A program made the position numbers and the translations under genes. A stretch of DNA of 64,000 nucleotides from a virus, in IMG/VR virus record IMGVR_UViG_3300045541_000131, positions 1 to 64,000 of that record. One strand, written 5' to 3'. Shown here one piece after another: positions 1-64,000 of this stretch. How positions within the stretch are numbered: position 1 is the stretch's first letter; the number at the start of each line of letters is the position of its first letter. Below the pieces are notes generated by a model. The model made no database searches and was not told the DNA's origin. It saw only the letters and a list, made by a program, of their open reading frames with translations.

Positions 1-2
1 CT

Positions 3-332
3 ATTCTTTATCTAAGTGCTAAAGAAACAGTCGGCGCAGCAGCATTAGGCACAGCTTGTGACTTAACTGCTAAAGCATTCGTCGAATTGATTTGGATGTC
101 TAAGGATATACAAAAAGCCATTGGCAACAAGAACAAGCAGATTTTAACAGATGCTATTGCCTTTACCCTAGCCAAGAGCATCGACAAGGCAGCTGGTGCT
201 ATGATTGTTCCACAAAGTTGTGCTGCGGTTGTTGCTGGTATTGTAACAACGCTGGTAGCACAGCTGGCCTGCGAACAAACATTACCAAGTGGTGCTCGCG
301 AATGGGCCACAGTAGGTGCTAGTGGACTATAA
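3..332 (+). CDS. hypothetical protein, 5' truncated by window edge
   Basis: Frame of ORF 87..332 is open back to position 3 (ILYLSAKETVGAAALG...). Confidence 0.6.
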   Translation: MLYLSAKETVGAAALGTACDLTAKAFVELIWMSKDIQKAIGNKNKQILTDAIAFTLAKSIDKAAGAMIVPQSCAAVVAGIVTTLVAQLACEQTLPSGAREWATVGASGL

Positions 333-341
333 GGATAAACA

Positions 342-740
342 ATGGATAATATAGCAGATCTAATTGGTAAGTATGGTTTCCCTATCGTCAGTGCTGCTGG
401 CATGGGATACTTCATATACTATGTGTGGACTTGGGTAACTAAAGAAATTAAACCAGTTATTGGATCTGCTAACGGCACCTTAATTGCTCTTATTGACCGT
501 ATCCGTATGTTAGACAATGACCTTATTAGATTAAATCAAAAAGTCGAAACTGTTCTACAACTACGCGGTAAGACCATTGACAAAGAGCGTATTATTGCTG
601 AACAAGAAATTAATATAGATCCGTTTAAGAAGAAAAAGGAAGAAGATGCTGCTAAGAAGGCTGCTGAGGTTCCCATCGGCGGTCCTAAAGGAAGAAAGGC
701 TACAGCACAAGAAATCAAAGATGCTGCTGGCGACGATTAA
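342..740 (+). CDS. membrane protein (N-terminal TM plus coiled coil; holin-like)
   Basis: AAGGA RBS; GFPIVSAAGMGYFIYYVW hydrophobic segment. Confidence 0.6.
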   Translation: MDNIADLIGKYGFPIVSAAGMGYFIYYVWTWVTKEIKPVIGSANGTLIALIDRIRMLDNDLIRLNQKVETVLQLRGKTIDKERIIAEQEINIDPFKKKKEEDAAKKAAEVPIGGPKGRKATAQEIKDAAGDD

Positions 741-1447
741 TGACTGAATTATTGTACACATTAATTGTCACGCATATAACTATTATTTGTGTAACAATCT
801 ACTTACATAGGGGACAGGCACACAGGGGTTTGACTTTTCATCCTGTATTAGAACATTTCTTTAGATTTTGGCTGTGGATTACTACAGGCATGGTCACTAA
901 AGAATGGGTAGCAATACATCGTAAGCATCACAGATTCTGCGAACAAGAAGAGGATCCGCATAGTCCACATCATTACGGCATTTTTAAAGTTTTATTTGGC
1001 GGAGCTTTTTTATATGCTAATGCCGGTAAAGATTCAGCAATGATCAAGGCATATGGTGTAGGCACTCCAGACGATTGGATAGAGCAAAAATTATATACTG
1101 CTCATCCATGGCTAGGTATAGTGTTAATGTTAGTTATTAACTTATTGTTATTTGGCTTCTGGGGATTTTTAATTTGGGGAATTCAAATGATTTGGATTCC
1201 ATTCTGGGCTGCTGGCGTTATCAATGGCCTAGGACATTGGTGGGGATATCGTAATGGAGAAACAAAAGACAGAAGCACAAATATTAGCCCGTGGGGTATA
1301 CTTATTGGCGGCGAGTGTCTTCATAATAACCATCATCTTGACCCTGCTAACCCCAGACTAAGCAGACGATGGTTTGAATTTGATATAGGATGGTTCTATA
1401 TCAAAGTCTTTGAATTTTTACGACTGCTAAAAATTAGAACTTTTTAA
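740..1447 (+). CDS. membrane fatty acid (delta-9 acyl-CoA type) desaturase
   Basis: Three His boxes HRGQAH, HRKHH, HNNHH; TM segments. Confidence 0.92.
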   Translation: MTELLYTLIVTHITIICVTIYLHRGQAHRGLTFHPVLEHFFRFWLWITTGMVTKEWVAIHRKHHRFCEQEEDPHSPHHYGIFKVLFGGAFLYANAGKDSAMIKAYGVGTPDDWIEQKLYTAHPWLGIVLMLVINLLLFGFWGFLIWGIQMIWIPFWAAGVINGLGHWWGYRNGETKDRSTNISPWGILIGGECLHNNHHLDPANPRLSRRWFEFDIGWFYIKVFEFLRLLKIRTF

Positions 1448-1450
1448 GCA

Positions 1451-3520
1451 TCATTTGCTTGTAGCTCTGAATACTCCGTCCCAATCACTAGGCAAGTTAG
1501 CGTTACTCATTTCCTCAATACGCTCTAACCATAGGTCATAGTATTGATCCATGCCGCCATCGAAGTTACCTTTTAGCTCGTTTACTAACTGAATAGCTGC
1601 ACCCCAGTTTTGTCTGCGGTATTCAATCAACATTTGATTGTGCTGTTCCTTGGCAACTTTCCATTGAACTTTCTTAACTTCAGTATCAGGATTAAAGAAC
1701 ACCGTAAAGATTGTTACACCTTCTGTTTTACCTTTAACAGCAATACAATCTAGCTCTACAGTAAAGTATTCATTGCCCAATCGTTCAGCGGTAATGGGAC
1801 CTAATACTATAAGAACTCCGTAATTTTTACTCTGTCCTTCTAAACGACTAGCCAAATTAACAGCGTCGCCAAGGCAAGTATAGTCAAAGCGTTGCTCACT
1901 ACCCATATTACCAACCACAACAACACCAGTATTAATACCAATTCCCATGCCGAACGGAGGAACCCCTTCGCCTGATATCTCTTTATTAAATCCATCTAAA
2001 TCTCCCAGCATTTCTAACGCGGCTTTAACAGCATCTTTACAATGCTTGGTTTCGTCTAATGGTGCGTTCCAGAATGCCATCTGTGCGTCACCGATATACT
2101 TGTCTAATGTTCCCGAATTCTCAAGTATCTTACGAGTCATGGCAGTCATGTAACGGTTCATGATTTTTGTAAGACCTTGAACATCTTTACCGTAATGTTC
2201 ACTAATACTTGTGAAGCCGCGAACATCAGTAAACATAATTGACAGTTCTTTTTCTTCACCGCCTAGCTTTAGTAAACTAGGATCTTTAATTAGTTTAGCA
2301 ACTAGGTCTGGACTTAGGTAACTGCTAAACTGTTTCTTAATCTGTTGCTTGAGTAAGAACTCTGTAATAAACTTGCTGACATAAGCATGGAAAGCAACGA
2401 TTAACAAGCCCACGCTAAATGCTGTAGCATCAAACAAATACTGATATTCATGGTAAGCATACATACTAGCTGCTATGCTGCCATAGATAATAACACCAGT
2501 AGTAACGACACCAATATAAGTCCAACGCATTAAGAATATCATTAACACGCCGGCAATGAAAATACTAGCAATCTCAATATGGTCGGCATAAGTGCTACGC
2601 TGAATATTATGTTGATTTAGCATTGTGCCTATTAAAGTAGCTTGCATAGCCTGCGGCCATACTTCTCCTTGTGCTGTGGCCACAGGATTGATCAAGCCAG
2701 CAGCAGCTAGACCGACTACAACAATTCCGCCTTCAAAACTTTCGGGCAATTTAGCAAGGCTATGCTCCTGTGGTTTGTTTCGCCAGTCAATCCAAACACG
2801 GCTCAAATTGTCTGTTTCGATTTTACCTAACTTAGGAATACGCATAGCATCGACTCCTAAGTCGCCCACTTTAACTTGTACCTTAGAATCTTGTAGTGCC
2901 ACTCGAACTACTTCAGCAGCCAAGGCAGGGTGTACATTCTCGCCAGCTGCAATAACTAGAGGCATACGACGAACAACACCGTCGATCTCGGGAAATGTGT
3001 TAACAACACCTATGCCTGCGGCTCTTTCATTTAGAATATCTACAGAATTTATCAAGCCAGGATATTCTACAAACTTGCCTGCAGGATCTTGCCCGACTAA
3101 TTGTACAGCACTGCCGCGGTCTGTATTTTTTCCTTTAGTGCTGCCAACAGCAGGCAGCACAACAGGGTATTGTTCCAAAGTCTTTGCCAATGTGCCGTCT
3201 TGTTTGAATCTGTCAGCTTCGGGCATCAGCACATTGAATACAACTAGGCCGGCTTCTCGCTTGTATAACTCTTTAACAATGTCTGCGTAGGTATTTCTGG
3301 GAAAAGGAAACTGGCCATATTTGTCTAGACTATCTTCGTCGATATTTACTACATGTACAGGAGCATCTGCTTTTTCTTGGCTGGTAATTAGTTGATCAAA
3401 ATAACGAAGCCTAATGCTTTCTACAAAACTAGGATCCCAGAATCTTATAGCAACTATAACTACCAGTGTCACTAGTGCTATCCATGGATTTAAGTATATT
3501 TTTTTGGCTTCGTTTTTCAT
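1451..3520 (-). CDS. CHASE2-domain class III adenylate/guanylate cyclase
   Basis: VNIDE..L..YGQFPFPR and DGVVRRMPL (CHASE2); 3 TMs; FTDVRGFT, DKYIGDA, GDAVNLASRLEG catalytic motifs. Confidence 0.95.
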   Translation of the reverse strand: MKNEAKKIYLNPWIALVTLVVIVAIRFWDPSFVESIRLRYFDQLITSQEKADAPVHVVNIDEDSLDKYGQFPFPRNTYADIVKELYKREAGLVVFNVLMPEADRFKQDGTLAKTLEQYPVVLPAVGSTKGKNTDRGSAVQLVGQDPAGKFVEYPGLINSVDILNERAAGIGVVNTFPEIDGVVRRMPLVIAAGENVHPALAAEVVRVALQDSKVQVKVGDLGVDAMRIPKLGKIETDNLSRVWIDWRNKPQEHSLAKLPESFEGGIVVVGLAAAGLINPVATAQGEVWPQAMQATLIGTMLNQHNIQRSTYADHIEIASIFIAGVLMIFLMRWTYIGVVTTGVIIYGSIAASMYAYHEYQYLFDATAFSVGLLIVAFHAYVSKFITEFLLKQQIKKQFSSYLSPDLVAKLIKDPSLLKLGGEEKELSIMFTDVRGFTSISEHYGKDVQGLTKIMNRYMTAMTRKILENSGTLDKYIGDAQMAFWNAPLDETKHCKDAVKAALEMLGDLDGFNKEISGEGVPPFGMGIGINTGVVVVGNMGSEQRFDYTCLGDAVNLASRLEGQSKNYGVLIVLGPITAERLGNEYFTVELDCIAVKGKTEGVTIFTVFFNPDTEVKKVQWKVAKEQHNQMLIEYRRQNWGAAIQLVNELKGNFDGGMDQYYDLWLERIEEMSNANLPSDWDGVFRATSK

Positions 3521-3552
3521 AACAGTTTCCTTGATAATTTATTTATCGGCCA

Positions 3553-3582
3553 ATAAAAAAGGCCATGCAGGCCTTATTTTTT
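3553..3582. terminator. intrinsic terminator-like hairpin
   Basis: aaaaaaggcc-atgca-ggccttattttt at the end of the glycosyltransferase gene. Confidence 0.55.
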
Positions 3583-4569
3583 ATCCACTAAATTGTCTTT
3601 AAATATTTTCCATGCATGGTCCCAAGTCCATCGTTCGCTGCCTTGTAAAACTTGATTTCGATCCATTTGTAAACACTGATTTATAGACTCTGACAAATCT
3701 TCACTCATGTAACCGGTTATGCTTTGATCAACAACATCTATAGGACCTTGACAGGGATATGCTGCAACTGGTGTGCCGCAGGCCATGGCTTCTATCATTA
3801 CTATGCCGAATGTTTCCCAACGACTAGGGAATACAAACACTTCTGCATTGGCATAGTAACGAGCTAAATCTACGCCGGTTTTAAATCCTGTAAAGACAAC
3901 ATCAGGATATTGTTTTTTATAAGTTTCTAACATAGGACCATCGCCTACCATAATTTTTTGATAGCCTGGGTAGTCTAACTTAAAGAAGTCCTCCAAGTTT
4001 TTTTCTTTGCTGACACGACTGACGCAGAGTAAATATTTGCTGGGCAAGTTTTCTCTGAGCACAGGCGAAAAAACATCACGATCCACGCCGCGGGTCCAGG
4101 ATATAATTTCTCCGGTAAAACCATTTTCCTTTAATTGATTTACCATGCTATCAGTTGTAGTCAATACCTTGCCACTGTGTTTATGAAACCAACGGATTAC
4201 AGGCCAAGTAAAGGCTTCAGGTATTCCAAATAAAGTGCGGAGTCCTTCAGGAAACTTAGTGTGATAAGCAGTATTGTAGCGATAATTAAGTTTTGAAAGA
4301 TATTTTCTAGCAAACAAACCAACAGGACCTTCTGTGGCGATGTGGATATAATCCGGACATAACGCCTCAATCTTCTGGCCGATCTTCCGGGGATAGGCAA
4401 TCTTGACTTCGTTGTAGCCAGGACAATCAATGTAGCCGAAGTCCCTGGGAGTAATGTAAACAACGCGATAACCGTCACGAACCGCACAAGCCTCGATATT
4501 TTTGTAGGTCGTAACCACGCCATTTATTTGGTCCGGTAAATTATCTGTAATAATTAATAAGGTCTTCAC
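3574..4569 (-). CDS. GT4 family glycosyltransferase (Agt-like glycolipid synthase)
   Basis: QINGVV, HIATEGPVG, YHTKFPE, RVSKEKN, ETFGIVMIEAMACGTPV. Confidence 0.9.
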   Translation of the reverse strand: MKTLLIITDNLPDQINGVVTTYKNIEACAVRDGYRVVYITPRDFGYIDCPGYNEVKIAYPRKIGQKIEALCPDYIHIATEGPVGLFARKYLSKLNYRYNTAYHTKFPEGLRTLFGIPEAFTWPVIRWFHKHSGKVLTTTDSMVNQLKENGFTGEIISWTRGVDRDVFSPVLRENLPSKYLLCVSRVSKEKNLEDFFKLDYPGYQKIMVGDGPMLETYKKQYPDVVFTGFKTGVDLARYYANAEVFVFPSRWETFGIVMIEAMACGTPVAAYPCQGPIDVVDQSITGYMSEDLSESINQCLQMDRNQVLQGSERWTWDHAWKIFKDNLVDKK

Positions 4570-4697
4570 TTTACTGATTCTGTATGCTTATGCTTTAAAC
4601 TTTTCTTTAACAGTTTAAACCATGTCTTTTTTTCTTGTTCGGCGTCATGCTGGACGCAGGCCTTGTAATGTTTTTTGATCAACTTTTTTACTTTCAT
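4566..4697 (-). CDS. small basic hypothetical protein (43 aa, not in ORF track)
   Basis: MKVKKLIKKHYKAC...; GGAGG RBS; stop overlaps the GT start. Confidence 0.45.
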   Translation of the reverse strand: MKVKKLIKKHYKACVQHDAEQEKKTWFKLLKKSLKHKHTESVK

Positions 4698-4863
4698 AAC
4701 AACCTCCTTGAATCTTAAAACTATCAAACTTCAACCAGTATTCTACTGATTTCAGAGCTTGTTCACATTCCGTCTGTGTCTGAAACTTTATTACTGCTCT
4801 CCCGGGAATGTCGGCGGGATTGTTTGCGTGAACTGCTATCAGTATTAGTAACCACATTGTCAC
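4645..4863 (-). CDS. small secreted/membrane hypothetical protein
   Basis: Hydrophobic N-terminus, F.T..EC..A motif; AAGGAG RBS. Confidence 0.5.
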   Translation of the reverse strand: MTMWLLILIAVHANNPADIPGRAVIKFQTQTECEQALKSVEYWLKFDSFKIQGGCYESKKVDQKTLQGLRPA

Positions 4864-5611
4864 TCTCCTTGGTCCAAGTTACGATTTCCCAGCGACCATC
4901 ATGATGTTCAACTAATGCTGTCATCGATTCTACCCAGTCACCGTCATTCATATAAACAACACCATCTATTTCTTTGATCTCGGCATGATGAATGTGGCCG
5001 CAGATCACGCCATCAAAGCCTCGTTTTTTACAATATGCTACTAAATTCTTTTCAAACTGAAATATAAAATCAACGGCTTTTTTTACTCGCTGTTTCAAAT
5101 ATTGACTCAAACTCCAATAGCCAAATCCAAATTTGTGACGCCACCAATTGAACTTGTTGTTTAGCCATAATACAACATCATATGCTTTGTCACCTAAGAA
5201 TGCCAGCCAAGGAGCTAATCTAGTAATACCATCAAACAAATCTCCGTGTATCACAAGATAATGTCGGCCATCTACGCCAATATGTTCAGTTTGATTGGTT
5301 ACTTCAACGTTGCCAAAGCCTATATTATAGGGCATGAGTGGTCGCAAAAATTCATCATGATTGCCTGCCACATAAATCACGCGAGTGCCACGTTTGGCAT
5401 GACCTAATATTCGTCTGACAACATTAGTATGACTTTGCTTCCAACGCCATTTATTTTGTTGTATACGCCAAACATCTAAAATATCTCCTACTAAGTACAA
5501 TGTCTCGCAAGTATTATGCTTAAGAAAATTGTTTAGTTGTTCGGCTTTACTGTCTCTGGTACCCAGGTGTACATCACTGACAAAAATAGCACGATAAGTC
5601 TTTTGGATCAT
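4763..5611 (-). CDS. metallophosphoesterase, LpxH/PlcP phospholipase C-like
   Basis: SDVHLG, GDILD, GNHD, HGDLFD, CGHIH, YMNDGDWVES; adjacent to GT4 gene. Confidence 0.88.
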   Translation of the reverse strand: MIQKTYRAIFVSDVHLGTRDSKAEQLNNFLKHNTCETLYLVGDILDVWRIQQNKWRWKQSHTNVVRRILGHAKRGTRVIYVAGNHDEFLRPLMPYNIGFGNVEVTNQTEHIGVDGRHYLVIHGDLFDGITRLAPWLAFLGDKAYDVVLWLNNKFNWWRHKFGFGYWSLSQYLKQRVKKAVDFIFQFEKNLVAYCKKRGFDGVICGHIHHAEIKEIDGVVYMNDGDWVESMTALVEHHDGRWEIVTWTKESDNVVTNTDSSSRKQSRRHSRESSNKVSDTDGM

Positions 5612-5633
5612 AGTAATATTTATCGTAGACTCG

Positions 5634-5650
5634 ATTACAAATCAATTACA
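5634..5650 (-). promoter_or_regulatory. Pho-box-like direct repeat upstream of plcP-like gene
   Basis: TGTAAT-N5-TGTAAT (11-bp period) on minus strand, followed by ATAAATA and the ATG. Confidence 0.5.
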
Positions 5651-5654
5651 CAAT

Positions 5655-5720
5655 AAAAAAGGCCCTTACGGGCCTTGCTGGTTACGGATATCCAGCACCA
5701 CCTTATCTTGTGGTCGGTTC
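5655..5720 (-). ncRNA. candidate small structured RNA with own promoter and terminator
   Basis: TATAAATA at 5724-5731 (minus); hairpins ACCAC/GTGGT and GCTGG/CCAGC; then terminator AAGGCCC-GTAA-GGGCCTTTTTT. Confidence 0.5.
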
Positions 5721-5740
5721 TATTATTTATATAATCAAAG

Positions 5741-5757
5741 ATTACAAAATGATTACA
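5741..5757 (-). promoter_or_regulatory. second Pho-box-like direct repeat
   Basis: TGTAAT-N5-TGTAAT on minus strand upstream of TATAAATA. Confidence 0.45.
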
Positions 5758-5760
5758 AAG

Positions 5761-6369
5761 TTAAACAAACTTGGGTCCATATACCCAAGATACAGCAGTA
5801 ATTCTATGTCCGGCTGTTACTGGTTCGACTTTATGTGGTATCCAGCTCGGAAATGCTATCAACTCACCTTTTTTAAATCTGATACGCTCGGGATTATCTC
5901 CGTGGGGCATTAGTAAAAAGTCGCCGCCTTCATATTCGTCGTCTTCTGTTAATGCCAGAACAAGACTCATTTTACGCATGATAGGATCATTACGAACTAC
6001 GATATCATTATGAAATTTATAATGACCACCAATGGGGTATCGTGTGTACTGTATCGATTCCATGGCATCTAAATGCATACCATAATGCCAATAATTTATT
6101 CTATCGATTTTATCAATTAAAAAATCAAAAATAGGTTTTGATTGTTCATTATGGTGAATCCAGCTCAATTTGCTTACTCGAACAGAGTCAACAACACGAC
6201 TTTCGTTTACGCCGCCGCCGACTTTTGCGTCCATTTCATCTATAGATTCGCCGAGATCAATGAATCGTTTTACCATATCGTCATCGGCGCAATCTTTCCA
6301 AAGAAAATAATTCTTTGCAAAATAATTTTCATTCCACTTGGTAGTTAATGTTCGATTAAATTTATGCAT
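5761..6369 (-). CDS. 2OG-Fe(II) oxygenase (PKHD/prolyl-hydroxylase-like)
   Basis: HND...RKMS...YEGGDF...HKVEPV...R facial triad and 2OG-binding Arg. Confidence 0.9.
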   Translation of the reverse strand: MHKFNRTLTTKWNENYFAKNYFLWKDCADDDMVKRFIDLGESIDEMDAKVGGGVNESRVVDSVRVSKLSWIHHNEQSKPIFDFLIDKIDRINYWHYGMHLDAMESIQYTRYPIGGHYKFHNDIVVRNDPIMRKMSLVLALTEDDEYEGGDFLLMPHGDNPERIRFKKGELIAFPSWIPHKVEPVTAGHRITAVSWVYGPKFV

Positions 6370-6398
6370 AAAAATATTTAATCGACATTGCCAATAAA

Positions 6399-6638
6399 TT
6401 ATGGTCGTTTAATCGGCAATCTGGCTCTGCTAGCAAAATTTAACTTCTTTAATTCTTCTTCTAGTCGACGCTGGTCTTCTAGTCGCTTTTCTTCTTCAGC
6501 TCGACGAGCCAAATAATCCTGATAACGCTCTTCTAATGTGCGTGACTTTATGCCCAATTCTTTTTGTAATTTTCTTGTTTGGGCTAATATCTTTTCGTAT
6601 CGTTGCTGTAACTCGTCTGGGAATAACTGTTCTGCCAT
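6399..6638 (-). CDS. hypothetical coiled-coil protein
   Basis: Charged helical ORF translationally coupled to the upstream gene. Confidence 0.55.
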   Translation of the reverse strand: MAEQLFPDELQQRYEKILAQTRKLQKELGIKSRTLEERYQDYLARRAEEEKRLEDQRRLEEELKKLNFASRARLPIKRP

Positions 6639-8644
6639 TAACCCCCACCGCCTTGTGTTACACTAACGCTACAGCCCGATAAATTAGCACATTGTTGAGT
6701 AATACTGTATACTTGATTAGTGCTACCTTGTTGTAGCAATGTCAATGAACTGGCGCCACCAACATTGGCAAGATTGATAGTGGCTTTATGACTACCTGCT
6801 CCGGTTTGTGTAATATTTGCGCTATTACCATTGCCAGTCATAGTCAAATCTAAGAAGTGATTACCTGTGCCACTTTGTAAGATGGTTTCGTTGTTATTGT
6901 TACCTGTAATAGATATGAAAGCCAACTTTTCACCGTTGTTGCTTTGTGTAACTCTATGTGTACCTCCACTACCGGCCATCGTGTAATTTAAAAAATGTCC
7001 GCTGTTTGTACCACCGTCGTTGCCTTGTCGGAATATGTAAGTTCCTACATCACCGGTAATAGATACACGAGAAATATGACCGCCGCTTTCCGCACCGTCT
7101 TGTGCTCCTGTTGTAGTATTTCTAGCCTGACTTATAGTAACATTATTACCGTTGCCTTGAACTCTTAATTCAATAAGGTTTCTGCCACTAAGTGTATCGC
7201 CTTGTTTGATATCAACGGCTGTGCCAAAGCCAGCAACATGAGCATTAGTTCCTGCGCCGCCCAGACCCTGCACTCTGTTATAGTTACCTGTCTGTTCAAT
7301 TGTTACACTATTACCAGACCCGTCTGTATACAGGTCAATTCTGTTGCCTAATCCAATAGCATTTCTTCTTACACGAGCAGCATCTAATAAAGCCTGCTGA
7401 GCAGAAGTTATATTGCTACTAAAGCAATCACTACAAACGCTACCTGCTTGTCCTGGGTTAGCAGGAGTTCCACCCGATCCTGTATCAGTACTAGTGATAC
7501 CATCGTTTAAATCATAGTAATAGGTAACTTCAGCAATCTGCATACTATCGCAATTTAGACCGCATCCATCACCTGCCTTAGTTGTGGGGAATAAAATGAA
7601 GTAATAAACATAAGCTGTAGTGTTTGCTACAGTTATTTCGGGACTAGTCCAAAAACGAGTGTCACTTAATGTCAAAGTATCTTGTTTAATCAGTGTCCAG
7701 TTAACACCATCATTACTGCCATATAGTTTGTAACTGGTAGGATCACGACCAGGAAAGTCATTGGCAGTGGTAATGGTAAACTTTTGAACTACACGACCTT
7801 GACTTAACTTTACAGTAACACCTGCGTTCTTTTTATCAAAGTTCAAATACTTTGTGCTAGTGTTGCCATCAAAGGCATTGGCAGCACCTTCCCCGTTCGG
7901 ACTGTTATAAGTAGTGGGGTAGATATTGCTAATAACTACGGGGCTACTAGTTGTTCTAATAACTTGCCAATTGTTTGTTGCTGGTGGTTGAGGACAGTCA
8001 TTGGTACAACCTGTGGTAGCCGTTTGACTAGGTGCCGCCACAGTTTCGAATCCACTGCTACTAGGCAATGCACAGTTGCTGGGTGCCATAGATAAGTTTG
8101 TACATTGTCCAGCATAGACTCCTAACTGAACAGCGTTATTATCCACCACATTATTACTCATGGCGCTGAATGTTATGGTATATGTGGTGCCAGCAGTTAA
8201 TGTCACAGCTTGATAGATACTGTCAAAGCTGCCCACAGCGCCGTCGATCCATTGACCGTTACTCCACGTACCAGCAGCACTGGGATATATGCCACTTTGA
8301 TAACCTACGCCCCAAGCAGTAGGAGCATTAATATTAACTTGTCCATAATTGGCTGTGTTTACAGTTAAATTTCCGCCTGTAGTAAAATCAGGATTGGTTA
8401 ATAAGTTAGTAGTCTGCCCCTGAACAGTTAGTCGAGCATTGTCAAAGTACCAATAAGCAGGATCCTGTCTAAAGGCAAACATGATATATTGGCTACCACT
8501 AACAGTAGCAGTAAAGTTAAAACTGTATGTGGCCCACTGGTTAGCCGTATTGTTTTGAACTCTGCCAACCCAACCACTGGGCAATGTCTGTGCATGTGCA
8601 ATGGATGTTATGAACAAAAATAAAAATAAAAATATTTTTTTCAT
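6638..8644 (-). CDS. secreted protein: carbohydrate-binding-like domain, F5/8 type C (discoidin) domain and C-terminal curlin repeats
   Basis: Signal peptide; NAFDGNTSTKY...TANDFPGRDP..YKLYGSNDG..W...MQIAEV; repeated QxGxxN motifs. Confidence 0.75.
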   Translation of the reverse strand: MKKIFLFLFLFITSIAHAQTLPSGWVGRVQNNTANQWATYSFNFTATVSGSQYIMFAFRQDPAYWYFDNARLTVQGQTTNLLTNPDFTTGGNLTVNTANYGQVNINAPTAWGVGYQSGIYPSAAGTWSNGQWIDGAVGSFDSIYQAVTLTAGTTYTITFSAMSNNVVDNNAVQLGVYAGQCTNLSMAPSNCALPSSSGFETVAAPSQTATTGCTNDCPQPPATNNWQVIRTTSSPVVISNIYPTTYNSPNGEGAANAFDGNTSTKYLNFDKKNAGVTVKLSQGRVVQKFTITTANDFPGRDPTSYKLYGSNDGVNWTLIKQDTLTLSDTRFWTSPEITVANTTAYVYYFILFPTTKAGDGCGLNCDSMQIAEVTYYYDLNDGITSTDTGSGGTPANPGQAGSVCSDCFSSNITSAQQALLDAARVRRNAIGLGNRIDLYTDGSGNSVTIEQTGNYNRVQGLGGAGTNAHVAGFGTAVDIKQGDTLSGRNLIELRVQGNGNNVTISQARNTTTGAQDGAESGGHISRVSITGDVGTYIFRQGNDGGTNSGHFLNYTMAGSGGTHRVTQSNNGEKLAFISITGNNNNETILQSGTGNHFLDLTMTGNGNSANITQTGAGSHKATINLANVGGASSLTLLQQGSTNQVYSITQQCANLSGCSVSVTQGGGG

Positions 8645-9909
8645 CTGAATAACTGATTGATAACAATCTGTCCCTGTGGTTTGCCTGCACTAAAGTTCCA
8701 ACCATGTGTTTGCATGTCTTGTGTTATAACAATTTGAATCTGTGTATTCAAAGGCTGCACAATATTAGCATAGTTTCGGCTATTTGGGCTGAGGCTTTCG
8801 TAGCCCCATCCGGCTTGTTTTGTTTCGCTTTTATCGGTCCATATCTTTTTGAGGTATGGATTTTCTTTTTCTTTTTCAGGCTCAATGGTTGTAGTTGTGG
8901 TCGCAGTTGCAGCGGCTGTTGAAGCTGCTACTTCTTTATTTTCTACTTGTGCAATTGTGACTTCTGGTACTTTTGTAGTATCTTCTAATGCGGCAGCTAA
9001 GTCTGTTTTAACTGTAGTATCAGCTACAGCAGATTCAGTTTTTTCTTCTTGTTGTGCTTCGCCAGTTTGAGATTCTTGTGCTGCTGATTTACCAGAAGCT
9101 CGTCTAGCTACTCGCTTGTTGTCAGATGATTTTTTATCGGCAGTTTGTTTTTCTTCAGCAGGAGGATCTTTATCTTCTCGTTTATTTTCTTTTGTGGCAC
9201 CTGTAGCTGCGGCCGCTGCTCTGGCCGCTGCAACAACGCTGGCACCCGATGCTGTTCTTGGCGGTGATATCTGTAAATTGTTGCCAATGGCAGAACCGAA
9301 TAAATTTACAGTAATAGGAGGAGTCGGTGGTTGGCCAGCATTTTCAACTAGTGTAGCTTGATATGGTCTATTCATACTGACCATATTAGGACCGCTTTGT
9401 ACATCAATTGCCCCGCTACCGCAGACTAGACCTTTAACAGCACTGGTTTCCCAATCACATGTGGGCATAAGAATAACCATACTGCTGCCTATTTCATTGA
9501 CACTCATAATAAAGTCTGTGCCTCGGACGGCAATGGCCGCAGTGGGTGTATTAATTTTTACTTGCTTGGGATCTTTGGCAATAGCACCAGAAACATAACG
9601 AACTGTTCCACTGCCGGCCTTTAATCCTAAACTGCCTTTGCCGCTTTTTGGATCGTAGACGAAATCGTCAATAACTAAACTACTGTGTTCAGTGACGCTG
9701 ACTTGTGTGTCATCTTTAAAAACAATTTTTACTTTGCCGTTTTTGGTTTCTACTTTGTCGTTTTGCTCTACAACTGTACCTTTAGTAACAGCGATAGTTT
9801 CTTTGCCACGCTTAATGCTAGCTTGGCCCGATAATTCTGTTACCGAGCCAATGCTAGCAAGTGCAGGACCTGCAAGTAGACATCCCAACAACAGGGCAAT
9901 CAGCTTCAC
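8641..9909 (-). CDS. FecR-domain secreted protein
   Basis: Signal peptide; D.VET.NG...F.DDT...E.SSL.ID; TPTAAIAVRGTDF. Confidence 0.85.
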   Translation of the reverse strand: MKLIALLLGCLLAGPALASIGSVTELSGQASIKRGKETIAVTKGTVVEQNDKVETKNGKVKIVFKDDTQVSVTEHSSLVIDDFVYDPKSGKGSLGLKAGSGTVRYVSGAIAKDPKQVKINTPTAAIAVRGTDFIMSVNEIGSSMVILMPTCDWETSAVKGLVCGSGAIDVQSGPNMVSMNRPYQATLVENAGQPPTPPITVNLFGSAIGNNLQISPPRTASGASVVAAARAAAAATGATKENKREDKDPPAEEKQTADKKSSDNKRVARRASGKSAAQESQTGEAQQEEKTESAVADTTVKTDLAAALEDTTKVPEVTIAQVENKEVAASTAAATATTTTTIEPEKEKENPYLKKIWTDKSETKQAGWGYESLSPNSRNYANIVQPLNTQIQIVITQDMQTHGWNFSAGKPQGQIVINQLFR

Positions 9910-9919
9910 TGCTGACTCC

Positions 9920-10711
9920 TTAGTTCTTCTGAGTGATATTAAATGTGCCGCTGTTTGCTACACTCTTAATATTAAGAACACTGTCAACAGTACCAGTTTG
10001 ACTAACTGTAATGTTGTTATTGTTACCAGTTAGATCAATCCAAATACTAGAACCGGCTGCACCGCTGCTACGCTGATTGATGTTGAATGTGTTGGTATCA
10101 CCTAAAACTTTGATAGTTTGTGTGTGCTTGTCACCAATAACATCCATGAAGAAACTGTTGCTGTGACCTGTTACATCAACGCTGCTGGTTTGATCAGCAC
10201 CTGTACCACGATACTGTAATAGGTTGCTGTTGCCAGTGAACTTCCAGTTAGCATCAAAGCTGTTACAGCCTGTTAGAGCTGTACCACCTACGCTGGCTGT
10301 ACCATAGCCGCAAGCTGCATCAACAGTGTTGCTGTTGCCAATTTGTTGAACAGTAACAGTAGAACCCTTACCGGAACCTGTTGTGTCATTTACTACTTCT
10401 AGGTTGATTTCATTGTTGTTGCCAGTCTGTTTGGTAACAATAGTTTGATCAATACCACGAAGATAGATAGGACGAGCAGCACTACCTTGCTTGTTGCCGC
10501 TGCCTTCTTGTGTGACATTGACATTAGGGTTATTGCCGCTTTGGTCAATAAACACACGGTTGGTAGTTGTGTTAGCTAATGCTGTGGCAGCATTGGGGCT
10601 AACTGTAATCATTGTAGGAATTGTTGGCGCTGCTGGTGCAGTAACGGCGGTCTGTGCAAATGCACTTCCGTATACTCCGGCTAATGCCATTACTAATAGA
10701 ACCTTTTTCAT
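9920..10711 (-). CDS. curlin-repeat protein (CsgA/CsgB-like)
   Basis: Signal peptide; IDQSGNNPNVNVTQEGSGN, QTGNNN, QIGNSN repeats; directly downstream of csgG. Confidence 0.75.
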   Translation of the reverse strand: MKKVLLVMALAGVYGSAFAQTAVTAPAAPTIPTMITVSPNAATALANTTTNRVFIDQSGNNPNVNVTQEGSGNKQGSAARPIYLRGIDQTIVTKQTGNNNEINLEVVNDTTGSGKGSTVTVQQIGNSNTVDAACGYGTASVGGTALTGCNSFDANWKFTGNSNLLQYRGTGADQTSSVDVTGHSNSFFMDVIGDKHTQTIKVLGDTNTFNINQRSSGAAGSSIWIDLTGNNNNITVSQTGTVDSVLNIKSVANSGTFNITQKN

Positions 10712-11550
10712 TTGTCGCTCCTTTTTAAATCTGGAAGTTTAGGTGTTGCGGGATTTTCTTTAAACTTCCATAGATTCAGTCTTTCGCCTTTCTTGATCAA
10801 TTCAAGAACTGCTGTCTCAATAGCACTACGCAATGCGTAATTTCCCGGCTCGTTAAATGTTTGACTGCTGTCAAATTCAAATGCTCTAGTTGCTTGATTA
10901 AAGAATCTTAATGCAGTTACACCTTCACTAGTGCTGAGTAAATTCTTTTCAACGGTAACTGTGGTTAACACTTCACCTGTCTGAACACTGACTAGTCGAA
11001 GACTGATTACGACAATATCCTGTGTGTACTGTGTGTAAGGACCAATACCTAACCAACGAGCACCTGTGCCGCCTGTTAGTGTATTACTGTTATAGTCAAT
11101 GATACCGCCTTCTAAAATAACTCCAGCTAGAGTCATGGGAGGCAATAATTTTGCTTTGTCGCCTTCGTAGATTTCTCTAGTCTGACGAATCATTTGACGC
11201 TCTTTTAATAGATTGTCTAGACCAACACGCTCGACTACTGTGAACCATTGACGATTGCCTACTTCATTCAGGCTTTTAATCAAATATGCTTCAGCACCTT
11301 GTGTTACGGCTGTACTGAATGTGCTGAGTGTATTGCTAGGTTTGCGTTGACCGGTTAGATCCTTAAAACCATAAACTGCCACAGTAATTGGGGCGCCAGC
11401 TGGTGCCGGAGCAGATTCGAAATCTTTAACAATAGTTTTTGCTACAGTAGCTTCGTCTCCTCGGTTATAATCGCCTAGAGGTCTTACTGTACTGCATCCT
11501 GCTAGTGTTAAAGCTGCTAGTGTGATCAATGATAATTTTAATGCCTTCAT
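10708..11550 (-). CDS. csgG: curli secretion lipoprotein CsgG
   Basis: Lipobox LAGC; VAVYGFKDLTGQRKP, STAVTQGA, WFTVVERVGLDNLLKERQMIR. Confidence 0.93.
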   Translation of the reverse strand: MKALKLSLITLAALTLAGCSTVRPLGDYNRGDEATVAKTIVKDFESAPAPAGAPITVAVYGFKDLTGQRKPSNTLSTFSTAVTQGAEAYLIKSLNEVGNRQWFTVVERVGLDNLLKERQMIRQTREIYEGDKAKLLPPMTLAGVILEGGIIDYNSNTLTGGTGARWLGIGPYTQYTQDIVVISLRLVSVQTGEVLTTVTVEKNLLSTSEGVTALRFFNQATRAFEFDSSQTFNEPGNYALRSAIETAVLELIKKGERLNLWKFKENPATPKLPDLKRSDK

Positions 11551-11559
11551 AGTTTGTCC

Positions 11560-12030
11560 TTAGAATCCAAAACTTGCTATTGGTACTGTAACTGTAGTAA
11601 CAGTGCCTTTGGCATCAACTACTGTTAACACAACATGAGTTTCTGTTTTGCGCCATGTAACTGTGTTGCCATCTAATACAAATGATCCTGTGGTAGGATT
11701 AACACAGCCAGGTATTGGGCCGTCTAGGCCAGCACATCTGTTTTGGAATAGATTGTTACTTAACTGTGTGGCCAACTGGGCATATACTTGGCTTTGAAAC
11801 AGACTCATAAATCTGTTTAACGGTGTGTTTAGTATGTCTGCTTCTGCTTTAGCAATATCAGCTTTGCGCTGTGATTCGATAGCATCTCTGCGGCTCTTTT
11901 CGATACTATCAATAGTCAATGCATGACTACTCCAACCCTGGCCGCTAAAGGCTGGATTTTTAAATTGATGTACTAACTCTGCCGATGCCATGGCTGGCAC
12001 ACATAGAAGTAAACACAGAACCTTTTTCAT
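11560..12030 (-). CDS. csgF: curli assembly protein CsgF-like
   Basis: Signal peptide then ELVHQFKNPAFSG; GGAG RBS before 12030; adjacent to csgG. Confidence 0.8.
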   Translation of the reverse strand: MKKVLCLLLCVPAMASAELVHQFKNPAFSGQGWSSHALTIDSIEKSRRDAIESQRKADIAKAEADILNTPLNRFMSLFQSQVYAQLATQLSNNLFQNRCAGLDGPIPGCVNPTTGSFVLDGNTVTWRKTETHVVLTVVDAKGTVTTVTVPIASFGF

Positions 12031-12094
12031 AAATGCTCCAAATAAATTGACTACTGTCATACGATAGTAGTATTTAAAGCATTTTTGGGTGGAA

Positions 12095-12466
12095 TTAAAT
12101 GGGTAGTAAAATCATTGCTATGACTAAGTAAGTGATTTGGTGCGCCAGCTGATCTTGTCCGAACTGATTCCAAAACAGTGGTTTAGTATTATCTTTACAA
12201 CCGTATCTAACTTTTACATAGTCAATAATATAGTGAAAGATACCTTCAGCAATGCCAATTGCTATGATTAAAAAGGCATTCATTGGAATTACCATGCTGC
12301 AAATCAATAGCGCAACATAAGTTCCAATCATGTGTTCACAACTGTGACTGATGCCAACAGGATGCAACCACACGCCTTTCTTAACTGTCTGCATGTAGGT
12401 CTGAATTACAAAATCAGCCACATAGTGTTTGACTTGTAACAAGAGCAATAGGAATAAAGTATCCAT
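12095..12466 (-). CDS. DUF3307-like membrane protein
   Basis: KHYVADFVIQ...H...HYIIDYVK...DQLAH. Confidence 0.75.
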   Translation of the reverse strand: MDTLFLLLLLQVKHYVADFVIQTYMQTVKKGVWLHPVGISHSCEHMIGTYVALLICSMVIPMNAFLIIAIGIAEGIFHYIIDYVKVRYGCKDNTKPLFWNQFGQDQLAHQITYLVIAMILLPI

Positions 12467-12509
12467 ATTATGTATAGGTATTTATAGTTCGACGCCGCTA
12501 AATACTCTT

Positions 12510-12824
12510 ATGAAAACTGCACTTTTAGCTGGTATATTTGCTCTTTTTTCTACAGGCGCTTTTGGGCAAATAGTTGTTCAACGACCCATAGTTTGCGGTG
12601 ATGCAACGGCAGTTTTTTCAGAAATCACTGGCAAAGATATTAAAGAATCTCCCCAATGGACTGGACTTAGTGACAGCGGCAACAGTGGTTTTGTACTTTT
12701 AGTAAATCCAAAAACTAAAACATGGACTTTTATACAATTTGAAAAGTCAACAGCCTGTATTTTGGGATTGGGCAAAGAATCCGATTTTAGGGATTTAACT
12801 GTAAATCCAAAGCCTAAAGATTAA
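12510..12824 (+). CDS. secreted hypothetical protein
   Basis: Signal peptide; TAAATA at 12499-12504 supports ATG 12510. Confidence 0.6.
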   Translation: MKTALLAGIFALFSTGAFGQIVVQRPIVCGDATAVFSEITGKDIKESPQWTGLSDSGNSGFVLLVNPKTKTWTFIQFEKSTACILGLGKESDFRDLTVNPKPKD

Positions 12825-12833
12825 CCAAAAACA

Positions 12834-12862
12834 TTGACACAGCAGTCATTAACTGCTACTAT
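12834..12862 (+). promoter_or_regulatory. sigma70-type promoter
   Basis: TTGACA-17nt-TACTAT upstream of the hydrolase/SUF run. Confidence 0.75.
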
Positions 12863-12919
12863 TACGGATCCGTTGTTGCGGATATGTATTAATTCCAGCG
12901 TAAAAGGAGGTCATACTGA

Positions 12920-13471
12920 ATGCTACGCATATTAAAATTTGTAATTGTAGTCATTGCTGCCATAGCCGTCGGCTGGGTGGCATATTGGGCTATCAGTTAT
13001 AAACTCAAACAACTTAAGGCTGCTGAGTCTCCGGAAATGAGTCAAGTCACTGCCGAAGTAAGAAACCGTCAACTCGAATGTTTGGCTAAGAACATTTACT
13101 ATGAAGCCGGCTATGAACCATTTGAAGGCAAAGTAGCTGTGGCACAGGTTACATTAAACAGAGTCGAAAGTGGCAAGTTCCCTAACGATGTTTGCAGAGT
13201 TATCTATCAAAAGAATGTTGTATACGATAAGGTAATTTGCCAGTTTAGTTGGTACTGCGAACAAAGCGGTGGACTCAAGCCCAAGCATCCGGCTGCTTAC
13301 AAGGAAAGCATGGAAGTAGCCAAAAAGGTCCTACTGGAAGGATTCAGACTACCCAGTCTAAGCAATGCGATTTATTTTCACGCAGAGCATGTCAACCCAG
13401 GATGGAATAAAGAAAAGATTGCCAAAATTGGCCGTCATATCTTTTACAGTGATAACCCAGGAAAAAAGTAA
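12920..13471 (+). CDS. cell wall hydrolase, SleB/Hydrolase_2 family
   Basis: CLAKNIYYEAGYE, AVAQVTLNRV, CQFSW, IGRHIFY; N-terminal TM. Confidence 0.92.
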   Translation: MLRILKFVIVVIAAIAVGWVAYWAISYKLKQLKAAESPEMSQVTAEVRNRQLECLAKNIYYEAGYEPFEGKVAVAQVTLNRVESGKFPNDVCRVIYQKNVVYDKVICQFSWYCEQSGGLKPKHPAAYKESMEVAKKVLLEGFRLPSLSNAIYFHAEHVNPGWNKEKIAKIGRHIFYSDNPGKK

Positions 13472-13795
13472 ATGAAAAAGATTATTGAATTTTTTAACAA
13501 ATTGTTTGTTGACGCTTCGACAACCATCAAGACTCACTTAGTCACAGTCAGTGCTGAAACATTGGGATGGATTGGTGTAATTCTTATTCACCTTGCAACT
13601 ATTCCAACACTGTTGGCCATCCTTACTGGCCTAACCGAAAAGACCCCGCCAGTTGATTTGGTCTTGGCCATGTGGGCTGGTTTGTTCATGTTCTTTATCA
13701 AGGCTGCTATCAGCAAGGATCTATTGAACATTGTAACTATTGGTCTTGGCTTTGTAATTCAAGCAACACTGATGGCTCTAATCATTTTTAAATGA
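13472..13795 (+). CDS. multi-TM membrane protein
   Basis: Three hydrophobic segments. Confidence 0.65.
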   Translation: MKKIIEFFNKLFVDASTTIKTHLVTVSAETLGWIGVILIHLATIPTLLAILTGLTEKTPPVDLVLAMWAGLFMFFIKAAISKDLLNIVTIGLGFVIQATLMALIIFK

Positions 13796-14034
13796 TTCGA
13801 CTTTTGGTCAAAACTCTAAATGTCGGGGATGTAGAAGACCCCGACATTTATTTGGGTGCTGCTTGGTATGACTTTGAGCAGACAGAACAAGGTCAATGGA
13901 TTAAAACCCATGGCCAAGATCTAACTTATCATCGACACATGGATTACCAGACATATGGCTATAAGTATTCAATAACTGGCATGTTCACTGAAGAAGATGC
14001 CTTATACTACAAGTTAAAGTGGGGCATTAGTTAA
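13792..14034 (+). CDS. hypothetical phage protein
   Basis: Coupled ORF ending EEDALYYKLKW. Confidence 0.65.
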   Translation: MIRLLVKTLNVGDVEDPDIYLGAAWYDFEQTEQGQWIKTHGQDLTYHRHMDYQTYGYKYSITGMFTEEDALYYKLKWGIS

Positions 14035-14042
14035 ATAAATCG

Positions 14043-14378
14043 ATGACTAAAAATCAGGCCTATTGGAATAGTAGTAAATTTTGTTGGGAAATAGTAGTTA
14101 CTGAACCAGCGGGAGATAGGTATGAACAAGTTATCAAACACGCCAATGCTGCTAGCCAAATGCTCAAAGACCAGGGCGTAAAATACATCGATGCTTACAT
14201 CAAAGTACAGCCAGATGTTCAGTTTATATTAATCACAGACTTTGATTGGTACATCAAAAATGAAAAAGAAATTTTTGATTGGGCTAAAGAAAGCAATATC
14301 AATGTTCGATTAAACGGAATGATATTAGAATTTTCAAGCAATGAAGACAAAATGATGTTTATGCTAAGGTGGCAATGA
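14043..14378 (+). CDS. hypothetical phage protein
   Basis: Ends [11 protein letters not shown]. Confidence 0.6.
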
Positions 14379-15790
14379 AAGAATTAGAACAAGAATACAC
14401 AGCTGGGTGGAGTTCGGACATAGATACTGAACTGCTAGGACGAGGCCTAAATGAAAACACAGTCAGACTAATCAGCAGTAAGAACAACGAACCCCAGTGG
14501 CTATTGGCATGGAGACTAGAAGCCTTAAATAAGTTAAAGGAACTCAAAGAACCCAACTGGGCGGAACTCGACTATGATAGACCCAATTACGATGAGATCT
14601 ATTATCACAGCCGTCCCAAGAAGTTGGCCGCGAGCCTTGAGGAGGTTGATCCAGAGATTCTTGCTGACTTTGAGCGTCTTGGAATACCCTTGCATGAACG
14701 AGCAACCTTGGCGGGGGTGGCAGTAGATGCTGTTTACGACAGCGTCAGTATTGGCACTACCTACAAAGAAAAACTAGCAGAAGAAGGTATTATCTTTTGT
14801 AGCTTTAGTGAAGCAGTACAAGAACATCCTGAACTAGTAAAAGAATATCTCGGCACAGTTGTTACACAAAAAGACAATTGGTTTGCCTGCATTAACTCAG
14901 CAGTATTCAGCGACGGTAGTTTTGTTTATATACCGCCAGGTAAGCGTTGTCCACTAGAACTCAGCACTTACTTTAGAATCAACAGCGCCAACAGTGGCCA
15001 GTTTGAGCGCACATTAATTATAGCAGACAAGGACAGTTATGTATCTTATTTGGAGGGATGTACGGCACCCAAACGTGACGAGAATCAACTACATGCCGCA
15101 GTCGTCGAACTTGTTGCCCTTGATAGGGCCGAAATCAAATATTCGACTGTACAAAACTGGTACCCAGGAGACGACCAAGGCCGCGGAGGTATCTACAACT
15201 TTGTTACCAAACGCGGGCGGTGTCGTGGTGAACGGAGTAGAATTAGTTGGACTCAAGTGGAAACAGGATCAGCTGTCACTTGGAAATACCCTAGTTGCAT
15301 ACTCCAAGGTCGTGAATCCGTGGGAGAGTTTTACTCAGTGGCCGTTACCAAAGGCCGCCAACAGGCCGACACTGGTACGAAAATGATTCATATTGGTGAA
15401 GGCACTCGCAGTAAGATTATCAGTAAAGGTATCAGTTTAGGTAATAGCAGCAACACCTATAGAGGTTTGGTGCGTATGGCACCTACTGCTAAAAATGCTC
15501 GCAACTTCACACAATGTGACAGCCTAATGATTGGCAACAATAGCCGTGCCAATACTATTCCCTATACTGAAATCAATAACGACTCTGCTCAAATAGAACA
15601 CGAAGCCACTACGGGTCAAGTCAGTGAAGAAGAATTATATTATTTGGCAACACGCGGCTTGTGTCCTGAACAAGCAGCCAGTATAATAGTAAATGGCTTT
15701 TGTCGCAGCGTGTTGAATACCTTGCCCTTGGAGTTTGCCGCCGAAGCCAATAAGCTACTAAGTGTACAGATGGAAGGCAGTATTGGATGA
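14375..15790 (+). CDS. sufB: Fe-S cluster assembly protein SufB
   Basis: [69 protein letters not shown]. Confidence 0.97.
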
Positions 15791-16578
15791 TCACATTTAT
15801 TTCTTACATACCCGGAGCTCGAGGAAAGTTTGTTGCAGAATTATGTCAACTATCCATGACCACCGGAGAAGTCTACGGAAATCCAACCAGCGCCGGCGGA
15901 AACATAACATGGATCAATTTCATTCAACATGATTTAGAAAAATTAGGAATTCAATGGACTGATGTGCATCATCTCGATCCCGAGCATGAAAAGTATAAGT
16001 TTTATATTGACAGCATAAGTTCATGTTTATCTAAATTTGAGAATAACAACTTTTTCGTAGATACTCATTATCTCTTAAAAGACACACTGGAATATGCATT
16101 GAGTCAAGGTCATAAGGTCATAAGAATTGTTGTTAGTAATCATAAGCAATACGAGCAAATAAACAATCATTTTTTTTACAAAAACTTTGTTTCTACTTTA
16201 AGTGACGATCAAAAAAGATTAGACCTGGCCAAAAGAATTGTCGAGCAATCAGAGCATGGACCATATCGATTAAAGTTAAACCTAGTTCGAGATCAATTCG
16301 ATCTACCACTCAACCGCTGGAATATAGAAGCACTAACAATTTTATATAAACTTTGCGGGGAGTTTTTTAAAATTCAAAAGCCTAATATCATAACGCATGA
16401 GAATTTACTCGAAGTCGAGTACGATAGCCTCTTGAATTTTGAAAATGTTAATAGAATAATAAATTTTGTCGGTGGCGAATTTAATGATCATGTAAAAAAA
16501 CGATTCGATACCTATGTCGCAGAACAAAATAAAATACCCCCATTTGATGTTTACATAAACGAATTTACAAAATGTTGA
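15787..16578 (+). CDS. hypothetical protein (sulfotransferase-like N-terminal loop) inserted in the suf operon
   Basis: [12 protein letters not shown]; AT-rich. Confidence 0.6.
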
Positions 16579-17234
16579 AAATTACAAACTTAACTGCCAA
16601 AATACAGGATAAAGAAATACTGCATGGCATTAACTTAGACCTGATTCCTGGTCAGTGCCTCTTAATAACAGGACACAATGGCAGTGGTAAAAGTACATTG
16701 CTACATACCATTATGGGCAGACCCGACATCGAATCCAATGGATATATCGATTATAATGGTCTAGCACTGCAAGCCATGGCTTGTCATGAACGAGCACAAA
16801 AAGGTGTGTTTATGTTTCATCAAGCACCGCCTACCATCGACGGCGTCAATACCATGACCCTGTTAAATGAAATTAACAATCTGCAAAATAATAAATTATC
16901 CCGGCGAGAGTTAATTGATAATGCTAAACGAATGTTTGCCGATGTCAATTTACCTTCAGACTGGACCAAGCGAACTTTTAATTCAGGTGCCAGTGGAGGC
17001 GAACGTAAAAAGAACGAACTAATTCAAGCTGAATTATTTGCCGGTGGCCTATTATTATTAGATGAACCTGACAGTGGCTTAGAACAGGCCAGCAGACAAC
17101 GAATTATTGATCTTATTGCTAAGAACAGCAAGCAGGGCGGGATTACTTTGTTAGTTACACATGATCGCGACTTGCAGAGTATCTACATGAAAAATCATAT
17201 TGAGCTAGAAAATGGTCAAATCGTTAGACGTTAA
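16572..17234 (+). CDS. sufC: SufC ABC-type ATPase
   Basis: GHNGSGKST, SGGERKKNE, LLDEPDSGL, LLVTH. Confidence 0.9.
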   Translation: MLKITNLTAKIQDKEILHGINLDLIPGQCLLITGHNGSGKSTLLHTIMGRPDIESNGYIDYNGLALQAMACHERAQKGVFMFHQAPPTIDGVNTMTLLNEINNLQNNKLSRRELIDNAKRMFADVNLPSDWTKRTFNSGASGGERKKNELIQAELFAGGLLLLDEPDSGLEQASRQRIIDLIAKNSKQGGITLLVTHDRDLQSIYMKNHIELENGQIVRR

Positions 17235-17682
17235 ACGACTCTGCGAAGATATGGATAAAGTGAACATGCACTTTGCCACCGTATCAACTGATCAAACTCA
17301 GACGATTGATATTTGCATAGTGCAAACTGAAGGTACATGCGACGCCAGTATTATTATTGAACCTTTGCCCTATACAAAAAGTAAGATTACCATCAACATA
17401 TTTGCCGAAGGCACTGCTCGAGTAAATTGTGTTTGTAACTTAGTAGTACCAAAAGAAGTAGAGGGTGTGGAAACAGACATACAAATGCGTAGCTGGCCTT
17501 TTGATCGAAGTAAAATTTCTTCTAGGCCTGAAATGTTTATTGCCAATAGTAATGTAAAAGCTGCACACGGCAACGCCCTGGGAACTCTTAAACCCGCCGA
17601 ACAATATTATCTAAAAACGAAAGGCATTGATAATTACAAAGATTTGATTAAACAAAGCCTAATAGAATATGCCAACTCTTAA
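17212..17682 (+). CDS. sufD: short SufD-like (SufBD C-terminal) protein
   Basis: SRPEMFIANSNVKAAHG...QYYLKTKGI resembles the SufD C-terminus; position between sufC and sufS. Confidence 0.7.
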   Translation: MVKSLDVKRLCEDMDKVNMHFATVSTDQTQTIDICIVQTEGTCDASIIIEPLPYTKSKITINIFAEGTARVNCVCNLVVPKEVEGVETDIQMRSWPFDRSKISSRPEMFIANSNVKAAHGNALGTLKPAEQYYLKTKGIDNYKDLIKQSLIEYANS

Positions 17683-18868
17683 AAATCGTTTTCCATTCTT
17701 TACACATAATCCAGATTCGATCTATTTGGACAGTGCTGCTACCTCGCAGGTCTTGGATAGTGTAATCGAGGATCAAAGAAATTTTGATCTCTACTGTCGA
17801 GCAAACGCACATCGCAGTGGTCACAAAATGGGTGCTTTTGCTGACCATCAATATCATCTGGCTAAAAGAGTTATCGGCGAATGGCTAGGCCTCGAAGATG
17901 CCGAAGACAGCATTATATTCAATAGCGGAACCACACAGGGTTTATATGATGCTGTGGCAATGATTCAGCAAGAATTCAGCAGAGCCACAATTTATGTTGG
18001 CGCCGACAGCCATCACAGTCTTTATGTTCCTCTAAGAATGCTAGCATTCAACAGTAGTTTTTTTAAGTTAAAATTAATTGATGTCGATGACAATGGTAGA
18101 CTGGATTTAGACAAGCTAGAAGAAGAATTACACAAAAACAAAGAACCGAAAATTATTGCCTGTACTGCTGTCAGCAATGTATTGGGGATGGTCAATGATT
18201 TAGAAAGAATTAAGACTCTGGCAAAAATTCATGGCTGTACTACTATACTAGATGCCAGCCAAATAATTTCTAAAAGAAAGTTTGATCCTACAGGCTTTGA
18301 CTTTGTTGCCTGGTCATGGCATAAAATTTATGGACCAATGGGCCTAGGCTGTTTGTATTTAGGCAGCAGATGGCGTAAGAATGAACCTATCAGACCAGGC
18401 GGCGGTAGTGTCATTCAGGTTGACTATGATAACATTGTTTGGCAAACAACTGCTGGCAGATTTGAAAGTGGAACACAAAATTTAAGTGCGATTGTTAGTA
18501 TTCCCAAACTAGTCGAATGGTTAATGGCAAATGCCGATGAAATAGAACGGCACGACAGGCATTTGGCTCAATTAGTTAATCAGCATGTTTCTGCAACAAT
18601 GTTTAGAGCTGTCACTGAATCAGAGTCGGGCTTGCTTTGCTTAGAACCTGCAATTGGTGCAGTTGAAGATTACGGTCTTATGTTGGATGCTAAAAATATT
18701 ATGGTTCGTACTGGTAAACTTTGTGCTGAACCTATAGTCAGCAAGTTAACAAAAAATAAATCATTGATTAGAATTAGTTGGGCCGCCTATACTCAAAATA
18801 AAGATGTGGAGCTAGTTTTTGATGTGTTGGGACAAATTCATGAAAGACTTCAGAGAACTATTCGATGA
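17669..18868 (+). CDS. sufS: cysteine desulfurase SufS
   Basis: YLDSAATSQ, DASQ, SWHKIYGPMG (PLP Lys), VRTGKLCAEP (catalytic Cys). Confidence 0.9.
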   Translation: MPTLKNRFPFFTHNPDSIYLDSAATSQVLDSVIEDQRNFDLYCRANAHRSGHKMGAFADHQYHLAKRVIGEWLGLEDAEDSIIFNSGTTQGLYDAVAMIQQEFSRATIYVGADSHHSLYVPLRMLAFNSSFFKLKLIDVDDNGRLDLDKLEEELHKNKEPKIIACTAVSNVLGMVNDLERIKTLAKIHGCTTILDASQIISKRKFDPTGFDFVAWSWHKIYGPMGLGCLYLGSRWRKNEPIRPGGGSVIQVDYDNIVWQTTAGRFESGTQNLSAIVSIPKLVEWLMANADEIERHDRHLAQLVNQHVSATMFRAVTESESGLLCLEPAIGAVEDYGLMLDAKNIMVRTGKLCAEPIVSKLTKNKSLIRISWAAYTQNKDVELVFDVLGQIHERLQRTIR

Positions 18869-19214
18869 TTTGTTGGTGTTAGAAGATCCAATGGATAAGT
18901 ACGAGTGGATCATTGACTATGGTTTCAATACCACAGAGCTCGACATCAAATACCGTACAGATGCTAACTTGGTTCGTGGTTGTACTAGTCCTCTTTGGGT
19001 TGTCAAAGTCAATAACAGACTGCAAGCACAAGGTGACAGTAGCATAGTCAATGGTATTGCTGCAATGATCTGTGACTGGTATAACCAAGCCAACGAAGAA
19101 CAACGAAAAGAATTATCCTTGGCAATGTTAGAAAGTATCGGGCTTGCACCATTGCTAAGTATGGGTCGCCAAAATGGTGTTGCTAATCTAATTAAAACTA
19201 TTCAAACTTTATAA
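18840..19214 (+). CDS. sufE: sulfur acceptor SufE
   Basis: VRGCTSPLW, DSSIVNG, LSMGRQNG. Confidence 0.88.
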   Translation: MKDFRELFDDLLVLEDPMDKYEWIIDYGFNTTELDIKYRTDANLVRGCTSPLWVVKVNNRLQAQGDSSIVNGIAAMICDWYNQANEEQRKELSLAMLESIGLAPLLSMGRQNGVANLIKTIQTL

Positions 19215-19573
19215 TGTACGACGATATTAAAGATCGAATCATTGCTAATCTAAAAGGCGTATATGATCCGGAAATTCCAGTAAACATCTACGACTTAGGG
19301 CTTATATATGACTTGTATGTTGACGATAAAGATGTTAAAATCACCATGACTTTAACTAGTGCATTTTGTCCTAGTGCTGAAGAAATTCCACAAGAGGTGC
19401 ATTGGCAAGCGGAAAATGCTGTTAAAGAGTTAAATACTACTAGAACTGTATCAGTAGATGTGGTTTTTGATCCCCCTTGGACACCCGATCGTGTCAGCGA
19501 GGAGGCTCGTTTAGAAATGGGAATGTATGATTATGATCAAGAAAATTCTAGATTGGATCCTTGGCAAGAATGA
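19214..19573 (+). CDS. sufT: DUF59 / SufT Fe-S assembly protein
   Basis: VYDPEIPVNIYDLGLIY, MTLTSAFCP, FDPPWTP. Confidence 0.92.
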   Translation: MYDDIKDRIIANLKGVYDPEIPVNIYDLGLIYDLYVDDKDVKITMTLTSAFCPSAEEIPQEVHWQAENAVKELNTTRTVSVDVVFDPPWTPDRVSEEARLEMGMYDYDQENSRLDPWQE

Positions 19574-19865
19574 CTCGGGTTCGACGACAACCGCGCATCC
19601 GTTAGATGGTGCAACACGCACAGCACAAGAACGTGCCGAAGCGCCTTATAAAATTGAAACTACAACTGTAACCGTTGTTGAAACTCCAGTAGTTGAAACT
19701 CCAGTAGTTGAAACTCCAGTAGTTACCGTTAAGGCCAAATACAAGAAAGCTGATCTTAACAAAATGACTAAGAAAGAATTGCTTGACTTAGCAGCTCAGC
19801 ATGGTGTAGCAGTCAAGGCTCGTGCAGCCAAAGCTGATCTAGTAAAGACACTAAGCAAGGTATGA
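19527..19865 (+). CDS. hypothetical protein with VETPV repeats and Rho-N/HeH-like C-terminus
   Basis: LNKMTKKELLDLAAQHGV...KADLV. Confidence 0.6.
   Translation: MIMIKKILDWILGKNDSGSTTTAHPLDGATRTAQERAEAPYKIETTTVTVVETPVVETPVVETPVVTVKAKYKKADLNKMTKKELLDLAAQHGVAVKARAAKADLVKTLSKV
19677..19724 (+). repeat. 15-bp tandem repeat x3 (gttgaaactccagta)
   Basis: Seen directly; encodes VETPV x3. Confidence 0.9.
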
Positions 19866-20194
19866 CCATATTAGATATTTCCGAAGAAGCAAAAGCTCAC
19901 ATTATATCAATGTTAGAACGTGCCGGCATGCCGGCAGTTGAGCTTAAATTAGAGCCACAGGGTTGCAATGGATATAAGTATATCTGGAATCCTGTAAGCT
20001 CCGCTTCCGGAGATAATCTAGTAAATTTACAAGATAGTTATTATGTAATTATCAGTAAGCAAGTATTGCCATTCGTCATTGACAGTCAAGTAAAATTAGA
20101 AAAATCTTCGTTAATGGGCACTCGACTAGTGTTGGTCAATCCTCATGAAGCTGGCGCTTGTGGCTGCGGTGAAAGTGTTAATTTCAAACAATGA
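19862..20194 (+). CDS. sufA: A-type Fe-S carrier (SufA/IscA, HesB family)
   Basis: GCNGY and NP...CGCGESV. Confidence 0.88.
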   Translation: MTILDISEEAKAHIISMLERAGMPAVELKLEPQGCNGYKYIWNPVSSASGDNLVNLQDSYYVIISKQVLPFVIDSQVKLEKSSLMGTRLVLVNPHEAGACGCGESVNFKQ

Positions 20195-20409
20195 ATGAAC
20201 CTACTATAGAGCAACATTTGCAAATGCTAATGGAGCGCGAGCGTGAACTGATCAAAAAGATGAATGTAGCTATCCGTGCAGGCGCAAATCCTCAAATTTT
20301 AAGTCAATTTGATTTTTTATTAGAAGAGTGTAGATTTGCACAGCAAGAATTAAGAATCAAACAAAAATCTAATGGTAATGATTTTGACGATTATTTAAGT
20401 ATTGGTTAA
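20191..20409 (+). CDS. hypothetical protein
   Basis: Coupled ORF. Confidence 0.6.
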   Translation: MNEPTIEQHLQMLMERERELIKKMNVAIRAGANPQILSQFDFLLEECRFAQQELRIKQKSNGNDFDDYLSIG

Positions 20410-20889
20410 ATGTTAGATCACACAGGCAAAATGTACATCGAAGACAATGATATAATTGAGTTGATGCTAGCCAACAGGCAAGCAAAAATACTGCCGAGAA
20501 ATCCCAATAGCTTTGCTGATTTTGAAAATCAGTGCAAGCTTTATGGATTCACTGTTCCGTTTAAAGTAGACACTGTTACTGATAAAATTGAATGGCTAAT
20601 GCCGGACGAATATAAAAATTTAGATATCAAAGAATACATCATCAGTAAACATACTTTAACTGAACAAGAATTACTTCGAGTCGAGCATGAACTTGAAGAA
20701 TTTGACAAACGTAACTTGATGGATCTATTGCGTTTTCTCTGTTACTTTGTTAAAGTATTAAGAACTAATAATGTTATCTATGGCGTAGGCAGAGGCAGTA
20801 GCATTGCCAGTTACGTTTTATACCTATTAGGTGTTCATAGAATTAATAGTTTTAAATTTAATTTGGATATTAAGGAATTCCTCAAATGA
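20410..20889 (+). CDS. DNA polymerase III alpha (DnaE)-like fragment
   Basis: R..HEL..F...GVGRGSSIASYVLYLLGV; ends before the catalytic Asp motif. Confidence 0.8.
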   Translation: MLDHTGKMYIEDNDIIELMLANRQAKILPRNPNSFADFENQCKLYGFTVPFKVDTVTDKIEWLMPDEYKNLDIKEYIISKHTLTEQELLRVEHELEEFDKRNLMDLLRFLCYFVKVLRTNNVIYGVGRGSSIASYVLYLLGVHRINSFKFNLDIKEFLK

Positions 20890-21239
20890 AACACAGAACA
20901 GCACGCGGCCTTGAATTTAATATGCAGTCGTTCGCTTCTTCGCAGGGAGACACTATTGCTGTTGGTAACAGTGGCAGAAATGCTCGCGGAGATTTAATCG
21001 GGCCTGGCGGAAAAATTATTGCTTCCAGCCAACAAATCGAAAAGAAATCTTCGACAAGTACAGAAAGCAAAAAGGTTAATTTAAATCTTTCGGAATATGA
21101 AGTTGGACGTAGAGAAGTTGTTGGTGCTGATGGCAGTAAACATTGGGAAGTTAAATTTGCCGATGGCAGCATCGAAGTTATTCCGCAAGAAAATCAAAAA
21201 GTTAATATTGATCGTGAACCAAACTTAGGAGATTTATAA
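20886..21239 (+). CDS. hypothetical phage protein
   Basis: IAVGNSGRNARGDLIGPGG. Confidence 0.65.
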   Translation: MKHRTARGLEFNMQSFASSQGDTIAVGNSGRNARGDLIGPGGKIIASSQQIEKKSSTSTESKKVNLNLSEYEVGRREVVGADGSKHWEVKFADGSIEVIPQENQKVNIDREPNLGDL

Positions 21240-21611
21240 TTGAACGTTAGACCATTACCTGGAAATATTTTTGCTCAACTTGAAGTTGGCGAACGTGTTA
21301 CTGCATCAGGCATTGTACTTCGCGATGATAACGGCAAAGATCACGGCATTCGTCCTCGCTGGGGCCGTGTATGGCAAGTAGCTGAAGATATCGATTACAT
21401 TAAGCCTGGACAATGGATTCTCTGCGAACACGGTCGTTGGACCATGACTATTGAAGTTCGCCAGGAAGATGGATCAGTACTAAAATTCCAAAAGATTGAT
21501 CCCAATGGCATTATGGCTGTACAAGACGAAGCACCGACCGATACAATTATTGGCGAAAGTTTTGACCTTGGCGGTTCAACTCATACAGCTGAAGACTTTG
21601 GCGCTCGCTAA
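21240..21611 (+). CDS. GroES-like co-chaperonin
   Basis: VRPL...ERVTASGIVL...G.V..V. Confidence 0.75.
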   Translation: MNVRPLPGNIFAQLEVGERVTASGIVLRDDNGKDHGIRPRWGRVWQVAEDIDYIKPGQWILCEHGRWTMTIEVRQEDGSVLKFQKIDPNGIMAVQDEAPTDTIIGESFDLGGSTHTAEDFGAR

Positions 21612-21613
21612 AG

Positions 21614-21642
21614 TTGACTTTACCGACAAAATCTTATACAAT
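21614..21642 (+). promoter_or_regulatory. sigma70-type promoter (leaderless mRNA likely)
   Basis: TTGACT-17nt-TACAAT; ATG 6 nt downstream. Confidence 0.7.
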
Positions 21643-21648
21643 CGCTAA

Positions 21649-22593
21649 ATGACTACTAGCAACTATCTCTGGATTGAGAAATATCGTCCCGCCACTGCAA
21701 AAGATTATGTTTGGATTGATCCTGCCCAAAAACTCATGGTAGAGGGTTGGATTCATGATAAAAACATTCCGCATCTATTGCTCAGCGGGCCACCCGGTAC
21801 TGGCAAGACTACACTGGCTCGTGTACTGTGCAATGAGCTAGATGTGCAAAAAGCAGACATCATGTTCATTAACGCCAGTCATGAAACTGGTGTTGAAAAC
21901 TTGCGTGACAAAGTTACTAACTTTTGTCGCAGTATGGCTTTTGGCGACTTCCGTGTTATTATCCTAGACGAAGCAGATTATCTAAGTCCTAATGCTCAGG
22001 CCGTGCTGCGCGGCATGTTAGAACAATACAGCAACGTTGCTCGTTTCATTCTAACTTGTAATATGCCACACAAAATCATGCCAGCACTGCACAGTCGCTG
22101 TCAGGGGTTTAGTTTCCATCAGCTTAGTGAAGATGAGTTTAAGATTCGTCTAGCTAGCATTCTTGCTGAAGAAGGCCGAGACTTTGAAGTTGACGACTTA
22201 ACTAACTTCGTCAAGGTCATGTATCCTGACTTGCGTAAAGCAATCAATACTGCACAACAGTACAGCAGTAGCGGCAAACTTGTTTTGCCAAGTGCGGGTC
22301 AAGGAACGGATACTAGTGAATGGAAGCTAGAAGCTATTGCTATGATACAAAATGGACGCATTCGCCAGGCTCGAGAACATATCTGTAAAAAGATTGGCAT
22401 GGAAGAATACGAGGAAGTTTACAAGTTCTTGTATCGCAACTTAGAGTTCTGGGGCGAGGATGAGGACACGCAGGATCTTGCTATTGTCGTCATTAAAGAG
22501 GGGATGGTAAATCACAGTCTTTGTTCGGACCCGGAGATTAATTTATCGGCAACAATGGTCAAACTTGACCGACTGCGCCGAGGTATTATCTAA
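21649..22593 (+). CDS. sliding clamp loader subunit (RFC-small/T4 gp44-like)
   Basis: WIEKYRP, GPPGTGKTT, ILDEAD, SRC, PDLRKAIN. Confidence 0.93.
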   Translation: MTTSNYLWIEKYRPATAKDYVWIDPAQKLMVEGWIHDKNIPHLLLSGPPGTGKTTLARVLCNELDVQKADIMFINASHETGVENLRDKVTNFCRSMAFGDFRVIILDEADYLSPNAQAVLRGMLEQYSNVARFILTCNMPHKIMPALHSRCQGFSFHQLSEDEFKIRLASILAEEGRDFEVDDLTNFVKVMYPDLRKAINTAQQYSSSGKLVLPSAGQGTDTSEWKLEAIAMIQNGRIRQAREHICKKIGMEEYEEVYKFLYRNLEFWGEDEDTQDLAIVVIKEGMVNHSLCSDPEINLSATMVKLDRLRRGII

Positions 22594-22625
22594 ACTGTAG
22601 AACTGCAAGACCCTAGTCAAACAGT

Positions 22626-23348
22626 TTAGTTTTCGCCGTAAATCTTAAGAACCTCAGCAACAGCAGGGTGACGTTCTACGTCTTTCTGCTCGAATTCTAC
22701 TACACCAATCATTTTGCTAGATGTTGATTGTAACTTTGTAATAAAGTCTTTGAGGCCATTTGCTTCGTAACCACGATCATGCTGTGCAAGGTCGCCAGTT
22801 ACAAAGATTCTACTGTTATTACCAATGCGAGTTAATAACATCTTCATTTGGCTTGGTGTAGCGTTTTGCATTTCATCTGCTAAAATTATTGCGTTCTCAA
22901 ATGTGCGTCCTCTCATGTAGGCTAAAGGCGCAACCTCGATAACATTTTCTTCGATCATATTTTCAATGTATTTTGGAGCCCAATACTGCTCGAATACATC
23001 AAAAATTGGTCGTGTCCAAGGCTGCATCTTTTCGATAAGTGTGCCAGGCAGGAAACCGTGTTGTTCGTCAACACTCACTGCTGGTCTCGTAATAATCACC
23101 TTGTCAATTCTGCCTGCTTTAAGCTCGCGCACTGCTAATAGACAAGCCAATAGGGTTTTGCCTGTACCAGCTGGTCCAATAGCAAAAACAATGTGCTTTT
23201 TTTGATCTTCTAGAAGTGCCAAGTAATCTTCCTGACGCATATTTTTTGGCAGGATTTCTACTTGTCGTTGGCGTTCTTTACGATATTTTTCAATATGCAG
23301 AACTGCGGCATGCTCCTGTGGTTGAGCACGTTTATGTCGTTTTGTCAT
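22626..23348 (-). CDS. phoH: PhoH-like ATPase
   Basis: GPAGTGKT, TRPAV, GFLPG, YMRGRTF, DEMQN, GDLAQ; GGAGG RBS before 23348. Confidence 0.95.
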   Translation of the reverse strand: MTKRHKRAQPQEHAAVLHIEKYRKERQRQVEILPKNMRQEDYLALLEDQKKHIVFAIGPAGTGKTLLACLLAVRELKAGRIDKVIITRPAVSVDEQHGFLPGTLIEKMQPWTRPIFDVFEQYWAPKYIENMIEENVIEVAPLAYMRGRTFENAIILADEMQNATPSQMKMLLTRIGNNSRIFVTGDLAQHDRGYEANGLKDFITKLQSTSSKMIGVVEFEQKDVERHPAVAEVLKIYGEN

Positions 23349-23482
23349 TCTAATACCTCCATTAATGGGATGATTAGTTTGACTATGGGTCTTGCTGTCC
23401 ACAATAATATTTACCGAGAGACTATGATGCCGGTGTTGATAATGCATTTTTTTGGTAAATATTAAAAAGTAAGGATTTTTCA

Positions 23483-24130
23483 ATGTCTGTTATTTCCTAT
23501 AAAAACTATGCCTATCTAAAAGGACCCAAAGGCGACCGCGGACCCAAAGGCGACAAAGGCGACCGCGGTCCAGCCGGTGATTCTGGGGTATTATCTGCCA
23601 CCGGAAGAATTTTGTATGATTCTAGCGCCAAAGTTATTTCCTTTGATTCTACTGGCCTGGCCTCTGAAACTTATGTTAATAGTGCTATTAGTAATTTAAT
23701 TGACTCGGCGCCTACACTATTAAACACTCTAAATGAACTAGCAGCAGCATTAGGTGATGATCCTAATTTTGCCAGCTCTGTGGTCTTAAAGACTGGTTCA
23801 ACAATGACAGGTTTTTTAACACTTAGTAGCGATCCTACTAGTGCATTACACGCAGCCACTAAACAATATGTTGATAACTCAATCAACTCTTTGCCTTCAA
23901 GCACCGACGAACTAACCGAAGGATCAACAAATCTCTATTATACTACTGCCAGAGCCAGATCTGCTATTAGTGCCAGCGGATCTTTAAGTTATAACAGCAG
24001 CACTGGTGTTATCAGTTATACTGCACCCGAATTGGCTACAATAGCAACAACTGGCAGCTATAATGATTTATTAGATGTTCCTGGCGATCTATTAACTGAT
24101 TCTAGCATATTAGACGGCGGCACCTTCTAA
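23483..24130 (+). CDS. collagen-repeat tail-fibre-like structural protein
   Basis: GPKGD repeats; APTLLNTLNELAAALGDDPNF; HAATKQYVD; EGSTNLYYTTARAR. Confidence 0.8.
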   Translation: MSVISYKNYAYLKGPKGDRGPKGDKGDRGPAGDSGVLSATGRILYDSSAKVISFDSTGLASETYVNSAISNLIDSAPTLLNTLNELAAALGDDPNFASSVVLKTGSTMTGFLTLSSDPTSALHAATKQYVDNSINSLPSSTDELTEGSTNLYYTTARARSAISASGSLSYNSSTGVISYTAPELATIATTGSYNDLLDVPGDLLTDSSILDGGTF

Positions 24131-24152
24131 TTTAACATGCATAAATAAACTT

Positions 24153-24698
24153 ATGATTGATATTGATCTAATTTATACCACCTTAGACGACGTTTATAGC
24201 AGCGAGAATATATTAGATATTCTAGTAGAATTTGAACGTGTTTTTGACGAGCTGGATATCTATGTTTATAAAAATTGGATAAAAGGCGAAATTGTCGAAG
24301 GCCCTAAGGTTGATCGTTATTGGATAACTGTAACTTTAATGTATCCTCATAAACTGATGCCCGACCCCGAAGCTGGAAAAAGATTAATTGACCATGGCTG
24401 TAAAATTTGGTGGGGCGAAGACACATTAAAACAAGTGGGTAAAATCAAAGGCGAAGAAAGTTACGAAGTTGACGAAAAAGGCAGGTTAAACGCCAAAATC
24501 GTCGAAAGTCCAGTGTGGCTTGTTAAAATTAGTATGCCCAGACACTTTGTCGATGAAAAGAAAACAGAAAAAGTTCAAACAGGAAACACCAGCATCGATT
24601 TAGATGATGTAACTGACGCATACGATGAAAATCTCAACAGCGACGAAGTAGCAAAAGGTAATGCAGCCGATGAAACAACACAACAACAAAACACTTAA
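24153..24698 (+). CDS. hypothetical phage protein
   Basis: TAAATA immediately upstream; YKNW..GE.V.GP...MPDP. Confidence 0.7.
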   Translation: MIDIDLIYTTLDDVYSSENILDILVEFERVFDELDIYVYKNWIKGEIVEGPKVDRYWITVTLMYPHKLMPDPEAGKRLIDHGCKIWWGEDTLKQVGKIKGEESYEVDEKGRLNAKIVESPVWLVKISMPRHFVDEKKTEKVQTGNTSIDLDDVTDAYDENLNSDEVAKGNAADETTQQQNT

Positions 24699-25191
24699 CG
24701 AACATCTTAGTGAAAATGATTTAAAGTGGCTAGTCAATGACTGTGTGTTAATTGACATGCACAAAACTAAGCTAGGGGAAGACAAAGACTACATTGTTGT
24801 CAGTGTGGCATTAAATGACAGAACTCCAGCGCATGACATGGCAAGGTTTTTAGAAAACAGTGTTCATGACTTTGAAGACATTGAAGTAAGTCCGGCCACC
24901 GATGCCAAGGGAAGATATTTGGTCTACATTGAAATTAAGCGTAACCCAGAAGCGTTTTCTACAATATCAGGCCTGCTCGACGACGGCGGTAAATTAAGTG
25001 GAATTACAGAATGGAAATTTCGAACATTGGGAAATGACAGCGAAGTTCCGTTTGATGAACAAACATTTAATCAATATGTAATTACCGACCCTGTGGCCTA
25101 TGAACAACGGCATCCTAAACAAGATAAAGACGAAGAAGGTTCTTTGGCCGAATCAATAAAAAATCGTCTTAAATTTTTACTTAATTATTAA
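24661..25191 (+). CDS. hypothetical phage protein
   Basis: ORF in operon context. Confidence 0.65.
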
Positions 25192-25415
25192 TGAGCAAAG
25201 AAGATTTAATACAAGTAAAAGGTCGTGTTATCGAATGTTTGCCAAATGCAACTTTTCGAGTGGAACTAGAAGGCATAGAAAAAATTATCATTGCGACTAT
25301 TTCTGGAAAAATTAGAAAACACAACATAAACATATTAAGATACGACGTCGTTGATGTCGAACTTAGCACTTATGACCTTACGAAAGGCCGCATTATATTT
25401 AGGTACAAATCATGA
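25191..25415 (+). CDS. infA: translation initiation factor IF-1
   Basis: [26 protein letters not shown]...SGKIRKHNI...YDLTKGRI. Confidence 0.95.
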
Positions 25416-25921
25416 GTCAGTTAATTTGGATGATAGACCTAATACCAAATTGGTTTTGGACATTAGTTTTATGGGCCGGCATCTTGGCTCTTACTGCTTC
25501 GTACATTCTAGGTAAAATTCCTGTTGTCAAGCAATACAAAATACCATTACGTGTTGGCGGTGTGACTGCTATAATCGTCGGAGTTTATTTCTATGGAGTA
25601 ATTGCTAATGAAGAAAAATGGCAAGCAAGAGTAGAAGAATTGCAACGACAAGTTAAAGAAGCCGAAGTCGAAGGCGAAGCAGCCAACGAAAAGTTGGGAC
25701 AAGCATTACAAGACAAGAAAACAGTTATTGTTGAAAAGGGAAAAGAAGTTATCAAATATGTGGATAAGTTTCGAGACCGCGAAGTATTAAAAACCGTCGA
25801 AGGTCCTGAACGAATTCGTGTTGAAGAAGTTATCAAATATGTAGAACGCTGCCCAGTGCCTAAGGAATTGGTTGATGCACACAACATGGCAGCTGAATTG
25901 CCAAAAGGAGACAAGAAATGA
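25412..25921 (+). CDS. i-spanin (Rz)-like membrane protein
   Basis: N-terminal TMs, coiled coil, C-terminal Cys; followed by a lipoprotein. Confidence 0.6.
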
Positions 25922-26196
25922 GATTAATAGTAATTGCCTTGTCTGCTGCACTTCTTTCAGGCTGTGCCATGTTTACTAAATTTTTGCCGGCTAAACCAAA
26001 ATTTCCAGAACCCATTAAAGAACTAACTGAACCTTGTCCCAGTTTAGAAACTATTAAAGGTGATCAAGTGGCTATCACTGACTTGCTCAAGGCAGTGGTA
26101 AACAATTATAATCTATATCATCAGTGCAGTCTTAAAAATGATGGTTGGAATGAATGGTATAAAAACCAAAAAGAGATATACGACAAAATTAAATAA
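25918..26196 (+). CDS. o-spanin (Rz1)-like lipoprotein
   Basis: Lipobox LSGC, Pro-rich segment, C...NY..Y..C. Confidence 0.65.
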   Translation: MRLIVIALSAALLSGCAMFTKFLPAKPKFPEPIKELTEPCPSLETIKGDQVAITDLLKAVVNNYNLYHQCSLKNDGWNEWYKNQKEIYDKIK

Positions 26197-26213
26197 TGTC
26201 TGAGGAGACAAAA

Positions 26214-26474
26214 ATGAAAGCTTTATTATCAATTGTTGCCGCGCTCGTAACCACAGGTTGCGCCACAAATAAAGATTACCAAATCTACGCCGAAAATACT
26301 AGCAAAATTGTTGCGGCTGTTAATGCTAGCGAAGCTGCTTGTTTTTTGGTAGTTGCCGAAGGTGTTAAAGGTGGCGACAATTCTACCAAAACTGCTATTA
26401 CTTCACAAGTAGAAAAGTGTAAGAAGCAGACACCAAAAATTGAACCACCAAAGAAAAATTGGCTTGGCTTCTAA
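26214..26474 (+). CDS. lipoprotein
   Basis: GAGGAG RBS; lipobox TTGC. Confidence 0.6.
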   Translation: MKALLSIVAALVTTGCATNKDYQIYAENTSKIVAAVNASEAACFLVVAEGVKGGDNSTKTAITSQVEKCKKQTPKIEPPKKNWLGF

Positions 26475-26503
26475 TTGACTACTATTGGCTCATGTTGTAA
26501 AAT
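26475..26503 (+). promoter_or_regulatory. sigma70-type promoter
   Basis: TTGACT-17nt-TAAAAT upstream of clpA. Confidence 0.7.
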
Positions 26504-26575
26504 AAGAACTGTAAACATCAGCAGACTCAATTCAAAATTTTTTGAACCATAGTCTATGTAAGCAAAGGAAATAAC

Positions 26576-28774
26576 ATGGCTACCGAAGAAAATAGTGCAA
26601 TCAATGAAATTCTAGAAAAAGCATTCAGATTGGCACTAAACAAAGAACACGAGTATGTTACGTTAGAACATCTAACTCTGATTCTATTAGAAAATAGTGA
26701 AATCCAAGAATATCTCAGTTTGATGGGAATTAGTGCTAGCCCTGTTATGGAGGATTTGATTAATTTTCTAAATGGGCAAGAATATCTCATTGTTCAAGGC
26801 CTCACTAAGCCCCGAAAAACTCAAACTTTAGAAAGAGCTTTTAATCGAGCATTTACTCAGGCTATTTTCAATGGCCGTGGCGGTATTGCTCCACAGGACA
26901 TGATGCTGAGTATTCTCAGTGAGCGAAATAGCCATGCCTGTTTCTATTTGGCTGAACATGGTATTACCAAAGAATTGTTCTTGGAAGTGTTGTCTAAACA
27001 CACAAAACAAACTAGTAAAAATAATCGCATGGCCGAAAAAATTCTCATTGAATACTGCGTCAATCTAAACGAAGAAGCCAAACAACAAAGAATTGATCCG
27101 CTGATTGGTCGAAACAAAGAAGTTGGTGTATTGGCACAAATTCTAGCTCGACGTAAAAAGCGTAATGCTATTTTGGTTGGCGAGCCGGGCGTAGGTAAGA
27201 CTGCCATTGTTGAAGGTCTTGCTCGTAAAATTGTCGAAGGCAATGTCAGTCATACACTTGCAAACTCTGTTATCTATAGCTTGGATATGGGTGCGCTTAT
27301 GGCTGGCACAAAATATCGAGGTGACTTCGAAGAGCGCATCAAGCAAGTTATTGATGTGCTAGAACAAATGCCAGAAGCTGTGTTGTTTATTGATGAAATT
27401 CACACAGTAGTTGGTGCGGGCGCAGCAGGTTCTAATAGCATGGACATGGCCAATTTGATTAAACCTGCACTAACTCGTGGTCGAGTACAAATTATTGGCA
27501 GTACAACCTGGGAAGAATATCGCGAAACCATTGAACCTGAACGTGCCTTAGCACGCCGCTTTACCAAGTTGGAAGTGGAAGAAATGGATCCCGAAGATTG
27601 TAAAGCAATGCTTCATGAAATTATGCCTGAATATGAAAAGTATCACGATATTCAGGTTCAAAAGAATGCCATTGACGCTGTTGTTGACTTAACGGCCACT
27701 CATATGCATGACAAGTATTTGCCAGACAAAGCCATTGACGTTTTAGATAGTGCCATGGCGTTACTAAAAGTCAGTCAACGTGACAAGCTTCTGACACTAG
27801 AAGATATCAAACTAGAAGTTAGCAAACAAGCTCGCATTCCCGTTGAGCAATTGAATACCGGCGAGAACATTAGCGAAAATGTTGATTACGAATTTAAGAT
27901 CAAGTCCAAAGTCTATGGCCAAAACAAAGCTGTAGAAAAATTACTTGATAGCGTTTACATTGCCAAAGCAGGTCTCAAGGATCTCGATAAGCCAATGGGC
28001 AGTTATTTGTTTGTTGGACCAACTGGCGTAGGTAAAACCGAATTGGCACAACAATTGTCTGAATCCCTAGGCATGAAATTACTGCGCTATGATATGAGCG
28101 AGTACATGGAAAGCCATAAAGTAGCCAGTTTGATTGGTGCCCCTCCGGGCTATGTTGGCTACGGAGAAGGTGGGGCCGGTGCTGGAAAGTTGATCAACGA
28201 TCTCGAAGAAACTCCCAACGCTGTTCTACTATTGGACGAAATCGAAAAAGCACACCCAGACATTTTGAATATCTTGTTGGGTGTTATGGACAATGGCATG
28301 TTGACCAGCAGCGGCGGCAAAGCCGTAAGCTGTCGCAATATCATTCTTATTATGACGTCTAACCTAGGTGCAAGGGACGGCGAACGCAATAAGATTGGTT
28401 TCGATAACAGTCCTAATAAAAGTGCCAGTACTGATGCCGTTAACAAGCATTTTACACCAGAATTTAGAAATCGATTGGATGCCGTAATTGAATTTGATCG
28501 TCTAGATAAGACTCAAGTTCGACGAATTGCAATGAAGTTTATCGGCGAACTAAATGAACTGCTATCTAACAAAAATATCCATATTGATCTCAGCCCCGAG
28601 GCACTAAACAAACTAACCGAAGAGGGATTTGACGAAAAAATGGGCGCCAGACCCATGAAGCGATTGATCGCTGAAAAAATCAAGAAACCTCTAAGTAAGA
28701 AAATTGTTTTCGAAAATCTTCGAAATTGTAACATGATGGTACTTCACAATGGATCAGAATACGAGCTTAGATAA
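26576..28774 (+). CDS. clpA: ATP-dependent Clp protease ATPase subunit ClpA
   Basis: [10 protein letters not shown]-domain; GEPGVGKT and GPTGVGKT; no ClpB middle domain; IGF loop. Confidence 0.93.
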
Positions 28775-29441
28775 TTGTAAATTACCTACCCATGTTAAGG
28801 TAAAACATATTCCCAAGAAATTTTATAGCAAATATGTATATAAAATTGTTTTGCAAATTGATAAAACGCAGCTAAAAGAAGATGGCCGGTTTCGGTCATG
28901 GCGTTCAAGTTATGCAACTTTTACGAATCGTTTGTCATTGTTAAATGATTTAATTAGATTGGTAAAATCAAAAATTACCGACGATGATTATCGTTTTCGC
29001 AGTGAAAGTCTAACTGTTAGTTATTTTACTAATAGTGAAAACGACATTGTATCTGTAATGAATTTTCTAGGACACAGAGTTATTGAATTTTACAGACCAG
29101 TGAGTGTGGCTCATGTTGATCTTTTAGACGAGCATACTAAAGTTGTTGTTAGATCTAGTTTGTTCGAAAAGAAATATCGATTTAAAGTATATCTAAAACC
29201 CAGTTGGGTTGATAGAGAAGCTCGATTTAAGGAAACTAAAGATTGGCTGGAAAGTTCGGCTACTGAATTTGGACTTAATAATTCACTACAGAATTTCTTT
29301 TATACCAATAAAAGTCCACGTGGCATGGGTTATACTGTAGCTGTTTATTTCAATGACCCGCAAGATCTCATGATGTTTCAACTGCGATTTAATGAAAAAA
29401 TTCAGAAAATCGAAGAAGCAGTATTAGTATCGGATCTTTGA
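28749..29441 (+). CDS. hypothetical phage protein
   Basis: Near C-terminal DPQDLMMFQLRF. Confidence 0.65.
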   Translation: MDQNTSLDNCKLPTHVKVKHIPKKFYSKYVYKIVLQIDKTQLKEDGRFRSWRSSYATFTNRLSLLNDLIRLVKSKITDDDYRFRSESLTVSYFTNSENDIVSVMNFLGHRVIEFYRPVSVAHVDLLDEHTKVVVRSSLFEKKYRFKVYLKPSWVDREARFKETKDWLESSATEFGLNNSLQNFFYTNKSPRGMGYTVAVYFNDPQDLMMFQLRFNEKIQKIEEAVLVSDL

Positions 29442-29483
29442 TTCGTTATAAATACGATATCAAACTTTTGAAAGGATTTTATT

Positions 29484-29864
29484 ATGGCAATTAGCGACAA
29501 TTGGCAAAAAGCAACAAAAACAAGTACATTAGGTACACCTCAATTGACTTATCTTGTGGTAGAGCACAATGACGGTTCATGGGATGACGGTTCAGGCAAT
29601 CATGCTGAGTCAAACAGCGAATTCGCTCAAGCAATATTACTGCTACAAAGCAGAGGTATTGACATGTACGATATCGGCGAGGTCAATGATACTAGTCGTT
29701 TTACTGCGGCTGTTCGTGCTAGTTCTGTACCATTTGCAGCTGGCGAATCTGCAGGTAACGGCGCTCAAAATTCAATATTAACAACTTTCCTCAGCGACGA
29801 GCTAGGTTTTAGTGTTACTGTTTGGAACGCAAAGTTAGGTTCTGACGATATTCGCTACGATTAA
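29484..29864 (+). CDS. hypothetical (possibly virion) protein
   Basis: TATAAATA upstream, RBS, downstream terminator. Confidence 0.65.
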   Translation: MAISDNWQKATKTSTLGTPQLTYLVVEHNDGSWDDGSGNHAESNSEFAQAILLLQSRGIDMYDIGEVNDTSRFTAAVRASSVPFAAGESAGNGAQNSILTTFLSDELGFSVTVWNAKLGSDDIRYD

Positions 29865-29887
29865 TCAGCGAATTTAACTACTCACAC

Positions 29888-29915
29888 AAAGGCGCAATTC
29901 ACCTTGCGCCTTTTG
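29888..29915 (+). terminator. intrinsic terminator
   Basis: aaaggcgcaa-ttcacc-ttgcgcctttt. Confidence 0.8.
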
Positions 29916-29947
29916 TTTTGGCTAAATATTACTAATGGAGAGTTATC

Positions 29948-30127
29948 ATGGCAAAGATACATGAAGAAATAATAGTAATCAAATTAAGCAAACTAGTGAA
30001 AGATTCGCAGGCCGTTGACGCAGGTTCTATAGCCAACGACGAAGTAGCAGCAGGACTAGAAGCAGTAGTACAAGAGCTAGTAGGTTCTGATGTAATTGTA
30101 GAGGTAGCAACAGAAAATGGCAACTAA
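29948..30127 (+). CDS. small hypothetical protein (59 aa, not in ORF track)
   Basis: GGAG RBS; MAKIHEEIIVIKLSKLVKD...; TAAATA upstream. Confidence 0.65.
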   Translation: MAKIHEEIIVIKLSKLVKDSQAVDAGSIANDEVAAGLEAVVQELVGSDVIVEVATENGN

Positions 30128-30488
30128 TTTAAGCACTGTTACTATGATGATTGGTAACGGTCAAAACGATCAACTTAGCGACCCTGCTCGCGGCGACGGT
30201 TATTATGGCTATAGAGAAGGCTATCAAACAATGGCAGTACAGTTTGATAACTTTGTTGGCAGAATACAAATCGAAGCTACTTTAGAGCTAGAACCCACAA
30301 GTGCTGACTGGTTTCCCATTTGGTTAACACCTAGTCATTCATATAAAGAATATAATACTGCAAAAACAGGCACAGAAGCTTTTACTTTTAGAGGCAATTT
30401 CGTTTTACTAAGATTTAGAAAAGAACGCAGTTATTTGAACACAACATCGCCAGTAGGTGATATTACCAAAGTTATGTTGAGTGTATAA
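30117..30488 (+). CDS. hypothetical structural protein
   Basis: GDGYYG...F.GRIQIEATL...DWF...FRGNFV. Confidence 0.65.
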   Translation: MATNLSTVTMMIGNGQNDQLSDPARGDGYYGYREGYQTMAVQFDNFVGRIQIEATLELEPTSADWFPIWLTPSHSYKEYNTAKTGTEAFTFRGNFVLLRFRKERSYLNTTSPVGDITKVMLSV

Positions 30489-30490
30489 AC

Positions 30491-33400
30491 ATGGCAATTT
30501 ACGTAGATAATTTGGGTGATAGCAATCTCCCAGTAACACTAAACAATCCACAAGAAGGCGAAAGCCTTGTATGGGATGAAACTGCTGGCGCATTTGTTAA
30601 TGCTCCAAGTAGTGCCAGTCCTGAAGTCATACAAGACACAGTAGCTGACATGCTGGAAGTTGATCCTGATGGCACACAAGTTGCCCTAAGATTGGTCAGC
30701 ACCTATGACGACGTAACTGGTAAGCTAACTTTTAATGTAGTAGCTGATCCTGGATCAACTGGTGGCAGCGGTACTGGCGGCGTAGTAGTTAAAGAAAATG
30801 GTGCTACTCGTGGCACAGCAACTACGCTAGACTTCAATGGTGCTAGTGTAAGTTTTGCTGGCGGCACAGCAACAATAACAGGCCTTTTAGATAGCATTGG
30901 TATTAAAGACACTGGCGTAAACGTTGGTGATGTTCAAAATTTCGACTTCCGTGGATTTGACCTAAGCGTCAGTGGAGATACTGTTACTGTTAATGCTCCA
31001 GACCTAACTGGTATTATCAGCAGCATCGAAGTTCAGCAAGGCGGCGTTGTTAAAGGCGATGTAACTAAACTTAACTTCAGTGGTGCTACAGTTGGAGTAG
31101 CAGGTGACACAGCAACTATTACAATTACAGGCGGCGGAAGTGGCGGTGGCGCTACTACTCTAGACGAGCTAACTGATGTTGTACTAAGCAGTGTTACTAC
31201 TGGTCAAGTTCTTAAATTCAATGGTACCAATTGGGTCAATGCTGCTGATAACGCAGGTTCAACAATTACCAGCTTAGATGATATTGGAGATGTCGATCTA
31301 ACTGGCATTACTTCAGGTAAAATATTAGGATGGGACGGTGCCAAATGGGTTCCCGTTAGTAATTCCGGCTCAACAGGTCCACAAGGTCCAGCTGGTGCTC
31401 AAGGTCCAGCTGGTGCAACAGTAAGTTCTGCCAGCGTTAGCGGCGGCACATTGACATTAACTCTTAGCGATGGATCTAGTGTTACTGTTAGCGGAAGTGT
31501 AGCAGGACCACAAGGCCCGCAAGGTATTCAAGGTGCTACCGGTGCTACTGGTGCGGCAGGTGTTAGTGTTACTTCTGCCACTGTAAGTGTCACTGGAAGA
31601 TTATTAATTACACTAAGCAGTGGCTCGGTTGTAGACGCAGGAAGTGTTGCAGGTATCAGCAGCGCCACTGTAAATGGCAGCGGTGATTTAATATTAACCA
31701 AGCAAGATGGCACAACAATCAACGCAGGCAGTGTAATTGGTCCTCAGGGCCCGCAGGGTATTCAGGGTGCTACTGGCGCCACTGGTGCAGCAGGTCCGCA
31801 AGGTATTAGTGTTAACAATGCTATTGTTGATGGCAGTGGTAACCTAGTAATTTATACAGATGACGGCAATAGCTTTAATGCTGGCAGCGTAGTTGGTCCA
31901 CAAGGTCCAACAGGTGCTACTGGTGCTACTGGTGAATATATCACTGGTGCTACAGTTAACGGCAGCGGTCAATTAGTAATCACAACTAATGCCAGCAATA
32001 CTATTACTGCTGGCAGTGTTATTGGACCAGCTGGTCCGACTGGTCCAACAGGTGCTACTGGTGCTGCTGCTACTATTACAGTTGGCACAGTTACAACTGG
32101 CGCGGAAGGTTCCAGTGTTATTGTTACAAACAGCGGAACAAGTGGCGCTGCGGTTTTAGACTTTACAATCCCCAAAGGCGACACAGGTCCAGCATTCAGT
32201 TTAAACAGCAAAACCAGTAGTGTAAATGTATTAGGTATTGGCAATACTACAGTTGCCGGTTACGATTTAGAAGTTGATACTGCTAATAAATGGCGTACTG
32301 CTCGCAGTTTAAGTTTAACAGGTAAAGTTACTGGTCTTGCTACTGGTATCGATGGTAGCGGAAATATCAGCTTAACTACAAGCCTAAGCGGTGTTACTAC
32401 TGACGATGTAACCGAAGGTACAAATCAATATCATACAACTGCAAGAGCCCGTGCTAGTGTTAGTGCTAATACATTAAGTGGTATTACATATAACAGCACC
32501 ACTGGTGTGTTTAGTTTAAGCAGTATTCCTACAGGTAGTTTGGCCGCAAGCTCAATAACTATTAACGGTACAAGTATTACACTAGGTGGCAGTGGTACAC
32601 TTACTACCAGCAACATCACCGAAGGTTCAAATCAATATTTTACCAATGCTAGAGCAGATGCTCGTGCTGATGTAAGAATTGCTGCCAGCAGCATTAATGC
32701 ATTGCAAGACGTCGACACAGCAACTACATTACCTACATCAGGACAGGCACTTGTTTGGGACGGTACTGTTTGGAAACCAGGTACAGTTGCAGGCGGTGGC
32801 AGTAGCGGTATTAGCAATATCAACGGTTATAGTACTAGCACAGTAACTTTAGTAACAGATGATATTGCCGAAGATGGCAGTCCAAATAACAAATGGTTTA
32901 CAGATGCTCGCGCTCGTGCTGCTATAAGTGCAGGCGGAAACCTAAGCTACAACAGTACAACTGGTGTAATGAGTTACACTACACCAACAACCGATGGAGT
33001 AAGTGAAGGTAGCACAAACTTATACTATACCACAGCACGCTTCGATACTCGCTTAGGTCAAAGTAATCTAAGTCAATTGGCTGATGTGGCTGACACTGCT
33101 GCAACAGCAGGACAAGTTCTTGCTTGGAATGCCAGCACCAGTCGTTGGACACCAAGTTCTACAGCAGGCGGTGGTGGTACAACACTAGAGCGTTTAGCAG
33201 TTCAGGTAGATTATGATGCCAGCGGTAACTTAACTAGTGTTACTGTGTTAAATGGCAGCGGTAGTGCTACAATTACTGCTGCCACTGCTGCTACTGCCGA
33301 AGTTGAATTTACCTTAACAGGATTTAGTGCGCCACCTATGTCTACAGTAGTTTATGGTTATCAGCGGGCCAGCAACGTTTATGCGATGCGACATGTTGAC

Positions 33401-33583
33401 AATGCAACATGGACAACAAAACGATTTGCAGCTGGCGGCACTTCGGGTAGCCCTACAATGTGGAGCAGTTGGGATCCGACTGTACATAAGCTAACATTAA
33501 CTTTAACTAGATCGGTTACATTAGCCAGCGCAGGTGTTGGTCAAACAACTCATTGTGTGGTACAAATTACTGGGGTTGCTTAA
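30491..33583 (+). CDS. collagen-repeat tail fibre / virion appendage protein
   Basis: Several Gly-X-Y runs; GQVLKFNGTNW-type repeats; TEG.TN.Y.T.ARA repeats. Confidence 0.85.
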   Translation: MAIYVDNLGDSNLPVTLNNPQEGESLVWDETAGAFVNAPSSASPEVIQDTVADMLEVDPDGTQVALRLVSTYDDVTGKLTFNVVADPGSTGGSGTGGVVVKENGATRGTATTLDFNGASVSFAGGTATITGLLDSIGIKDTGVNVGDVQNFDFRGFDLSVSGDTVTVNAPDLTGIISSIEVQQGGVVKGDVTKLNFSGATVGVAGDTATITITGGGSGGGATTLDELTDVVLSSVTTGQVLKFNGTNWVNAADNAGSTITSLDDIGDVDLTGITSGKILGWDGAKWVPVSNSGSTGPQGPAGAQGPAGATVSSASVSGGTLTLTLSDGSSVTVSGSVAGPQGPQGIQGATGATGAAGVSVTSATVSVTGRLLITLSSGSVVDAGSVAGISSATVNGSGDLILTKQDGTTINAGSVIGPQGPQGIQGATGATGAAGPQGISVNNAIVDGSGNLVIYTDDGNSFNAGSVVGPQGPTGATGATGEYITGATVNGSGQLVITTNASNTITAGSVIGPAGPTGPTGATGAAATITVGTVTTGAEGSSVIVTNSGTSGAAVLDFTIPKGDTGPAFSLNSKTSSVNVLGIGNTTVAGYDLEVDTANKWRTARSLSLTGKVTGLATGIDGSGNISLTTSLSGVTTDDVTEGTNQYHTTARARASVSANTLSGITYNSTTGVFSLSSIPTGSLAASSITINGTSITLGGSGTLTTSNITEGSNQYFTNARADARADVRIAASSINALQDVDTATTLPTSGQALVWDGTVWKPGTVAGGGSSGISNINGYSTSTVTLVTDDIAEDGSPNNKWFTDARARAAISAGGNLSYNSTTGVMSYTTPTTDGVSEGSTNLYYTTARFDTRLGQSNLSQLADVADTAATAGQVLAWNASTSRWTPSSTAGGGGTTLERLAVQVDYDASGNLTSVTVLNGSGSATITAATAATAEVEFTLTGFSAPPMSTVVYGYQRASNVYAMRHVDNATWTTKRFAAGGTSGSPTMWSSWDPTVHKLTLTLTRSVTLASAGVGQTTHCVVQITGVA

Positions 33584-35589
33584 TGACTATTAGTGCGTGG
33601 AAGACCAGTTTTATAGGACTTAGCAAGCCACCTAAGGTACTTGGTGCCACAGTATCTGCTAGTGAAAACTTAGAACTGTGGCCTTACGCCCTGGGAACAG
33701 ATGATCCTTATTGGTCTGGCGGTGTTAACCCGCTGCCTTATAGATATAAAATGACTTTTTCTTTTATTGATCAAGGTCATGGTAGTCATTTAACTAGAAC
33801 ACCTTTTTTATACAACGCTCAAGATATCGAAGTAGGCGACTTTGTTGCTGGTGCCGACGATGGTAAAGTGTTGCAAGTAATGAGTATAATCAGTAAGGAT
33901 GATTATAATCTAGTGGCCATAGTCGAAGACCGACTTCGTTATAATGTATACAAAACTGGTTCTAGTATTTTTAACGTTCCAGGTAACGTAATCTTTTTCC
34001 AAATTAACGAACTAGGTGTCCCGATGTTGGACCCATTGCCAGGAACGGCCGGCTCGACTTTTTATGCTAACGTAATGAGCAGATTTCAGTACATGAATCC
34101 GTTAACAAATTATGTACTAGAAAAAACAGCACATGGTTTTGAAAAAGGCGATGCTATTTGTATAGAAGGCGGAGAGTTTGTTCTCAGTGATCCCGACAAT
34201 ATTACAAAATTTATTGGTACAGTAGTCGAGCCCGGCCCAGGTCCAGATCAATTTATTCTAAGACCTGCCAATGGTATCATCGACTTTGTACCAGGCTTAC
34301 CAGGTAATGTAGGCGACTACATATATCCAAAGATTGATGGTTCTGGTGATTTGACTACCAACGATGAAAGTCAGCGACCAATTTTTATGAAAGTCGCTGA
34401 TGCTATTTCCACATATACTATCGGCAGTAACCTAGACCCCACTGGCATAGACGGGGATGTAGTTGAGATAAATAAAATTCAAGTTACATTAAGCAGCGGC
34501 AGCGGAACTTACACGTTAACAGATGCTATCACAGACATTAACGCATTAACTTCCGATCATAAATTAACTGCTGACGCTGTTAACGGAGCTACGAGTGTAA
34601 TCAGTGACTTTATTGGTGTTGGAAGTGCGTATGGTGTGGTCGCTGGTTACACTCCCTTTTCTGCTAGTATCAACGGCGTAACAATAAACTTTACAACAAC
34701 TACCAGCGGTAGTGTAGCCTTCGGTGATCCCGCTGTAGCCAATGCTAGCGACATGGCTGAAGACATTAATGCTGCCAAGATTCCCAACATAAATGCCAGT
34801 GTATCAGGCGCAGGAGAACTTGTTCTTATTAACTCAATAGGAACTGCCATAACTATTGTTAATATCACTAACGATGCTAACGGAACTCCATGGGCTGGCG
34901 CGAACAGTTTATCAAGTTTAGCATTGAATACCGCCGCTAACACAACTAACTTTGTTTTACGCCTACAGCGATTAGACGGTGGGCCAATGACATTGCGTGA
35001 CGTACAAGGACAATTCTTTACCACCGCCGGTGTAATCAGCGGTCAGAATGGTCGTTATGCTCTTGGACTTTACATTGAACAAGGTCTTCGCAGTAGTAAA
35101 ACAACAATGGTAGCTAATATTGCTGCCAGAAATGCCTTATATCCTTTGCCTGGAGATCAAGCGTATGTGATTGATGATGGCAATGGCGAATGGGCAGTAT
35201 TTTTATATGACGGAGCATCTTGGCAGCGTGTATCTAATCAGCGCAGCGACGCTACAGATGCCAGAACTTATACTACTGAATTTGATTTGAGTAGTATAAC
35301 ATCAACTGGCATTGTTCGACAAAGCCTAGGTCATATAAGTGCTGGCCGAACAGTTATTAGCGCAAAAGTTCTAGTCACTGGTGTATGTCCTGCAGGAACA
35401 ACAATTACAGTTGGAACTGATACATCTCCAAATGAATTTTTTGAAGAAAATGATGCTATCTTAACTCAATCTGGACAATATAACACTACGCCAGATTATC
35501 GAACAAACACATACACAGAGGTTGTAGCCGAATTAAATCTGCCCACACTGGGCATCGGCTATGTAACAGTTATATTAACTTATGTTTAA
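33583..35589 (+). CDS. large structural protein (tail/baseplate-associated)
   Basis: Gly/Thr/Ser-rich, beta-rich sequence; TAATG coupling to the fibre gene. Confidence 0.65.
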   Translation: MTISAWKTSFIGLSKPPKVLGATVSASENLELWPYALGTDDPYWSGGVNPLPYRYKMTFSFIDQGHGSHLTRTPFLYNAQDIEVGDFVAGADDGKVLQVMSIISKDDYNLVAIVEDRLRYNVYKTGSSIFNVPGNVIFFQINELGVPMLDPLPGTAGSTFYANVMSRFQYMNPLTNYVLEKTAHGFEKGDAICIEGGEFVLSDPDNITKFIGTVVEPGPGPDQFILRPANGIIDFVPGLPGNVGDYIYPKIDGSGDLTTNDESQRPIFMKVADAISTYTIGSNLDPTGIDGDVVEINKIQVTLSSGSGTYTLTDAITDINALTSDHKLTADAVNGATSVISDFIGVGSAYGVVAGYTPFSASINGVTINFTTTTSGSVAFGDPAVANASDMAEDINAAKIPNINASVSGAGELVLINSIGTAITIVNITNDANGTPWAGANSLSSLALNTAANTTNFVLRLQRLDGGPMTLRDVQGQFFTTAGVISGQNGRYALGLYIEQGLRSSKTTMVANIAARNALYPLPGDQAYVIDDGNGEWAVFLYDGASWQRVSNQRSDATDARTYTTEFDLSSITSTGIVRQSLGHISAGRTVISAKVLVTGVCPAGTTITVGTDTSPNEFFEENDAILTQSGQYNTTPDYRTNTYTEVVAELNLPTLGIGYVTVILTYV

Positions 35590-35601
35590 GGAAGAATAAA
35601 A

Positions 35602-36102
35602 ATGCCTAAATTAGATGAAGACGATTTCGTAGACCCAGGTAATTTACCTCCTATTGCAGGACCAAAAAATCCTCCTCCAGCCGGACTTGCTAGTCCTAGT
35701 GGTATGGGCGGTGGTATGAGCATGGGCGGTGGTTTTGGTAGTGGCACAACAAACATTGGCCAACAATTTAACGCTGCACCACAAATGGATCGCAATGCTG
35801 GTGGTGCTAACGCTGCACAAGGTGCTGATGTTTTAGTTAAACACAGCAAAGAAAGCGAAGACTGGATTAACAAAAAATGGCGTCCAGTAATGGGTTGGGT
35901 ATATATGGCTACATGTACCGCCGACTTTGTGTTATTCCCTGTTCTATGGAGTGCATTACAGGCACTTAGCCATGGTTCAGTAAATACACAATGGAATCCA
36001 ATTACGCTACAAGGTGCTGGACTTTACCATATTGCCATGGGTGCCGTACTTGGTATTGCAGCCTACGGTCGTACTAAAGAGAAACTTGAAAGCAAGCAAT
36101 AA
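35602..36102 (+). CDS. holin-like protein (3TM GTA-holin family)
   Basis: WINKKWRPVMGWVY...MGAVLGIAAYGRTKEK. Confidence 0.7.
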   Translation: MPKLDEDDFVDPGNLPPIAGPKNPPPAGLASPSGMGGGMSMGGGFGSGTTNIGQQFNAAPQMDRNAGGANAAQGADVLVKHSKESEDWINKKWRPVMGWVYMATCTADFVLFPVLWSALQALSHGSVNTQWNPITLQGAGLYHIAMGAVLGIAAYGRTKEKLESKQ

Positions 36103-36110
36103 CTACTATT

Positions 36111-36458
36111 ATGATTATAGAAGAATTTCAACACTATTTTAGAATTTGCATGGGTCGAACCATTACTGGCGAAGAGGCTAGGTTATACCTCTTCGCTGTC
36201 AATGACCACGCAGATGTCGAAGCAGACGCAGAAGATGTCGTCATGGTTTATCATTTGGACGAAGAAACAGGTGCTCATTGTTACGATGTTCGTTTATCCA
36301 AAGATATTACTGGCGAACAAGGCGATCAAATTATCGCAGGCCTGGAAGAAATTTTCCCAACCGATGATTTCACCGCAGAAAGTAGTATGGATTCTGTCAG
36401 CGAAAACCAATATTTGAACCAAGCCATTTTAGTTAAACTTGGGGAAAAATTGGTTTAA
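36111..36458 (+). CDS. hypothetical acidic protein
   Basis: ORF. Confidence 0.55.
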   Translation: MIIEEFQHYFRICMGRTITGEEARLYLFAVNDHADVEADAEDVVMVYHLDEETGAHCYDVRLSKDITGEQGDQIIAGLEEIFPTDDFTAESSMDSVSENQYLNQAILVKLGEKLV

Positions 36459-36464
36459 GTTAAA

Positions 36465-36493
36465 TTGACTGTATTTGTTTAGTCATGTATAAT
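36465..36493 (+). promoter_or_regulatory. sigma70-type promoter (leaderless mRNA likely)
   Basis: TTGACT-17nt-TATAAT; ATG at 36500. Confidence 0.8.
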
Positions 36494-36499
36494 AAGTGC

Positions 36500-37516
36500 A
36501 TGACTAAACGAATTGGTTTTGCTTGCAAGTGGATTGACCACCCACATCAAGTTAATGGTATCAAGCCTAAAGATGATTGCAAGCGGTACAACACTGGTAC
36601 TACAACAATCACCTGGCTAAATAGACAAAGCCGGGAAGTTGCTGAACAAAAACTGTGGGACTTAATGAAGTCCAACATCGAAGCAACAAGGCTTTTGGTA
36701 GAACGAGTAGGTAGTTTAGATGAAAATCTTCGCATGGTGCGTATTAGCAGTGATCTTCTTCCTGCTTATACTGAGCCCAAATGGAGTTACTTCTGGCGTC
36801 AGCCTGATGTTGTCCGCTATTGTGAGCATCATTTTCATCGCATTGGGACTTGGGCTCGGAGTAATAATACTAGGCTTAGTTTTCATCCTGGCCAGTTTTG
36901 TGTACTTGCTAGTGAAAATCCTGATATCGTTAATCGTTCAATAGAGGAGTTTGAATATCATGTGGATATGGCCCGTTGGATGGGATACGGCAAGGAATTT
37001 CAGGACTTTAAAATCAACGTCCATATCTCGGGTAGAGCCGGTCCAGCGGGTATCCGACAAGCCCTACAACGCATGTCCCCCGAAGCAAGAAACTGCATCA
37101 CAATCGAAAACGAAGAAATGGCCTGGGGACTCGACAGCACGCTCGAGCTCGCCGGGGATCTCGCTTTGGTGCTAGACATCCACCATCATTGGATTAAAAC
37201 CGGAGAATACATTGAAGCTAGCGATGATCGTATTAAAAGGATTATTGATAGTTGGCGCGGCGTTCGTCCTGTTATACATTACAGCGTTAGTCGTGAAGAT
37301 GTACTCGAAAGCCATGACGCCTCTAATCTTCCACTCATGGAGTCTCTGCTAAAGTCAGGTTACAAAAAAGCCAAACTGCGAGCACACAGCGACTTCTATT
37401 GGAACGATGCTGTCAATCAGTGGGCATTGACACACAATGACTGGGCAGATATAATGTGCGAAAGCAAGGGAAAGAATCTAGCTAGTTTTGAACTGGCTAA
37501 AATGTTAAATGACTGA
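36500..37516 (+). CDS. uvsE: UV damage endonuclease (UvdE/UvsE)
   Basis: RIGFAC, RISS, HPGQF.VL.S, IENEE, LDIHHH, AHSD, MCESKGK. Confidence 0.92.
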   Translation: MTKRIGFACKWIDHPHQVNGIKPKDDCKRYNTGTTTITWLNRQSREVAEQKLWDLMKSNIEATRLLVERVGSLDENLRMVRISSDLLPAYTEPKWSYFWRQPDVVRYCEHHFHRIGTWARSNNTRLSFHPGQFCVLASENPDIVNRSIEEFEYHVDMARWMGYGKEFQDFKINVHISGRAGPAGIRQALQRMSPEARNCITIENEEMAWGLDSTLELAGDLALVLDIHHHWIKTGEYIEASDDRIKRIIDSWRGVRPVIHYSVSREDVLESHDASNLPLMESLLKSGYKKAKLRAHSDFYWNDAVNQWALTHNDWADIMCESKGKNLASFELAKMLND

Positions 37517-37649
37517 TCAAGAGCTGATACAGTTGTACGAAGAAATGAAACAAGTGTTCGGAGACAAACTGCCCAACCCCGAGCACCATCCACTTGTCTT
37601 TGCATATTATCTCAGGCTTTATCTTTACACCAAAACACACGGCTATTAA
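37509..37649 (+). CDS. small hypothetical protein (46 aa, not in ORF track)
   Basis: MTDQELIQLYEEM...LPNPEHHP; overlaps the uvsE stop. Confidence 0.5.
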   Translation: MTDQELIQLYEEMKQVFGDKLPNPEHHPLVFAYYLRLYLYTKTHGY

Positions 37650-37651
37650 CA

Positions 37652-38260
37652 ATGAGTATTTTTAAAAATTTGACTTTTTCTTTTGATGATTTAGATCGAC
37701 CCTCGTTTTCAAAAATAAGTTCACCAATAACCCTTCAAGACATTGTTAATACAATCTACAATGGCATCGACGGCGGGCCATGGATCGCAGGCGGCATGGG
37801 TCGTCAGATGGTATTGGGAGAAACAGATTTCAATGACATCGATGTATGGTTTAAAAATCCCATTCAATTCGAGCAATTAAAAGCAAGATTGCAGGAAAAG
37901 TATGGAAACACAATGTATGAAACTTATGCCAGCGACAATGCCATTACCTACAACATCGGCGATGTTAAAGTTCAATTGATTAGACGCAAGTGGTATAATA
38001 GCCTAGAGGATGTGTTTAAGGATTTTGATTTTACCTGCTGTCAGGTTGCTGTTGACCAAAACATGCAACCTTATGGGCCGGGTATCGAAGATGCTAAAAA
38101 TTACAAGTTAGTTGTTAATCGGTTAGACACTAAAGGATTTTTAGCTCGTTACAGCAAATATGTCAGTTATGGATATGTTATGAATCCTGAGGACTTTGTC
38201 AAAGTTCTAGAACAAGAGGAAATCAATTATGAATTCGATGGCTCAGTTTTCGGATACTGA
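37652..38260 (+). CDS. nucleotidyltransferase (PolyA polymerase/CCA head-like)
   Basis: WIAGG...DIDVWF...FDFTCCQ. Confidence 0.75.
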   Translation: MSIFKNLTFSFDDLDRPSFSKISSPITLQDIVNTIYNGIDGGPWIAGGMGRQMVLGETDFNDIDVWFKNPIQFEQLKARLQEKYGNTMYETYASDNAITYNIGDVKVQLIRRKWYNSLEDVFKDFDFTCCQVAVDQNMQPYGPGIEDAKNYKLVVNRLDTKGFLARYSKYVSYGYVMNPEDFVKVLEQEEINYEFDGSVFGY

Positions 38261-38609
38261 TTATAATCAAGCATTACTGGTTAGTCGACTCAGTGGGTTG
38301 CCAGTAAATGTTTCTGACGATGTATTTGTATGGAATGATAAAATCATCGACAGAGCCACTGCTATTGTGGCTTTGTTAAAAGTTTATAATCAAGTACCTG
38401 TCGGCGACAATGCTAAACGGCGTCTTTATAAACAATATCAAAAAAAGTTTAAAGCAGTTTGTAAAGAAAAAACATTTTTAGTTGCTAATGAAGAGCATGC
38501 AGACTCTGGAAATATTTGGTTCTATCAAGTTTGCAAACGCATTCAAAAGTCTGCCGCTACAAGAACTAATGAAGAGATTAAAAATATTCTCATCAGCTTA
38601 CACAGGTAA
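38229..38609 (+). CDS. hypothetical protein
   Basis: ORF. Confidence 0.55.
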   Translation: MNSMAQFSDTDYNQALLVSRLSGLPVNVSDDVFVWNDKIIDRATAIVALLKVYNQVPVGDNAKRRLYKQYQKKFKAVCKEKTFLVANEEHADSGNIWFYQVCKRIQKSAATRTNEEIKNILISLHR

Positions 38610-39545
38610 TGGATCAGAGTAAGGTGTTTCAAAAATTACCATACGAAGTTTAAAATCATAATTATAAAAATCCAAGCCTGAATATTTCATGTAGTCGTCA
38701 ATGGAGCGAACGGTTCCTAGTCCATACGGAGCAGCTAGTTGATTTCGAACTAACTTGCTGATATGTTCCTTAGCTTCTTGTTGAATTTTTTCAGTGTGGC
38801 CTGGAGCATAGTCTCTTTGAACTACGCCGCCGTATGATTTGTCCCAGCAATGATTTAAGGGAATTTTGGACAAGTGAAAGATATTATATCCGCTTGTCCA
38901 TGCCCGCATGCTGATTATAATTTCTTCGCCCCCAAAAAACACTGCGTCATCGTAGGGAACTTCTTTGACTAAACTTGCATCGGAAAACATAAAACATGCA
39001 CCAATGTGGTAACCATGTACTATATTATGAATTGTGGGTGTAAAGTTTCCTACTGGGGGATGAAAACCATTTAACGAAAATAAATGATTTCGTTCTTCTA
39101 AATTTAAAATCGAACAGATAGTATTTGGCACAAGCGGCTGTTTTACAAAAGTTTCAGGGTTAAAGCTGTTTGGGTATCCAGTTAATATTGGCTTGGAATG
39201 ATACTTCTTTATTTCATTCAAATGATTTATCAAAGTTTGATCCCACGCATCATCAAACAGTGTATGAGCGTCGATCTGCAAAAAATAGCTTTCGTCGCTG
39301 ACCATTTTTTGAATATTTTTTCTTGCCCAGCAAACTCCTTTGGTTGATTTTGGGTCGACGTTGGCATAAATTATTTGCTTTCGAAAATCAAATTGATTTA
39401 GATTTAATTTTTCGTTGTCATTGGCTTGCTCAAATACACCAAAAACTAAACTATCTTTGAATTTGGCTTTATTATAAGCGTCATTGATTGTTGTTGCTAA
39501 TAATTTGTCTCGATATGATGCAATGCTAATGAAGATTTTATCCAT
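38598..39545 (-). CDS. GlcNAc-transferase (Skp1 hydroxyproline GlcNAc-T / GT60-like)
   Basis: IFISIASYRD, GVCWAR, LQIDAHTLF...WD, GEE...RAWTSGY; TAAATA directly upstream of ATG 39545. Confidence 0.8.
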   Translation of the reverse strand: MDKIFISIASYRDKLLATTINDAYNKAKFKDSLVFGVFEQANDNEKLNLNQFDFRKQIIYANVDPKSTKGVCWARKNIQKMVSDESYFLQIDAHTLFDDAWDQTLINHLNEIKKYHSKPILTGYPNSFNPETFVKQPLVPNTICSILNLEERNHLFSLNGFHPPVGNFTPTIHNIVHGYHIGACFMFSDASLVKEVPYDDAVFFGGEEIIISMRAWTSGYNIFHLSKIPLNHCWDKSYGGVVQRDYAPGHTEKIQQEAKEHISKLVRNQLAAPYGLGTVRSIDDYMKYSGLDFYNYDFKLRMVIFETPYSDPLPV

Positions 39546-39691
39546 GTTGATATTTATGAGGTTTTCCAAAACTCAGAAAAAACTGCGGAAAAATGCTGCG
39601 GTGCCACATAATTTCTGTTATAATCGCTAAATAGTAATATGCGATGCTCCAAAGAGGTCGCCAGTAAACTTGCTTATTAAAGGAGAAAACT

Positions 39692-39961
39692 ATGTTTACA
39701 TTTGACGCTATGATTGACGCTGTACAAACCAGCAAGAAGACTTTTGTTAATACTTTCGTTACCAACGAAAAGGTTAAGTCTGCACTAATCGAATTTGTCG
39801 ATGCACAGACAGAATACACAAAGAATGCCAGCAAAGTTGGCATGAACACATTTTCAACTGTGGCCAAGGAAACAGTTAGTGCTGTTCAAAATGCTGCCAA
39901 GTTCGACTACAGCAAGTTCGGCGAAGGCATCATGAAGGCTTATCAAGCACAAACTAAGTAA
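39692..39961 (+). CDS. phasin-like protein
   Basis: AAGGAG RBS; IDAVQTSKKTFV...FVDAQTEY amphipathic helices. Confidence 0.55.
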   Translation: MFTFDAMIDAVQTSKKTFVNTFVTNEKVKSALIEFVDAQTEYTKNASKVGMNTFSTVAKETVSAVQNAAKFDYSKFGEGIMKAYQAQTK

Positions 39962-39980
39962 TTAAACTTAGCTCCAAATA

Positions 39981-40017
39981 AAAACCCCGACTAAATATAA
40001 GATTAGCGGGGTTTTTT
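39981..40017 (+). terminator. intrinsic terminator with TAAATA in its loop region
   Basis: aaaaccccg...cggggtttttt; TAAATA at 39992-39997. Confidence 0.7.
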
Positions 40018-40020
40018 ACT

Positions 40021-40431
40021 ATGCGATTTAACGAACTTGACCAGCCTACAGTAGGCGATATATTAGAAATTGAAATTGGCGACGAAATCGTCGAAGCTGT
40101 TATTGCTGAAATCGACGGTGATGAAATCATCAGTGAAACAGACAATGTTGAAGGCGGCAATTTACTATTAGAAAACATTCAATTAGACGAAGCTGAATAT
40201 CAAGGTCGTGAAGTTAAACTAGGCAAACCAATGGCTGGTGATGTTAAGAAATTTAAAGTCTATGTTCGCAATCCTGCTACAGGCAAAACTATCAAAGTAA
40301 ACTTTGGTGATCCCAACATGCGTATTAAGAAAAGCAATCCTGCAAGACGCCGCAGTTTCCGTGCAAGACATAATTGCAAGAATCCAGGACCAAGAACAAA
40401 AGCTCGCTACTGGAGTTGTAGAAAATGGTGA
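40021..40431 (+). CDS. hypothetical virion-internal-type protein with basic C-terminal domain
   Basis: MRFNEL start; LDEAEYQGR; [23 protein letters not shown]. Confidence 0.7.
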
Positions 40432-41039
40432 TGAGATCTCATCACCCTATTACTTTTTCAGATCATTTTGCTTATGCGTTTACTAAAAGTCTGCGTTTCC
40501 TAGCAGATACATTTTTTAAGAAACGCTATGGCCATCGTGCTGTAATATTAGAAACTGTTGCTGGTGTGCCAGGAATGGTGGCTGGTATGTGGACGCATCT
40601 TAAAAGCCTGCGACAAATGCGGACAGGCTACGGTCCTAAAATTCGCACTCTATTAGGTGAGGCGGAAAATGAACGAATGCATCTAATGACATTTATTGAA
40701 ATAGCCAAGCCCACTTGGTTTGAAAGACTAATTGTTCTTTTAGCACAAGGAATATTTTGGCATATTTACTTTTTTATCTATGTGTTCTTTCCAAGGACAG
40801 CACATAGAATTGTAGGATACTTTGAAGAAGAAGCAGTTTATAGTTACACTGAATTCCTTAAAGAAATTGACGAAGGCAGGATTGAAAATGTTGCTGCTCC
40901 TCAAATAGCCATAGACTATTGGAAATTGGCCCGGGATGCCAGATTGCGCGATGTAGTGATAGCCGTAAGGGCCGATGAAGCTGGTCACAGAGATGTTAAT
41001 CATGAGTTCGCAGATCAAATTGACAAAGGACAGTGGTAA
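40425..41039 (+). CDS. aox: alternative oxidase (ubiquinol oxidase)
   Basis: [33 protein letters not shown] di-iron motifs. Confidence 0.95.
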
Positions 41040-41659
41040 TATTGGACAACATTGAAGATCGGGATGTTTGGCCTAAATTAGATCCTGAAGATTTATGGAT
41101 CTATGATAAACTAATTGTAGCAAAAAAACTAGGACATCTTGCCGGGCCTGCAGGTGTGCCAGTGCCAAAACCAGACTGGTACATTGTTCGTCCTATTACT
41201 AATATCAGAATGATGAGCCGAGGCGCGGCAAGAGTATGGCTAACACCTGAAACTACCGATTCGGTTCCTGATGGATATTTCTGGAGTGAAATATTTACAG
41301 GGGACCATATTTCAGTCGACTATCGTTATGGTCAACAGGATCTTACTGTACAAGGCATTAAAAATAATAATAGGCTAGATAGATTTTATTGTTGGTATAA
41401 AGTTAATGCCAAACTTCCGCTGCCGGATATTTTGTTAGATCTGTCTAAAAAATATGAGTGGATAAATGTCGAATACATAGGTGGTCACGCAATAGAATTT
41501 CACCTAAGGTACAATGACGATTTTAGAAATCACGACGCAGATTTTATCTATCCTGTTTGGAAAGACGAACCTACTGCCCAGCCTGCAAACTCTAGCTGGT
41601 ATGAAAGCCCCGCTGGTGATAGATTAGGTTTCTGGGTCATAAATAAAAACACTTGTTAA
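41033..41659 (+). CDS. hypothetical protein (possible ATP-grasp fold)
   Basis: [39 protein letters not shown]. Confidence 0.55.
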
Positions 41660-41670
41660 AGAGGTGTTAA

Positions 41671-42114
41671 ATGAAAAAGCTATTAACTTTATTAGCATTT
41701 GCTGTATTCTCGACCGCAGCAGTTGCACAAAAACAACCCCCGATGGTCTGCTATGATTGGAAGCTAAATCGTGTAGTCGATGGCGACACTATTGAAGTTG
41801 CCACTCCATGGGTTCCTGATCCTATGCCTAAAAAGATGAGCGTTCGTGTGTTTGGTGTCGACACTCCTGAAAAAGGATTCCGTGCCAAGTGCGATAGCGA
41901 AGCCAAACGCGGCCAAGCTGCTACAGAATTTACCAAAAAGGTAATTACTGCCAGCAACACAGCTAAGGTCTGTGTCGTCGATTGGGACAAGTTCGGTGGT
42001 CGTATGTTGGGCGACATTGTATTAGATAACAATGTTAGCCTACGTGGTCTACTAATACAAAACGGCTTTGCTCGAGAATATTACGGCGAAGCAAAACAAA
42101 GTTGGTGTAATTAA
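41671..42114 (+). CDS. secreted thermonuclease (SNase family)
   Basis: Signal peptide; VVDGDT, RVFGVDTPE, DKFGGRML, NGFA. Confidence 0.9.
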   Translation: MKKLLTLLAFAVFSTAAVAQKQPPMVCYDWKLNRVVDGDTIEVATPWVPDPMPKKMSVRVFGVDTPEKGFRAKCDSEAKRGQAATEFTKKVITASNTAKVCVVDWDKFGGRMLGDIVLDNNVSLRGLLIQNGFAREYYGEAKQSWCN

Positions 42115-42137
42115 AAATGGCCCCTAGGGGCCATTTT
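42114..42137. terminator. bidirectional terminator
   Basis: aaaatggcccc-ta-ggggccatttt between convergent genes. Confidence 0.8.
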
Positions 42138-42867
42138 ATTTTTTCTCATAGACAAAATATAATCTGTCATTGTCTTTCTTAAACTCTAGCAGTTTAAGAT
42201 TATATTTTTCCGCAAACTCATTTACAATTTCAAAGCTCCAAGGGAAGATATCGACATAGGGACCTGTCTTGTGGGGAATACCTGGATTTGCTCGCATATA
42301 CATGCGACCTCCCTGAGCTAATAATTCTATACAACGGCCAAATCGCTGTTCAATTTCTTCTCTGCTATTAAAATTGATACTGCCTAAGGCCATAATAACA
42401 TCATGTGATCCGGACTTAACTTTATAGTCCAGAATGTCCACCATGTAGTCAGCGCAGTTATTATAAGGGTCAATGCCCACAATGTTTTGTATGCGTTCTT
42501 TAAATGGATGATAACCGCAGCCTACATCTAGAACAGAGTTGGGATTTAATTTATTAATTTCGTCAACTAGTTGCCAACCCGTATAATCGTATTCCCCGGT
42601 TCTGGGTTTCCATATTTCACCAAAAAATCTGTTGATATAGCGCTCACTGAGATCCGCAGTAATACTGCGAACAGTGCCGATATAATCACAAGGTAAATGC
42701 AATTCTGCTTCAACAGCATCTTTAAATTTACGATAGCGAGCAGGCGTCCACGGCAAATCTTGCACTACAGTATTTTCGTCTAGGCCGTCAGAAATTTTTT
42801 GATATTTGGGCAAATTAAAGGCTTGCTTTAAATTTTTTATTAAAAGTGCAAAAATTTTAGTATTCAT
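42136..42867 (-). CDS. class I SAM-dependent methyltransferase-like protein
   Basis: VLDVGCG; DVIMALGSINF. Confidence 0.75.
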   Translation of the reverse strand: MNTKIFALLIKNLKQAFNLPKYQKISDGLDENTVVQDLPWTPARYRKFKDAVEAELHLPCDYIGTVRSITADLSERYINRFFGEIWKPRTGEYDYTGWQLVDEINKLNPNSVLDVGCGYHPFKERIQNIVGIDPYNNCADYMVDILDYKVKSGSHDVIMALGSINFNSREEIEQRFGRCIELLAQGGRMYMRANPGIPHKTGPYVDIFPWSFEIVNEFAEKYNLKLLEFKKDNDRLYFVYEKK

Positions 42868-42936
42868 ATTAAAAAAATTGGATTAAGAACTAAATATTCC
42901 AACATATTAATTATATATTCTTTTTAACCTTATTTT

Positions 42937-43569
42937 ATGCGATACATATTCATGGCCGGAGTTCCTGGCAGCAAATGGAGCAGCGTTAGTAAAAACATCT
43001 ACTATAGCTCTAATATTGACCGTAGCGACTATACTGATGAGCGTACATATTATCACGATGCGTCAGGTAAATTAGAATTGATGCACACGGGTGCTTACTT
43101 TGACCCTGGCATGGAATTTGGCAGCTTTTTTGACAGATTAAATCAAGCAACTAAAAGTCAATGTGAATACGAATTCAATCGTGCATTTAACAAACCGTTT
43201 CAAAAAGAACACTATCGTATTATCAAAAGCCACGTGTTCTGCAATCACATTGACTACTTGAAAGCCACATGGCCAGAAAGCCCTGTTATTTTAGTTCATC
43301 GAACAGATGACGCTAGCTTAGGATGGTGGGTCAAGTGCGGTCACTTTAACATCACTTATCCCTTGTACAATGACTATTACAAAGACCTTGCCACAATGGC
43401 TAAAATTATTAAAAGCCAAAATCAAAACTTACTAACAGCCTGGGAAAAGTATTCTGGAATTGAAGTTAAAAACAATACTGAATTGGCCGACAGCTTGGGT
43501 ATTCGTAGACCTCCGCAAGAATACAAACAAGATTATATAAAATCTGACATACGAGTAAAAGTTATCTAA
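42937..43569 (+). CDS. hypothetical protein, sulfotransferase-like
   Basis: IFMAGVPGSKWS, IIKSH, VILVHR. Confidence 0.55.
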   Translation: MRYIFMAGVPGSKWSSVSKNIYYSSNIDRSDYTDERTYYHDASGKLELMHTGAYFDPGMEFGSFFDRLNQATKSQCEYEFNRAFNKPFQKEHYRIIKSHVFCNHIDYLKATWPESPVILVHRTDDASLGWWVKCGHFNITYPLYNDYYKDLATMAKIIKSQNQNLLTAWEKYSGIEVKNNTELADSLGIRRPPQEYKQDYIKSDIRVKVI

Positions 43570-45009
43570 ATGGAATACGCACTTTGGTTAGTACTGGGTA
43601 CTGTTTATGGATTGCTTATTGGCATTATACCCATGGCTGGTGCTACTACAGGCTTGCTGACTGTGTTTGCACTCAGTGACCAGTTTCTTGCTAATCCATA
43701 TCTTGGCATTATCTTTTTAACTAGCCTAGTGGCAGCGTCCAGTACTGGCGACAGTTTTACCAGTATCTTAACTGGCATACCTGGCAGCAATACTACCGCG
43801 GCTAGTATCATTGACGGATACAAAATGGCACAACAAGGGCAAGCTGCCAGAGCATTAGGCATTGCTATTATGGACAGCACTATCAACGGCATTATTTGGG
43901 GTTTGATTGCTTTTGCTCTGATGCCATTGTACGCAAAACTAATTTTAATATTTGGTATACCCGAGTTCCTTGCCTTTATGATTATAGCACTGGCTTGTGT
44001 GGGATTTATTGCCAGCAGAAATGTTTGGCTTAGTTTAACAGGTATCGGACTGGGAATATTTTTAGGATTCATCGGGCAAAACCCTGCCACAGGTGTTGCT
44101 AGATTTACTGGCGGCTGGGAATACTTAGAAGCCGGCATACAGATCATTCCTTTGATAGCAGGCCTATTTGGCATACCAGAAATAGTTGAAGGATTTAGAA
44201 ATAAAAGTCCCAGGGCTGCTGCAATTACTAATTACTGGAATCAACTGTTCCAAGGATTCAAAGACTGCGTTATACACTGGCGCGATATGATGCGTGGCGG
44301 CGTTATTGGGTTCTTTACTGGATTGTTACCAGGCATTGGCGGGACAATTGGCGACATCATGGCCTATGGTGCTACTGTGGCCAAATATCCCAATGAAAAG
44401 TTTGGCAACGGGAATGTCAAAGGGCTGTTGGGCTGTGAAGGTGCTAATAATGCACAAAAAGCGGGGAGTCTGGTTCCGACAGTTTTATTTGGCATTCCCG
44501 CTGCACCTTTCGCTGCGGTGCTGATGGCCATCTGTGTTTACTTTGGCATGGAGCTAGGCAGTCCGCAACTACCACAAGATGAAAAGTTTTTATGGAGTCT
44601 CGGCGGTGCGTTTATAGCCAGCACAATTTTAGTGCTGTTTATATCTGTGTTTACAGTTAGACTGGTAGTAAAGCTATTAGAAATACCTTATTGGATTTAT
44701 GCCACACTGATATTGTCAGTAATAGTTTGGAGTTCCATGGAATATACAGGAACAATTAATGACTTGTATATTTTGATATTGTGCAGTATATTAGGGTTGA
44801 TTTGTAAGTATGCAAAGATCAGCAGACCAGCAGTTATGGTTTCCTTTATTCTAGCAGAGCGTCTAGAAAAATACAGCCTGCAGACATTTACCTTATATCA
44901 ACCCGAAGATTTATTACATCGTCCACTGTTTATGATTTTAATAGCAGTAGCTATTGTAGTCATTGTTTACAGTTTAACAAAGAAAAATCGTGGTATTGAT
45001 TATCACTAA
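43570..45009 (+). CDS. tctA: tripartite tricarboxylate transporter large subunit TctA
   Basis: SILTGIPG, DGYKMAQQG, GLLPGIG, EGANNA, PTVLFGIP; many TMs. Confidence 0.9.
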   Translation: MEYALWLVLGTVYGLLIGIIPMAGATTGLLTVFALSDQFLANPYLGIIFLTSLVAASSTGDSFTSILTGIPGSNTTAASIIDGYKMAQQGQAARALGIAIMDSTINGIIWGLIAFALMPLYAKLILIFGIPEFLAFMIIALACVGFIASRNVWLSLTGIGLGIFLGFIGQNPATGVARFTGGWEYLEAGIQIIPLIAGLFGIPEIVEGFRNKSPRAAAITNYWNQLFQGFKDCVIHWRDMMRGGVIGFFTGLLPGIGGTIGDIMAYGATVAKYPNEKFGNGNVKGLLGCEGANNAQKAGSLVPTVLFGIPAAPFAAVLMAICVYFGMELGSPQLPQDEKFLWSLGGAFIASTILVLFISVFTVRLVVKLLEIPYWIYATLILSVIVWSSMEYTGTINDLYILILCSILGLICKYAKISRPAVMVSFILAERLEKYSLQTFTLYQPEDLLHRPLFMILIAVAIVVIVYSLTKKNRGIDYH

Positions 45010-45018
45010 GGAGAAAAA

Positions 45019-46092
45019 ATGAAACTTAAGACTATTTTTAAAACTCTTGTTGCTGCTGCCGTGCTGGCCGCATCCACTGCTCATGCAGAATTTAGAATGA
45101 TTGTTCCGCAGGGCCCGGGTCAAGGAACTAGTGTTTGGGCAGGTATCATTGCCAAGCACTTGGAAAAGCAACTGGGAGAAAAGGTTGTTATTCAACATAT
45201 TCCAGGTGCCAAAGACATTCCAGGCTTTAACGAATTCCACAATAAACTACGCATGGATAACAATACCATTATGGTCAGCCATGGTGGTAATGGTGTTAGT
45301 TTCTTAGTTGACAAGGTAGACTATGACTACAGTCAATATGAAAGCATTGGTATGCAGAACCTAAACATTGTGTTAGGTCGTAAAGAATCAATGGATCCAA
45401 AAAACCCTGCCAGTGTAGCCAGACTAGCTGGTGGCAGTGGCTTAGAGCCTGATGGCATGGCAGTGGCTATGTTGATGTGCGGCAACTTGCCTAAGAAGGA
45501 AGACTATCTTGCCTGCTTTAAAAAGCGTGTAATTTGGGTCAACGGTATTCCAGGAGCCGAACGTAGACTAGGATTTATGCGCGGCGAATTGAATACTACT
45601 CGTGAAACTACTGTTGCTTGGTTTAAGTTCTATACCAGTGTAGCAGAAAACAAACTATGGTTCCATCATGGCATTTATGATCTTAAGACAGGACGAGTAG
45701 GAGACGATCCTAACTTTCCCAAGGGCTATAAGTTTGAAGATGTGTTCAAGAGTATCCATGGCGTTGCACCCAAGGGCGAATTCTTTGAAGCTTATCAACT
45801 AAGCAGAACATTCCGTGATGTACTACAAAAGGCCTTATGGGTCAACAAAGGCAATCCTAATACACAAAGACTTCGTGCTGCTGTTCAGCGTATGATTACT
45901 GATCCAGAAGCTGCTGCTGCTCTAGAAGCAGACACTGGTAAATATGAATGGATTACAGGCGACGAAGGCAATAGAGTTGTAGATCGTCTACGCAGAAATG
46001 TCACTGAAAAGAAACTACAAGATCTAGTATGGTGGCACGATAATGCTTATGGATTCAAGAGTGAATTCAAACCACAATTGGTAATAAAATAA
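45019..46092 (+). CDS. TctC/Bug-like periplasmic substrate-binding protein
   Basis: Signal peptide; MIVPQGPGQGT...LEKQLGEKVVIQHIPGA; next to tctA. Confidence 0.7.
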   Translation: MKLKTIFKTLVAAAVLAASTAHAEFRMIVPQGPGQGTSVWAGIIAKHLEKQLGEKVVIQHIPGAKDIPGFNEFHNKLRMDNNTIMVSHGGNGVSFLVDKVDYDYSQYESIGMQNLNIVLGRKESMDPKNPASVARLAGGSGLEPDGMAVAMLMCGNLPKKEDYLACFKKRVIWVNGIPGAERRLGFMRGELNTTRETTVAWFKFYTSVAENKLWFHHGIYDLKTGRVGDDPNFPKGYKFEDVFKSIHGVAPKGEFFEAYQLSRTFRDVLQKALWVNKGNPNTQRLRAAVQRMITDPEAAAALEADTGKYEWITGDEGNRVVDRLRRNVTEKKLQDLVWWHDNAYGFKSEFKPQLVIK

Positions 46093-46805
46093 TGGCATAT
46101 AAAGATCAGGGTCAATACGAAAGTTCATGGGAATGGACTCGTGCAAACAGCCGGTATCACTTTGACTACACTCGCAGAGATCAGCCCGGGGAATATTATT
46201 TCCCCTTGGGTAGATTTGAAGGTGATTGGTCCGCAGAGCTTGCTGACACTATGGAACGCATGACCAGTCCTATAACATGGGCTACAAGAAAATACAGTCC
46301 CTACTACAACAAAGAAGACGGTACTAAGATTCAAAGCACTATGATCGAACAAGAAGAAAATGATCTTAAACGATCAGGCTTTGATGTTAATCTACAGCTA
46401 ACTGATGTGTTGGAAAAAGACGACATTGGTCCTATGATCTCGAAGATGTATGAATTTTTTGCCATAGATAATCCATGGGTGAGATTGCACATACAAAAGC
46501 CCGGGCAGATGTTTAATCTGCACATAGACAAATTGTATGAGCGTTCAGATGATCCCATGGATACTGTGAGAATAATTGTGCATTTGGCAGATTGGGAACC
46601 CGGACAGTTTTATCAGTATGGCACTTACACTCTAAGTCATTGGCGTGCTGGTGATATTCATACTTTTGATTGGCCCAATGTTCCCCATGCCACTGCTAAT
46701 GCTAGCCACAGTCTACGACCAACTTTAATGATGACTGGTCTTAAAACTGCAAGAACTAGAGAAATTCTAGCGGCTGCAACAGCTGATTCAATATATCGTA
46801 TATGA
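46092..46805 (+). CDS. cupin/2OG-Fe(II) oxygenase-like protein
   Basis: PGQMFNLHID...W.AGD...PHATAN...R. Confidence 0.6.
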   Translation: MAYKDQGQYESSWEWTRANSRYHFDYTRRDQPGEYYFPLGRFEGDWSAELADTMERMTSPITWATRKYSPYYNKEDGTKIQSTMIEQEENDLKRSGFDVNLQLTDVLEKDDIGPMISKMYEFFAIDNPWVRLHIQKPGQMFNLHIDKLYERSDDPMDTVRIIVHLADWEPGQFYQYGTYTLSHWRAGDIHTFDWPNVPHATANASHSLRPTLMMTGLKTARTREILAAATADSIYRI

Positions 46806-47431
46806 AACATTTTATAGTGCTTACCGGGCCGCAAGGCTCGGGTAATCACATGTGGAGTAAAATCTTTAGCTTACATAAAGACGTCTATGGCTGGAGTGAC
46901 CTAAACAACGAATTCTGGATAGGTCACGACAGAGAACCATTTAATACTTATTGGAAAAACATTAGTGCATTAAAAGATTTTGATTGGCAGCAAAGTGATT
47001 ACTATGTTTCCAGCATCAGTGTTCCCTACATGGAAAACGGTATGGCTACTGTACCAAAGATTAATGAATTTGTCGAATGTCTAGAATCTCTGGATATCAA
47101 AGCCACTGTCTGTGTTATTGGGCGTGATAAAAATATATTGTCCATGCAAGAACAACGACTCAGACTAGCAGAAACTTATCATCAAGCTCTCGAAGTATAC
47201 CAAAACTTGCCCATGGACAAAACTTACTTTTTAAGTCACGAGTTGTTGATTTTATATAGGCATCAATACTTAAATAAAATAAGCAAAGATTTAAATTTTC
47301 CCGTCGATGTTAGTAATTCCAAAGTCGAAGACATTCTCGGCGAAAATGCAAACAAAAAATATCTAAGACCCATCGACGATCATTGGGTTGATGATTTAGC
47401 AAGAAATAGTTCAAGGAAATGGCATGACTAA
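46802..47431 (+). CDS. P-loop/sulfotransferase-like protein
   Basis: VLTGPQGSGNH.WSKIFS.H. Confidence 0.55.
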   Translation: MKHFIVLTGPQGSGNHMWSKIFSLHKDVYGWSDLNNEFWIGHDREPFNTYWKNISALKDFDWQQSDYYVSSISVPYMENGMATVPKINEFVECLESLDIKATVCVIGRDKNILSMQEQRLRLAETYHQALEVYQNLPMDKTYFLSHELLILYRHQYLNKISKDLNFPVDVSNSKVEDILGENANKKYLRPIDDHWVDDLARNSSRKWHD

Positions 47432-48275
47432 AAAGATTTTGATTATGGGTTTACCCGGTGCCGGCAAGACTTATTTTGCTGAGCGTCTCAAAGCTTGGCT
47501 CGAACGCAACGGCGAAGCATCTGCAGAGCGTTTAAGTCAATACGAGATGTTACCCAGTGCTATGGAACTACGAGCAAAAGTAGATTGGTTCAATGCCGAT
47601 GATGTTCGCAGAAAATACAACGACTGGGACTTTAGTAAGGAAGGTCGTATTCGTCAAAGTTTACGTATGTTTGAATTTGCGCTTCGTTGTAGCGGCGAAT
47701 ATGTAATCTGTGACTTTGTTGCACCTTTGCCCGAAATGCGAGCAAACTTCAAAGCAGACTGGACAATTTGGATTGACACTATTGATGCAGGTCGTTATGA
47801 AGACACTAACAAAGCATTCGTAGCACCAGATGTCTATGACTTCCGCATCACTGAACAAAACGCAGAGAAGTGGGTAGAGTTTGTGGGTCAACATATCATT
47901 GAAGATCGCCGTAGACCAGTATTTGACTGGCGCAAAGAAACTGTACAGATGTTGGGTCGCTGGCAACCATGGCATCCAGGTCATCGTGCTTTGTTTGAGC
48001 GTAGTATTGCTAAAACAGGACAGGTTTGCATCATGATTCGCGATTGTCAAGGTTGGAATGGATCAAATCCTTTTGACTTTGAACAAGTAAAGAATTTTAT
48101 CAAGCGTGATTTAGATCCATTATATCAAGGCCAATATACTATTCAACTGGTGCCTAATATTGTAAACATCACTTATGGCAGAGATGTTGGCTATAAGATT
48201 GAACAAGAAGTGTTCGATGATGCCACACATGCTATCAGTGCTACAAAAATTCGTAAACAAATGGGCATAGAGTGA
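47424..48275 (+). CDS. adenylyl-sulfate kinase-like domain fused to HxGH nucleotidyltransferase
   Basis: GLPGAGKT, NADDVR...DFS.EGR; GRWQPWHPGH...ISATKIR. Confidence 0.8.
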   Translation: MTKKILIMGLPGAGKTYFAERLKAWLERNGEASAERLSQYEMLPSAMELRAKVDWFNADDVRRKYNDWDFSKEGRIRQSLRMFEFALRCSGEYVICDFVAPLPEMRANFKADWTIWIDTIDAGRYEDTNKAFVAPDVYDFRITEQNAEKWVEFVGQHIIEDRRRPVFDWRKETVQMLGRWQPWHPGHRALFERSIAKTGQVCIMIRDCQGWNGSNPFDFEQVKNFIKRDLDPLYQGQYTIQLVPNIVNITYGRDVGYKIEQEVFDDATHAISATKIRKQMGIE

Positions 48276-48496
48276 ACAAGTATCACATTCGGTTTAATAC
48301 CAAACACGACGGCAGTGATTTAGTTTGGCGTATCTTTGAAAATGGTGTAGAACATCTAGCAACAGATGTTCGCATCATCGGCGAAACTTATACTGAATGC
48401 ACCGAAGAGCATGGCGAAACTAAGTGGAATATAGCCTGCAAAGGTCGTTTGGTATGGGTGGATAAGGTCGCTGTGATCGTTACCGGAAAAGATTAA
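48272..48496 (+). CDS. hypothetical protein
   Basis: Coupled ORF. Confidence 0.6.
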   Translation: MNKYHIRFNTKHDGSDLVWRIFENGVEHLATDVRIIGETYTECTEEHGETKWNIACKGRLVWVDKVAVIVTGKD

Positions 48497-48699
48497 TGAA
48501 TGAATCTAATACTCGTAGTCTTGTAAAAACCGTAAGTTGGCGCTTGACTGGTTCGGGCGCCACTTTTTTGATTGCTTATCTTATATCAGGCAACTTAACT
48601 GTGGGCGGAACTATTGCTGTTATTCAGTTAGTGTCTAATACTATTTTATATTATATACACGAAAGAATTTGGAATCGTATTAATTGGGGTAAAAAATAA
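48496..48699 (+). CDS. DUF2061 membrane protein
   Basis: RSLVKTVSWR...YYIHERIW..I.WG. Confidence 0.85.
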   Translation: MNESNTRSLVKTVSWRLTGSGATFLIAYLISGNLTVGGTIAVIQLVSNTILYYIHERIWNRINWGKK

Positions 48700-48708
48700 A
48701 TAGTTTAA

Positions 48709-48805
48709 CACCTTAGGACCGTTACTCAGTTATCTGAGCCTAAGGCGTCCGGCGGCTGCTGCCGGTGTTGCCCGGATTCGCTACCCTGAGGCGCACGAAG
48801 TGAGC
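48709..48805 (+). ncRNA. candidate structured ncRNA / cis-regulatory RNA
   Basis: GC-rich intergenic island after TAAATA; stems CCTTAGG/CCTAAGG, CTCAG/CTGAG, CCGGC/GCCGG; possible pseudoknot TTCGCT/AGTGAG. Confidence 0.6.
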
Positions 48806-48819
48806 ATTTATTTTTGACT

Positions 48820-49374
48820 ATGAAAACAATTATACTTGTAGCATTACCCGAAGAACTAGACAGCAGTCTAGTTGATGTGCCCGTTGTTTATACAGGAGTG
48901 GGCATCAGCAATGCTGCTATGATGACCTATGATGCTATAATAGAGCATAGTCCAGACTTAGTCATCAACTATGGTAGCGCAGGTAGTTTGAAAAACTACA
49001 AAGGATTATTGCCTGTTAATCGTGTTTGCCAGCGTGATGCAGATTGTAGCCCGTTACGTGATCGTGGCTACATGTTAGGTGAAAATGTGTTATACTATCA
49101 TAGCGGCGAAGATGGTGTTTATTGCGGCAGTGGCAATAACTTTGTTACAAAGCCCGATACTTGGACGCTAAATCATTGCGATATTGTCGATATGGAACTT
49201 TGGAGCATAGCTAAAGTTTGCGAATACCACAATGTTCGGTGGATCAGCCGCAAATGGATCAGCGATAATGCTGATAGCGAAGCGGGAAACACATGGGAAA
49301 CAGCACTAGCAGCAGGTCAGCAAGAATTCATCAAATGGTTTAAGTCAGGTAAATATACTAATATCTGCCCTTAA
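48820..49374 (+). CDS. MTA/SAH nucleosidase-like (PNP_UDP_1 family)
   Basis: VALPEE, TGVG..NAA, INYGSAG, VDMEL..IA, KWISDNAD. Confidence 0.85.
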   Translation: MKTIILVALPEELDSSLVDVPVVYTGVGISNAAMMTYDAIIEHSPDLVINYGSAGSLKNYKGLLPVNRVCQRDADCSPLRDRGYMLGENVLYYHSGEDGVYCGSGNNFVTKPDTWTLNHCDIVDMELWSIAKVCEYHNVRWISRKWISDNADSEAGNTWETALAAGQQEFIKWFKSGKYTNICP

Positions 49375-49377
49375 ACT

Positions 49378-50658
49378 ATGAAAATCCAGCAATTAATCAC
49401 AGAAACAGTCGACGGTAAAAATCTCCATCTCGAGCATCTGGATGATGAGATTTGGAATCGTGGACATCAAGGTGCCGTTGAAGCACTACAATACTTAGAA
49501 GGTGCTGCTGGCTTATTGCTTGGATCTAGCGATCAAAAGTATTTTGCTACTAAAAAGTGGGATGGTAGCCCAGCATTGCTAGTAGGCACAGATCCCGAAA
49601 CTGGCGCTTTTGTTATGGGCGACAAAGGCATTTTTAGTGCAACAAAAGAAAACAGAATATACAAGGCCGGCGATGTAGATCGTGTAAAGCCTGACAAAGA
49701 AGTTAAAGGCCAGAAAGTAGATCGTAGTGATCTTAGAACTAAACTCAAAACAGCCTTTAACTACTTAAAAGACTTAAACTACGGCGACAAGATTTTACAA
49801 GGCGATTTGCTTTGGACACAAGGCGACGGTCAAAGCGGATTCCAAATGATCGACGGCGTTAACTATTGGACATTTACTCCTAACTTGTTAACTTATGCTG
49901 TTCCAGCCGACACACCTCTGGCACAGCGCATGAGCAAGGCTAAGGTGGGTATTGTGTTTCATACAACCTATGAAGGTGGTCCTACTCTTAAAAACATGTC
50001 GGCGAGATTTGGTGCTGACATCGGTGAAATAGGCAGCACACCTTATATCTATGTTCGTGATGCTACAATTAAAGATGTTAGCGGCAGCGTAACACTAACA
50101 CAACGCGAAAGCAACATGTTGGAAATGGCCGTTGCTGAATTATGGAACTACTTGTCGGCAATCGGTGAAGAAACATTTAAATGGTTAGAAAGTTCAGTGG
50201 CCGGGCATAGCCTACGAGACTTAATCAAGATAGACATTAACAAAATGGTTCGTGCTGGTGCCATGGATCAGCCAGAAGCGTATGTTCAGCAGTTCCTTAA
50301 GAGATTAGCTGAAAGATTGACTGCTGACATTGAAAAACTAAAGACACAAGCTGGTCAGGATCGCAAGCGTGCCGCACAAGAAGAAGCATTAAAATATATT
50401 CAGCAGCACACTGAAAGCATTGAAAATGTTTACTTGTTGTTCATTGGTATTCAGCGTGTTAAAGATGTTTTACAGAAACACTACGCAGCTATTCGTCAAA
50501 TAGATACATTTATTGCCAGACCAGATGGCAGCTTTGATGTTAAACCCGAAGAAGGTGTAGTCATTGTTGACCATTTAGGCAAAGGCGGCAAGGAAGCAGT
50601 TAAGATTGTAGACAGATTAGATTTCAGTCGCGAAAACTTTGAAAAGGCTCGAGGATGA
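49378..50658 (+). CDS. phage protein with ligase-like KWDG motif (DUF6267-like)
   Basis: HLEHLDD, KKWDGSPA, QGDLLW, EGVV...KIVDRLDFSRENF. Confidence 0.65.
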   Translation: MKIQQLITETVDGKNLHLEHLDDEIWNRGHQGAVEALQYLEGAAGLLLGSSDQKYFATKKWDGSPALLVGTDPETGAFVMGDKGIFSATKENRIYKAGDVDRVKPDKEVKGQKVDRSDLRTKLKTAFNYLKDLNYGDKILQGDLLWTQGDGQSGFQMIDGVNYWTFTPNLLTYAVPADTPLAQRMSKAKVGIVFHTTYEGGPTLKNMSARFGADIGEIGSTPYIYVRDATIKDVSGSVTLTQRESNMLEMAVAELWNYLSAIGEETFKWLESSVAGHSLRDLIKIDINKMVRAGAMDQPEAYVQQFLKRLAERLTADIEKLKTQAGQDRKRAAQEEALKYIQQHTESIENVYLLFIGIQRVKDVLQKHYAAIRQIDTFIARPDGSFDVKPEEGVVIVDHLGKGGKEAVKIVDRLDFSRENFEKARG

Positions 50659-51284
50659 GATTACTAGAATTAAAAGGCGGGCGTAGACTTATAGTCGTAT
50701 ACGGTGGCGGCTTTCAGCCTTTTCATGTGGGACACATGAGCAGTTACTTACAAGGCAAGGCAGCATTTCCTGATGCTGACTTTTATGTTGCTGCCAGTAA
50801 TGTAACCAGCGAGCGTCCAATACCTTTTACTGAAAAGAAATTTTTAGCACAACAAGCTGGTGTTAGTGATCCTGTTGTTCAAGTGGGCACTATGAGTTAT
50901 ACAAATGATGCTGGCCGTAAAGTAACCAGCACTCCATTGAATCCTTTAGAAGTTTTACAAAAATACGATCCAAACAAAGATGTCCTAGTTATTCTACGCA
51001 GCGAGCGTGATCCAATGAAGACCACAGCCACTAGTTATTATCAGCCATGGCAAGGTATGGAAGCAGCAGAACCATTCGGCGAGCATGCTTATATTTTTGT
51101 AACTAAGAAACATGACTTTACTCTCTGCGGCAAAGATGTATGTAGCGGCACACAAGTTCGTAACATGTATCAAGAAGCCAATGACAAAGAAAGATTAAAT
51201 TTAATCAAACAACTATATCCCAGTGCTACTAATGAAGTAAAAATAAAGAAAATATTAGACAGCAGATTAGGTTCAGCAACATGA
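50655..51284 (+). CDS. cytidyltransferase-like (HxGH) nucleotidyltransferase
   Basis: GGGFQPFHVGH; SGTQVR. Confidence 0.8.
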   Translation: MRLLELKGGRRLIVVYGGGFQPFHVGHMSSYLQGKAAFPDADFYVAASNVTSERPIPFTEKKFLAQQAGVSDPVVQVGTMSYTNDAGRKVTSTPLNPLEVLQKYDPNKDVLVILRSERDPMKTTATSYYQPWQGMEAAEPFGEHAYIFVTKKHDFTLCGKDVCSGTQVRNMYQEANDKERLNLIKQLYPSATNEVKIKKILDSRLGSAT

Positions 51285-52999
51285 AATACTTAGAAATATT
51301 CGAGCAAATGCTCAGTGAAATCAACATGAGCCCCAGCAGCCTAAGAACACTGGCCAGCCAGATTGATGCTCGTGCTGGCATGGAGTTCGAAATGTTAGTG
51401 CCAGGTGTTGGTGGTGCAGATGAAGAAGGCGACATGGAACCCGACTACGGTGCCGACGAGCGTATTCGTAGATTTGGTGATATTAGAGACTTTTTCTATG
51501 ATGGTAACTTCAATAGTCGTCGCGATGTAGAGAGTTTAATGGATGAAATCTGGAACGATTACGCGGACAGCGATTGGCTCAGCGAAAAGAAACAATCAGC
51601 ATGGGATGAAGTTGCCGAAGATCATATCCGTGATTTAGTAGAGCGTGACTATGGTGATGAATATTTAGAACAAGCTGAGGAAGAAGCCAAAGATCAAGCA
51701 CCGGAATTCGGCATGAACGCTGAAGAACTACAACAAGCTGTACAGGTTCGTTATAAAGAATTATTCCTAGACAAAGTCAACGAAATCCTCAGCGACATGG
51801 GCGACGACTACGACAAGGCCTTTGAAGAATGGCAAGACGAAGTTTGGCCTGAAATTTGGAACGACGATGACATGTTCACCGACTGGGCCGAGGAAGAAGG
51901 CATGAGAATGATGAGTGACATAACAAGAGGTTATGAAATCACATGGCCACATTGGGAATCGCCTGAAACCGAAGGTGAAATAGACATTGAACAAGTTGCT
52001 GATGAATTCGGCGATGCTATAGGCAGACCAGTTAATTGGAGCCGCAATTATCATGGCGGCAAGCGAGCAGCCAACACTTATGTGGTCGAACCCGACGGCA
52101 GTTTAGATGGCGATGATCCTGGTGATGCTGGCTTAGAATTTGTTAGCCCACCATTACCCATACAAGAACTATTAAGTGATTTGGTTAAAGTTAAAAAATG
52201 GGCCGAAAGAGCAGGTGCTTATACAAATTCCAGTACTGGCTTACATATCAATGTCAGCGTACCTGGTTGGCAAGGCAATTTACAAGACTTAGATTATGTT
52301 AAACTAGCTGTATTGTTAGGCGATGAATATATTCTAGCTCAGTTTGGTCGCAGCAGTAACACTTATACCAAGAGTGCTTTAGGCATAGTTAAAAAGCATA
52401 TTCAACAGAGACCGCAAGACGCCGAGGCTCTGCTCAAGCAAATGAAGGATCACTTAAATGCTGCTGCCAGTAAATTAATACACAGCGGCGTTACTGAAAA
52501 GTATACCAGTATCAATGTTAAGGGTGGCTATATAGAATTTCGTAGTCCTGGCGGCGACTGGTTAAATGAAGATTTGGCTACGATTGAAGCAACCTTATTA
52601 CGATTTGTAGTGGCCATGGATGCGGCAGTGGATCCCAACAAGTACAAAGAAGAATACGCAAAGAAGCTTTATAAGTTATTAGCCCCTAGCAATGACACAA
52701 CAGATACGCTACAATACTTTGCTAGATTCAGTGCTGGCACACTACCTCGCAGTGCGTTGACTAGTTTTGTTAAACAAGCACAACTACAGCGTACAATGAA
52801 GAAAACAGGTCCTCAAGCGGGCAAGCGTTATTGGTGGGATGTATCTAAGCCGGACTCAGCAGCTGGCATTAGAGTAGTAGCTGCCACGAAAGAAGAAGCC
52901 ATTGCCAAGGCACAGGGAGAATACCCAGAATGGCGATATGCTAGAAACATTGTAGCTACGCCTTCGGAAGAATACAAAGAACAGGGAGCAGGCTCATGA
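51281..52999 (+). CDS. putative amidoligase (COOH-NH2 ligase) with acidic insert
   Basis: GMEFE, PDGSL, LEFVSPP, NSSTGLHINVS, IEFRSPGG. Confidence 0.8.
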   Translation: MKYLEIFEQMLSEINMSPSSLRTLASQIDARAGMEFEMLVPGVGGADEEGDMEPDYGADERIRRFGDIRDFFYDGNFNSRRDVESLMDEIWNDYADSDWLSEKKQSAWDEVAEDHIRDLVERDYGDEYLEQAEEEAKDQAPEFGMNAEELQQAVQVRYKELFLDKVNEILSDMGDDYDKAFEEWQDEVWPEIWNDDDMFTDWAEEEGMRMMSDITRGYEITWPHWESPETEGEIDIEQVADEFGDAIGRPVNWSRNYHGGKRAANTYVVEPDGSLDGDDPGDAGLEFVSPPLPIQELLSDLVKVKKWAERAGAYTNSSTGLHINVSVPGWQGNLQDLDYVKLAVLLGDEYILAQFGRSSNTYTKSALGIVKKHIQQRPQDAEALLKQMKDHLNAAASKLIHSGVTEKYTSINVKGGYIEFRSPGGDWLNEDLATIEATLLRFVVAMDAAVDPNKYKEEYAKKLYKLLAPSNDTTDTLQYFARFSAGTLPRSALTSFVKQAQLQRTMKKTGPQAGKRYWWDVSKPDSAAGIRVVAATKEEAIAKAQGEYPEWRYARNIVATPSEEYKEQGAGS

Positions 53000-54342
53000 G
53001 ATTAAGCGATTTACAAGAAAGTCAAACTGTCGTCGAAGACGCAAATCCTGTACAAAAGGCAGCAGTACATTTCTTTAACAGTAAAGTTGGCGATGTAGAC
53101 AAAGAAGCCGTTGATAACTATGTAGACGCTGCTAACAGTCTTTATAAAAAAGCACAGCAACAGGGTTTTGGCGATCAAGTAAAGCAAGCATTAGTTAAAG
53201 CCAAGAAAAGTCCTTATTTACAAGGTGGTGTTGTTACTACCATTGGTGCTGTACTTACTGGCGGATTATTAGCATCAGCACAGAGATTTGGCTTAACTCC
53301 TGGTCAAACAAATATGTTATTACAAGCAGTATTGAATACAGTTATTCCTACTGTAGTTAGTCGCATTAATGGTCGCAGTTGGGATGAAACTATTAAGTAT
53401 ACATTGGCCAGTGCCGCTACTGGCATAGGTGCCGCAGCAGCCATGGGCGAATCAGACTACAGTCCAATGACCAAAGACGCAATGAAAGCAGACAAGATCC
53501 GCAGTCTAGAGAATCTTATTGCCAAGTACAAAGAACAAGGTCGCCAATTAAAAGTTCAAGAACTTGAATTAGAACTAAAGAAACTACAAGGTGTGGCAGA
53601 AGGCCCATTGAATGAATCCGATAAATTTACTAGTTGGTATGATTGGAAAGATCAGGCTATAAGTAGTGGGTATACTATTACAAAAAAAGATGATAAAATT
53701 GTAGCATTGAACAAACAAGGCCAAATAGTCGGTCATTGGTCTGATGTTGGTAGGTTTCTAAGTGGTAAGGCACCGCGCCCAAATTTCAATGCCGCAATGC
53801 GGGCAAAAAAAAATCTAGATAATGAGCAAGGTGTGGCGGAAGAAATCAATCCCGAAGTTAAACAACCTGGGTTTAAGCATCGAATCGTAATAGGCGATTA
53901 CATCTATAGTGCCAAAGGCTCTCCCAGTGGCCTAAGGATAGAATGCCACGATAGTGAAGGTACACTTTTAGGCTACGCTCAGTTTATGTTTTACCGAGAC
54001 CACCTTGAAAGTCAGTATACTAAAGTTCGTAGTCAATACCAAGGCCAAGGTATAGCCAGCAATATGTATGCTTACGCACACATGCTAGGCAATGATATTC
54101 AGCCAAGTCCTTATTTAGAGCCTGACGGTAAAAAAATGTGGCGAGCATTCAAAAAATCCGGGGCGGCAAAAATTATGGCCGGTGATACAGTTAAGGAAGC
54201 CAAAATGAGTGCTGCTGTTAGATTTCAGCGTGCCATGGATCGCGAGCGTGCCAAAACTGATGCCCATTATCGAGCAGGCAAAGAAGTAATGGCTCGTGCT
54301 CGTGCCGAACAAGACAAGAAAAAAGAACAAGAGAAAAAATGA
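52996..54342 (+). CDS. modular protein with GNAT acetyltransferase module and QGVAE linkers
   Basis: VRSQYQGQGIASNMY...GKKMW acetyl-CoA motif; two QGVAE. Confidence 0.7.
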   Translation: MRLSDLQESQTVVEDANPVQKAAVHFFNSKVGDVDKEAVDNYVDAANSLYKKAQQQGFGDQVKQALVKAKKSPYLQGGVVTTIGAVLTGGLLASAQRFGLTPGQTNMLLQAVLNTVIPTVVSRINGRSWDETIKYTLASAATGIGAAAAMGESDYSPMTKDAMKADKIRSLENLIAKYKEQGRQLKVQELELELKKLQGVAEGPLNESDKFTSWYDWKDQAISSGYTITKKDDKIVALNKQGQIVGHWSDVGRFLSGKAPRPNFNAAMRAKKNLDNEQGVAEEINPEVKQPGFKHRIVIGDYIYSAKGSPSGLRIECHDSEGTLLGYAQFMFYRDHLESQYTKVRSQYQGQGIASNMYAYAHMLGNDIQPSPYLEPDGKKMWRAFKKSGAAKIMAGDTVKEAKMSAAVRFQRAMDRERAKTDAHYRAGKEVMARARAEQDKKKEQEKK

Positions 54343-54527
54343 AAACAATACACTGGTTCTATTTTGTATCAGCTCTTTGCGTAACATTTTTCGCAGGCTT
54401 AGTCTTAGGCATGATTGCCATGCGAGATTTTATGGCCGAAGAATTTATTGTTATAGATCCTGAAAAACTTCAGCACTATCGTCAGATTCATGAACCTGTA
54501 AAAAAATCTCAAGGAATGACAGCATGA
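54339..54527 (+). CDS. small membrane protein
   Basis: One TM segment; coupled ORF. Confidence 0.5.
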   Translation: MKTIHWFYFVSALCVTFFAGLVLGMIAMRDFMAEEFIVIDPEKLQHYRQIHEPVKKSQGMTA

Positions 54528-55771
54528 GATTACTTGAATTAAAGCAAGGTCTGGGACTAACTATCTTCGACATCGACGATACGCTGTTTCACACCACCGC
54601 CGAAATTAAAGTAATTAAGAACGGGCAAATTGTTCGCAGTCTAAATAATCAAGAATTCAACAACTACGAATTACAACCCGGCGAGTCATTTGACTTTGGT
54701 GAATTCCGCAGTGCCGAAAAGTTTAATCGTGAAAGTAAACCTATTAGACCAATGATTGCCAAATTAAAAGCCATGCTAAAGAACGCCGGAGACAGCACAG
54801 TTATCATGCTGACTGCTCGTGCCGACTTTGACGATAAAGAAAAGTTTTTAAGCACATTTGAAAAGTATGGCATTGATATGAGTCGTGTTCATGTACATCG
54901 TGCTGGCAACTTGCCTGGAGATGATATACCTGCTGAAAAGAAAGCCGTATGGGTTCGTCGCTACTTAGACACTGGCAAGTATGGTCGTGTAAGATTATAT
55001 GATGACAGCAGAACAAACTTAAAGGTATTTAAAGCATTGGCGGCAGAATACCCCAATGTTGAGTTCGAAGCCTACTATGTTGATCCTAATGGTCAAGCCA
55101 TAGTTCATGAACAAGAAGTATTTGAAGATTACAGCACTATAGTTCAAACACTTAGAAAAGCTGGCTATCAAGAACTTGGATCAGGTGCTGATGCTACTGT
55201 ATGGACCAAAGATGCAGGAACTGTAATTAAAATTATTGTACCCGAAGACGAAGAATCTGAGTCGGATCAAGCAGTTGCTACATTTAAAAAGTTCTACGAG
55301 TTCTGTATGGCACACCAGGACATAGAATGTTTGCCTAAGTTTATTAAAATACAAGGTAGCCATTACGCAGAGTTTGAAATAAAAGGTCGAACATTTTTAC
55401 AAATTGCCATGGAACAATTATATCCCATAAAGAAGAATAGCTTCGAACAAGGTATAGTTTATGTATTCAGCGATTATGCTACTAAACGAATACCATGGCA
55501 ACGAGTTAAACAAGAACTCACTCTGCCAAAAACATGGCATGATACTGAATTCTTTGAAAGAAAAGCTAATGAATTCGCATTGAAAATATCCCAGTTGAAT
55601 GAATTAGATGAAGCAAAATTATCAGTGCTATACAATGTAATGGTATTGTTATATCACACTGGTAGAATAAACAAGATGGGTTGGGATTTACACACAGAAA
55701 ATGCCATGCTAAGACGAGATGGCACTATAGTTATTATTGATCCGTGGTTCAATATAGAGGATGGTGTATGA
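54524..55771 (+). CDS. HAD-family phosphatase fused to protein-kinase-like domain
   Basis: FDIDDTL, LTAR, YDD; then LGSGADATVW..VIKI...DLHTEN...IIDP. Confidence 0.75.
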   Translation: MRLLELKQGLGLTIFDIDDTLFHTTAEIKVIKNGQIVRSLNNQEFNNYELQPGESFDFGEFRSAEKFNRESKPIRPMIAKLKAMLKNAGDSTVIMLTARADFDDKEKFLSTFEKYGIDMSRVHVHRAGNLPGDDIPAEKKAVWVRRYLDTGKYGRVRLYDDSRTNLKVFKALAAEYPNVEFEAYYVDPNGQAIVHEQEVFEDYSTIVQTLRKAGYQELGSGADATVWTKDAGTVIKIIVPEDEESESDQAVATFKKFYEFCMAHQDIECLPKFIKIQGSHYAEFEIKGRTFLQIAMEQLYPIKKNSFEQGIVYVFSDYATKRIPWQRVKQELTLPKTWHDTEFFERKANEFALKISQLNELDEAKLSVLYNVMVLLYHTGRINKMGWDLHTENAMLRRDGTIVIIDPWFNIEDGV

Positions 55772-56082
55772 ACATTGATGATTTAATGGGAAAGAGTCGT
55801 CCTAAAAAAGTCCAGCGTGAATATACTGACATGGAAAGAGCCATCATGGAAGGCGGCGGGGAAATATTATCAGACGATGTTTATTACCTACAAAAGGAAT
55901 TAGAACAACAGTTTGAAAACTTTGCCGACGGAAAGAAACCTGGACGCAAAGGACTAGCAAAACGCATGGGTGTAGATTGTAGCAAAAGCGAAACTGCACT
56001 ACGCAAGATTGCTAAAAATTCATCAGGCGAGCGTCAGCGTATGGCACATTGGTGTGCTAACATGAAGGGTGGCCGCAAGTGA
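55768..56082 (+). CDS. hypothetical protein
   Basis: GAGG RBS; FENFADGKKPGRKG module. Confidence 0.6.
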   Translation: MNIDDLMGKSRPKKVQREYTDMERAIMEGGGEILSDDVYYLQKELEQQFENFADGKKPGRKGLAKRMGVDCSKSETALRKIAKNSSGERQRMAHWCANMKGGRK

Positions 56083-56639
56083 AAGTTGCAGACATTATCA
56101 CCGAAGCCAAAGTCAGTGTCCGTGATCAAATCATTGCGGCTGTTAAAAAAGATGGCGGCAAGTTAAATGACTATTTTGTTAGATTTACAGATGTTGACCA
56201 GTTGGGATATTCAGCACGACAAAAGTTTGGTCGTACACCCGATGTCGGCGCTCCTGATTTTGATGTTGATTACATAGGAACAAACAAAGGTAGTCCAGCA
56301 CTTTGGTTTTACCCTTTAAAATATTATCTCAGTCAAAAAGAATCCTATGCTACTGATAAACCTTATGTATGGGTAGTCAAATTAAAACCTACAGCATGGC
56401 TACAGCCCGTTAGCAGTTCAACTAAAGAAAAACAGCCTGCACCTGCAGGACTTGAGCGAGTGGGATTTTTACGCAAATCTACTGTGCCTGCTGCTATATT
56501 TTTTAAACCTGGCTATGAACTTGTGGCTAAAATCTATGACTATGGCGGGCAGCATCAAAGACATGGTGAAGTCAAGGGTGCTCCTAAAAAACCTGGTTTA
56601 CTGTCAAAGGTATTAGGTATGTTTGGTAAAGGTAAATAA
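56079..56639 (+). CDS. hypothetical protein
   Basis: MKVADIITEA start. Confidence 0.65.
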   Translation: MKVADIITEAKVSVRDQIIAAVKKDGGKLNDYFVRFTDVDQLGYSARQKFGRTPDVGAPDFDVDYIGTNKGSPALWFYPLKYYLSQKESYATDKPYVWVVKLKPTAWLQPVSSSTKEKQPAPAGLERVGFLRKSTVPAAIFFKPGYELVAKIYDYGGQHQRHGEVKGAPKKPGLLSKVLGMFGKGK

Positions 56640-56645
56640 TATATT

Positions 56646-57983
56646 ATGCGATTACTAGAAATTAAATCACTATTAGAAGCTACAACACTTACCGCCAAGG
56701 AAATGTCCAAATACCCTTTCCGCCAAGAAGTGTTTTTACAAAAAGTTAAAAATCAAAGTCCTTTTGAACTAGATGACGGAACCAGCGGTGTAGTTGATAA
56801 AAAAGAACTACCTAGACTAAAGCAATTATTTGCAGCTGGTAACTTTGCTGCTGTTGGCAAAATCAAGCTAGCAGATGGCAGAATGGTTGCCATGGGCAAG
56901 TTTAAAAAGACTGGTGAGTTTGGCGGCAAGACTGGTGGCGAAGAAGGTAAAGTAAGTAATCGCGGTGAAGTTGCTGAAGGCATTATGGGTGCAGGTTTAT
57001 TTGCTAAACTAGCTGCTCGTGCCGGCGGAAAAATTAATGCTATTGGCCCAGATGATATTTGGCGTGTTATTGACCAACTAAAAAGCTCCGGTGCCGACGA
57101 ATACTCGATGAAGATTCGTGATGCTGGTAAGGTAGTCGTCAATGACAGCATTGTGTTTACATTAAGGCTAAAAGAAGGTCCTTATAAGGATTTGCTAAAT
57201 CCAGCCAAGCGTAGTTTATTAACTGACTTAGTGGGTAGCGTAGTTGAGTTTTCTAACAGTAAGGATGCTGAAGAATACAGTAAGTATTTCTACTTAAATG
57301 GCAAGCCTGATATTATCAATGTTATTGCCGACGGGGTTACTGAAGAGAAAAGCAGTAAAGTTGACGTTAAGGTCGTAGTAACTGATCCTAAGACTGGTCA
57401 ACAAAGCGAGCGTGTATTGAATCTAAGCCTAAAAGCTGGAGCCGATCAGTTCGGTCAAGTTGGCGGTGGCAAGGCCGCTGTTGCCGGCAGTCAGTTTGAA
57501 AGCCAAAAAACACTATGGAGTCGTTTTGGTATAGATGTAGAAAGTCTACGTGCTGACTTTGAGCGTTTACTCAAGGATAAAGGCCTATTGGAGGCCATTG
57601 CCATGATGTATACTAACGCTGACAGCATGTTTAGAGAACTATTAAGCGGTGACTACGACGAAGAAGAATATTTGTATCTAAAGGACTTTGTCAAAGCCAT
57701 TAATTATTTTGCTACATTAAACATGCCTAATATCTTATTAGTCAGCATGGAAGGCGGCACTTATGATGTGTTGAACTTTGACTTGCTAGAAGGCAAGCTA
57801 AAAGACATCAATCTCAGCAGTAGATTTAGCGAAACAACCAAGAATCCTCAAGTTGAAATTTACGACGAAGCTACAGGACAATGGCTGCTTAGAGTTCGTG
57901 CTAAAGTAGAGGGCGGTAGTTATTTGCGTAACTACATCGAAAAAGGCCCGCTAATGTCTAAGCTAATTAGCGTCAAACGCTAA
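56646..57983 (+). CDS. hypothetical protein, possible PD-(D/E)xK nuclease fold
   Basis: NRGEVAEG...KVDV...LSLK; TAAATA upstream. Confidence 0.55.
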   Translation: MRLLEIKSLLEATTLTAKEMSKYPFRQEVFLQKVKNQSPFELDDGTSGVVDKKELPRLKQLFAAGNFAAVGKIKLADGRMVAMGKFKKTGEFGGKTGGEEGKVSNRGEVAEGIMGAGLFAKLAARAGGKINAIGPDDIWRVIDQLKSSGADEYSMKIRDAGKVVVNDSIVFTLRLKEGPYKDLLNPAKRSLLTDLVGSVVEFSNSKDAEEYSKYFYLNGKPDIINVIADGVTEEKSSKVDVKVVVTDPKTGQQSERVLNLSLKAGADQFGQVGGGKAAVAGSQFESQKTLWSRFGIDVESLRADFERLLKDKGLLEAIAMMYTNADSMFRELLSGDYDEEEYLYLKDFVKAINYFATLNMPNILLVSMEGGTYDVLNFDLLEGKLKDINLSSRFSETTKNPQVEIYDEATGQWLLRVRAKVEGGSYLRNYIEKGPLMSKLISVKR

Positions 57984-58025
57984 TTTCAATTTAAAATAAT
58001 CGAACAAAATTGACTAAATAATACT

Positions 58026-58313
58026 ATGAAAATAGTAGAACTTATCGCGGAAGATGCAGGCGGCATGGGAGCAGGCAGCGTTGCTGCTGTAGCTATGCCT
58101 TTTATGCGTCCTCATCGCAAACGCAAAACACGCACAATGCGTCGGGAAAGCGGCAACGAAATCCTACGCAGAATGCCTTATAATAATATTGCCGAAGAAT
58201 TAATGGCTTCACTGGAAGAAAAGTGGAGCGAAAAATACAAGCGTAGTATTAACTGCGATAACCCTAAAGGTTTTAGTCAAAAAGCACATTGCCAAGGAAG
58301 AAAAAATGGATAA
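58026..58313 (+). CDS. hypothetical protein
   Basis: MKIVELIAED; LEEKWSEKYKRSINC.NPKGFSQKAHC. Confidence 0.65.
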   Translation: MKIVELIAEDAGGMGAGSVAAVAMPFMRPHRKRKTRTMRRESGNEILRRMPYNNIAEELMASLEEKWSEKYKRSINCDNPKGFSQKAHCQGRKNG

Positions 58314-59385
58314 AGCAAAAGCCCGTAAAATGTATGAACTTGCTGATCGTTTAAGCAAAGTTGATACAAGTAGCCTAAATGAACAGCAACTAGCAGAGCG
58401 TAGTGCTATGATTCAACGCCTTGGCGAAGAACTAAAAGCTATGAAGCAGGGTGTGGCGGAAGCCAGAGGTTTTACTGATCAAGACCTTGAATATTATGAT
58501 AGAGTGGCACGAGAAGCAATTGAGCTAAGTCGACAGTGGCAGAAGAAACCATTGGATACTATGATAGGCGGTAAGGCTATGATAAGGATTACTCAACTTT
58601 TAGGTCCAAGAGGTCTATTGCCAGAATTTTTTAAGGTAGACATTACAGCGGTCGCTGGCGATACTAACCATTATAAAGATCAGTATGCGAAGGCTATATC
58701 TGGTTACAATCCAGCCTATAAACCAACACAACTTATGCAACGGGTAAAGGAGCTCAATGAGCTGTTCGTTATAAGTAAGGATCCCAACGAAGTTGCAAAA
58801 CTAGACGCACAAAGATTGTCAATGGAAATATTTACGTTTGCTGGAATTATTCAAGATTTTGTGATACGACAACTTAACCAGATGGACATGCATAACCGTA
58901 ATAAATCGCTCCGATTCGGTCCAAACACCCAGCGCGAAGGTATGGCAGAAGACGAAGAAGACTTGCACACAAGTTTTAATGTTGTTAAACTTGGTGGTGC
59001 TTTAAATGCTGATCCTCGAACACTTCGTGCTGCTATTGCAAGACACATGCAGGGCAACCCCACAAGAACAGATATAATGGTATTAGCTAATGCGTTCATG
59101 GGAATGTTAAAGAACAGCGACGATCAAGAAATACAAAGAATTGCTAACTTAATCAAGTCTGGCAATCCTCGCGAAGTTCCGCAGGAAAGCACTGCTGCTA
59201 TAGCCGAACGCAATGCTTTCGTTGATGCAATGCGTCAAGTTAAAAAAGGTGAAAAGTTTACAGTAGGTGGCAAGGAGTTTACAAAGACTACAAGCCACGG
59301 TGAAGATGAAGTTAAAGAAGCCGTTGACACAGAAGCCTACGACAGACTCAAGAAGGCATTTGATTTCAGCGATTACAAAGGTTAA
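58306..59385 (+). CDS. modular hypothetical protein with QGVAE/EGMAE linkers
   Basis: Linkers at 58447 and 58936. Confidence 0.65.
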   Translation: MDKAKARKMYELADRLSKVDTSSLNEQQLAERSAMIQRLGEELKAMKQGVAEARGFTDQDLEYYDRVAREAIELSRQWQKKPLDTMIGGKAMIRITQLLGPRGLLPEFFKVDITAVAGDTNHYKDQYAKAISGYNPAYKPTQLMQRVKELNELFVISKDPNEVAKLDAQRLSMEIFTFAGIIQDFVIRQLNQMDMHNRNKSLRFGPNTQREGMAEDEEDLHTSFNVVKLGGALNADPRTLRAAIARHMQGNPTRTDIMVLANAFMGMLKNSDDQEIQRIANLIKSGNPREVPQESTAAIAERNAFVDAMRQVKKGEKFTVGGKEFTKTTSHGEDEVKEAVDTEAYDRLKKAFDFSDYKG

Positions 59386-59388
59386 ATT

Positions 59389-60783
59389 ATGAAACTATTT
59401 GAATTATTCGAAAGCCCAATGATGACTGGGGCCAGCAATCTAAAAGTTATTGCCGACGCAGTCAGAAGCAGTACCAGTGCTGAAATCAGCTTGGGCGGTG
59501 AACCAGTAACACTAGAGCCACAAGAAGCAAACTATGTTTATAGTTTGTACAAGAGCGCATTAGAGAATGGTCGTCAAGAACAGTTTATGCAAATGCTCAG
59601 TGATCCACAAAGTTTTGATCGCATCATGGGCGGCATGCGTACTCGCATGGATACCATTCAACAAAAGATGTCAGGTACACACCCTAGCATGACAGGTGCT
59701 GCGGCAACTCGTATCGGTCAGCCTGGCGTGCAAGAAGATGCTCCTTTGGCAACTCCAGATCAACCTGCTGAAAACACACATACATTAAAGTATATTGTCA
59801 AGCGTTTTCCTAAAGAAGTTAAAGAGTTTTTCGGTACAGGCGAACTAGATGAGCATTTATACGATGCGTTATTTGATTACTACAACATGCATGGCGAAAT
59901 GCCATATGGCGTTGCTAAGGCTCGCACAGCCGATCCGATTCAGTGGATTGGTGACAGATTCGAAAAAGACGCACAACCATATCTTCACTTACATGAAAGT
60001 CTAACCGAAGCTAAGAAGGCAGTTTCTGAGCGTTGGGATGATGACGATGATGATTGGTGGGGTCTAAAAGACAAAAAGACTAGTAAGACCAGCGCAGGCG
60101 GTACAGTTACACAAACCGGCACCGGTGTTGTTCACAAAGGCAAATATGGCAGTGAATACCAAGGTGATGATGGCGACGACGATGACTACGATGAGTGGGG
60201 CAAGAAAAAACCCGAAGCTAAGGCCAAGGCTGCTGCTAAAAAGGCAGCTGATAAAGCAGCTGAAACAAAACGCAGTCGTGGACGCCCAAGTGCTGCTATC
60301 AAATCAGCCGACGGCAGTGAAACAATCAGTGACTACAGTACATGGTATCGTAAGAGCAAGCGCAGCCACCCTGAGCGTAAGATTGCTGGCAGTGCTAACA
60401 AAGCTGTGGCAGTTATTCCTAAGGGTAAGAAGTTTGCTGTAGTTGGTTCATGGGATGGCAGCAAAGGTAGTATTATGGCTAAAGCAGGAGAACTAATGAC
60501 TGCCGACCAATTAAGTAGCTTTAAGAGTGCCAAAGGTCGTCCTAAGAAAGTTCGTGAGTTCATCGAAAATCTACGCTATGTCGTAGAAGCTAAAAATGAC
60601 ATGGGCGAAACAGAATACACTACTTACAGCGGTTGGAAGGCTGCTTGTAAAAAGGCCGGGGCCGACAAGTTTGACGGTGACCGCGATATTTGCCAAGCTA
60701 TGAAAGATGGCAAGGGCGTAGGCGAGTGGGACGGTGCTGTGGGCACAGTTTATGATGACGCACATAAGAAAGCAGCAAAATGA
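59389..60783 (+). CDS. modular hypothetical protein
   Basis: MKLFELFES; RGRP AT-hook-like motif; internal duplicated domain. Confidence 0.7.
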   Translation: MKLFELFESPMMTGASNLKVIADAVRSSTSAEISLGGEPVTLEPQEANYVYSLYKSALENGRQEQFMQMLSDPQSFDRIMGGMRTRMDTIQQKMSGTHPSMTGAAATRIGQPGVQEDAPLATPDQPAENTHTLKYIVKRFPKEVKEFFGTGELDEHLYDALFDYYNMHGEMPYGVAKARTADPIQWIGDRFEKDAQPYLHLHESLTEAKKAVSERWDDDDDDWWGLKDKKTSKTSAGGTVTQTGTGVVHKGKYGSEYQGDDGDDDDYDEWGKKKPEAKAKAAAKKAADKAAETKRSRGRPSAAIKSADGSETISDYSTWYRKSKRSHPERKIAGSANKAVAVIPKGKKFAVVGSWDGSKGSIMAKAGELMTADQLSSFKSAKGRPKKVREFIENLRYVVEAKNDMGETEYTTYSGWKAACKKAGADKFDGDRDICQAMKDGKGVGEWDGAVGTVYDDAHKKAAK

Positions 60784-61748
60784 GACTAAATGACATCAGC
60801 GAAGGCGTAGCAGGTCCTAAGAATTGTTGGCCTGGTTATCGTAAAGTAGGCACTAAGCCAGGTACAGGCAAGAACGCCGGTAAGCGTGTCAACGACTGCG
60901 AAAAGATCAAAGAGAGCGTTGATATAGAAGACACATATAAAGGTTGGAAGTTTGAAGTTGAATTTCAAAAAGAAGATGACCGTAATGTAACATTTTATAG
61001 TGCTGTTAGTCCTGAAGGCAAAACTCATATGTTGCCCAAGCGAGCAACCAAAGAACAGTTTAGACAGTTTGTTGACAGCAAAACTGTCAAAGAAGGCCAA
61101 GTAACTAAAACTAAAACTGGCATTATTCATCGAGCCACAGACAAGTATGGAGCAGGAGAAACCGGTTTTGGTGACTACGGCTTAGAAAAAACTGCCATGG
61201 ACTTAACAGCCTTAAACAAGGATCTAACTAGTCGACTAGACAAAAGCATGGGTGTTAAGCACGACCATGGTAATAAAAAGAAAACAAAAGAAGGCTTAGG
61301 TGATGAAATCAATCCTGCTGATCGTGGCGAATATGATCGCGAAGGTGACATGGCCATTAATCAACTAAAGACTATCGAAGACGCTGCCACAGAATTACGC
61401 AGTATCTTAGACGCAGAAGATAACTTGCCTGAGTGGGTTCAAGCAAAAATTACTAAGGCTGTAGACTATATTGATACTGCTCGCGATTATATGAAGTCTA
61501 AAGAGCAGGGTGTAACTGAAAGAGTTAGAGATCCCGAAGATTGGGACGAAGGCACTGATAAAATACCTAATAATATTGAAGTTAGTATCAATGGTCGTTC
61601 ATGGAAAGTTTTTGCTGGACGCGGCTTGCCCGACAGTCGAGAAGAACGCAATCATTTAACTAAAATGAAACAGTGGGCAGCAAGCAAGAGTGCTGCTACT
61701 GGTAAGCAATGGGAAGTGCGTCTAACTGGTGCACCAGTTAGTCGTTAA
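60780..61748 (+). CDS. modular hypothetical (head-internal-type) protein
   Basis: CWPGYRKVGTK; EYDREGDMA..QL...LPEWVQAKIT; QGVTE linker. Confidence 0.7.
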   Translation: MRLNDISEGVAGPKNCWPGYRKVGTKPGTGKNAGKRVNDCEKIKESVDIEDTYKGWKFEVEFQKEDDRNVTFYSAVSPEGKTHMLPKRATKEQFRQFVDSKTVKEGQVTKTKTGIIHRATDKYGAGETGFGDYGLEKTAMDLTALNKDLTSRLDKSMGVKHDHGNKKKTKEGLGDEINPADRGEYDREGDMAINQLKTIEDAATELRSILDAEDNLPEWVQAKITKAVDYIDTARDYMKSKEQGVTERVRDPEDWDEGTDKIPNNIEVSINGRSWKVFAGRGLPDSREERNHLTKMKQWAASKSAATGKQWEVRLTGAPVSR

Positions 61749-61760
61749 AGCGAGCCAGCA

Positions 61761-62246
61761 ATGAGATTATACGAACTACTAGAAAGCCTAGACAAAAACC
61801 AAAAGCGTGTGGGTCAAGTTGCCGGTGAAGAACCAGCTCGTAAGATTGGGCCAGTATTAGGTAAGGCTCCTAAACAGCATCCTTATAAAGGTCGCCTAGT
61901 AGGTGAAGAAGTCGAAGACATTGACGAAGCTAGTTTAGCTACAATGAGATCGTATTTTGACGGCGACGAAGACGCAGAAGATCCTAGCAAGTCAACTATG
62001 ATGCGTAAGTATTATGCTGCCCTGGACCAAAAGCTCAAAGATAAAAATAAAAAGAAGCCCGAAGATATTAACAAGCTAGACAAAAGCAATTATGTAGTAA
62101 TCAACAAACGAGTTAGCGAAGTTGCACCTCCTGGCATGGAAGATTGGATCAAAGATCGTAAAGCAGATTTCAAAAAGCGTTATGGTGATCGTTGGGAAGA
62201 AGTACTCTATGCAACTGCATGGAAACGCAAGAACGCTGGAAAATAA
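61761..62246 (+). CDS. modular hypothetical protein
   Basis: MRLYELLES; EVAPPG...FKKRYG...YATAWK. Confidence 0.7.
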   Translation: MRLYELLESLDKNQKRVGQVAGEEPARKIGPVLGKAPKQHPYKGRLVGEEVEDIDEASLATMRSYFDGDEDAEDPSKSTMMRKYYAALDQKLKDKNKKKPEDINKLDKSNYVVINKRVSEVAPPGMEDWIKDRKADFKKRYGDRWEEVLYATAWKRKNAGK

Positions 62247-62266
62247 TATAGAAATATCAAGTAAAT

Positions 62267-62293
62267 AAATGCAGGCTTAGTCCTGCATTTTTT
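62267..62293 (+). terminator. intrinsic terminator closing the array
   Basis: aaatgcagg-cttagt-cctgcatttttt. Confidence 0.7.
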
Positions 62294-63184
62294 ATGGCCG
62301 AACACAATATATCAATTGACAATTTTAGTGATGCTTACTTGCTGGGCTATGGTGCTGGCAGTATGGGAGACTTTTTAGCCAGTTTAATGATCTATTCGTT
62401 TTATAAAAAATTCAACCAACCTCACCGCAGAGAAATAGCAGACTCTTTTTATTATGAGCCATGGTCCAAAAAATGGCTAGTCAATGACTCTACAACAGGA
62501 AAATTTAGAACGTATTTAGAAGAACGAAAGAATATCATTCATTCATCGGATCCTACAAATACCACTAATCTTCGAAAATTTCATATAACTGAGGAAATGA
62601 TCAACTCATCCGATGAGCTAGCACATTTTTTTGTTCGTAACTCCGGTCCAAATAAACTAAAAAAAATTCCTTATTTTTTTGTCAGCGAAAACATTACTTT
62701 TTATAGCAGAACAGAAGTATCTGGCCAACGCCTAAAGAATATTAATTTTATATATTCCAGGTTCAAAGACACAGCACTGTATCCTTTGTATTTTTTATTA
62801 CCCTTGTATAAAAATACAATATCTGCAAAAAGGTATTCTGCTTCTATATTTCAAACCAGAGACGAATTTATCAGCGACACTGAAAAAATTTTAACTGCCG
62901 CAAAAAATAATAGACCAATAGTAAGAGGACAGTCTGAAGTACAAGACAAGATATTAGAAAAGAAAAATCATTACGACTTTGATATAATGAAATTACTTTT
63001 AGAGTATGATCCTCAGGGATTGGAATTTTTAATTACTGATGACGCTGAAAGTAAAAATATGATAGATTTGGCCAGACGAGACATGTTCGACATATTAGAT
63101 TTTTTCAATCTAGATCTAGGTGATTTAACTGTATCTGATACTGATCATCTGCACAAAATTTATGATCGTATCGAACGTTTATAG
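62294..63184 (+). CDS. hypothetical AT-rich protein (sulfotransferase-like N-loop)
   Basis: GYGAGSMGDFLASL. Confidence 0.55.
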   Translation: MAEHNISIDNFSDAYLLGYGAGSMGDFLASLMIYSFYKKFNQPHRREIADSFYYEPWSKKWLVNDSTTGKFRTYLEERKNIIHSSDPTNTTNLRKFHITEEMINSSDELAHFFVRNSGPNKLKKIPYFFVSENITFYSRTEVSGQRLKNINFIYSRFKDTALYPLYFLLPLYKNTISAKRYSASIFQTRDEFISDTEKILTAAKNNRPIVRGQSEVQDKILEKKNHYDFDIMKLLLEYDPQGLEFLITDDAESKNMIDLARRDMFDILDFFNLDLGDLTVSDTDHLHKIYDRIERL

Positions 63185-63195
63185 GTAAATACTTG

Positions 63196-63327
63196 ATGTT
63201 AAACAAAGTCTTTGAAATCTATTTCGATAGCTTGGTACAATTCTATCTGGGCATGTATTACATGCCTTATTTTTTGGCTGGGGCACAGACACCAAATGAA
63301 ATACTGGCAGGAATATGTAAGAAGTAG
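63196..63327 (+). CDS. small hypothetical protein (43 aa)
   Basis: ATG just after TAAATA at 63186. Confidence 0.35.
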   Translation: MLNKVFEIYFDSLVQFYLGMYYMPYFLAGAQTPNEILAGICKK

Positions 63328-63706
63328 TTACGAACTTGTTCTGGAAGCAGAAGGTAAAACAGCAGTATATCTCAATGATGATATAGAAAGTTATCTCGTG
63401 AGATTACTAGCTCGTTGGTTTGACCGTGCCGATATACCGCCCGAAACACCAGTGGCAATATTGCTAATGACTGCCATGCAAAAGCCACGGGAACATGAAC
63501 TAGCCCAAGTTGCTGACATTTGTTTATTTTATGACAGCTTTAAAATTAAACACCAACGTTGGCCTAATGCTAATTACTATAAAGACATGGGACAAATTGC
63601 CTACGGCATGGCCTATGTTGCCAGCAACGATAAACTATATAACCAGCTTGAAACAAAATTTTCTAGTTGCAGTAAAATACTGTCTAACTTAAAAATACAA
63701 CTTTAG
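63296..63706 (+). CDS. hypothetical protein
   Basis: W...V.EAE...L.DDIESYLV.LL...ADICL...YY.DMG..AY. Confidence 0.65.
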   Translation: MKYWQEYVRSSYELVLEAEGKTAVYLNDDIESYLVRLLARWFDRADIPPETPVAILLMTAMQKPREHELAQVADICLFYDSFKIKHQRWPNANYYKDMGQIAYGMAYVASNDKLYNQLETKFSSCSKILSNLKIQL

Positions 63707-63756
63707 TATTAGCTGTAATTTATTAAAATGATAAATAATAAAACAGGAATATAATT

Positions 63757-64000
63757 ATGGACGAACTAGTTCAAGCACTTAAAAAAGTTTTAGCCAATCA
63801 CTATGCCTTTAGTCTTAAGGCACAAAATTTCCATTGGAACGTGGAAGGTGCTGACTTCAGTCAATACCATGCGCTATTTGGACAGATTTATGACGAAGTT
63901 TATGGCGCAGTAGATGTTATTGCCGAACGTATTCGTACATTAGATGCTTATGCTCCTGGAAGTTTTCGTAGATTTGCTGATCTATCTGATATCGAAGATC
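63757..64000 (+). CDS. dps: Dps / ferritin-like DNA protection protein, 3' truncated
   Basis: FHWNVEG.DF..YH.LF...Y.E.....D.IAERIR (translated by hand). Confidence 0.92.
   Translation, partial: MDELVQALKKVLANHYAFSLKAQNFHWNVEGADFSQYHALFGQIYDEVYGAVDVIAERIRTLDAYAPGSFRRFADLSDIED

Follow-up and report, generated by a model that had tools for sequence, protein, structure and literature searches.

A conserved family of structured phage RNAs with exposed segments complementary to ribosomal RNA

Introduction

The question raised by this locus is what kind of element lies between a DUF2061 ORF and a nucleosidase-like gene in the viral record IMGVR_UViG_3300045541_000131, of which positions 1 to 64,000 form the window, i.e. 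the whole stretch of DNA analysed here. A first-pass annotation had described a GC-rich RNA made of several stems, with two potential pseudoknots, and had suggested a new riboswitch (for SAM, SAH or a nucleoside), a ribozyme or a phage ncRNA. In this study, we have compared the element with its relatives in phage genomes, with catalogued RNA families and with ribosomal RNA (rRNA).

Results

The element is a folded RNA of roughly 100 bases on the + strand, at about 48706-48805 of the window (Table 1). All the stems listed by the first-pass annotation could be read directly from the sequence, and the two ends that it had given, TAAATA (48697) and the nucleosidase-like ATG, are the stop of one ORF and the start of the next, 120 nt apart. 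The stretch is also as GC-rich as it had been described, with a G+C content of 0.57 at 48700-48799 against 0.29-0.46 in the flanks. The P1 arrangement of the window, with a CCTAAGG-type 3' strand, is likewise found in five other loci (L001, L002, L006, L028 and L055).

Table 1. Parts of the element and its immediate surroundings in the window
Feature	Position	Strand	Remarks
TAA stop codon of the upstream DUF2061 ORF (48496-48699)	48697..48699	+	10 nt 5' of the first conserved block
Block J, ACCTTAGGACCGTTA	48710..48724	+	Antisense to E. coli 23S rRNA 1917-1931; 15-nt exact match
CCTTAGG within block J	48711-17	+	Doubles as the 5' strand of helix P1 in this window
Hairpin P1a	48725..48738	+	CTCAG (48725-29), loop TTAT, CTGAG (48734-38); sequence and length variable in the family
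CCTAAGG, 3' strand of P1 in this subclass	48739..48745	+	Pairs with block J (48711-17), masking J
Hairpin P2	48749..48765	+	Stem CCGGC (48749-53) with GCCGG (48761-65); invariant 7-nt loop GGCTGCT (48754-60); covariation
P2 antisense segment	48752-48761	+	Complement of 16S rRNA 519-528 (530 loop)
Hairpin P3	48766..48797	+	Apical loop ATTCGCTAC (48776-84), inside an imperfect stem of about 48765-75 with 48786-96; predicted fold and family comparison
P3-loop segment TTCGCTACC	48777-85	+	Antisense to 23S rRNA 1929-1937; adjoins and overlaps the J target
3' tail AAGTGAGC	48798..48805	+	In the majority of copies imposed by the search patterns
A/T-rich 14-nt spacer, then PNP_UDP_1 (Pfs-like nucleosidase) ORF	48806..48822	+	Spacer without Shine-Dalgarno motif; ATG starts at 48820

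When folded alone, the window sequence does only modestly better than chance. The + strand reaches -40.6 kcal/mol (z -2.38; 3 of 200 shuffles equally good), and the - strand has a z of -3.49 (0 of 200 shuffles equally good). Our confidence in the fold comes from the comparative evidence across the family, which is the strong part.

The homologues that the first-pass annotation had proposed to look for turned out to be numerous. Three pattern scans of IMG/VR phage contigs returned at least 120, 87 and at least 120 loci, and a pattern scan of 185,579 species genomes gave 32 matches, two of which are genuine copies. The element belongs to a conserved phage RNA family with more than 200 distinct copies, almost exclusively in phages, so that among the earlier suggestions it is the phage ncRNA that is supported. 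Its members are about 75-125 nt long, with the hairpins P1 (P1a inside it), P2 and P3 in succession and a short tail at the 3' end. Compensatory change lets the stems drift freely, and a few exposed segments are nearly invariant. As most copies were gathered by patterns that fix two blocks, and copies are related by descent, the invariance of those blocks is partly by construction. The core CCTTAGGACC of block J is retained in 119 of 150 copies collected with this core left unconstrained, and the tail is present in 95 of 98 copies collected with no tail in the search pattern. Most genomes appear to hold a single copy: among six records of 139-355 kb, five have one and the sixth has two.

The family is absent from the RNA catalogue that we searched. 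In Rfam 15, no match was obtained with the whole window at the gathering score, or with 48600-48900 at E values up to 10, riboswitch and ribozyme models included. ARAGORN found no tRNA or tmRNA gene in the window. Searching 50,697 GenBank phage records by blastn with 48200-49400 and with a typical family member gave no match, and a class B member gave one partial match, in the cultured Limnohabitans phage DC31. There, a divergent relative with block J begins 5 nt beyond an array of five tRNA genes and is encoded on their strand. The idea of a regular company of tRNA genes, which came from this phage, was rejected, since only 2 of 233 loci hold any tRNA and none has one within 1 kb. In the available text of the DC31 genome paper the terms 'ncRNA' and 'non-coding' do not occur, though its supplementary tables may still list the region, and the literature accessible to us yielded no relevant paper on a phage RNA complementary to 23S or 16S rRNA. 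A resemblance of one hairpin (in locus L012) to a conserved stretch of RNase P RNA was dropped because this hairpin varies among copies.

Covariation was found in two hairpins, which are supported by compensatory changes. In the P2 stem, four positions form standard pairs in 217, 217, 217 and 210 of 217 copies, with swaps between GC and CG, and in the helix closing the P3 loop (L3) three positions are paired in 147, 147 and 107 of 155 copies. In an alignment of 32 sequences and 7 pairs (A2), 94.6% of the cells are paired versus 64.2% in shuffles, a level that none of 500 shuffles reached; slid controls gave at most 52%, and 73 cells carry double changes versus 24.9 expected. For 191 of 216 copies, the predicted fold of the P3 segment is a single spanning hairpin. 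When RNAalifold was run on a MAFFT alignment (A1), only the P2 hairpin was recovered, the variable hairpins being misaligned. The pairs also tell the strand. The outer P2 pair is G-U in 22 of the 217 copies and A-C in none, and 182 of 1791 predicted P3 pairs are G-U; as G-U pairs are thus frequent and A-C pairs nearly missing, the RNA is the + strand. In 117 of 147 copies there is an ORF of the same strand no more than 30 nt upstream, and 92 of 152 copies have one at up to 60 nt on the downstream side.

Of the two pseudoknots put forward earlier, the one between TTCGCT (48777-82) and AGTGAG (48799-804) involves segments that are complementary as described (6 pairs, 2 of them G-U), and RNAalifold on alignment A2 proposes the same pairing. 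Both sides are invariant and so cannot covary, and in 61 of 216 copies (216 minus the 155 of class A) the P3-loop sequence is a different one with the same tail, which leaves the pseudoknot itself unsupported. The other, between CCGTT and GGCGG, is not supported either, GGCGG being replaced by GCCGG, CCCGG or CGCGG in 79 listed copies.

What the first-pass annotation overlooked is a complementarity to rRNA, which best explains the invariant blocks. Compared with E. coli rRNA, the window copy has exact antisense matches of 15, 10 and 9 nt; its sense matches all stay below 10 nt. Across 137 copies, 2532 8-mers match in antisense and 714 in sense, and shuffles give 899 +/- 38. The 14-nt consensus of block J is complementary at 14 of 14 positions, a result equalled by none of 300 shuffles. 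The P2 loop (consensus 9 of 9) was equalled by 5 of 300 shuffles and the class A P3 loop by 20 of 300; each of these two matches, taken alone, is modest (p about 0.02 and 0.07). Together, J and the P3 loop cover 23S 1917-1937, which we take to be the 3' side of helix 69 and its junction to helix 70, and the P2 loop with its closing pairs covers 16S 517/519-527/529. All of these targets lie in universally conserved rRNA sequence. That the J and P3-loop targets adjoin on 23S is not predicted by any chance model. Furthermore, in 42 of 160 copies the P3 loop is of a second class, complementary instead to 23S 1968-1978, 31 nt downstream of the first target. This class has two sub-forms, one lengthening the match towards one side of the real 23S sequence and the other towards the opposite side. 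The predicted duplexes with E. coli rRNA have energies of -26.2, -24.0 and -18.0 kcal/mol.

Variation within the family tends to keep this complementarity. The P2 stem occurs as GGC/GCC, GCC/GGC, CCC/GGG or CGC/GCG with loop and closing pair unchanged, and these variants, read by eye against the 16S strand, keep 10-11 nt of complementarity. The commonest variant of J, in 15 of 31 variant copies, turns an A opposite a target U into a G, by which a G-U pair is kept. The 23S targets have the same letters in one Stenotrophomonas and one Acidobacteriota genome. We also considered that every conserved block might be antisense to rRNA. This was not borne out by P3-loop classes C and D, whose complementarity to E. 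coli rRNA is not significant (equalled by 254 and 231 of 300 shuffles), or by the tail, whose 7-nt match to 23S 1099-1105 was equalled by 109 of 300 shuffles. As the tail is invariant with no significant match, rRNA pairing cannot account for every conserved block.

In its genomic setting, the element usually follows a stop codon. The stop of an upstream ORF of the same strand is close to block J in 196 of 232 copies, at about 15 nt or less in most, and is the UAG within J in 47 of the 232. From tail to ATG the spacer measures 9-31 nt, with a weak peak at 12, or 53-75 nt. In 107 loci with an ATG less than 32 nt past the tail, a Shine-Dalgarno (SD)-like motif precedes 8 of the 107 genes versus 294 of 791 other genes of the same loci; where the next gene is 45-90 nt away (at least 28 loci), such a motif is found in 24 of 28, and in 50 of 53 by a wider tally. 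The neighbouring genes form 97 clusters, with many unrelated pairs flanking the element and no constant protein family among them. The largest downstream cluster consists of 60 small proteins for which Pfam gave no match; further ones are an Fpr-like reductase, a desaturase and nucleases.

As for expression signals, a sigma-70-like promoter lies downstream of the element in 22 of 156 copies, and copy L069 is followed by a hairpin and T-run that look by eye like a terminator. Upstream, between -70 and -11, information in 148 copies is at most 0.27 bit per position, with no conserved promoter. No promoter-like or terminator-like site on the + strand flanks the window copy, and the sole terminator-like site in 48200-49000 is at 48538-48562, within the DUF2061 ORF. 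The element does not have the form of an intrinsic terminator, in which a hairpin directly abuts a T-run, for the tail intervenes between P3 and the A/T-rich stretch. Among the RNA sequencing runs searched for the window, none carrying it was found.

Discussion

Based on these results, our preferred reading, to which we give a probability of roughly 0.45, is that the element is a phage RNA that would pair with host rRNA and in this way affect the assembly of ribosomes, the joining of their subunits or their capture. The RNA would be transcribed from the + strand as part of a phage mRNA and would probably persist as a stable folded piece. Its loops could then pair with rRNA of the host while subunits are free or incompletely matured, when the target regions would not be locked, and the pairing would act either in trans on the subunits or in cis on a neighbouring gene that has no SD motif. 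The mostly single copy per genome, and the position of the DC31 relative after a tRNA array, argue for a unique RNA of the genome rather than a gene-specific leader. Like a small regulatory RNA, the element exposes a seed complementary to a target RNA, which here is rRNA and not mRNA. Unlike classic trans-acting sRNAs, it lacks a promoter and terminator of its own, which counts against this reading. Access to the targets is uncertain, because mature ribosomes have the 23S target partly base-paired and the 530 loop folded. The predicted folds also count against the pairing, because J is paired inside P1 in the window and its subclass, and minimum-energy folds leave its UUAGG mostly unpaired in just 63 of 216 copies. 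On the side of quantity, rRNA far outnumbers any phage RNA, which again counts against it. In a stronger form, the element would be a dedicated anti-ribosomal RNA, present as one copy per phage in many lineages, whose three loops on the 23S helix 69/70 junction and the 16S 530 loop would catch free or immature subunits and thereby govern how host ribosomes assemble or their subunits join; judged from the sequences, this form seems to us doubtful.

The invariant loops could instead have another use, in a tertiary fold, in protein binding, in a module for RNA processing or 3'-end protection or in a ribozyme of a new kind, and their likeness to rRNA could be inherited from a captured rDNA fragment. 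J and P1a do resemble a continuous antisense copy of 23S 1906-1931, and in several copies compared by eye P1a keeps the CCGT/ACGG stem of antisense helix 69 with a different loop. The conservation of the tail and of the class C and D loops with no rRNA match, the mutual complementarity of TTCGCT and AGTGAG and the location of the element at the ends of coding units would also suit such a use. However, the element combines complements of 23S and of 16S, mosaic-like, in an order collinear with neither gene, and a single captured fragment therefore does not explain it. Moreover, the two P3-loop classes match two separate 23S sites. As to the ribozyme that the first-pass annotation had considered, no known model (hammerhead, twister, pistol, hatchet, HDV-like), nor any other in Rfam, matches at E values up to 10. 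Altogether, we regard this explanation as unlikely.

A further reading, rather improbable as well, is a cis-acting translation element that would hold or recruit ribosomes by rRNA pairing, as a termination-reinitiation or standby site, for the following ORF devoid of an SD motif (in the window, the nucleosidase-like gene). It shares the rRNA complementarity with our preferred reading, and the stop codons next to or inside J and the scarcity of SD-like motifs before the nearest downstream genes speak in its favour. A general initiation device, however, would not be expected as a single copy among hundreds of genes, and the distance to the ATG varies between 9 and 31 nt. In the loci where the next gene is further away an SD-like motif is mostly present, some copies are followed by a promoter-like site, and the DC31 relative is preceded by tRNA genes and not by an ORF. 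In addition, the complementarity is mainly to 23S rRNA, which has no part in 30S initiation. The closest described case is that of TURBS in caliciviruses and influenza B which, as far as the available text of these papers goes, are intercistronic, lie near a stop codon, are complementary to small-subunit rRNA and retain ribosomes for the next ORF (PMC3035654, PMC2793014, PMC11921876). The likeness is an rRNA complementarity within a structured viral element next to a stop codon. The position is different: in the same sources TURBS are upstream of the stop, the restart codon overlaps or abuts it and the target is 18S rRNA, whereas our element comes after the stop, with about 100 nt from stop to start, is mainly directed at 23S, is single-copy and often has no coupled ORF.

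Control of the downstream nucleosidase-like gene by a riboswitch, with SAM, SAH or a nucleoside as ligand, had been suggested first and has become very improbable. A small point in favour of a riboswitch is that the 211 downstream genes examined include 12 radical-SAM and 4 SAH-hydrolase genes, plus Pfs-like nucleosidases in the window and in L012, and the tail could pair with the P3 loop near the start codon. Nevertheless, these 16 of 211 do not amount to the association of a 5' leader with a single pathway, and the neighbours are mostly unrelated. When 21 relatives of the nucleosidase gene were listed with their upstream 200 bases, the element was directly upstream of one. No riboswitch family of Rfam 15, SAM and SAH models included, matches, a promoter-like site (or, in L069, a terminator) often separates the element from the next gene, and the 15-, 10- and 9-nt rRNA complements would be left unexplained. 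Finally, we give hardly any credit to a DNA-level site, either a recombination site or an imitation of that conserved part of 23S rDNA which is targeted by homing endonucleases and group I introns: 15 bp are identical to the 23S gene on the opposite strand and the site is single-copy per genome, but the stems pair via G-U and not A-C, the signature of a one-strand RNA, the orientation is fixed relative to the flanking genes and neither a nuclease nor a recombinase gene is a constant neighbour.

Should pairing of the loops with rRNA prove true, the family would be a new viral route to the translation machinery, by RNA instead of protein and against targets that are immutable in bacteria, and a new RNA class of the bacterial world, absent from Rfam 15, widespread in lake phages and also present in jumbo phages. 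In the stronger form of this reading, it would be the first natural antisense RNA against rRNA in bacteria or their viruses, and its immutable targets would leave the host unable to escape. Antisense inhibitors of ribosome assembly could find a natural template in it. Should the rRNA reading fail, more than 200 distinct copies with clear covariation and invariant loops merit a model in RNA databases.

Among known systems, ribosome-associated ncRNAs (rancRNAs) come to mind, small RNAs often cut from longer transcripts that, as our element putatively does, target the ribosome itself and not mRNA. They are short fragments that are not known to rely on long Watson-Crick pairing with rRNA. The element has 9-15-nt exact rRNA complements; it is phage-encoded, structured and about 100 nt long, whereas the rancRNAs listed in the part of the source available to us are cellular, from archaea and eukaryotes. 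In CopA/CopT and OxyS-fhlA, antisense RNAs meet their targets through hairpin-loop kissing complexes. The element similarly displays short complements in loops on stable stems, with two loops addressing neighbouring parts of the putative target. Kissing antisense RNAs have mRNAs or plasmid primers as targets and their own promoter and terminator; the putative target of the element is rRNA, and promoter and terminator are not conserved. A last comparison is with species 1 and 2 RNAs of phage T4, small stable RNAs from phage tRNA clusters. The family at large differs from them by its rare and distant tRNA genes, but the DC31 relative, at the end of a tRNA array and on the same strand, is placed as expected for a co-transcribed, processed stable RNA, and with this cultured phage-host pair the family is directly testable.

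The element and its family

The folded RNA candidate of about 100 nt, hereafter the element, lies between a DUF2061 gene and a Pfs-like nucleosidase gene. The first-pass annotation had described a multi-stem RNA here, and each of its stems was found when the sequence was read directly. The G+C content of the element is 0.57, against 0.29-0.46 in the flanks. Its single-sequence fold is only modestly unusual: the plus strand reaches -40.6 kcal/mol (z -2.38), a value equalled in 3 of 200 shuffles, and the minus strand of the same stretch has a z of -3.49. No Rfam 15 family matched the 64-kb window at gathering score and none matched 48600-48900 at E-values up to 10. ARAGORN found neither a tRNA nor a tmRNA.

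Coordinates of the element, its parts, its neighbours and some of its relatives (window positions unless a locus or record is named)
Feature	Position	Strand	Remarks
APS-kinase-like P-loop protein	47424-48275		weak Pfam matches
DUF2061 ORF	48496-48699	+	upstream of element; Pfam E 8.8e-22
Terminator-like hairpin	48538-48562	+	10 pairs, then CTTTTTTGAT
Element	about 48706-48805	+	
Block J	48710-48724	+	exactly antisense to 23S 1917-1931 (15 nt)
Hairpin P2	48749-48765	+	48752-48761 exactly antisense to 16S 519-528 (10 nt)
Hairpin P3	48766-48797	+	48777-48785 exactly antisense to 23S 1929-1937 (9 nt)
Tail	48798-48805	+	
PNP_UDP_1, Pfs-like nucleosidase ORF	ATG at 48820	+	downstream of element; ORF/Pfam search
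DUF6267	49378-50658		3' of nucleosidase
Cytidylyltransferase-like protein	50655-51284		
Amidoligase_2 protein	51281-52999		
86-aa protein, example	L028:5258-5515		
Copies in the 353-kb phage record G003	G003:C1:76968-77015 and G003:C1:266315-266363		
Relative in phage DC31	L322:1496-1696 (PQ492658.1 about 12504-12704)	minus strand of record	unannotated 200-nt gap

Relatives of the nucleosidase are encoded in 22 IMG/VR loci, and a similar element lies directly upstream of the gene in one locus (L012) of the 21 inspected over the upstream 200 bases. Search patterns were taken from the blocks common to the window and L012 copies. GGCGGCTGCTGCC followed after a gap by AAGTGAGC matched at least 120 viral stretches, CCTTAGGNCCGTT similarly followed by GGCGGCTGCTGCC matched 87, and CCTTAGGACC similarly followed by AAGTGAGC at least 120; among the matches listed for this last pattern were 79 new distinct copies with a differing 13-mer. 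When a distance of up to 3 kb is allowed, a copy is present in at least 17 of the 22 loci, mostly 5' of an Fpr-like reductase gene which is itself 5' of the nucleosidase gene.

In one genome per species from 185,579 bacterial and archaeal species, the GGCGGCTGCTGCC/AAGTGAGC pattern matched 32 stretches, of which 30 are G+C-rich coding sequence and only two carry the rest of the element, so the family is essentially confined to phage contigs. These two copies, both in metagenome bins of Bacteroidota, sit on a 6-kb contig of a Flavobacterium MAG (L223) and a 183-kb contig of a Haliscomenobacter MAG (L232); phage or prophage DNA may have been binned together with host sequence here. The sequencing runs returned for the window are all labelled freshwater or lake-water metagenome; the window sequence was found in none of them, and the sole cultured relative is a lake phage.

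Anatomy and covariation

Copies are about 73-130 nt long. An A-rich stretch leads into helix P1, within which lie block J (consensus ACCTTAGGACCGTT) and, in most copies, a variable inner hairpin named P1a. Hairpin P2, whose stem has 4 bp and whose 7-nt loop reads GGCTGCT, comes next, then hairpin P3 with an apical loop of several classes, and finally the tail AAGTGAGC and about 8 A/T-rich bases. The P3 loop is of class A (NNNCGCTAC) in 106 of 160 copies and of class B (containing ACGCCA) in 42; the other 12 include a GAGTCGTGCC form and two copies with a plain short hairpin. Of 216 copies folded, 191 form a single hairpin spanning the P3 segment, and 195 close the P1 domain around J.

P2 covaries strongly. 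Counted outward from the loop in 217 copies, the first pair is always CG (217/217), the second is GC in 148 and CG in 69, the third GC in 177, CG in 39 and UG in 1, and the outermost GC in 102, AU in 68, GU in 22, CG in 16 and UA in 2, with 7 unpaired. The helix closing the class A loop varies likewise at its first pair (GC 116, AU 29) and its second (CG 65, GC 57, AU 15, GU 5, UA 4). Seven pairs were tested in alignment A2, made of 32 class A copies less than 86% alike picked from 216 collected: pairing holds in 94.6% of cells against 64.2% in shuffles (reached by 0 of 500), double-change cells number 73 against 24.9 expected, and the covariation score is 0.760 against 0.218 in shuffles and at most 0.167 with slid partners. 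G-U pairs are frequent in the stems and A-C pairs nearly absent, and the flanking genes share the element's strand; the functional molecule is therefore the plus-strand RNA.

Complementarity to ribosomal RNA

The element's blocks look like complements of well-known conserved rRNA stretches, and this complementarity was tested against the actual sequence of the rrnH operon of E. coli K-12. Beside the exact antisense matches of the window copy, its longest sense match to rrnH rRNA is 9 nt. The 137 copies of alignment A1 give 2532 antisense 8-mer matches against 714 in sense orientation, and 20 shuffled sets give 899 +/- 38 (maximum 983). Because of the kinship among the copies and the two blocks set by the search pattern, the antisense total mainly restates the block matches. 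Tested block by block, the J match to 23S is far beyond chance, and that of the P2 loop to the 16S 530 loop is moderately significant.

Longest antisense run of each block to E. coli rRNA, and shuffles of that block reaching it
Block	Antisense run	Shuffles
J	14/14	0/300
P2 loop with closing pair	9/9	5/300
P3 loop, class A	9/11	20/300
P3 loop, class B sub-form 2	9/12	20/300
P3 loop, class B sub-form 1	8/11	63/300
GGCGTC block of class B	8/10	38/300
P3 loop, class C	7/14	254/300
P3 loop, class D	7/14	231/300
Tail	7/10	109/300

The target of the class A loop abuts and overlaps that of J, the two jointly covering 23S 1917-1937 (TAACGGTCCTAAGGTAGCGAA), and for class B loops the matching stretch is 23S 1968-1978 (GAATGGCGTAA), 31 nt further downstream, with sub-forms 1 and 2 lengthening the match in opposite directions. 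One class B sub-form extends to a ninth pair on the 23S of Stenotrophomonas and of an Acidobacteriota genome, which carry C at that position where E. coli has T; the targeted 23S stretches are letter-identical in these two distant bacteria. P2 stem variants leave the loop and closing C-G unchanged, and each, read by eye, extends the 16S complement on one or other side to a total of 10-11 nt. The J core CCTTAGGACC is kept in 119 of 150 copies, J being unconstrained in the search, and 15 of the 31 variants carry an A-to-G change facing a U of the target, where a G-U pair would remain. Predicted duplexes of the window copy with E. coli rRNA reach -26.2 (J), -24.0 (P2), -18.0 (P3 loop) and -13.8 kcal/mol (tail).

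The invariant blocks are for the most part explained by complementarity, presented on freely drifting stems, to universally conserved rRNA, and we give a probability of roughly 45% to the proposal that the element RNA acts by pairing with host rRNA. The 23S helices 68-71 and the 16S decoding region are among the last parts to settle in ribosome assembly, and helix 70 is accessible in free 50S subunits, so free or immature subunits are plausible targets. The RNA would pair with the rRNA of such host subunits, and this pairing could affect assembly, subunit joining or subunit capture.

That the invariant loops serve another purpose, their rRNA likeness being inherited, seems to us rather unlikely. 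It would fit the conservation of the tail and two P3 loop classes without any rRNA match, the pairing of J within P1 in the window copy, and the absence of any RNA run containing the window among the sequencing runs listed. J and P1a do resemble a continuous antisense copy of 23S 1906-1931 whose loop has drifted; the element as a whole combines complements of 23S and of 16S in an order collinear with neither gene, so a single captured rDNA fragment does not explain it.

Genomic context

An additional or alternative cis role on the adjacent gene is rather unlikely. In 107 loci, the window among them, an ORF-opening ATG lies less than 32 nt past the tail (spacer 9 to 31 nt, weak peak at 12; in the window 14 nt of A/T without SD), and an SD-like motif accompanies 8 of these ATGs against 294 of 791 other genes of the same loci; the lack of an SD in 99 of 107 speaks for such a role. 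The next gene is 45-90 nt away in at least 28 loci, with an SD-like motif in 24 of 28. A riboswitch for the nucleosidase gene, as the first-pass annotation had suggested, is improbable given the absence of an Rfam match, the 97 clusters into which the neighbouring proteins fall and the single directly upstream element among 21 nucleosidase relatives; no known ribozyme or RNA family in Rfam fits the element either.

A 254-aa family lacking any Pfam match (49 upstream, 20 downstream) and a small protein of 86 aa (60 downstream) make up the largest neighbour clusters; further clusters are radical SAM (12), Fpr-like reductase (11), SAH hydrolase (5), fatty-acid desaturase, TctC, SNase, Endonuclease_NS and ferritin. 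The 86-aa protein (one ORF of L028 and 59 similar ORFs) is the commonest gene after the element (60/211) and has no Pfam match; by eye its C-terminal half looks like GapR/DUF2312-type DNA-binding proteins. Its gene usually starts 45-90 nt past the element with its own SD-like motif, and several such copies show a promoter-like site 3' of the element (by eye). Across the family, a TTGAC-N16-19-TAnnnT site occurs within 60 nt downstream in 22 of 156 copies. Upstream, no promoter is conserved: over 148 copies, no position between -70 and -11 exceeds 0.27 bit.

In 117 of 147 copies, no more than 30 nt separate the element from the end of the nearest upstream ORF on its strand, and an ORF stop lies near J in 196 of 232. 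In 47 of the 232 (L024, L040, L042, L077 and relatives among them) this stop is a UAG inside J: the reading frame of a family of small proteins with the C-terminus ...K(D/N)SP runs into the element and ends in CCTTAGG, so that translation terminates inside the most conserved segment of the RNA.

A single copy was counted in the 139-kb record that contains the window and in each of four records of 236-355 kb; G003, a complete phage record with terminal repeats, holds two, one with an unusual P3 loop (GGTCGCTACC). Genes for tRNA occur in 2 of 233 family loci, none within 1 kb of the element. One GenBank phage, Limnohabitans phage DC31 (PQ492658.1, host Limnohabitans sp. DCL3), has a relative: J and a class B type 5' half begin 5 nt past the last of five tRNA genes, on the same strand. 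The gap starts with a 13-nt complement of 23S 1918-1930, folds strongly (-50.1 kcal/mol) and lacks the P2 loop GGCTGCT and the tail AAGTGAGC; it resembles a relative that is divergent or composite. The DC31 genome paper, in the part of its text available, mentions six tRNA genes and does not contain the terms 'ncRNA' and 'non-coding'. From the usual single copy, the diversity of neighbouring genes and the position of the DC31 relative, we lean towards one stable RNA per phage.

Relation to known systems

Loop-displayed antisense RNAs are one of three concepts closest to the element. The others, as the available parts of the sources describe them, are ribosome-associated ncRNAs and viral termination-reinitiation structures pairing with 18S rRNA. 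The element misses defining features of all three, for features testable by sequence analysis, and a literature search on phage RNA complementary to rRNA found no relevant paper.

Surroundings in the window

The terminator-like hairpin, which lies within the DUF2061 coding sequence, is the only such site in 48200-49000. DUF2061 often adjoins sulfate-activation genes, and the genes around the element in the window resemble metabolic cargo.

Follow-up and report, generated by a model that had tools for sequence, protein, structure and literature searches.

A DNA-conserved GVAE linker bounds exchangeable modules in multi-module proteins of large freshwater phages

A short linker, GVAE at the peptide level and near-invariant as DNA, separates autonomous small modules in "beads-on-a-string" proteins of a group of uncultured phages from fresh water that have large genomes (to ~340 kb) and T4-like genes. 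Codon bias falls far short of explaining how firmly the silent positions of this word are fixed. Between genes and between phages, modules have been added, removed, exchanged for others, or reordered, and the breakpoints cluster at the linker. The linker is described here from a 64,000-nt stretch of DNA (the window), part of a 138,652-b record that represents a fragment, about one third (33% complete), of the genome of an uncultured giant freshwater phage. Five sites were found in three plus-strand genes of the window: 52996-54342 (two), 58306-59385 (two), and 60780-61748 (one). We consider it probable that they are copies of a family-wide inter-module linker that combines a putative head-protease cut site with a recombination microhomology. 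No published description of such a linker system was found in the literature.

Linker sites and modules in the gene cluster

The three genes lie in a 14-gene run (Table 1), nine members of which start with a leader such as MRLSDLQE, MKLFELFE, or MRLYELLE, compared with none of the 162 genes in the rest of the 138.6-kb record (Fisher p 5.5e-12). The silent sites of the leader codons differ among the cluster genes, i.e., the leaders are not conserved as DNA. The cluster is syntenic to that of a relative, L015, and to a genome region of cyanophage S-WAM2 devoted to nucleotide metabolism and replication; the S-WAM2 orthologue of the cytidylyltransferase has no leader.

Table 1. Features of the gene cluster, in positions of the window
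Feature	Coordinates	Strand	Remarks
14-gene run	49378..62246	+	leader M-[RK]-[LIVFY]-x-x-[LIF]...[LIVF]-x-E at start of 9/14
Leader MRLSDLQE of gene 52996-54342	52996..53019	+	resembles T4 capsid-targeting sequence
Module A, aa 9-152	53020..53451	+	ends ...AAMGE
Segment aa 153-197	53452..53586	+	missing from near-identical orthologues
Linker 1, QGVAE	53587..53601	+	CAAGGTGTGGCAGAA
Cassette B, 75 aa	53602..53826	+	GPLNESDKFTSWYDWKDQA...
Linker 2, QGVAE	53827..53841	+	CAAGGTGTGGCGGAA
Cassette C, aa 283-395	53842..54180	+	predicted small GNAT-like fold (weak Pfam, AlphaFold2/Foldseek)
Disordered joint AGDTVKEAK, then C-terminal helical tail	54181..54342	+	
Conserved N-terminal part of gene 58306-59385	58306..58446	+	aligns with L015 and L016 up to linker
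Linker 3, QGVAE	58447..58461	+	CAGGGTGTGGCGGAA
Block 2, 158 aa	58462..58935	+	variable insert, orphan
Variant linker EGMAE	58936..58950	+	GAAGGTATGGCAGAA; right edge of block 2
Conserved C-terminal part of gene 58306-59385	58951..59385	+	
LPEWVQAKIT module, aa 184-242 of gene 60780-61748	61329..61505	+	phrog_32745
Variant linker QGVTE	61506..61520	+	CAGGGTGTAACTGAA
Extra C-terminal module, 75 aa, behind QGVTE	61521..61748	+	missing in S-WAM2 homologue

An initial annotation of this DNA had listed five related 15-mers, at 53587, 53827, 58447, 58936, and 61506, and all of them were confirmed at these positions and in frame. Exact matches to CARGGTGTGGCRGAA numbered three in the window and zero in each of 100 shuffled controls; no further copy was found in the 138,652-b record. 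With up to three mismatches allowed, there were nine matches against 3.46 expected, and one of the 100 shuffles reached nine. Since shuffles can reach this number of near-matches, the EGMAE and QGVTE sites are not significant as DNA matches alone; they are supported by their frame and position. The synonymous positions said to be shared between the sites are indeed shared: GGT, GTG, and GAA are used in all three exact copies and GCG in two of the three. While GGT accounts for 35.9% of Gly codons in the genome and 42.5% in the cluster, GTG (12.3% and 10.3% of Val codons) and GCG (5.7% and 4.6% of Ala codons) are the rarest of their families in this genome, and because these rare codons are used, codon bias fails to explain the exact copies. 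Outside the 15-mers, no similarity between sites was found in the flanking DNA, and no RNA structure was detected at the three exact sites (z 0.37, 0.82, and -1.31). L015 keeps RGVAE (GGTGTGGCGGAA) where the window has linker 3, and its QGVTE codons are those found at 61506.

Gene 52996-54342 joins four independent modules in one polypeptide. Module A (aa ~10-155) independently matches, at varied positions, many proteins of 206-1398 aa, and natural variants break exactly after 53451, at the Glu codon of M-G-E. The segment behind it is absent from orthologues P0029 and P0030, while aa 148-208 match independently in P0135, P0143, and P0157. The C-terminal helical tail is common to all orthologues; in P0030, module A is fused straight to it, EDVVE being followed by AK. 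Among orthologues with 95% identity over their common parts, there are forms with no cassette, with a single other one, and with two. Contigs from four other freshwater studies span both ends of the gene and not 53452-53826, and in those of two of these studies (runs X6 and X9), 53451 is joined to 53827/53828.

A small GNAT-like fold is predicted for cassette C from weak matches: Pfam GNAT hits have E 0.006, and a Foldseek search with an AlphaFold2 model (pLDDT 84.8) returned GNAT acetyltransferases as all top PDB matches (E 2e-3, TM 0.36-0.45). In the AlphaFold2 model, residues 119-127 have pLDDT < 50 and are followed by a long helix, and both the linker and the TVKEAK joint are modelled as unfolded, with low confidence. 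Cassette C also occurs alone behind a leader, MRxxE[IF]IxE, in proteins of 125-138 aa, and is preceded either by a leader (ending in ISE) or by a linker (ending in VAE). In all 16 listed contexts (four with the same arrangement), the residue immediately before it is Glu, and the residue two places before that Glu is V in 10, I in two, M in two, L in one, and A in one. This position is mostly Val here, compared with Leu or Ile in T4.

The blocks enclosed by linker pairs, described initially as in frame, measure 225 nt (53602-53826) and 474 nt (58462-58935). No relatives of block 2 were found; it is absent from L016, and L015 has an unrelated sequence in its place (BLASTP E 1.4). Conservation with L015 and L016 restarts at most three residues past EGMAE. 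The impression that the codon usage of block 2 is odd was borne out, with a fraction of 0.003 of 2000 same-size cluster windows being equally atypical in synonymous codons; for block 1 (cassette B) the fraction was 0.075 of 2000, a marginal value. In gene 60780-61748, the S-WAM2 homologue stops at ...DYMKSK, exactly where the LPEWVQAKIT module ends.

The linker word and homology breakpoints across viral contigs

A scan of viral stretches with an exact 17-mer gave matches in at least 120 viral contigs, and 80 of these loci, which yielded 82 unique ORFs, were analysed. The linker consensus is [K/E]-[Q/E/K]-G-V-A-E, then G/A/E/D. At the DNA level it corresponds to the near-invariant word (A)AGGTGTGGCGGAAG, which, with few exceptions, is read in frame as GVAE (327 of the 331 core words, in open frames of at least 100 aa) and is often present several times per gene, up to ~13 linkers per chain (P0019). 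Large genomes contain 3-4 copies, on one strand only, and a reversed control gave 0. In a bacterial control, the same 17-mer gave single matches (mean GC 62%), with two or more words in one of 120 loci, compared with 82 of the 120 listed loci for viral contigs (mean GC 41%).

Among 75 GVAE sites that had not been used for finding the loci, 48 were GGTGTGGCGGAA, against 0.9% expected, with GTG in 64 (background 22%) and GCG in 63 (background 11%). At 73 sites, the codon before the linker was mostly NAA (Q 31, E 19, K 15) and the codon after it mostly GNN (G as first base in 69). The variant linkers are a single base away from the word. GVSE variants use TCN in nine of nine cases (TCG in five), though AGY makes up 56% of Ser codons, and 10 of 13 GMAE variants use GCG. 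Judged by the genome frequencies, the 48 of 75 sites, and the codons of the variants, codon bias alone is insufficient to account for the DNA identity of the linkers.

In HSPs of at least 85% identity and at least 40 aa, 218 of 314 internal homology ends lay no more than 6 aa from G[VM][AST]E, with 28.7 expected. Since 96 of the 314 ends were away from a GVAE-type linker, other joints exist besides it, e.g., M-G-E at 53451. Each of 27 proteins contained one copy of cassette B, next to which 20 different neighbours occurred on the left and 17 on the right; for the 11 copies of a second cassette family, there were 11 different neighbours on either side. The copies of cassette B that were read by eye (four ORF contexts, 12 proteins) have a V-A-E linker on both sides, where G-V-A-E, K-V-A-E, D-V-A-E, and also G-M-A-E were counted as flanking forms. 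Between four phage contexts, 75-82% of its same-amino-acid codons are identical, so its flanking linkers could be hitch-hiking. No function lead for cassette B was obtained from Pfam or ESM Atlas, and a Pfam search of seven related chains returned DUF6321, DUF3008, a weak TAT_signal, and nothing else.

The initial annotation had proposed that linkers conserved as DNA bracket exchangeable cassettes. Because orthologues are not colinear and codon bias is insufficient, this reading is supported, and far more widely than in the window: blocks are present, absent, or swapped, with breakpoints at the repeats.

A proposed mechanism and its alternatives

A dual role had also been suggested for the 15-bp element, that of a Glu-specific protease site and of a recombination joint. 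Motif-bounded exchange and frozen silent sites hold; the two molecular roles are retained as putative. We propose that a Glu-specific prohead protease of the T4 type would cut at V-A-E, and that the N-terminal M-R-x-x-E-L-x-E leaders would serve as capsid-targeting sequences, so that chains would be loaded into the prohead, split into separate modules, and delivered along with the DNA. This part of the proposal is suggested by the V-A-E motif, which is similar to the L/I-X-E rule of the T4 head protease, by its positional equivalence to the T4-like leader, and by the presence of Peptidase_S77 in two of five large carrier genomes, where it adjoins Gp23. Both S77 and Gp23 are absent at E 0.01 or better from three of the five, one of which is 99% complete, and neither Peptidase_S77 nor a Gp23-type capsid protein was found in the record (33% complete) or in five related fragments. 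This protease would act on the leaders too, and they are not conserved as DNA, so recognition by a protease is not enough to freeze codons.

The breakpoint statistics and the frozen silent sites point to a second role, in which the 12-15 identical bases may act as microhomology for recombination between co-infecting relatives. Stretches of 12-15 bases are short for homologous recombination. If new junctions arise only at an intact word, the consensus would be constantly re-sampled, a form of concerted evolution, and for this reason silent sites would be frozen in the linker while drifting in the leaders.

The identity of the DNA could instead be passive, the linker being purely a peptide signal (a protease site or spacer) whose sequence reflects recent single-copy descent, hitch-hiking with cassettes, and exchange via longer neighbouring homology. 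The codon identity of cassette B between contexts does indicate recent transfer, and the word, in frame as GVAE in 327 of 331 cases, was at no point observed to act independently of the peptide. Nevertheless, linkers between unrelated modules keep the rare codons in many contigs (48 of 75 versus 0.9% expected), silent sites do vary in the leaders, whose peptide is similarly constrained, and the flanks across a junction are often unrelated, so that the word is the only shared sequence. We therefore regard passive identity as rather unlikely.

It is also unlikely, though conceivable, that the element is dual-coded in a stricter sense, being at once a putative in-capsid cut site and the DNA target of a phage-encoded exchange activity (a nickase, homing nuclease, or annealing protein). 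In that case, effector cassettes that are injected and fit together in frame would form a common library of giant freshwater phages, comparable to an integron that operates within open reading frames. A related view, to which we give a slim chance, is that a dedicated sequence-specific enzyme (homing endonuclease, nickase, or site-specific recombinase) reads the 15-base word and moves the cassettes. An asymmetric word of 13-15 bases, extremely conserved and always on the coding strand, would suit such an enzyme, as would the direct copies that flank cassettes as after single-site insertion. However, the class searched, tyrosine recombinases (PF00589), yielded no candidate, being absent from five of five carrier records (two at least 97% complete; control, 14/14 genomes), and by inspection the word is non-palindromic and has no inverted-repeat partner.

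Fixation of silent sites for the sake of translation, with the rare GTG GCG pair slowing the ribosome at domain boundaries so that each module folds first, appears very doubtful. These codons are the rarest of their families (GTG 10-12%, GCG about 5%), and the variant linkers use rare TCG and ACG too, but the common GGT and GAA are equally fixed, the same two rare codons always recur rather than any rare ones, and the flanking NAA/GNN pattern crosses amino-acid classes; moreover, a search of the record for tRNA genes gave none, and the three sites showed no RNA structure. Finally, although all data are metagenome assemblies and a near-identical cassette of ~250 bp could mislead an assembler, it is extremely improbable that the mosaic contexts are chimeras assembled at a shared repeat, since the same ORFs were recovered from separate metagenome records (728-aa form, five; 504-aa form, four; 769-aa form, two), 18-25% of same-amino-acid codons differ when cassette copies of different contexts are compared, contigs of four further studies show alternative joints, and the 15-17-base word is presumably shorter than usual assembly k-mers.

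Relation to known systems and significance

The T4 leader ends in I-A-E, which resembles the V-A-E of the linker. The capsid-targeting sequence of T4 is described as 10 residues long and processed after L/I-X-E by gp21 (PMC9026906), and the internal proteins as highly diverse cargo behind a conserved targeting peptide (PMC9026906, PMC3012670). As far as these accounts go, IPI, IPII, IPIII, and Alt share with the chains studied here a short N-terminal leader ending in hydrophobic-X-Glu, with cuts, putative in our case, C-terminal to the Glu. T4 cargo proteins, however, are single units with one N-terminal site (Alt also has a C-terminal one), whereas here up to ~13 internal linkers join unrelated modules; the linker is also fixed at the DNA level, and processing and packaging are putative. 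In phiKZ, 201phi2-1, and SPN3US, likewise giant phages, many head proteins, among them ejection and inner-body proteins, are reported to be cut after Glu at a three-residue motif, S/A/G-X-E or A-X-E, by a gp21-related protease (PMC5694885, PMC9026906). Those sites remove propeptides of paralogous families, and the available text of these reports describes no invariant linker, cassette chains, or DNA-level conservation.

Polyvalent proteins of phages and conjugative elements consist of two to fifteen disparate domains and are predicted to be injected with DNA and then processed (PMC5512222, Iyer et al. 2017). Processing is attributed there to a metallopeptidase domain carried in the same chain, and the available text does not use the term "linker" (PMC5512222). 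The presence of several disparate domains per polypeptide is shared by the proteins described here, gene 52996-54342 having four modules, but the hallmark metallopeptidase was not found by Pfam in seven chains, and the window genes gave weak GNAT hits only. Unlike in polyvalent proteins, the modules here are mostly tiny and a fixed linker stands at every joint.

Breaks of homology at a short conserved coding motif are also known from other families. Glycine-rich motifs of T-even gp38 and His boxes of gp37 separate variable segments, and exchanges within or near them are reported to give chimeras (PMC3157838). In CdiA (VENN) and Rhs (PxxxxDPxGL), divergence is abrupt after the motif and cassette homology starts or stops at the motif DNA, where recombination was proposed as a means of reloading cassettes (PMC3150448). 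As described in these sources, the adhesin motifs are structural, lying within one folded domain at fixed positions and in fixed order, while the word studied here separates independent modules that move between genes; CdiA and Rhs are bacterial proteins with one motif and a single C-terminal toxin accompanied by an immunity gene, whereas here a different motif occurs many times per protein, in phage genomes, with no immunity partner. No paired small gene per cassette was seen in the gene context, and no tail-fibre, CdiA, or Rhs domains were found in the window genes or in the seven related chains examined. Integrons and shufflons, too, have discrete cassettes bounded by a repeated site, and shufflon sites lie in frame within a gene. 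They differ from the present case in that the five carriers have no tyrosine recombinase and that the repeats are direct, asymmetric, and translated.

If the preferred reading, a linker that is both a cut site and a recombination microhomology, is true, giant phages assemble and re-assort proteins that are delivered with their DNA, and one short word both tells the head protease where to cut and marks in-frame splice points. Such a system would account for how quickly cargo that probably acts early or counters defence is replaced. In metagenomes, hundreds of uncharacterised small phage proteins could then be delimited by the simple rule of splitting at GVAE, and nature would provide a design for delivering several cargoes in T4-type capsids.

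The linker word in the window and in other viral contigs

A sequence check of the window confirmed the initial annotation's observation: five strings encoding QGVAE-type linkers are present at the positions listed below, in frame, in three plus-strand genes.

Coordinates of the linkers, cassettes and other features discussed
Feature	Start	End	Strand
Linker, QGVAE type	53587		+
Linker, QGVAE type	53827		+
Linker, QGVAE type	58447		+
Linker, EGMAE	58936		+
Linker, QGVTE	61506		+
Gene 52996	52996	54342	+
Module A of gene 52996	53020	53451	+
Cassette B of gene 52996	53602	53826	+
Cassette C of gene 52996	53842	54180	+
Gene 58306	58306	59385	+
Block 2 of gene 58306	58462	58935	+
Gene 60780	60780		+
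Region of leader-bearing genes	49378	62246	
732-aa AAA+ protein	26576	28774	
Iron-sulfur-assembly-like gene run	14369	20194	
Paralogous gene array (G000, the whole viral record, C1; outside the window)	103967	133713	-

A degenerate linker pattern gave three exact matches in the window versus none in 100 shuffles. The annotation had described all five sites as conserved in DNA; this holds for the three exact ones; at the two looser sites, the DNA match by itself does not reach significance (with up to three mismatches, nine matches versus 3.46 expected from shuffles of the window). The exact sites use the codons GGT GTG GC(A/G) GAA. GTG and GCG account for only 12% of Val and 6% of Ala codons, respectively, in this genome, so codon bias does not explain the DNA identity of the linkers. 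The DNA flanking each 15-mer is unrelated from site to site.

The 17-mer CAAGGTGTGGCGGAAGG was found in at least 120 viral contig stretches; 80 of these loci were analysed, and their 82 unique ORFs contain 178 sites that encode GVAE. Of the 75 GVAE sites that played no part in locus detection, 48 have the sequence GGTGTGGCGGAA, which codon usage predicts at 0.9%; GTG was used in 64 and GCG in 63. Variant linkers differ from the word by one base: GVSE is written with TCN in nine of nine cases (TCG in five), though 56% of Ser codons are AGY, and GMAE keeps GCG in 10 of 13. Q, E or K (NAA) precedes the linker, and G, A, E, D or V (GNN; first base G in 69 of 73) follows it, a pattern more suggestive of a constraint on nucleotides than on the peptide. 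Of 331 core words in 140 loci, 327 encode GVAE in the reading frame of an ORF of at least 100 aa, and the 151 unique ORFs from these loci carry one to seven linkers each. Large viral genomes with the word contain three to four copies, on a single strand (reversed-word control, 0). We conclude that the frozen DNA of the linker word is well supported.

As a control, the same 17-mer was sought in 596 Gb of bacterial genomes, where at least 120 loci were found. Among the matches listed, a second word was present in one of 120 bacterial loci (mean GC 62%) versus 82 of 120 viral loci (mean GC 41%). Most of the bacterial matches listed come from GC-rich genomes and, as judged by eye, from housekeeping genes; the low-GC ones listed are by eye ordinary genes, except for the MAG contig L166, which looks like a phage chain. 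These single bacterial matches were read as chance background, and the genomes were rejected as hosts. In a sequencing run from another study (X4), record 6 (7591 nt) shares with gene 52996 only four perfect 18-21-base linker matches, which pair window positions 53587-53843 with four contig positions; it is presumably another chain gene, judging by these matches.

Exchange of cassettes at linkers

A full HMMER search with the 448-aa protein of gene 52996 returned 444 matches at E ≤0.001, in four independently matching parts. A search with the gene identified 11 viral loci that match residues 177-308 only, centred on cassette B. Cassette B also occurs in three further proteins, of 769, 728 and 504 aa, with a V-A-E linker on both sides and unrelated sequence beyond. 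When the 85-aa block was used as a protein query, 28 of 56 candidates matched at E ≤0.001, and most of the block is present in 25 of these 28 (lengths 169-1301 aa); an ESM Atlas search with cassette B gave no usable match. Twelve cassette-B proteins were examined and proved to be chains of small modules in permuted order, separated by up to about 13 linkers in a chain. When 179 proteins were cut at G[VM][AST]E, 621 modules of at least 25 aa in 467 families were obtained; cassette B occurs 27 times, with 20 distinct neighbours on its left and 17 on its right. Internal homology (HSPs of at least 85% identity) ends within 6 aa of a linker in 218 of 314 cases, versus 28.7 expected, and elsewhere in 96. 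Codons for the same amino acid in cassette B are 75-82% identical between four contexts, so silent-site divergence of the cassette versus its own linkers is not discriminating.

Among orthologues with 95% identity in their common parts, one form has module A and the tail only (206 aa), another has module A, a different cassette, C and the tail (388 aa), and a third has another N-terminal part with C and the tail (377 aa). In four other freshwater studies, contigs at least 90% alike span 52996-53451 and 53848-54342 and leave the interval between these uncovered. Two of them join 53451, where the Glu codon of M-G-E ends, directly to 53827/53828, and two run past 53451 into another cassette type. 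Assembly chimeras were rejected as the source of the mosaic contexts; the same ORFs occur in contigs from different metagenome records. In L015, a syntenic viral locus (5495-5872, compared with window 52996-54527), gene 52996 and the small ORF behind it are absent; whole linker-bearing genes therefore come and go between close relatives.

Gene 58306 in L015 retains both conserved ends around an unrelated middle (E 1.4), and DNA homology extends through GGTGTGGCGGAAGC and then ends; in the related locus L016, block 2 is absent. The prediction that blocks would be present, absent or swapped at the repeats is thus borne out by the 95%-identical orthologues, by L015 and L016, and by the four-study contigs. 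Two protein searches with block 2 (58447-58950) returned no relatives among longer or similar-length proteins, a weak negative; the window's own protein was also not returned. For this block only replacement and absence are therefore demonstrated. Its codon usage, described as different by eye, is indeed atypical: only 0.003 of 2000 same-size windows were equally extreme. In gene 60780, the homologue of cyanophage S-WAM2 stops exactly where the window has QGVTE and an extra module. Taken together, the cassette-and-linker architecture is well supported.

The word as a likely recombination joint

At many junctions, the word is the sole sequence common to the partners, and it is likely to be a recombination joint. 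We infer an exchange mechanism in which new junctions would form only at an intact word, so that the consensus would be continually re-sampled and a dedicated enzyme would not be needed. Tyrosine recombinase was found in none of five carriers, with 14 of 14 control genomes positive. It is less likely that the silent sites of the word are kept by selection for rare codons. The leaders (short N-terminal peptides likened to the T4 capsid-targeting sequence), which would be sites of the same protease, vary at silent sites, so recognition of the peptide is not enough to freeze the codons. No RNA family or fold accounts for the word: there were no Rfam families in 48000-64000, and RNA around the three exact linkers folded no better than shuffles, with no common fold. 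An internal translation start at the linker was rejected by inspection, there being no start codon at usable distance behind AGGTG.

The phage genome and putative processing of the chains

The 138,652-b viral record, whose first 64 kb form the window, was rated 33% complete by CheckV, and the whole genome is therefore probably giant. The window encodes a family-B DNA polymerase, a phage-type clamp loader and a large AAA+ protein, and it also has tail-fibre-like genes. By protein, the nearest cultured relatives are T4-like cyanophages and pelagiphages; a near-identity search with 52996-61748 found no cultured phage close in DNA, and a one-protein comparison with near-complete carriers gave a single weak match only. 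No tRNA genes were found across the 138.6-kb record. In one gene run, ATPase-like, cysteine-desulfurase-like and small scaffold-like proteins together look, by eye, like a set for iron-sulfur cluster assembly; two of its genes have only phrog matches of unknown function. In the ORF list of the paralogous array, many N-termini are Cys-rich and of radical-SAM type (e.g. ...SSRCNSRCPMC), and interleaved genes begin like SGNH/GDSL hydrolases.

The leader motif M-[RK]-x-x-x-[LIF]...[LIVF]-x-E occurs in nine of the 14 genes of its region versus none of 162 other ORFs of the record. It is common to a ligase-like DUF6267 protein, a cytidylyltransferase, an amidoligase, and kinase/phosphatase-like and GNAT-like proteins; the orthologous cytidylyltransferase of S-WAM2 is without it. 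Cassette C is modelled as a small GNAT-like fold (pLDDT 84.8; GNAT matches weak but uniform). It occurs alone in 125-138-aa proteins, directly behind the leader (...ISE|AINPD...), and in the window it follows a linker (...GVAE|EINPE...). All 16 listed contexts have Glu as the residue preceding it and V, I, M, L or A two residues ahead of that Glu; the end of the leader and the linker are therefore positionally equivalent. From such sequence contexts, the linker is likely a protease cut site. In T4, the protease gp21 cleaves after L/I-X-E, and the capsid-targeting sequence has 10 residues (PMC9026906). The linker Val differs from the residue preferred in T4, which counts against this. Peptidase_S77, the prohead-protease family, adjoins a Gp23 capsid gene in two of five large carriers; also against a cut site, neither was found at E ≤0.01 in the other three, one of which is 99% complete, and no Peptidase_S77 was found in the 33%-complete record or in five related fragments. 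The 732-aa protein, with two AAA+ modules (phrog_4871, 'ATP-dependent protease', E 1.9e-237), could be another factor for processing or unfolding.

Outside the window, residues 493-512 of P0018, a related chain, resemble a twin-arginine signal (RRGFLKGLGAAAVAGAAG; sub-threshold Pfam match to TAT_signal, E 4.8e-4). This stretch begins directly behind a linker and would be meaningful as an N-terminal export signal only after the linker is cut.

No published description of the linker was found in the open-access literature; the QGVAE matches listed include no phage paper and are mostly to alpha-synuclein, which contains KQGVAEA by coincidence. The gp38 adhesins (PMC3157838) and CdiA/Rhs toxins (PMC3150448) show motif-mediated swapping like that seen here, and polyvalent proteins (PMC5512222) work similarly, though with an in-chain peptidase, which Pfam did not find in seven chains here. 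If, as we infer, the chains are cut by a protease and packaged, they would work like the capsid-targeted internal proteins of T4, here extended to multi-module chains.
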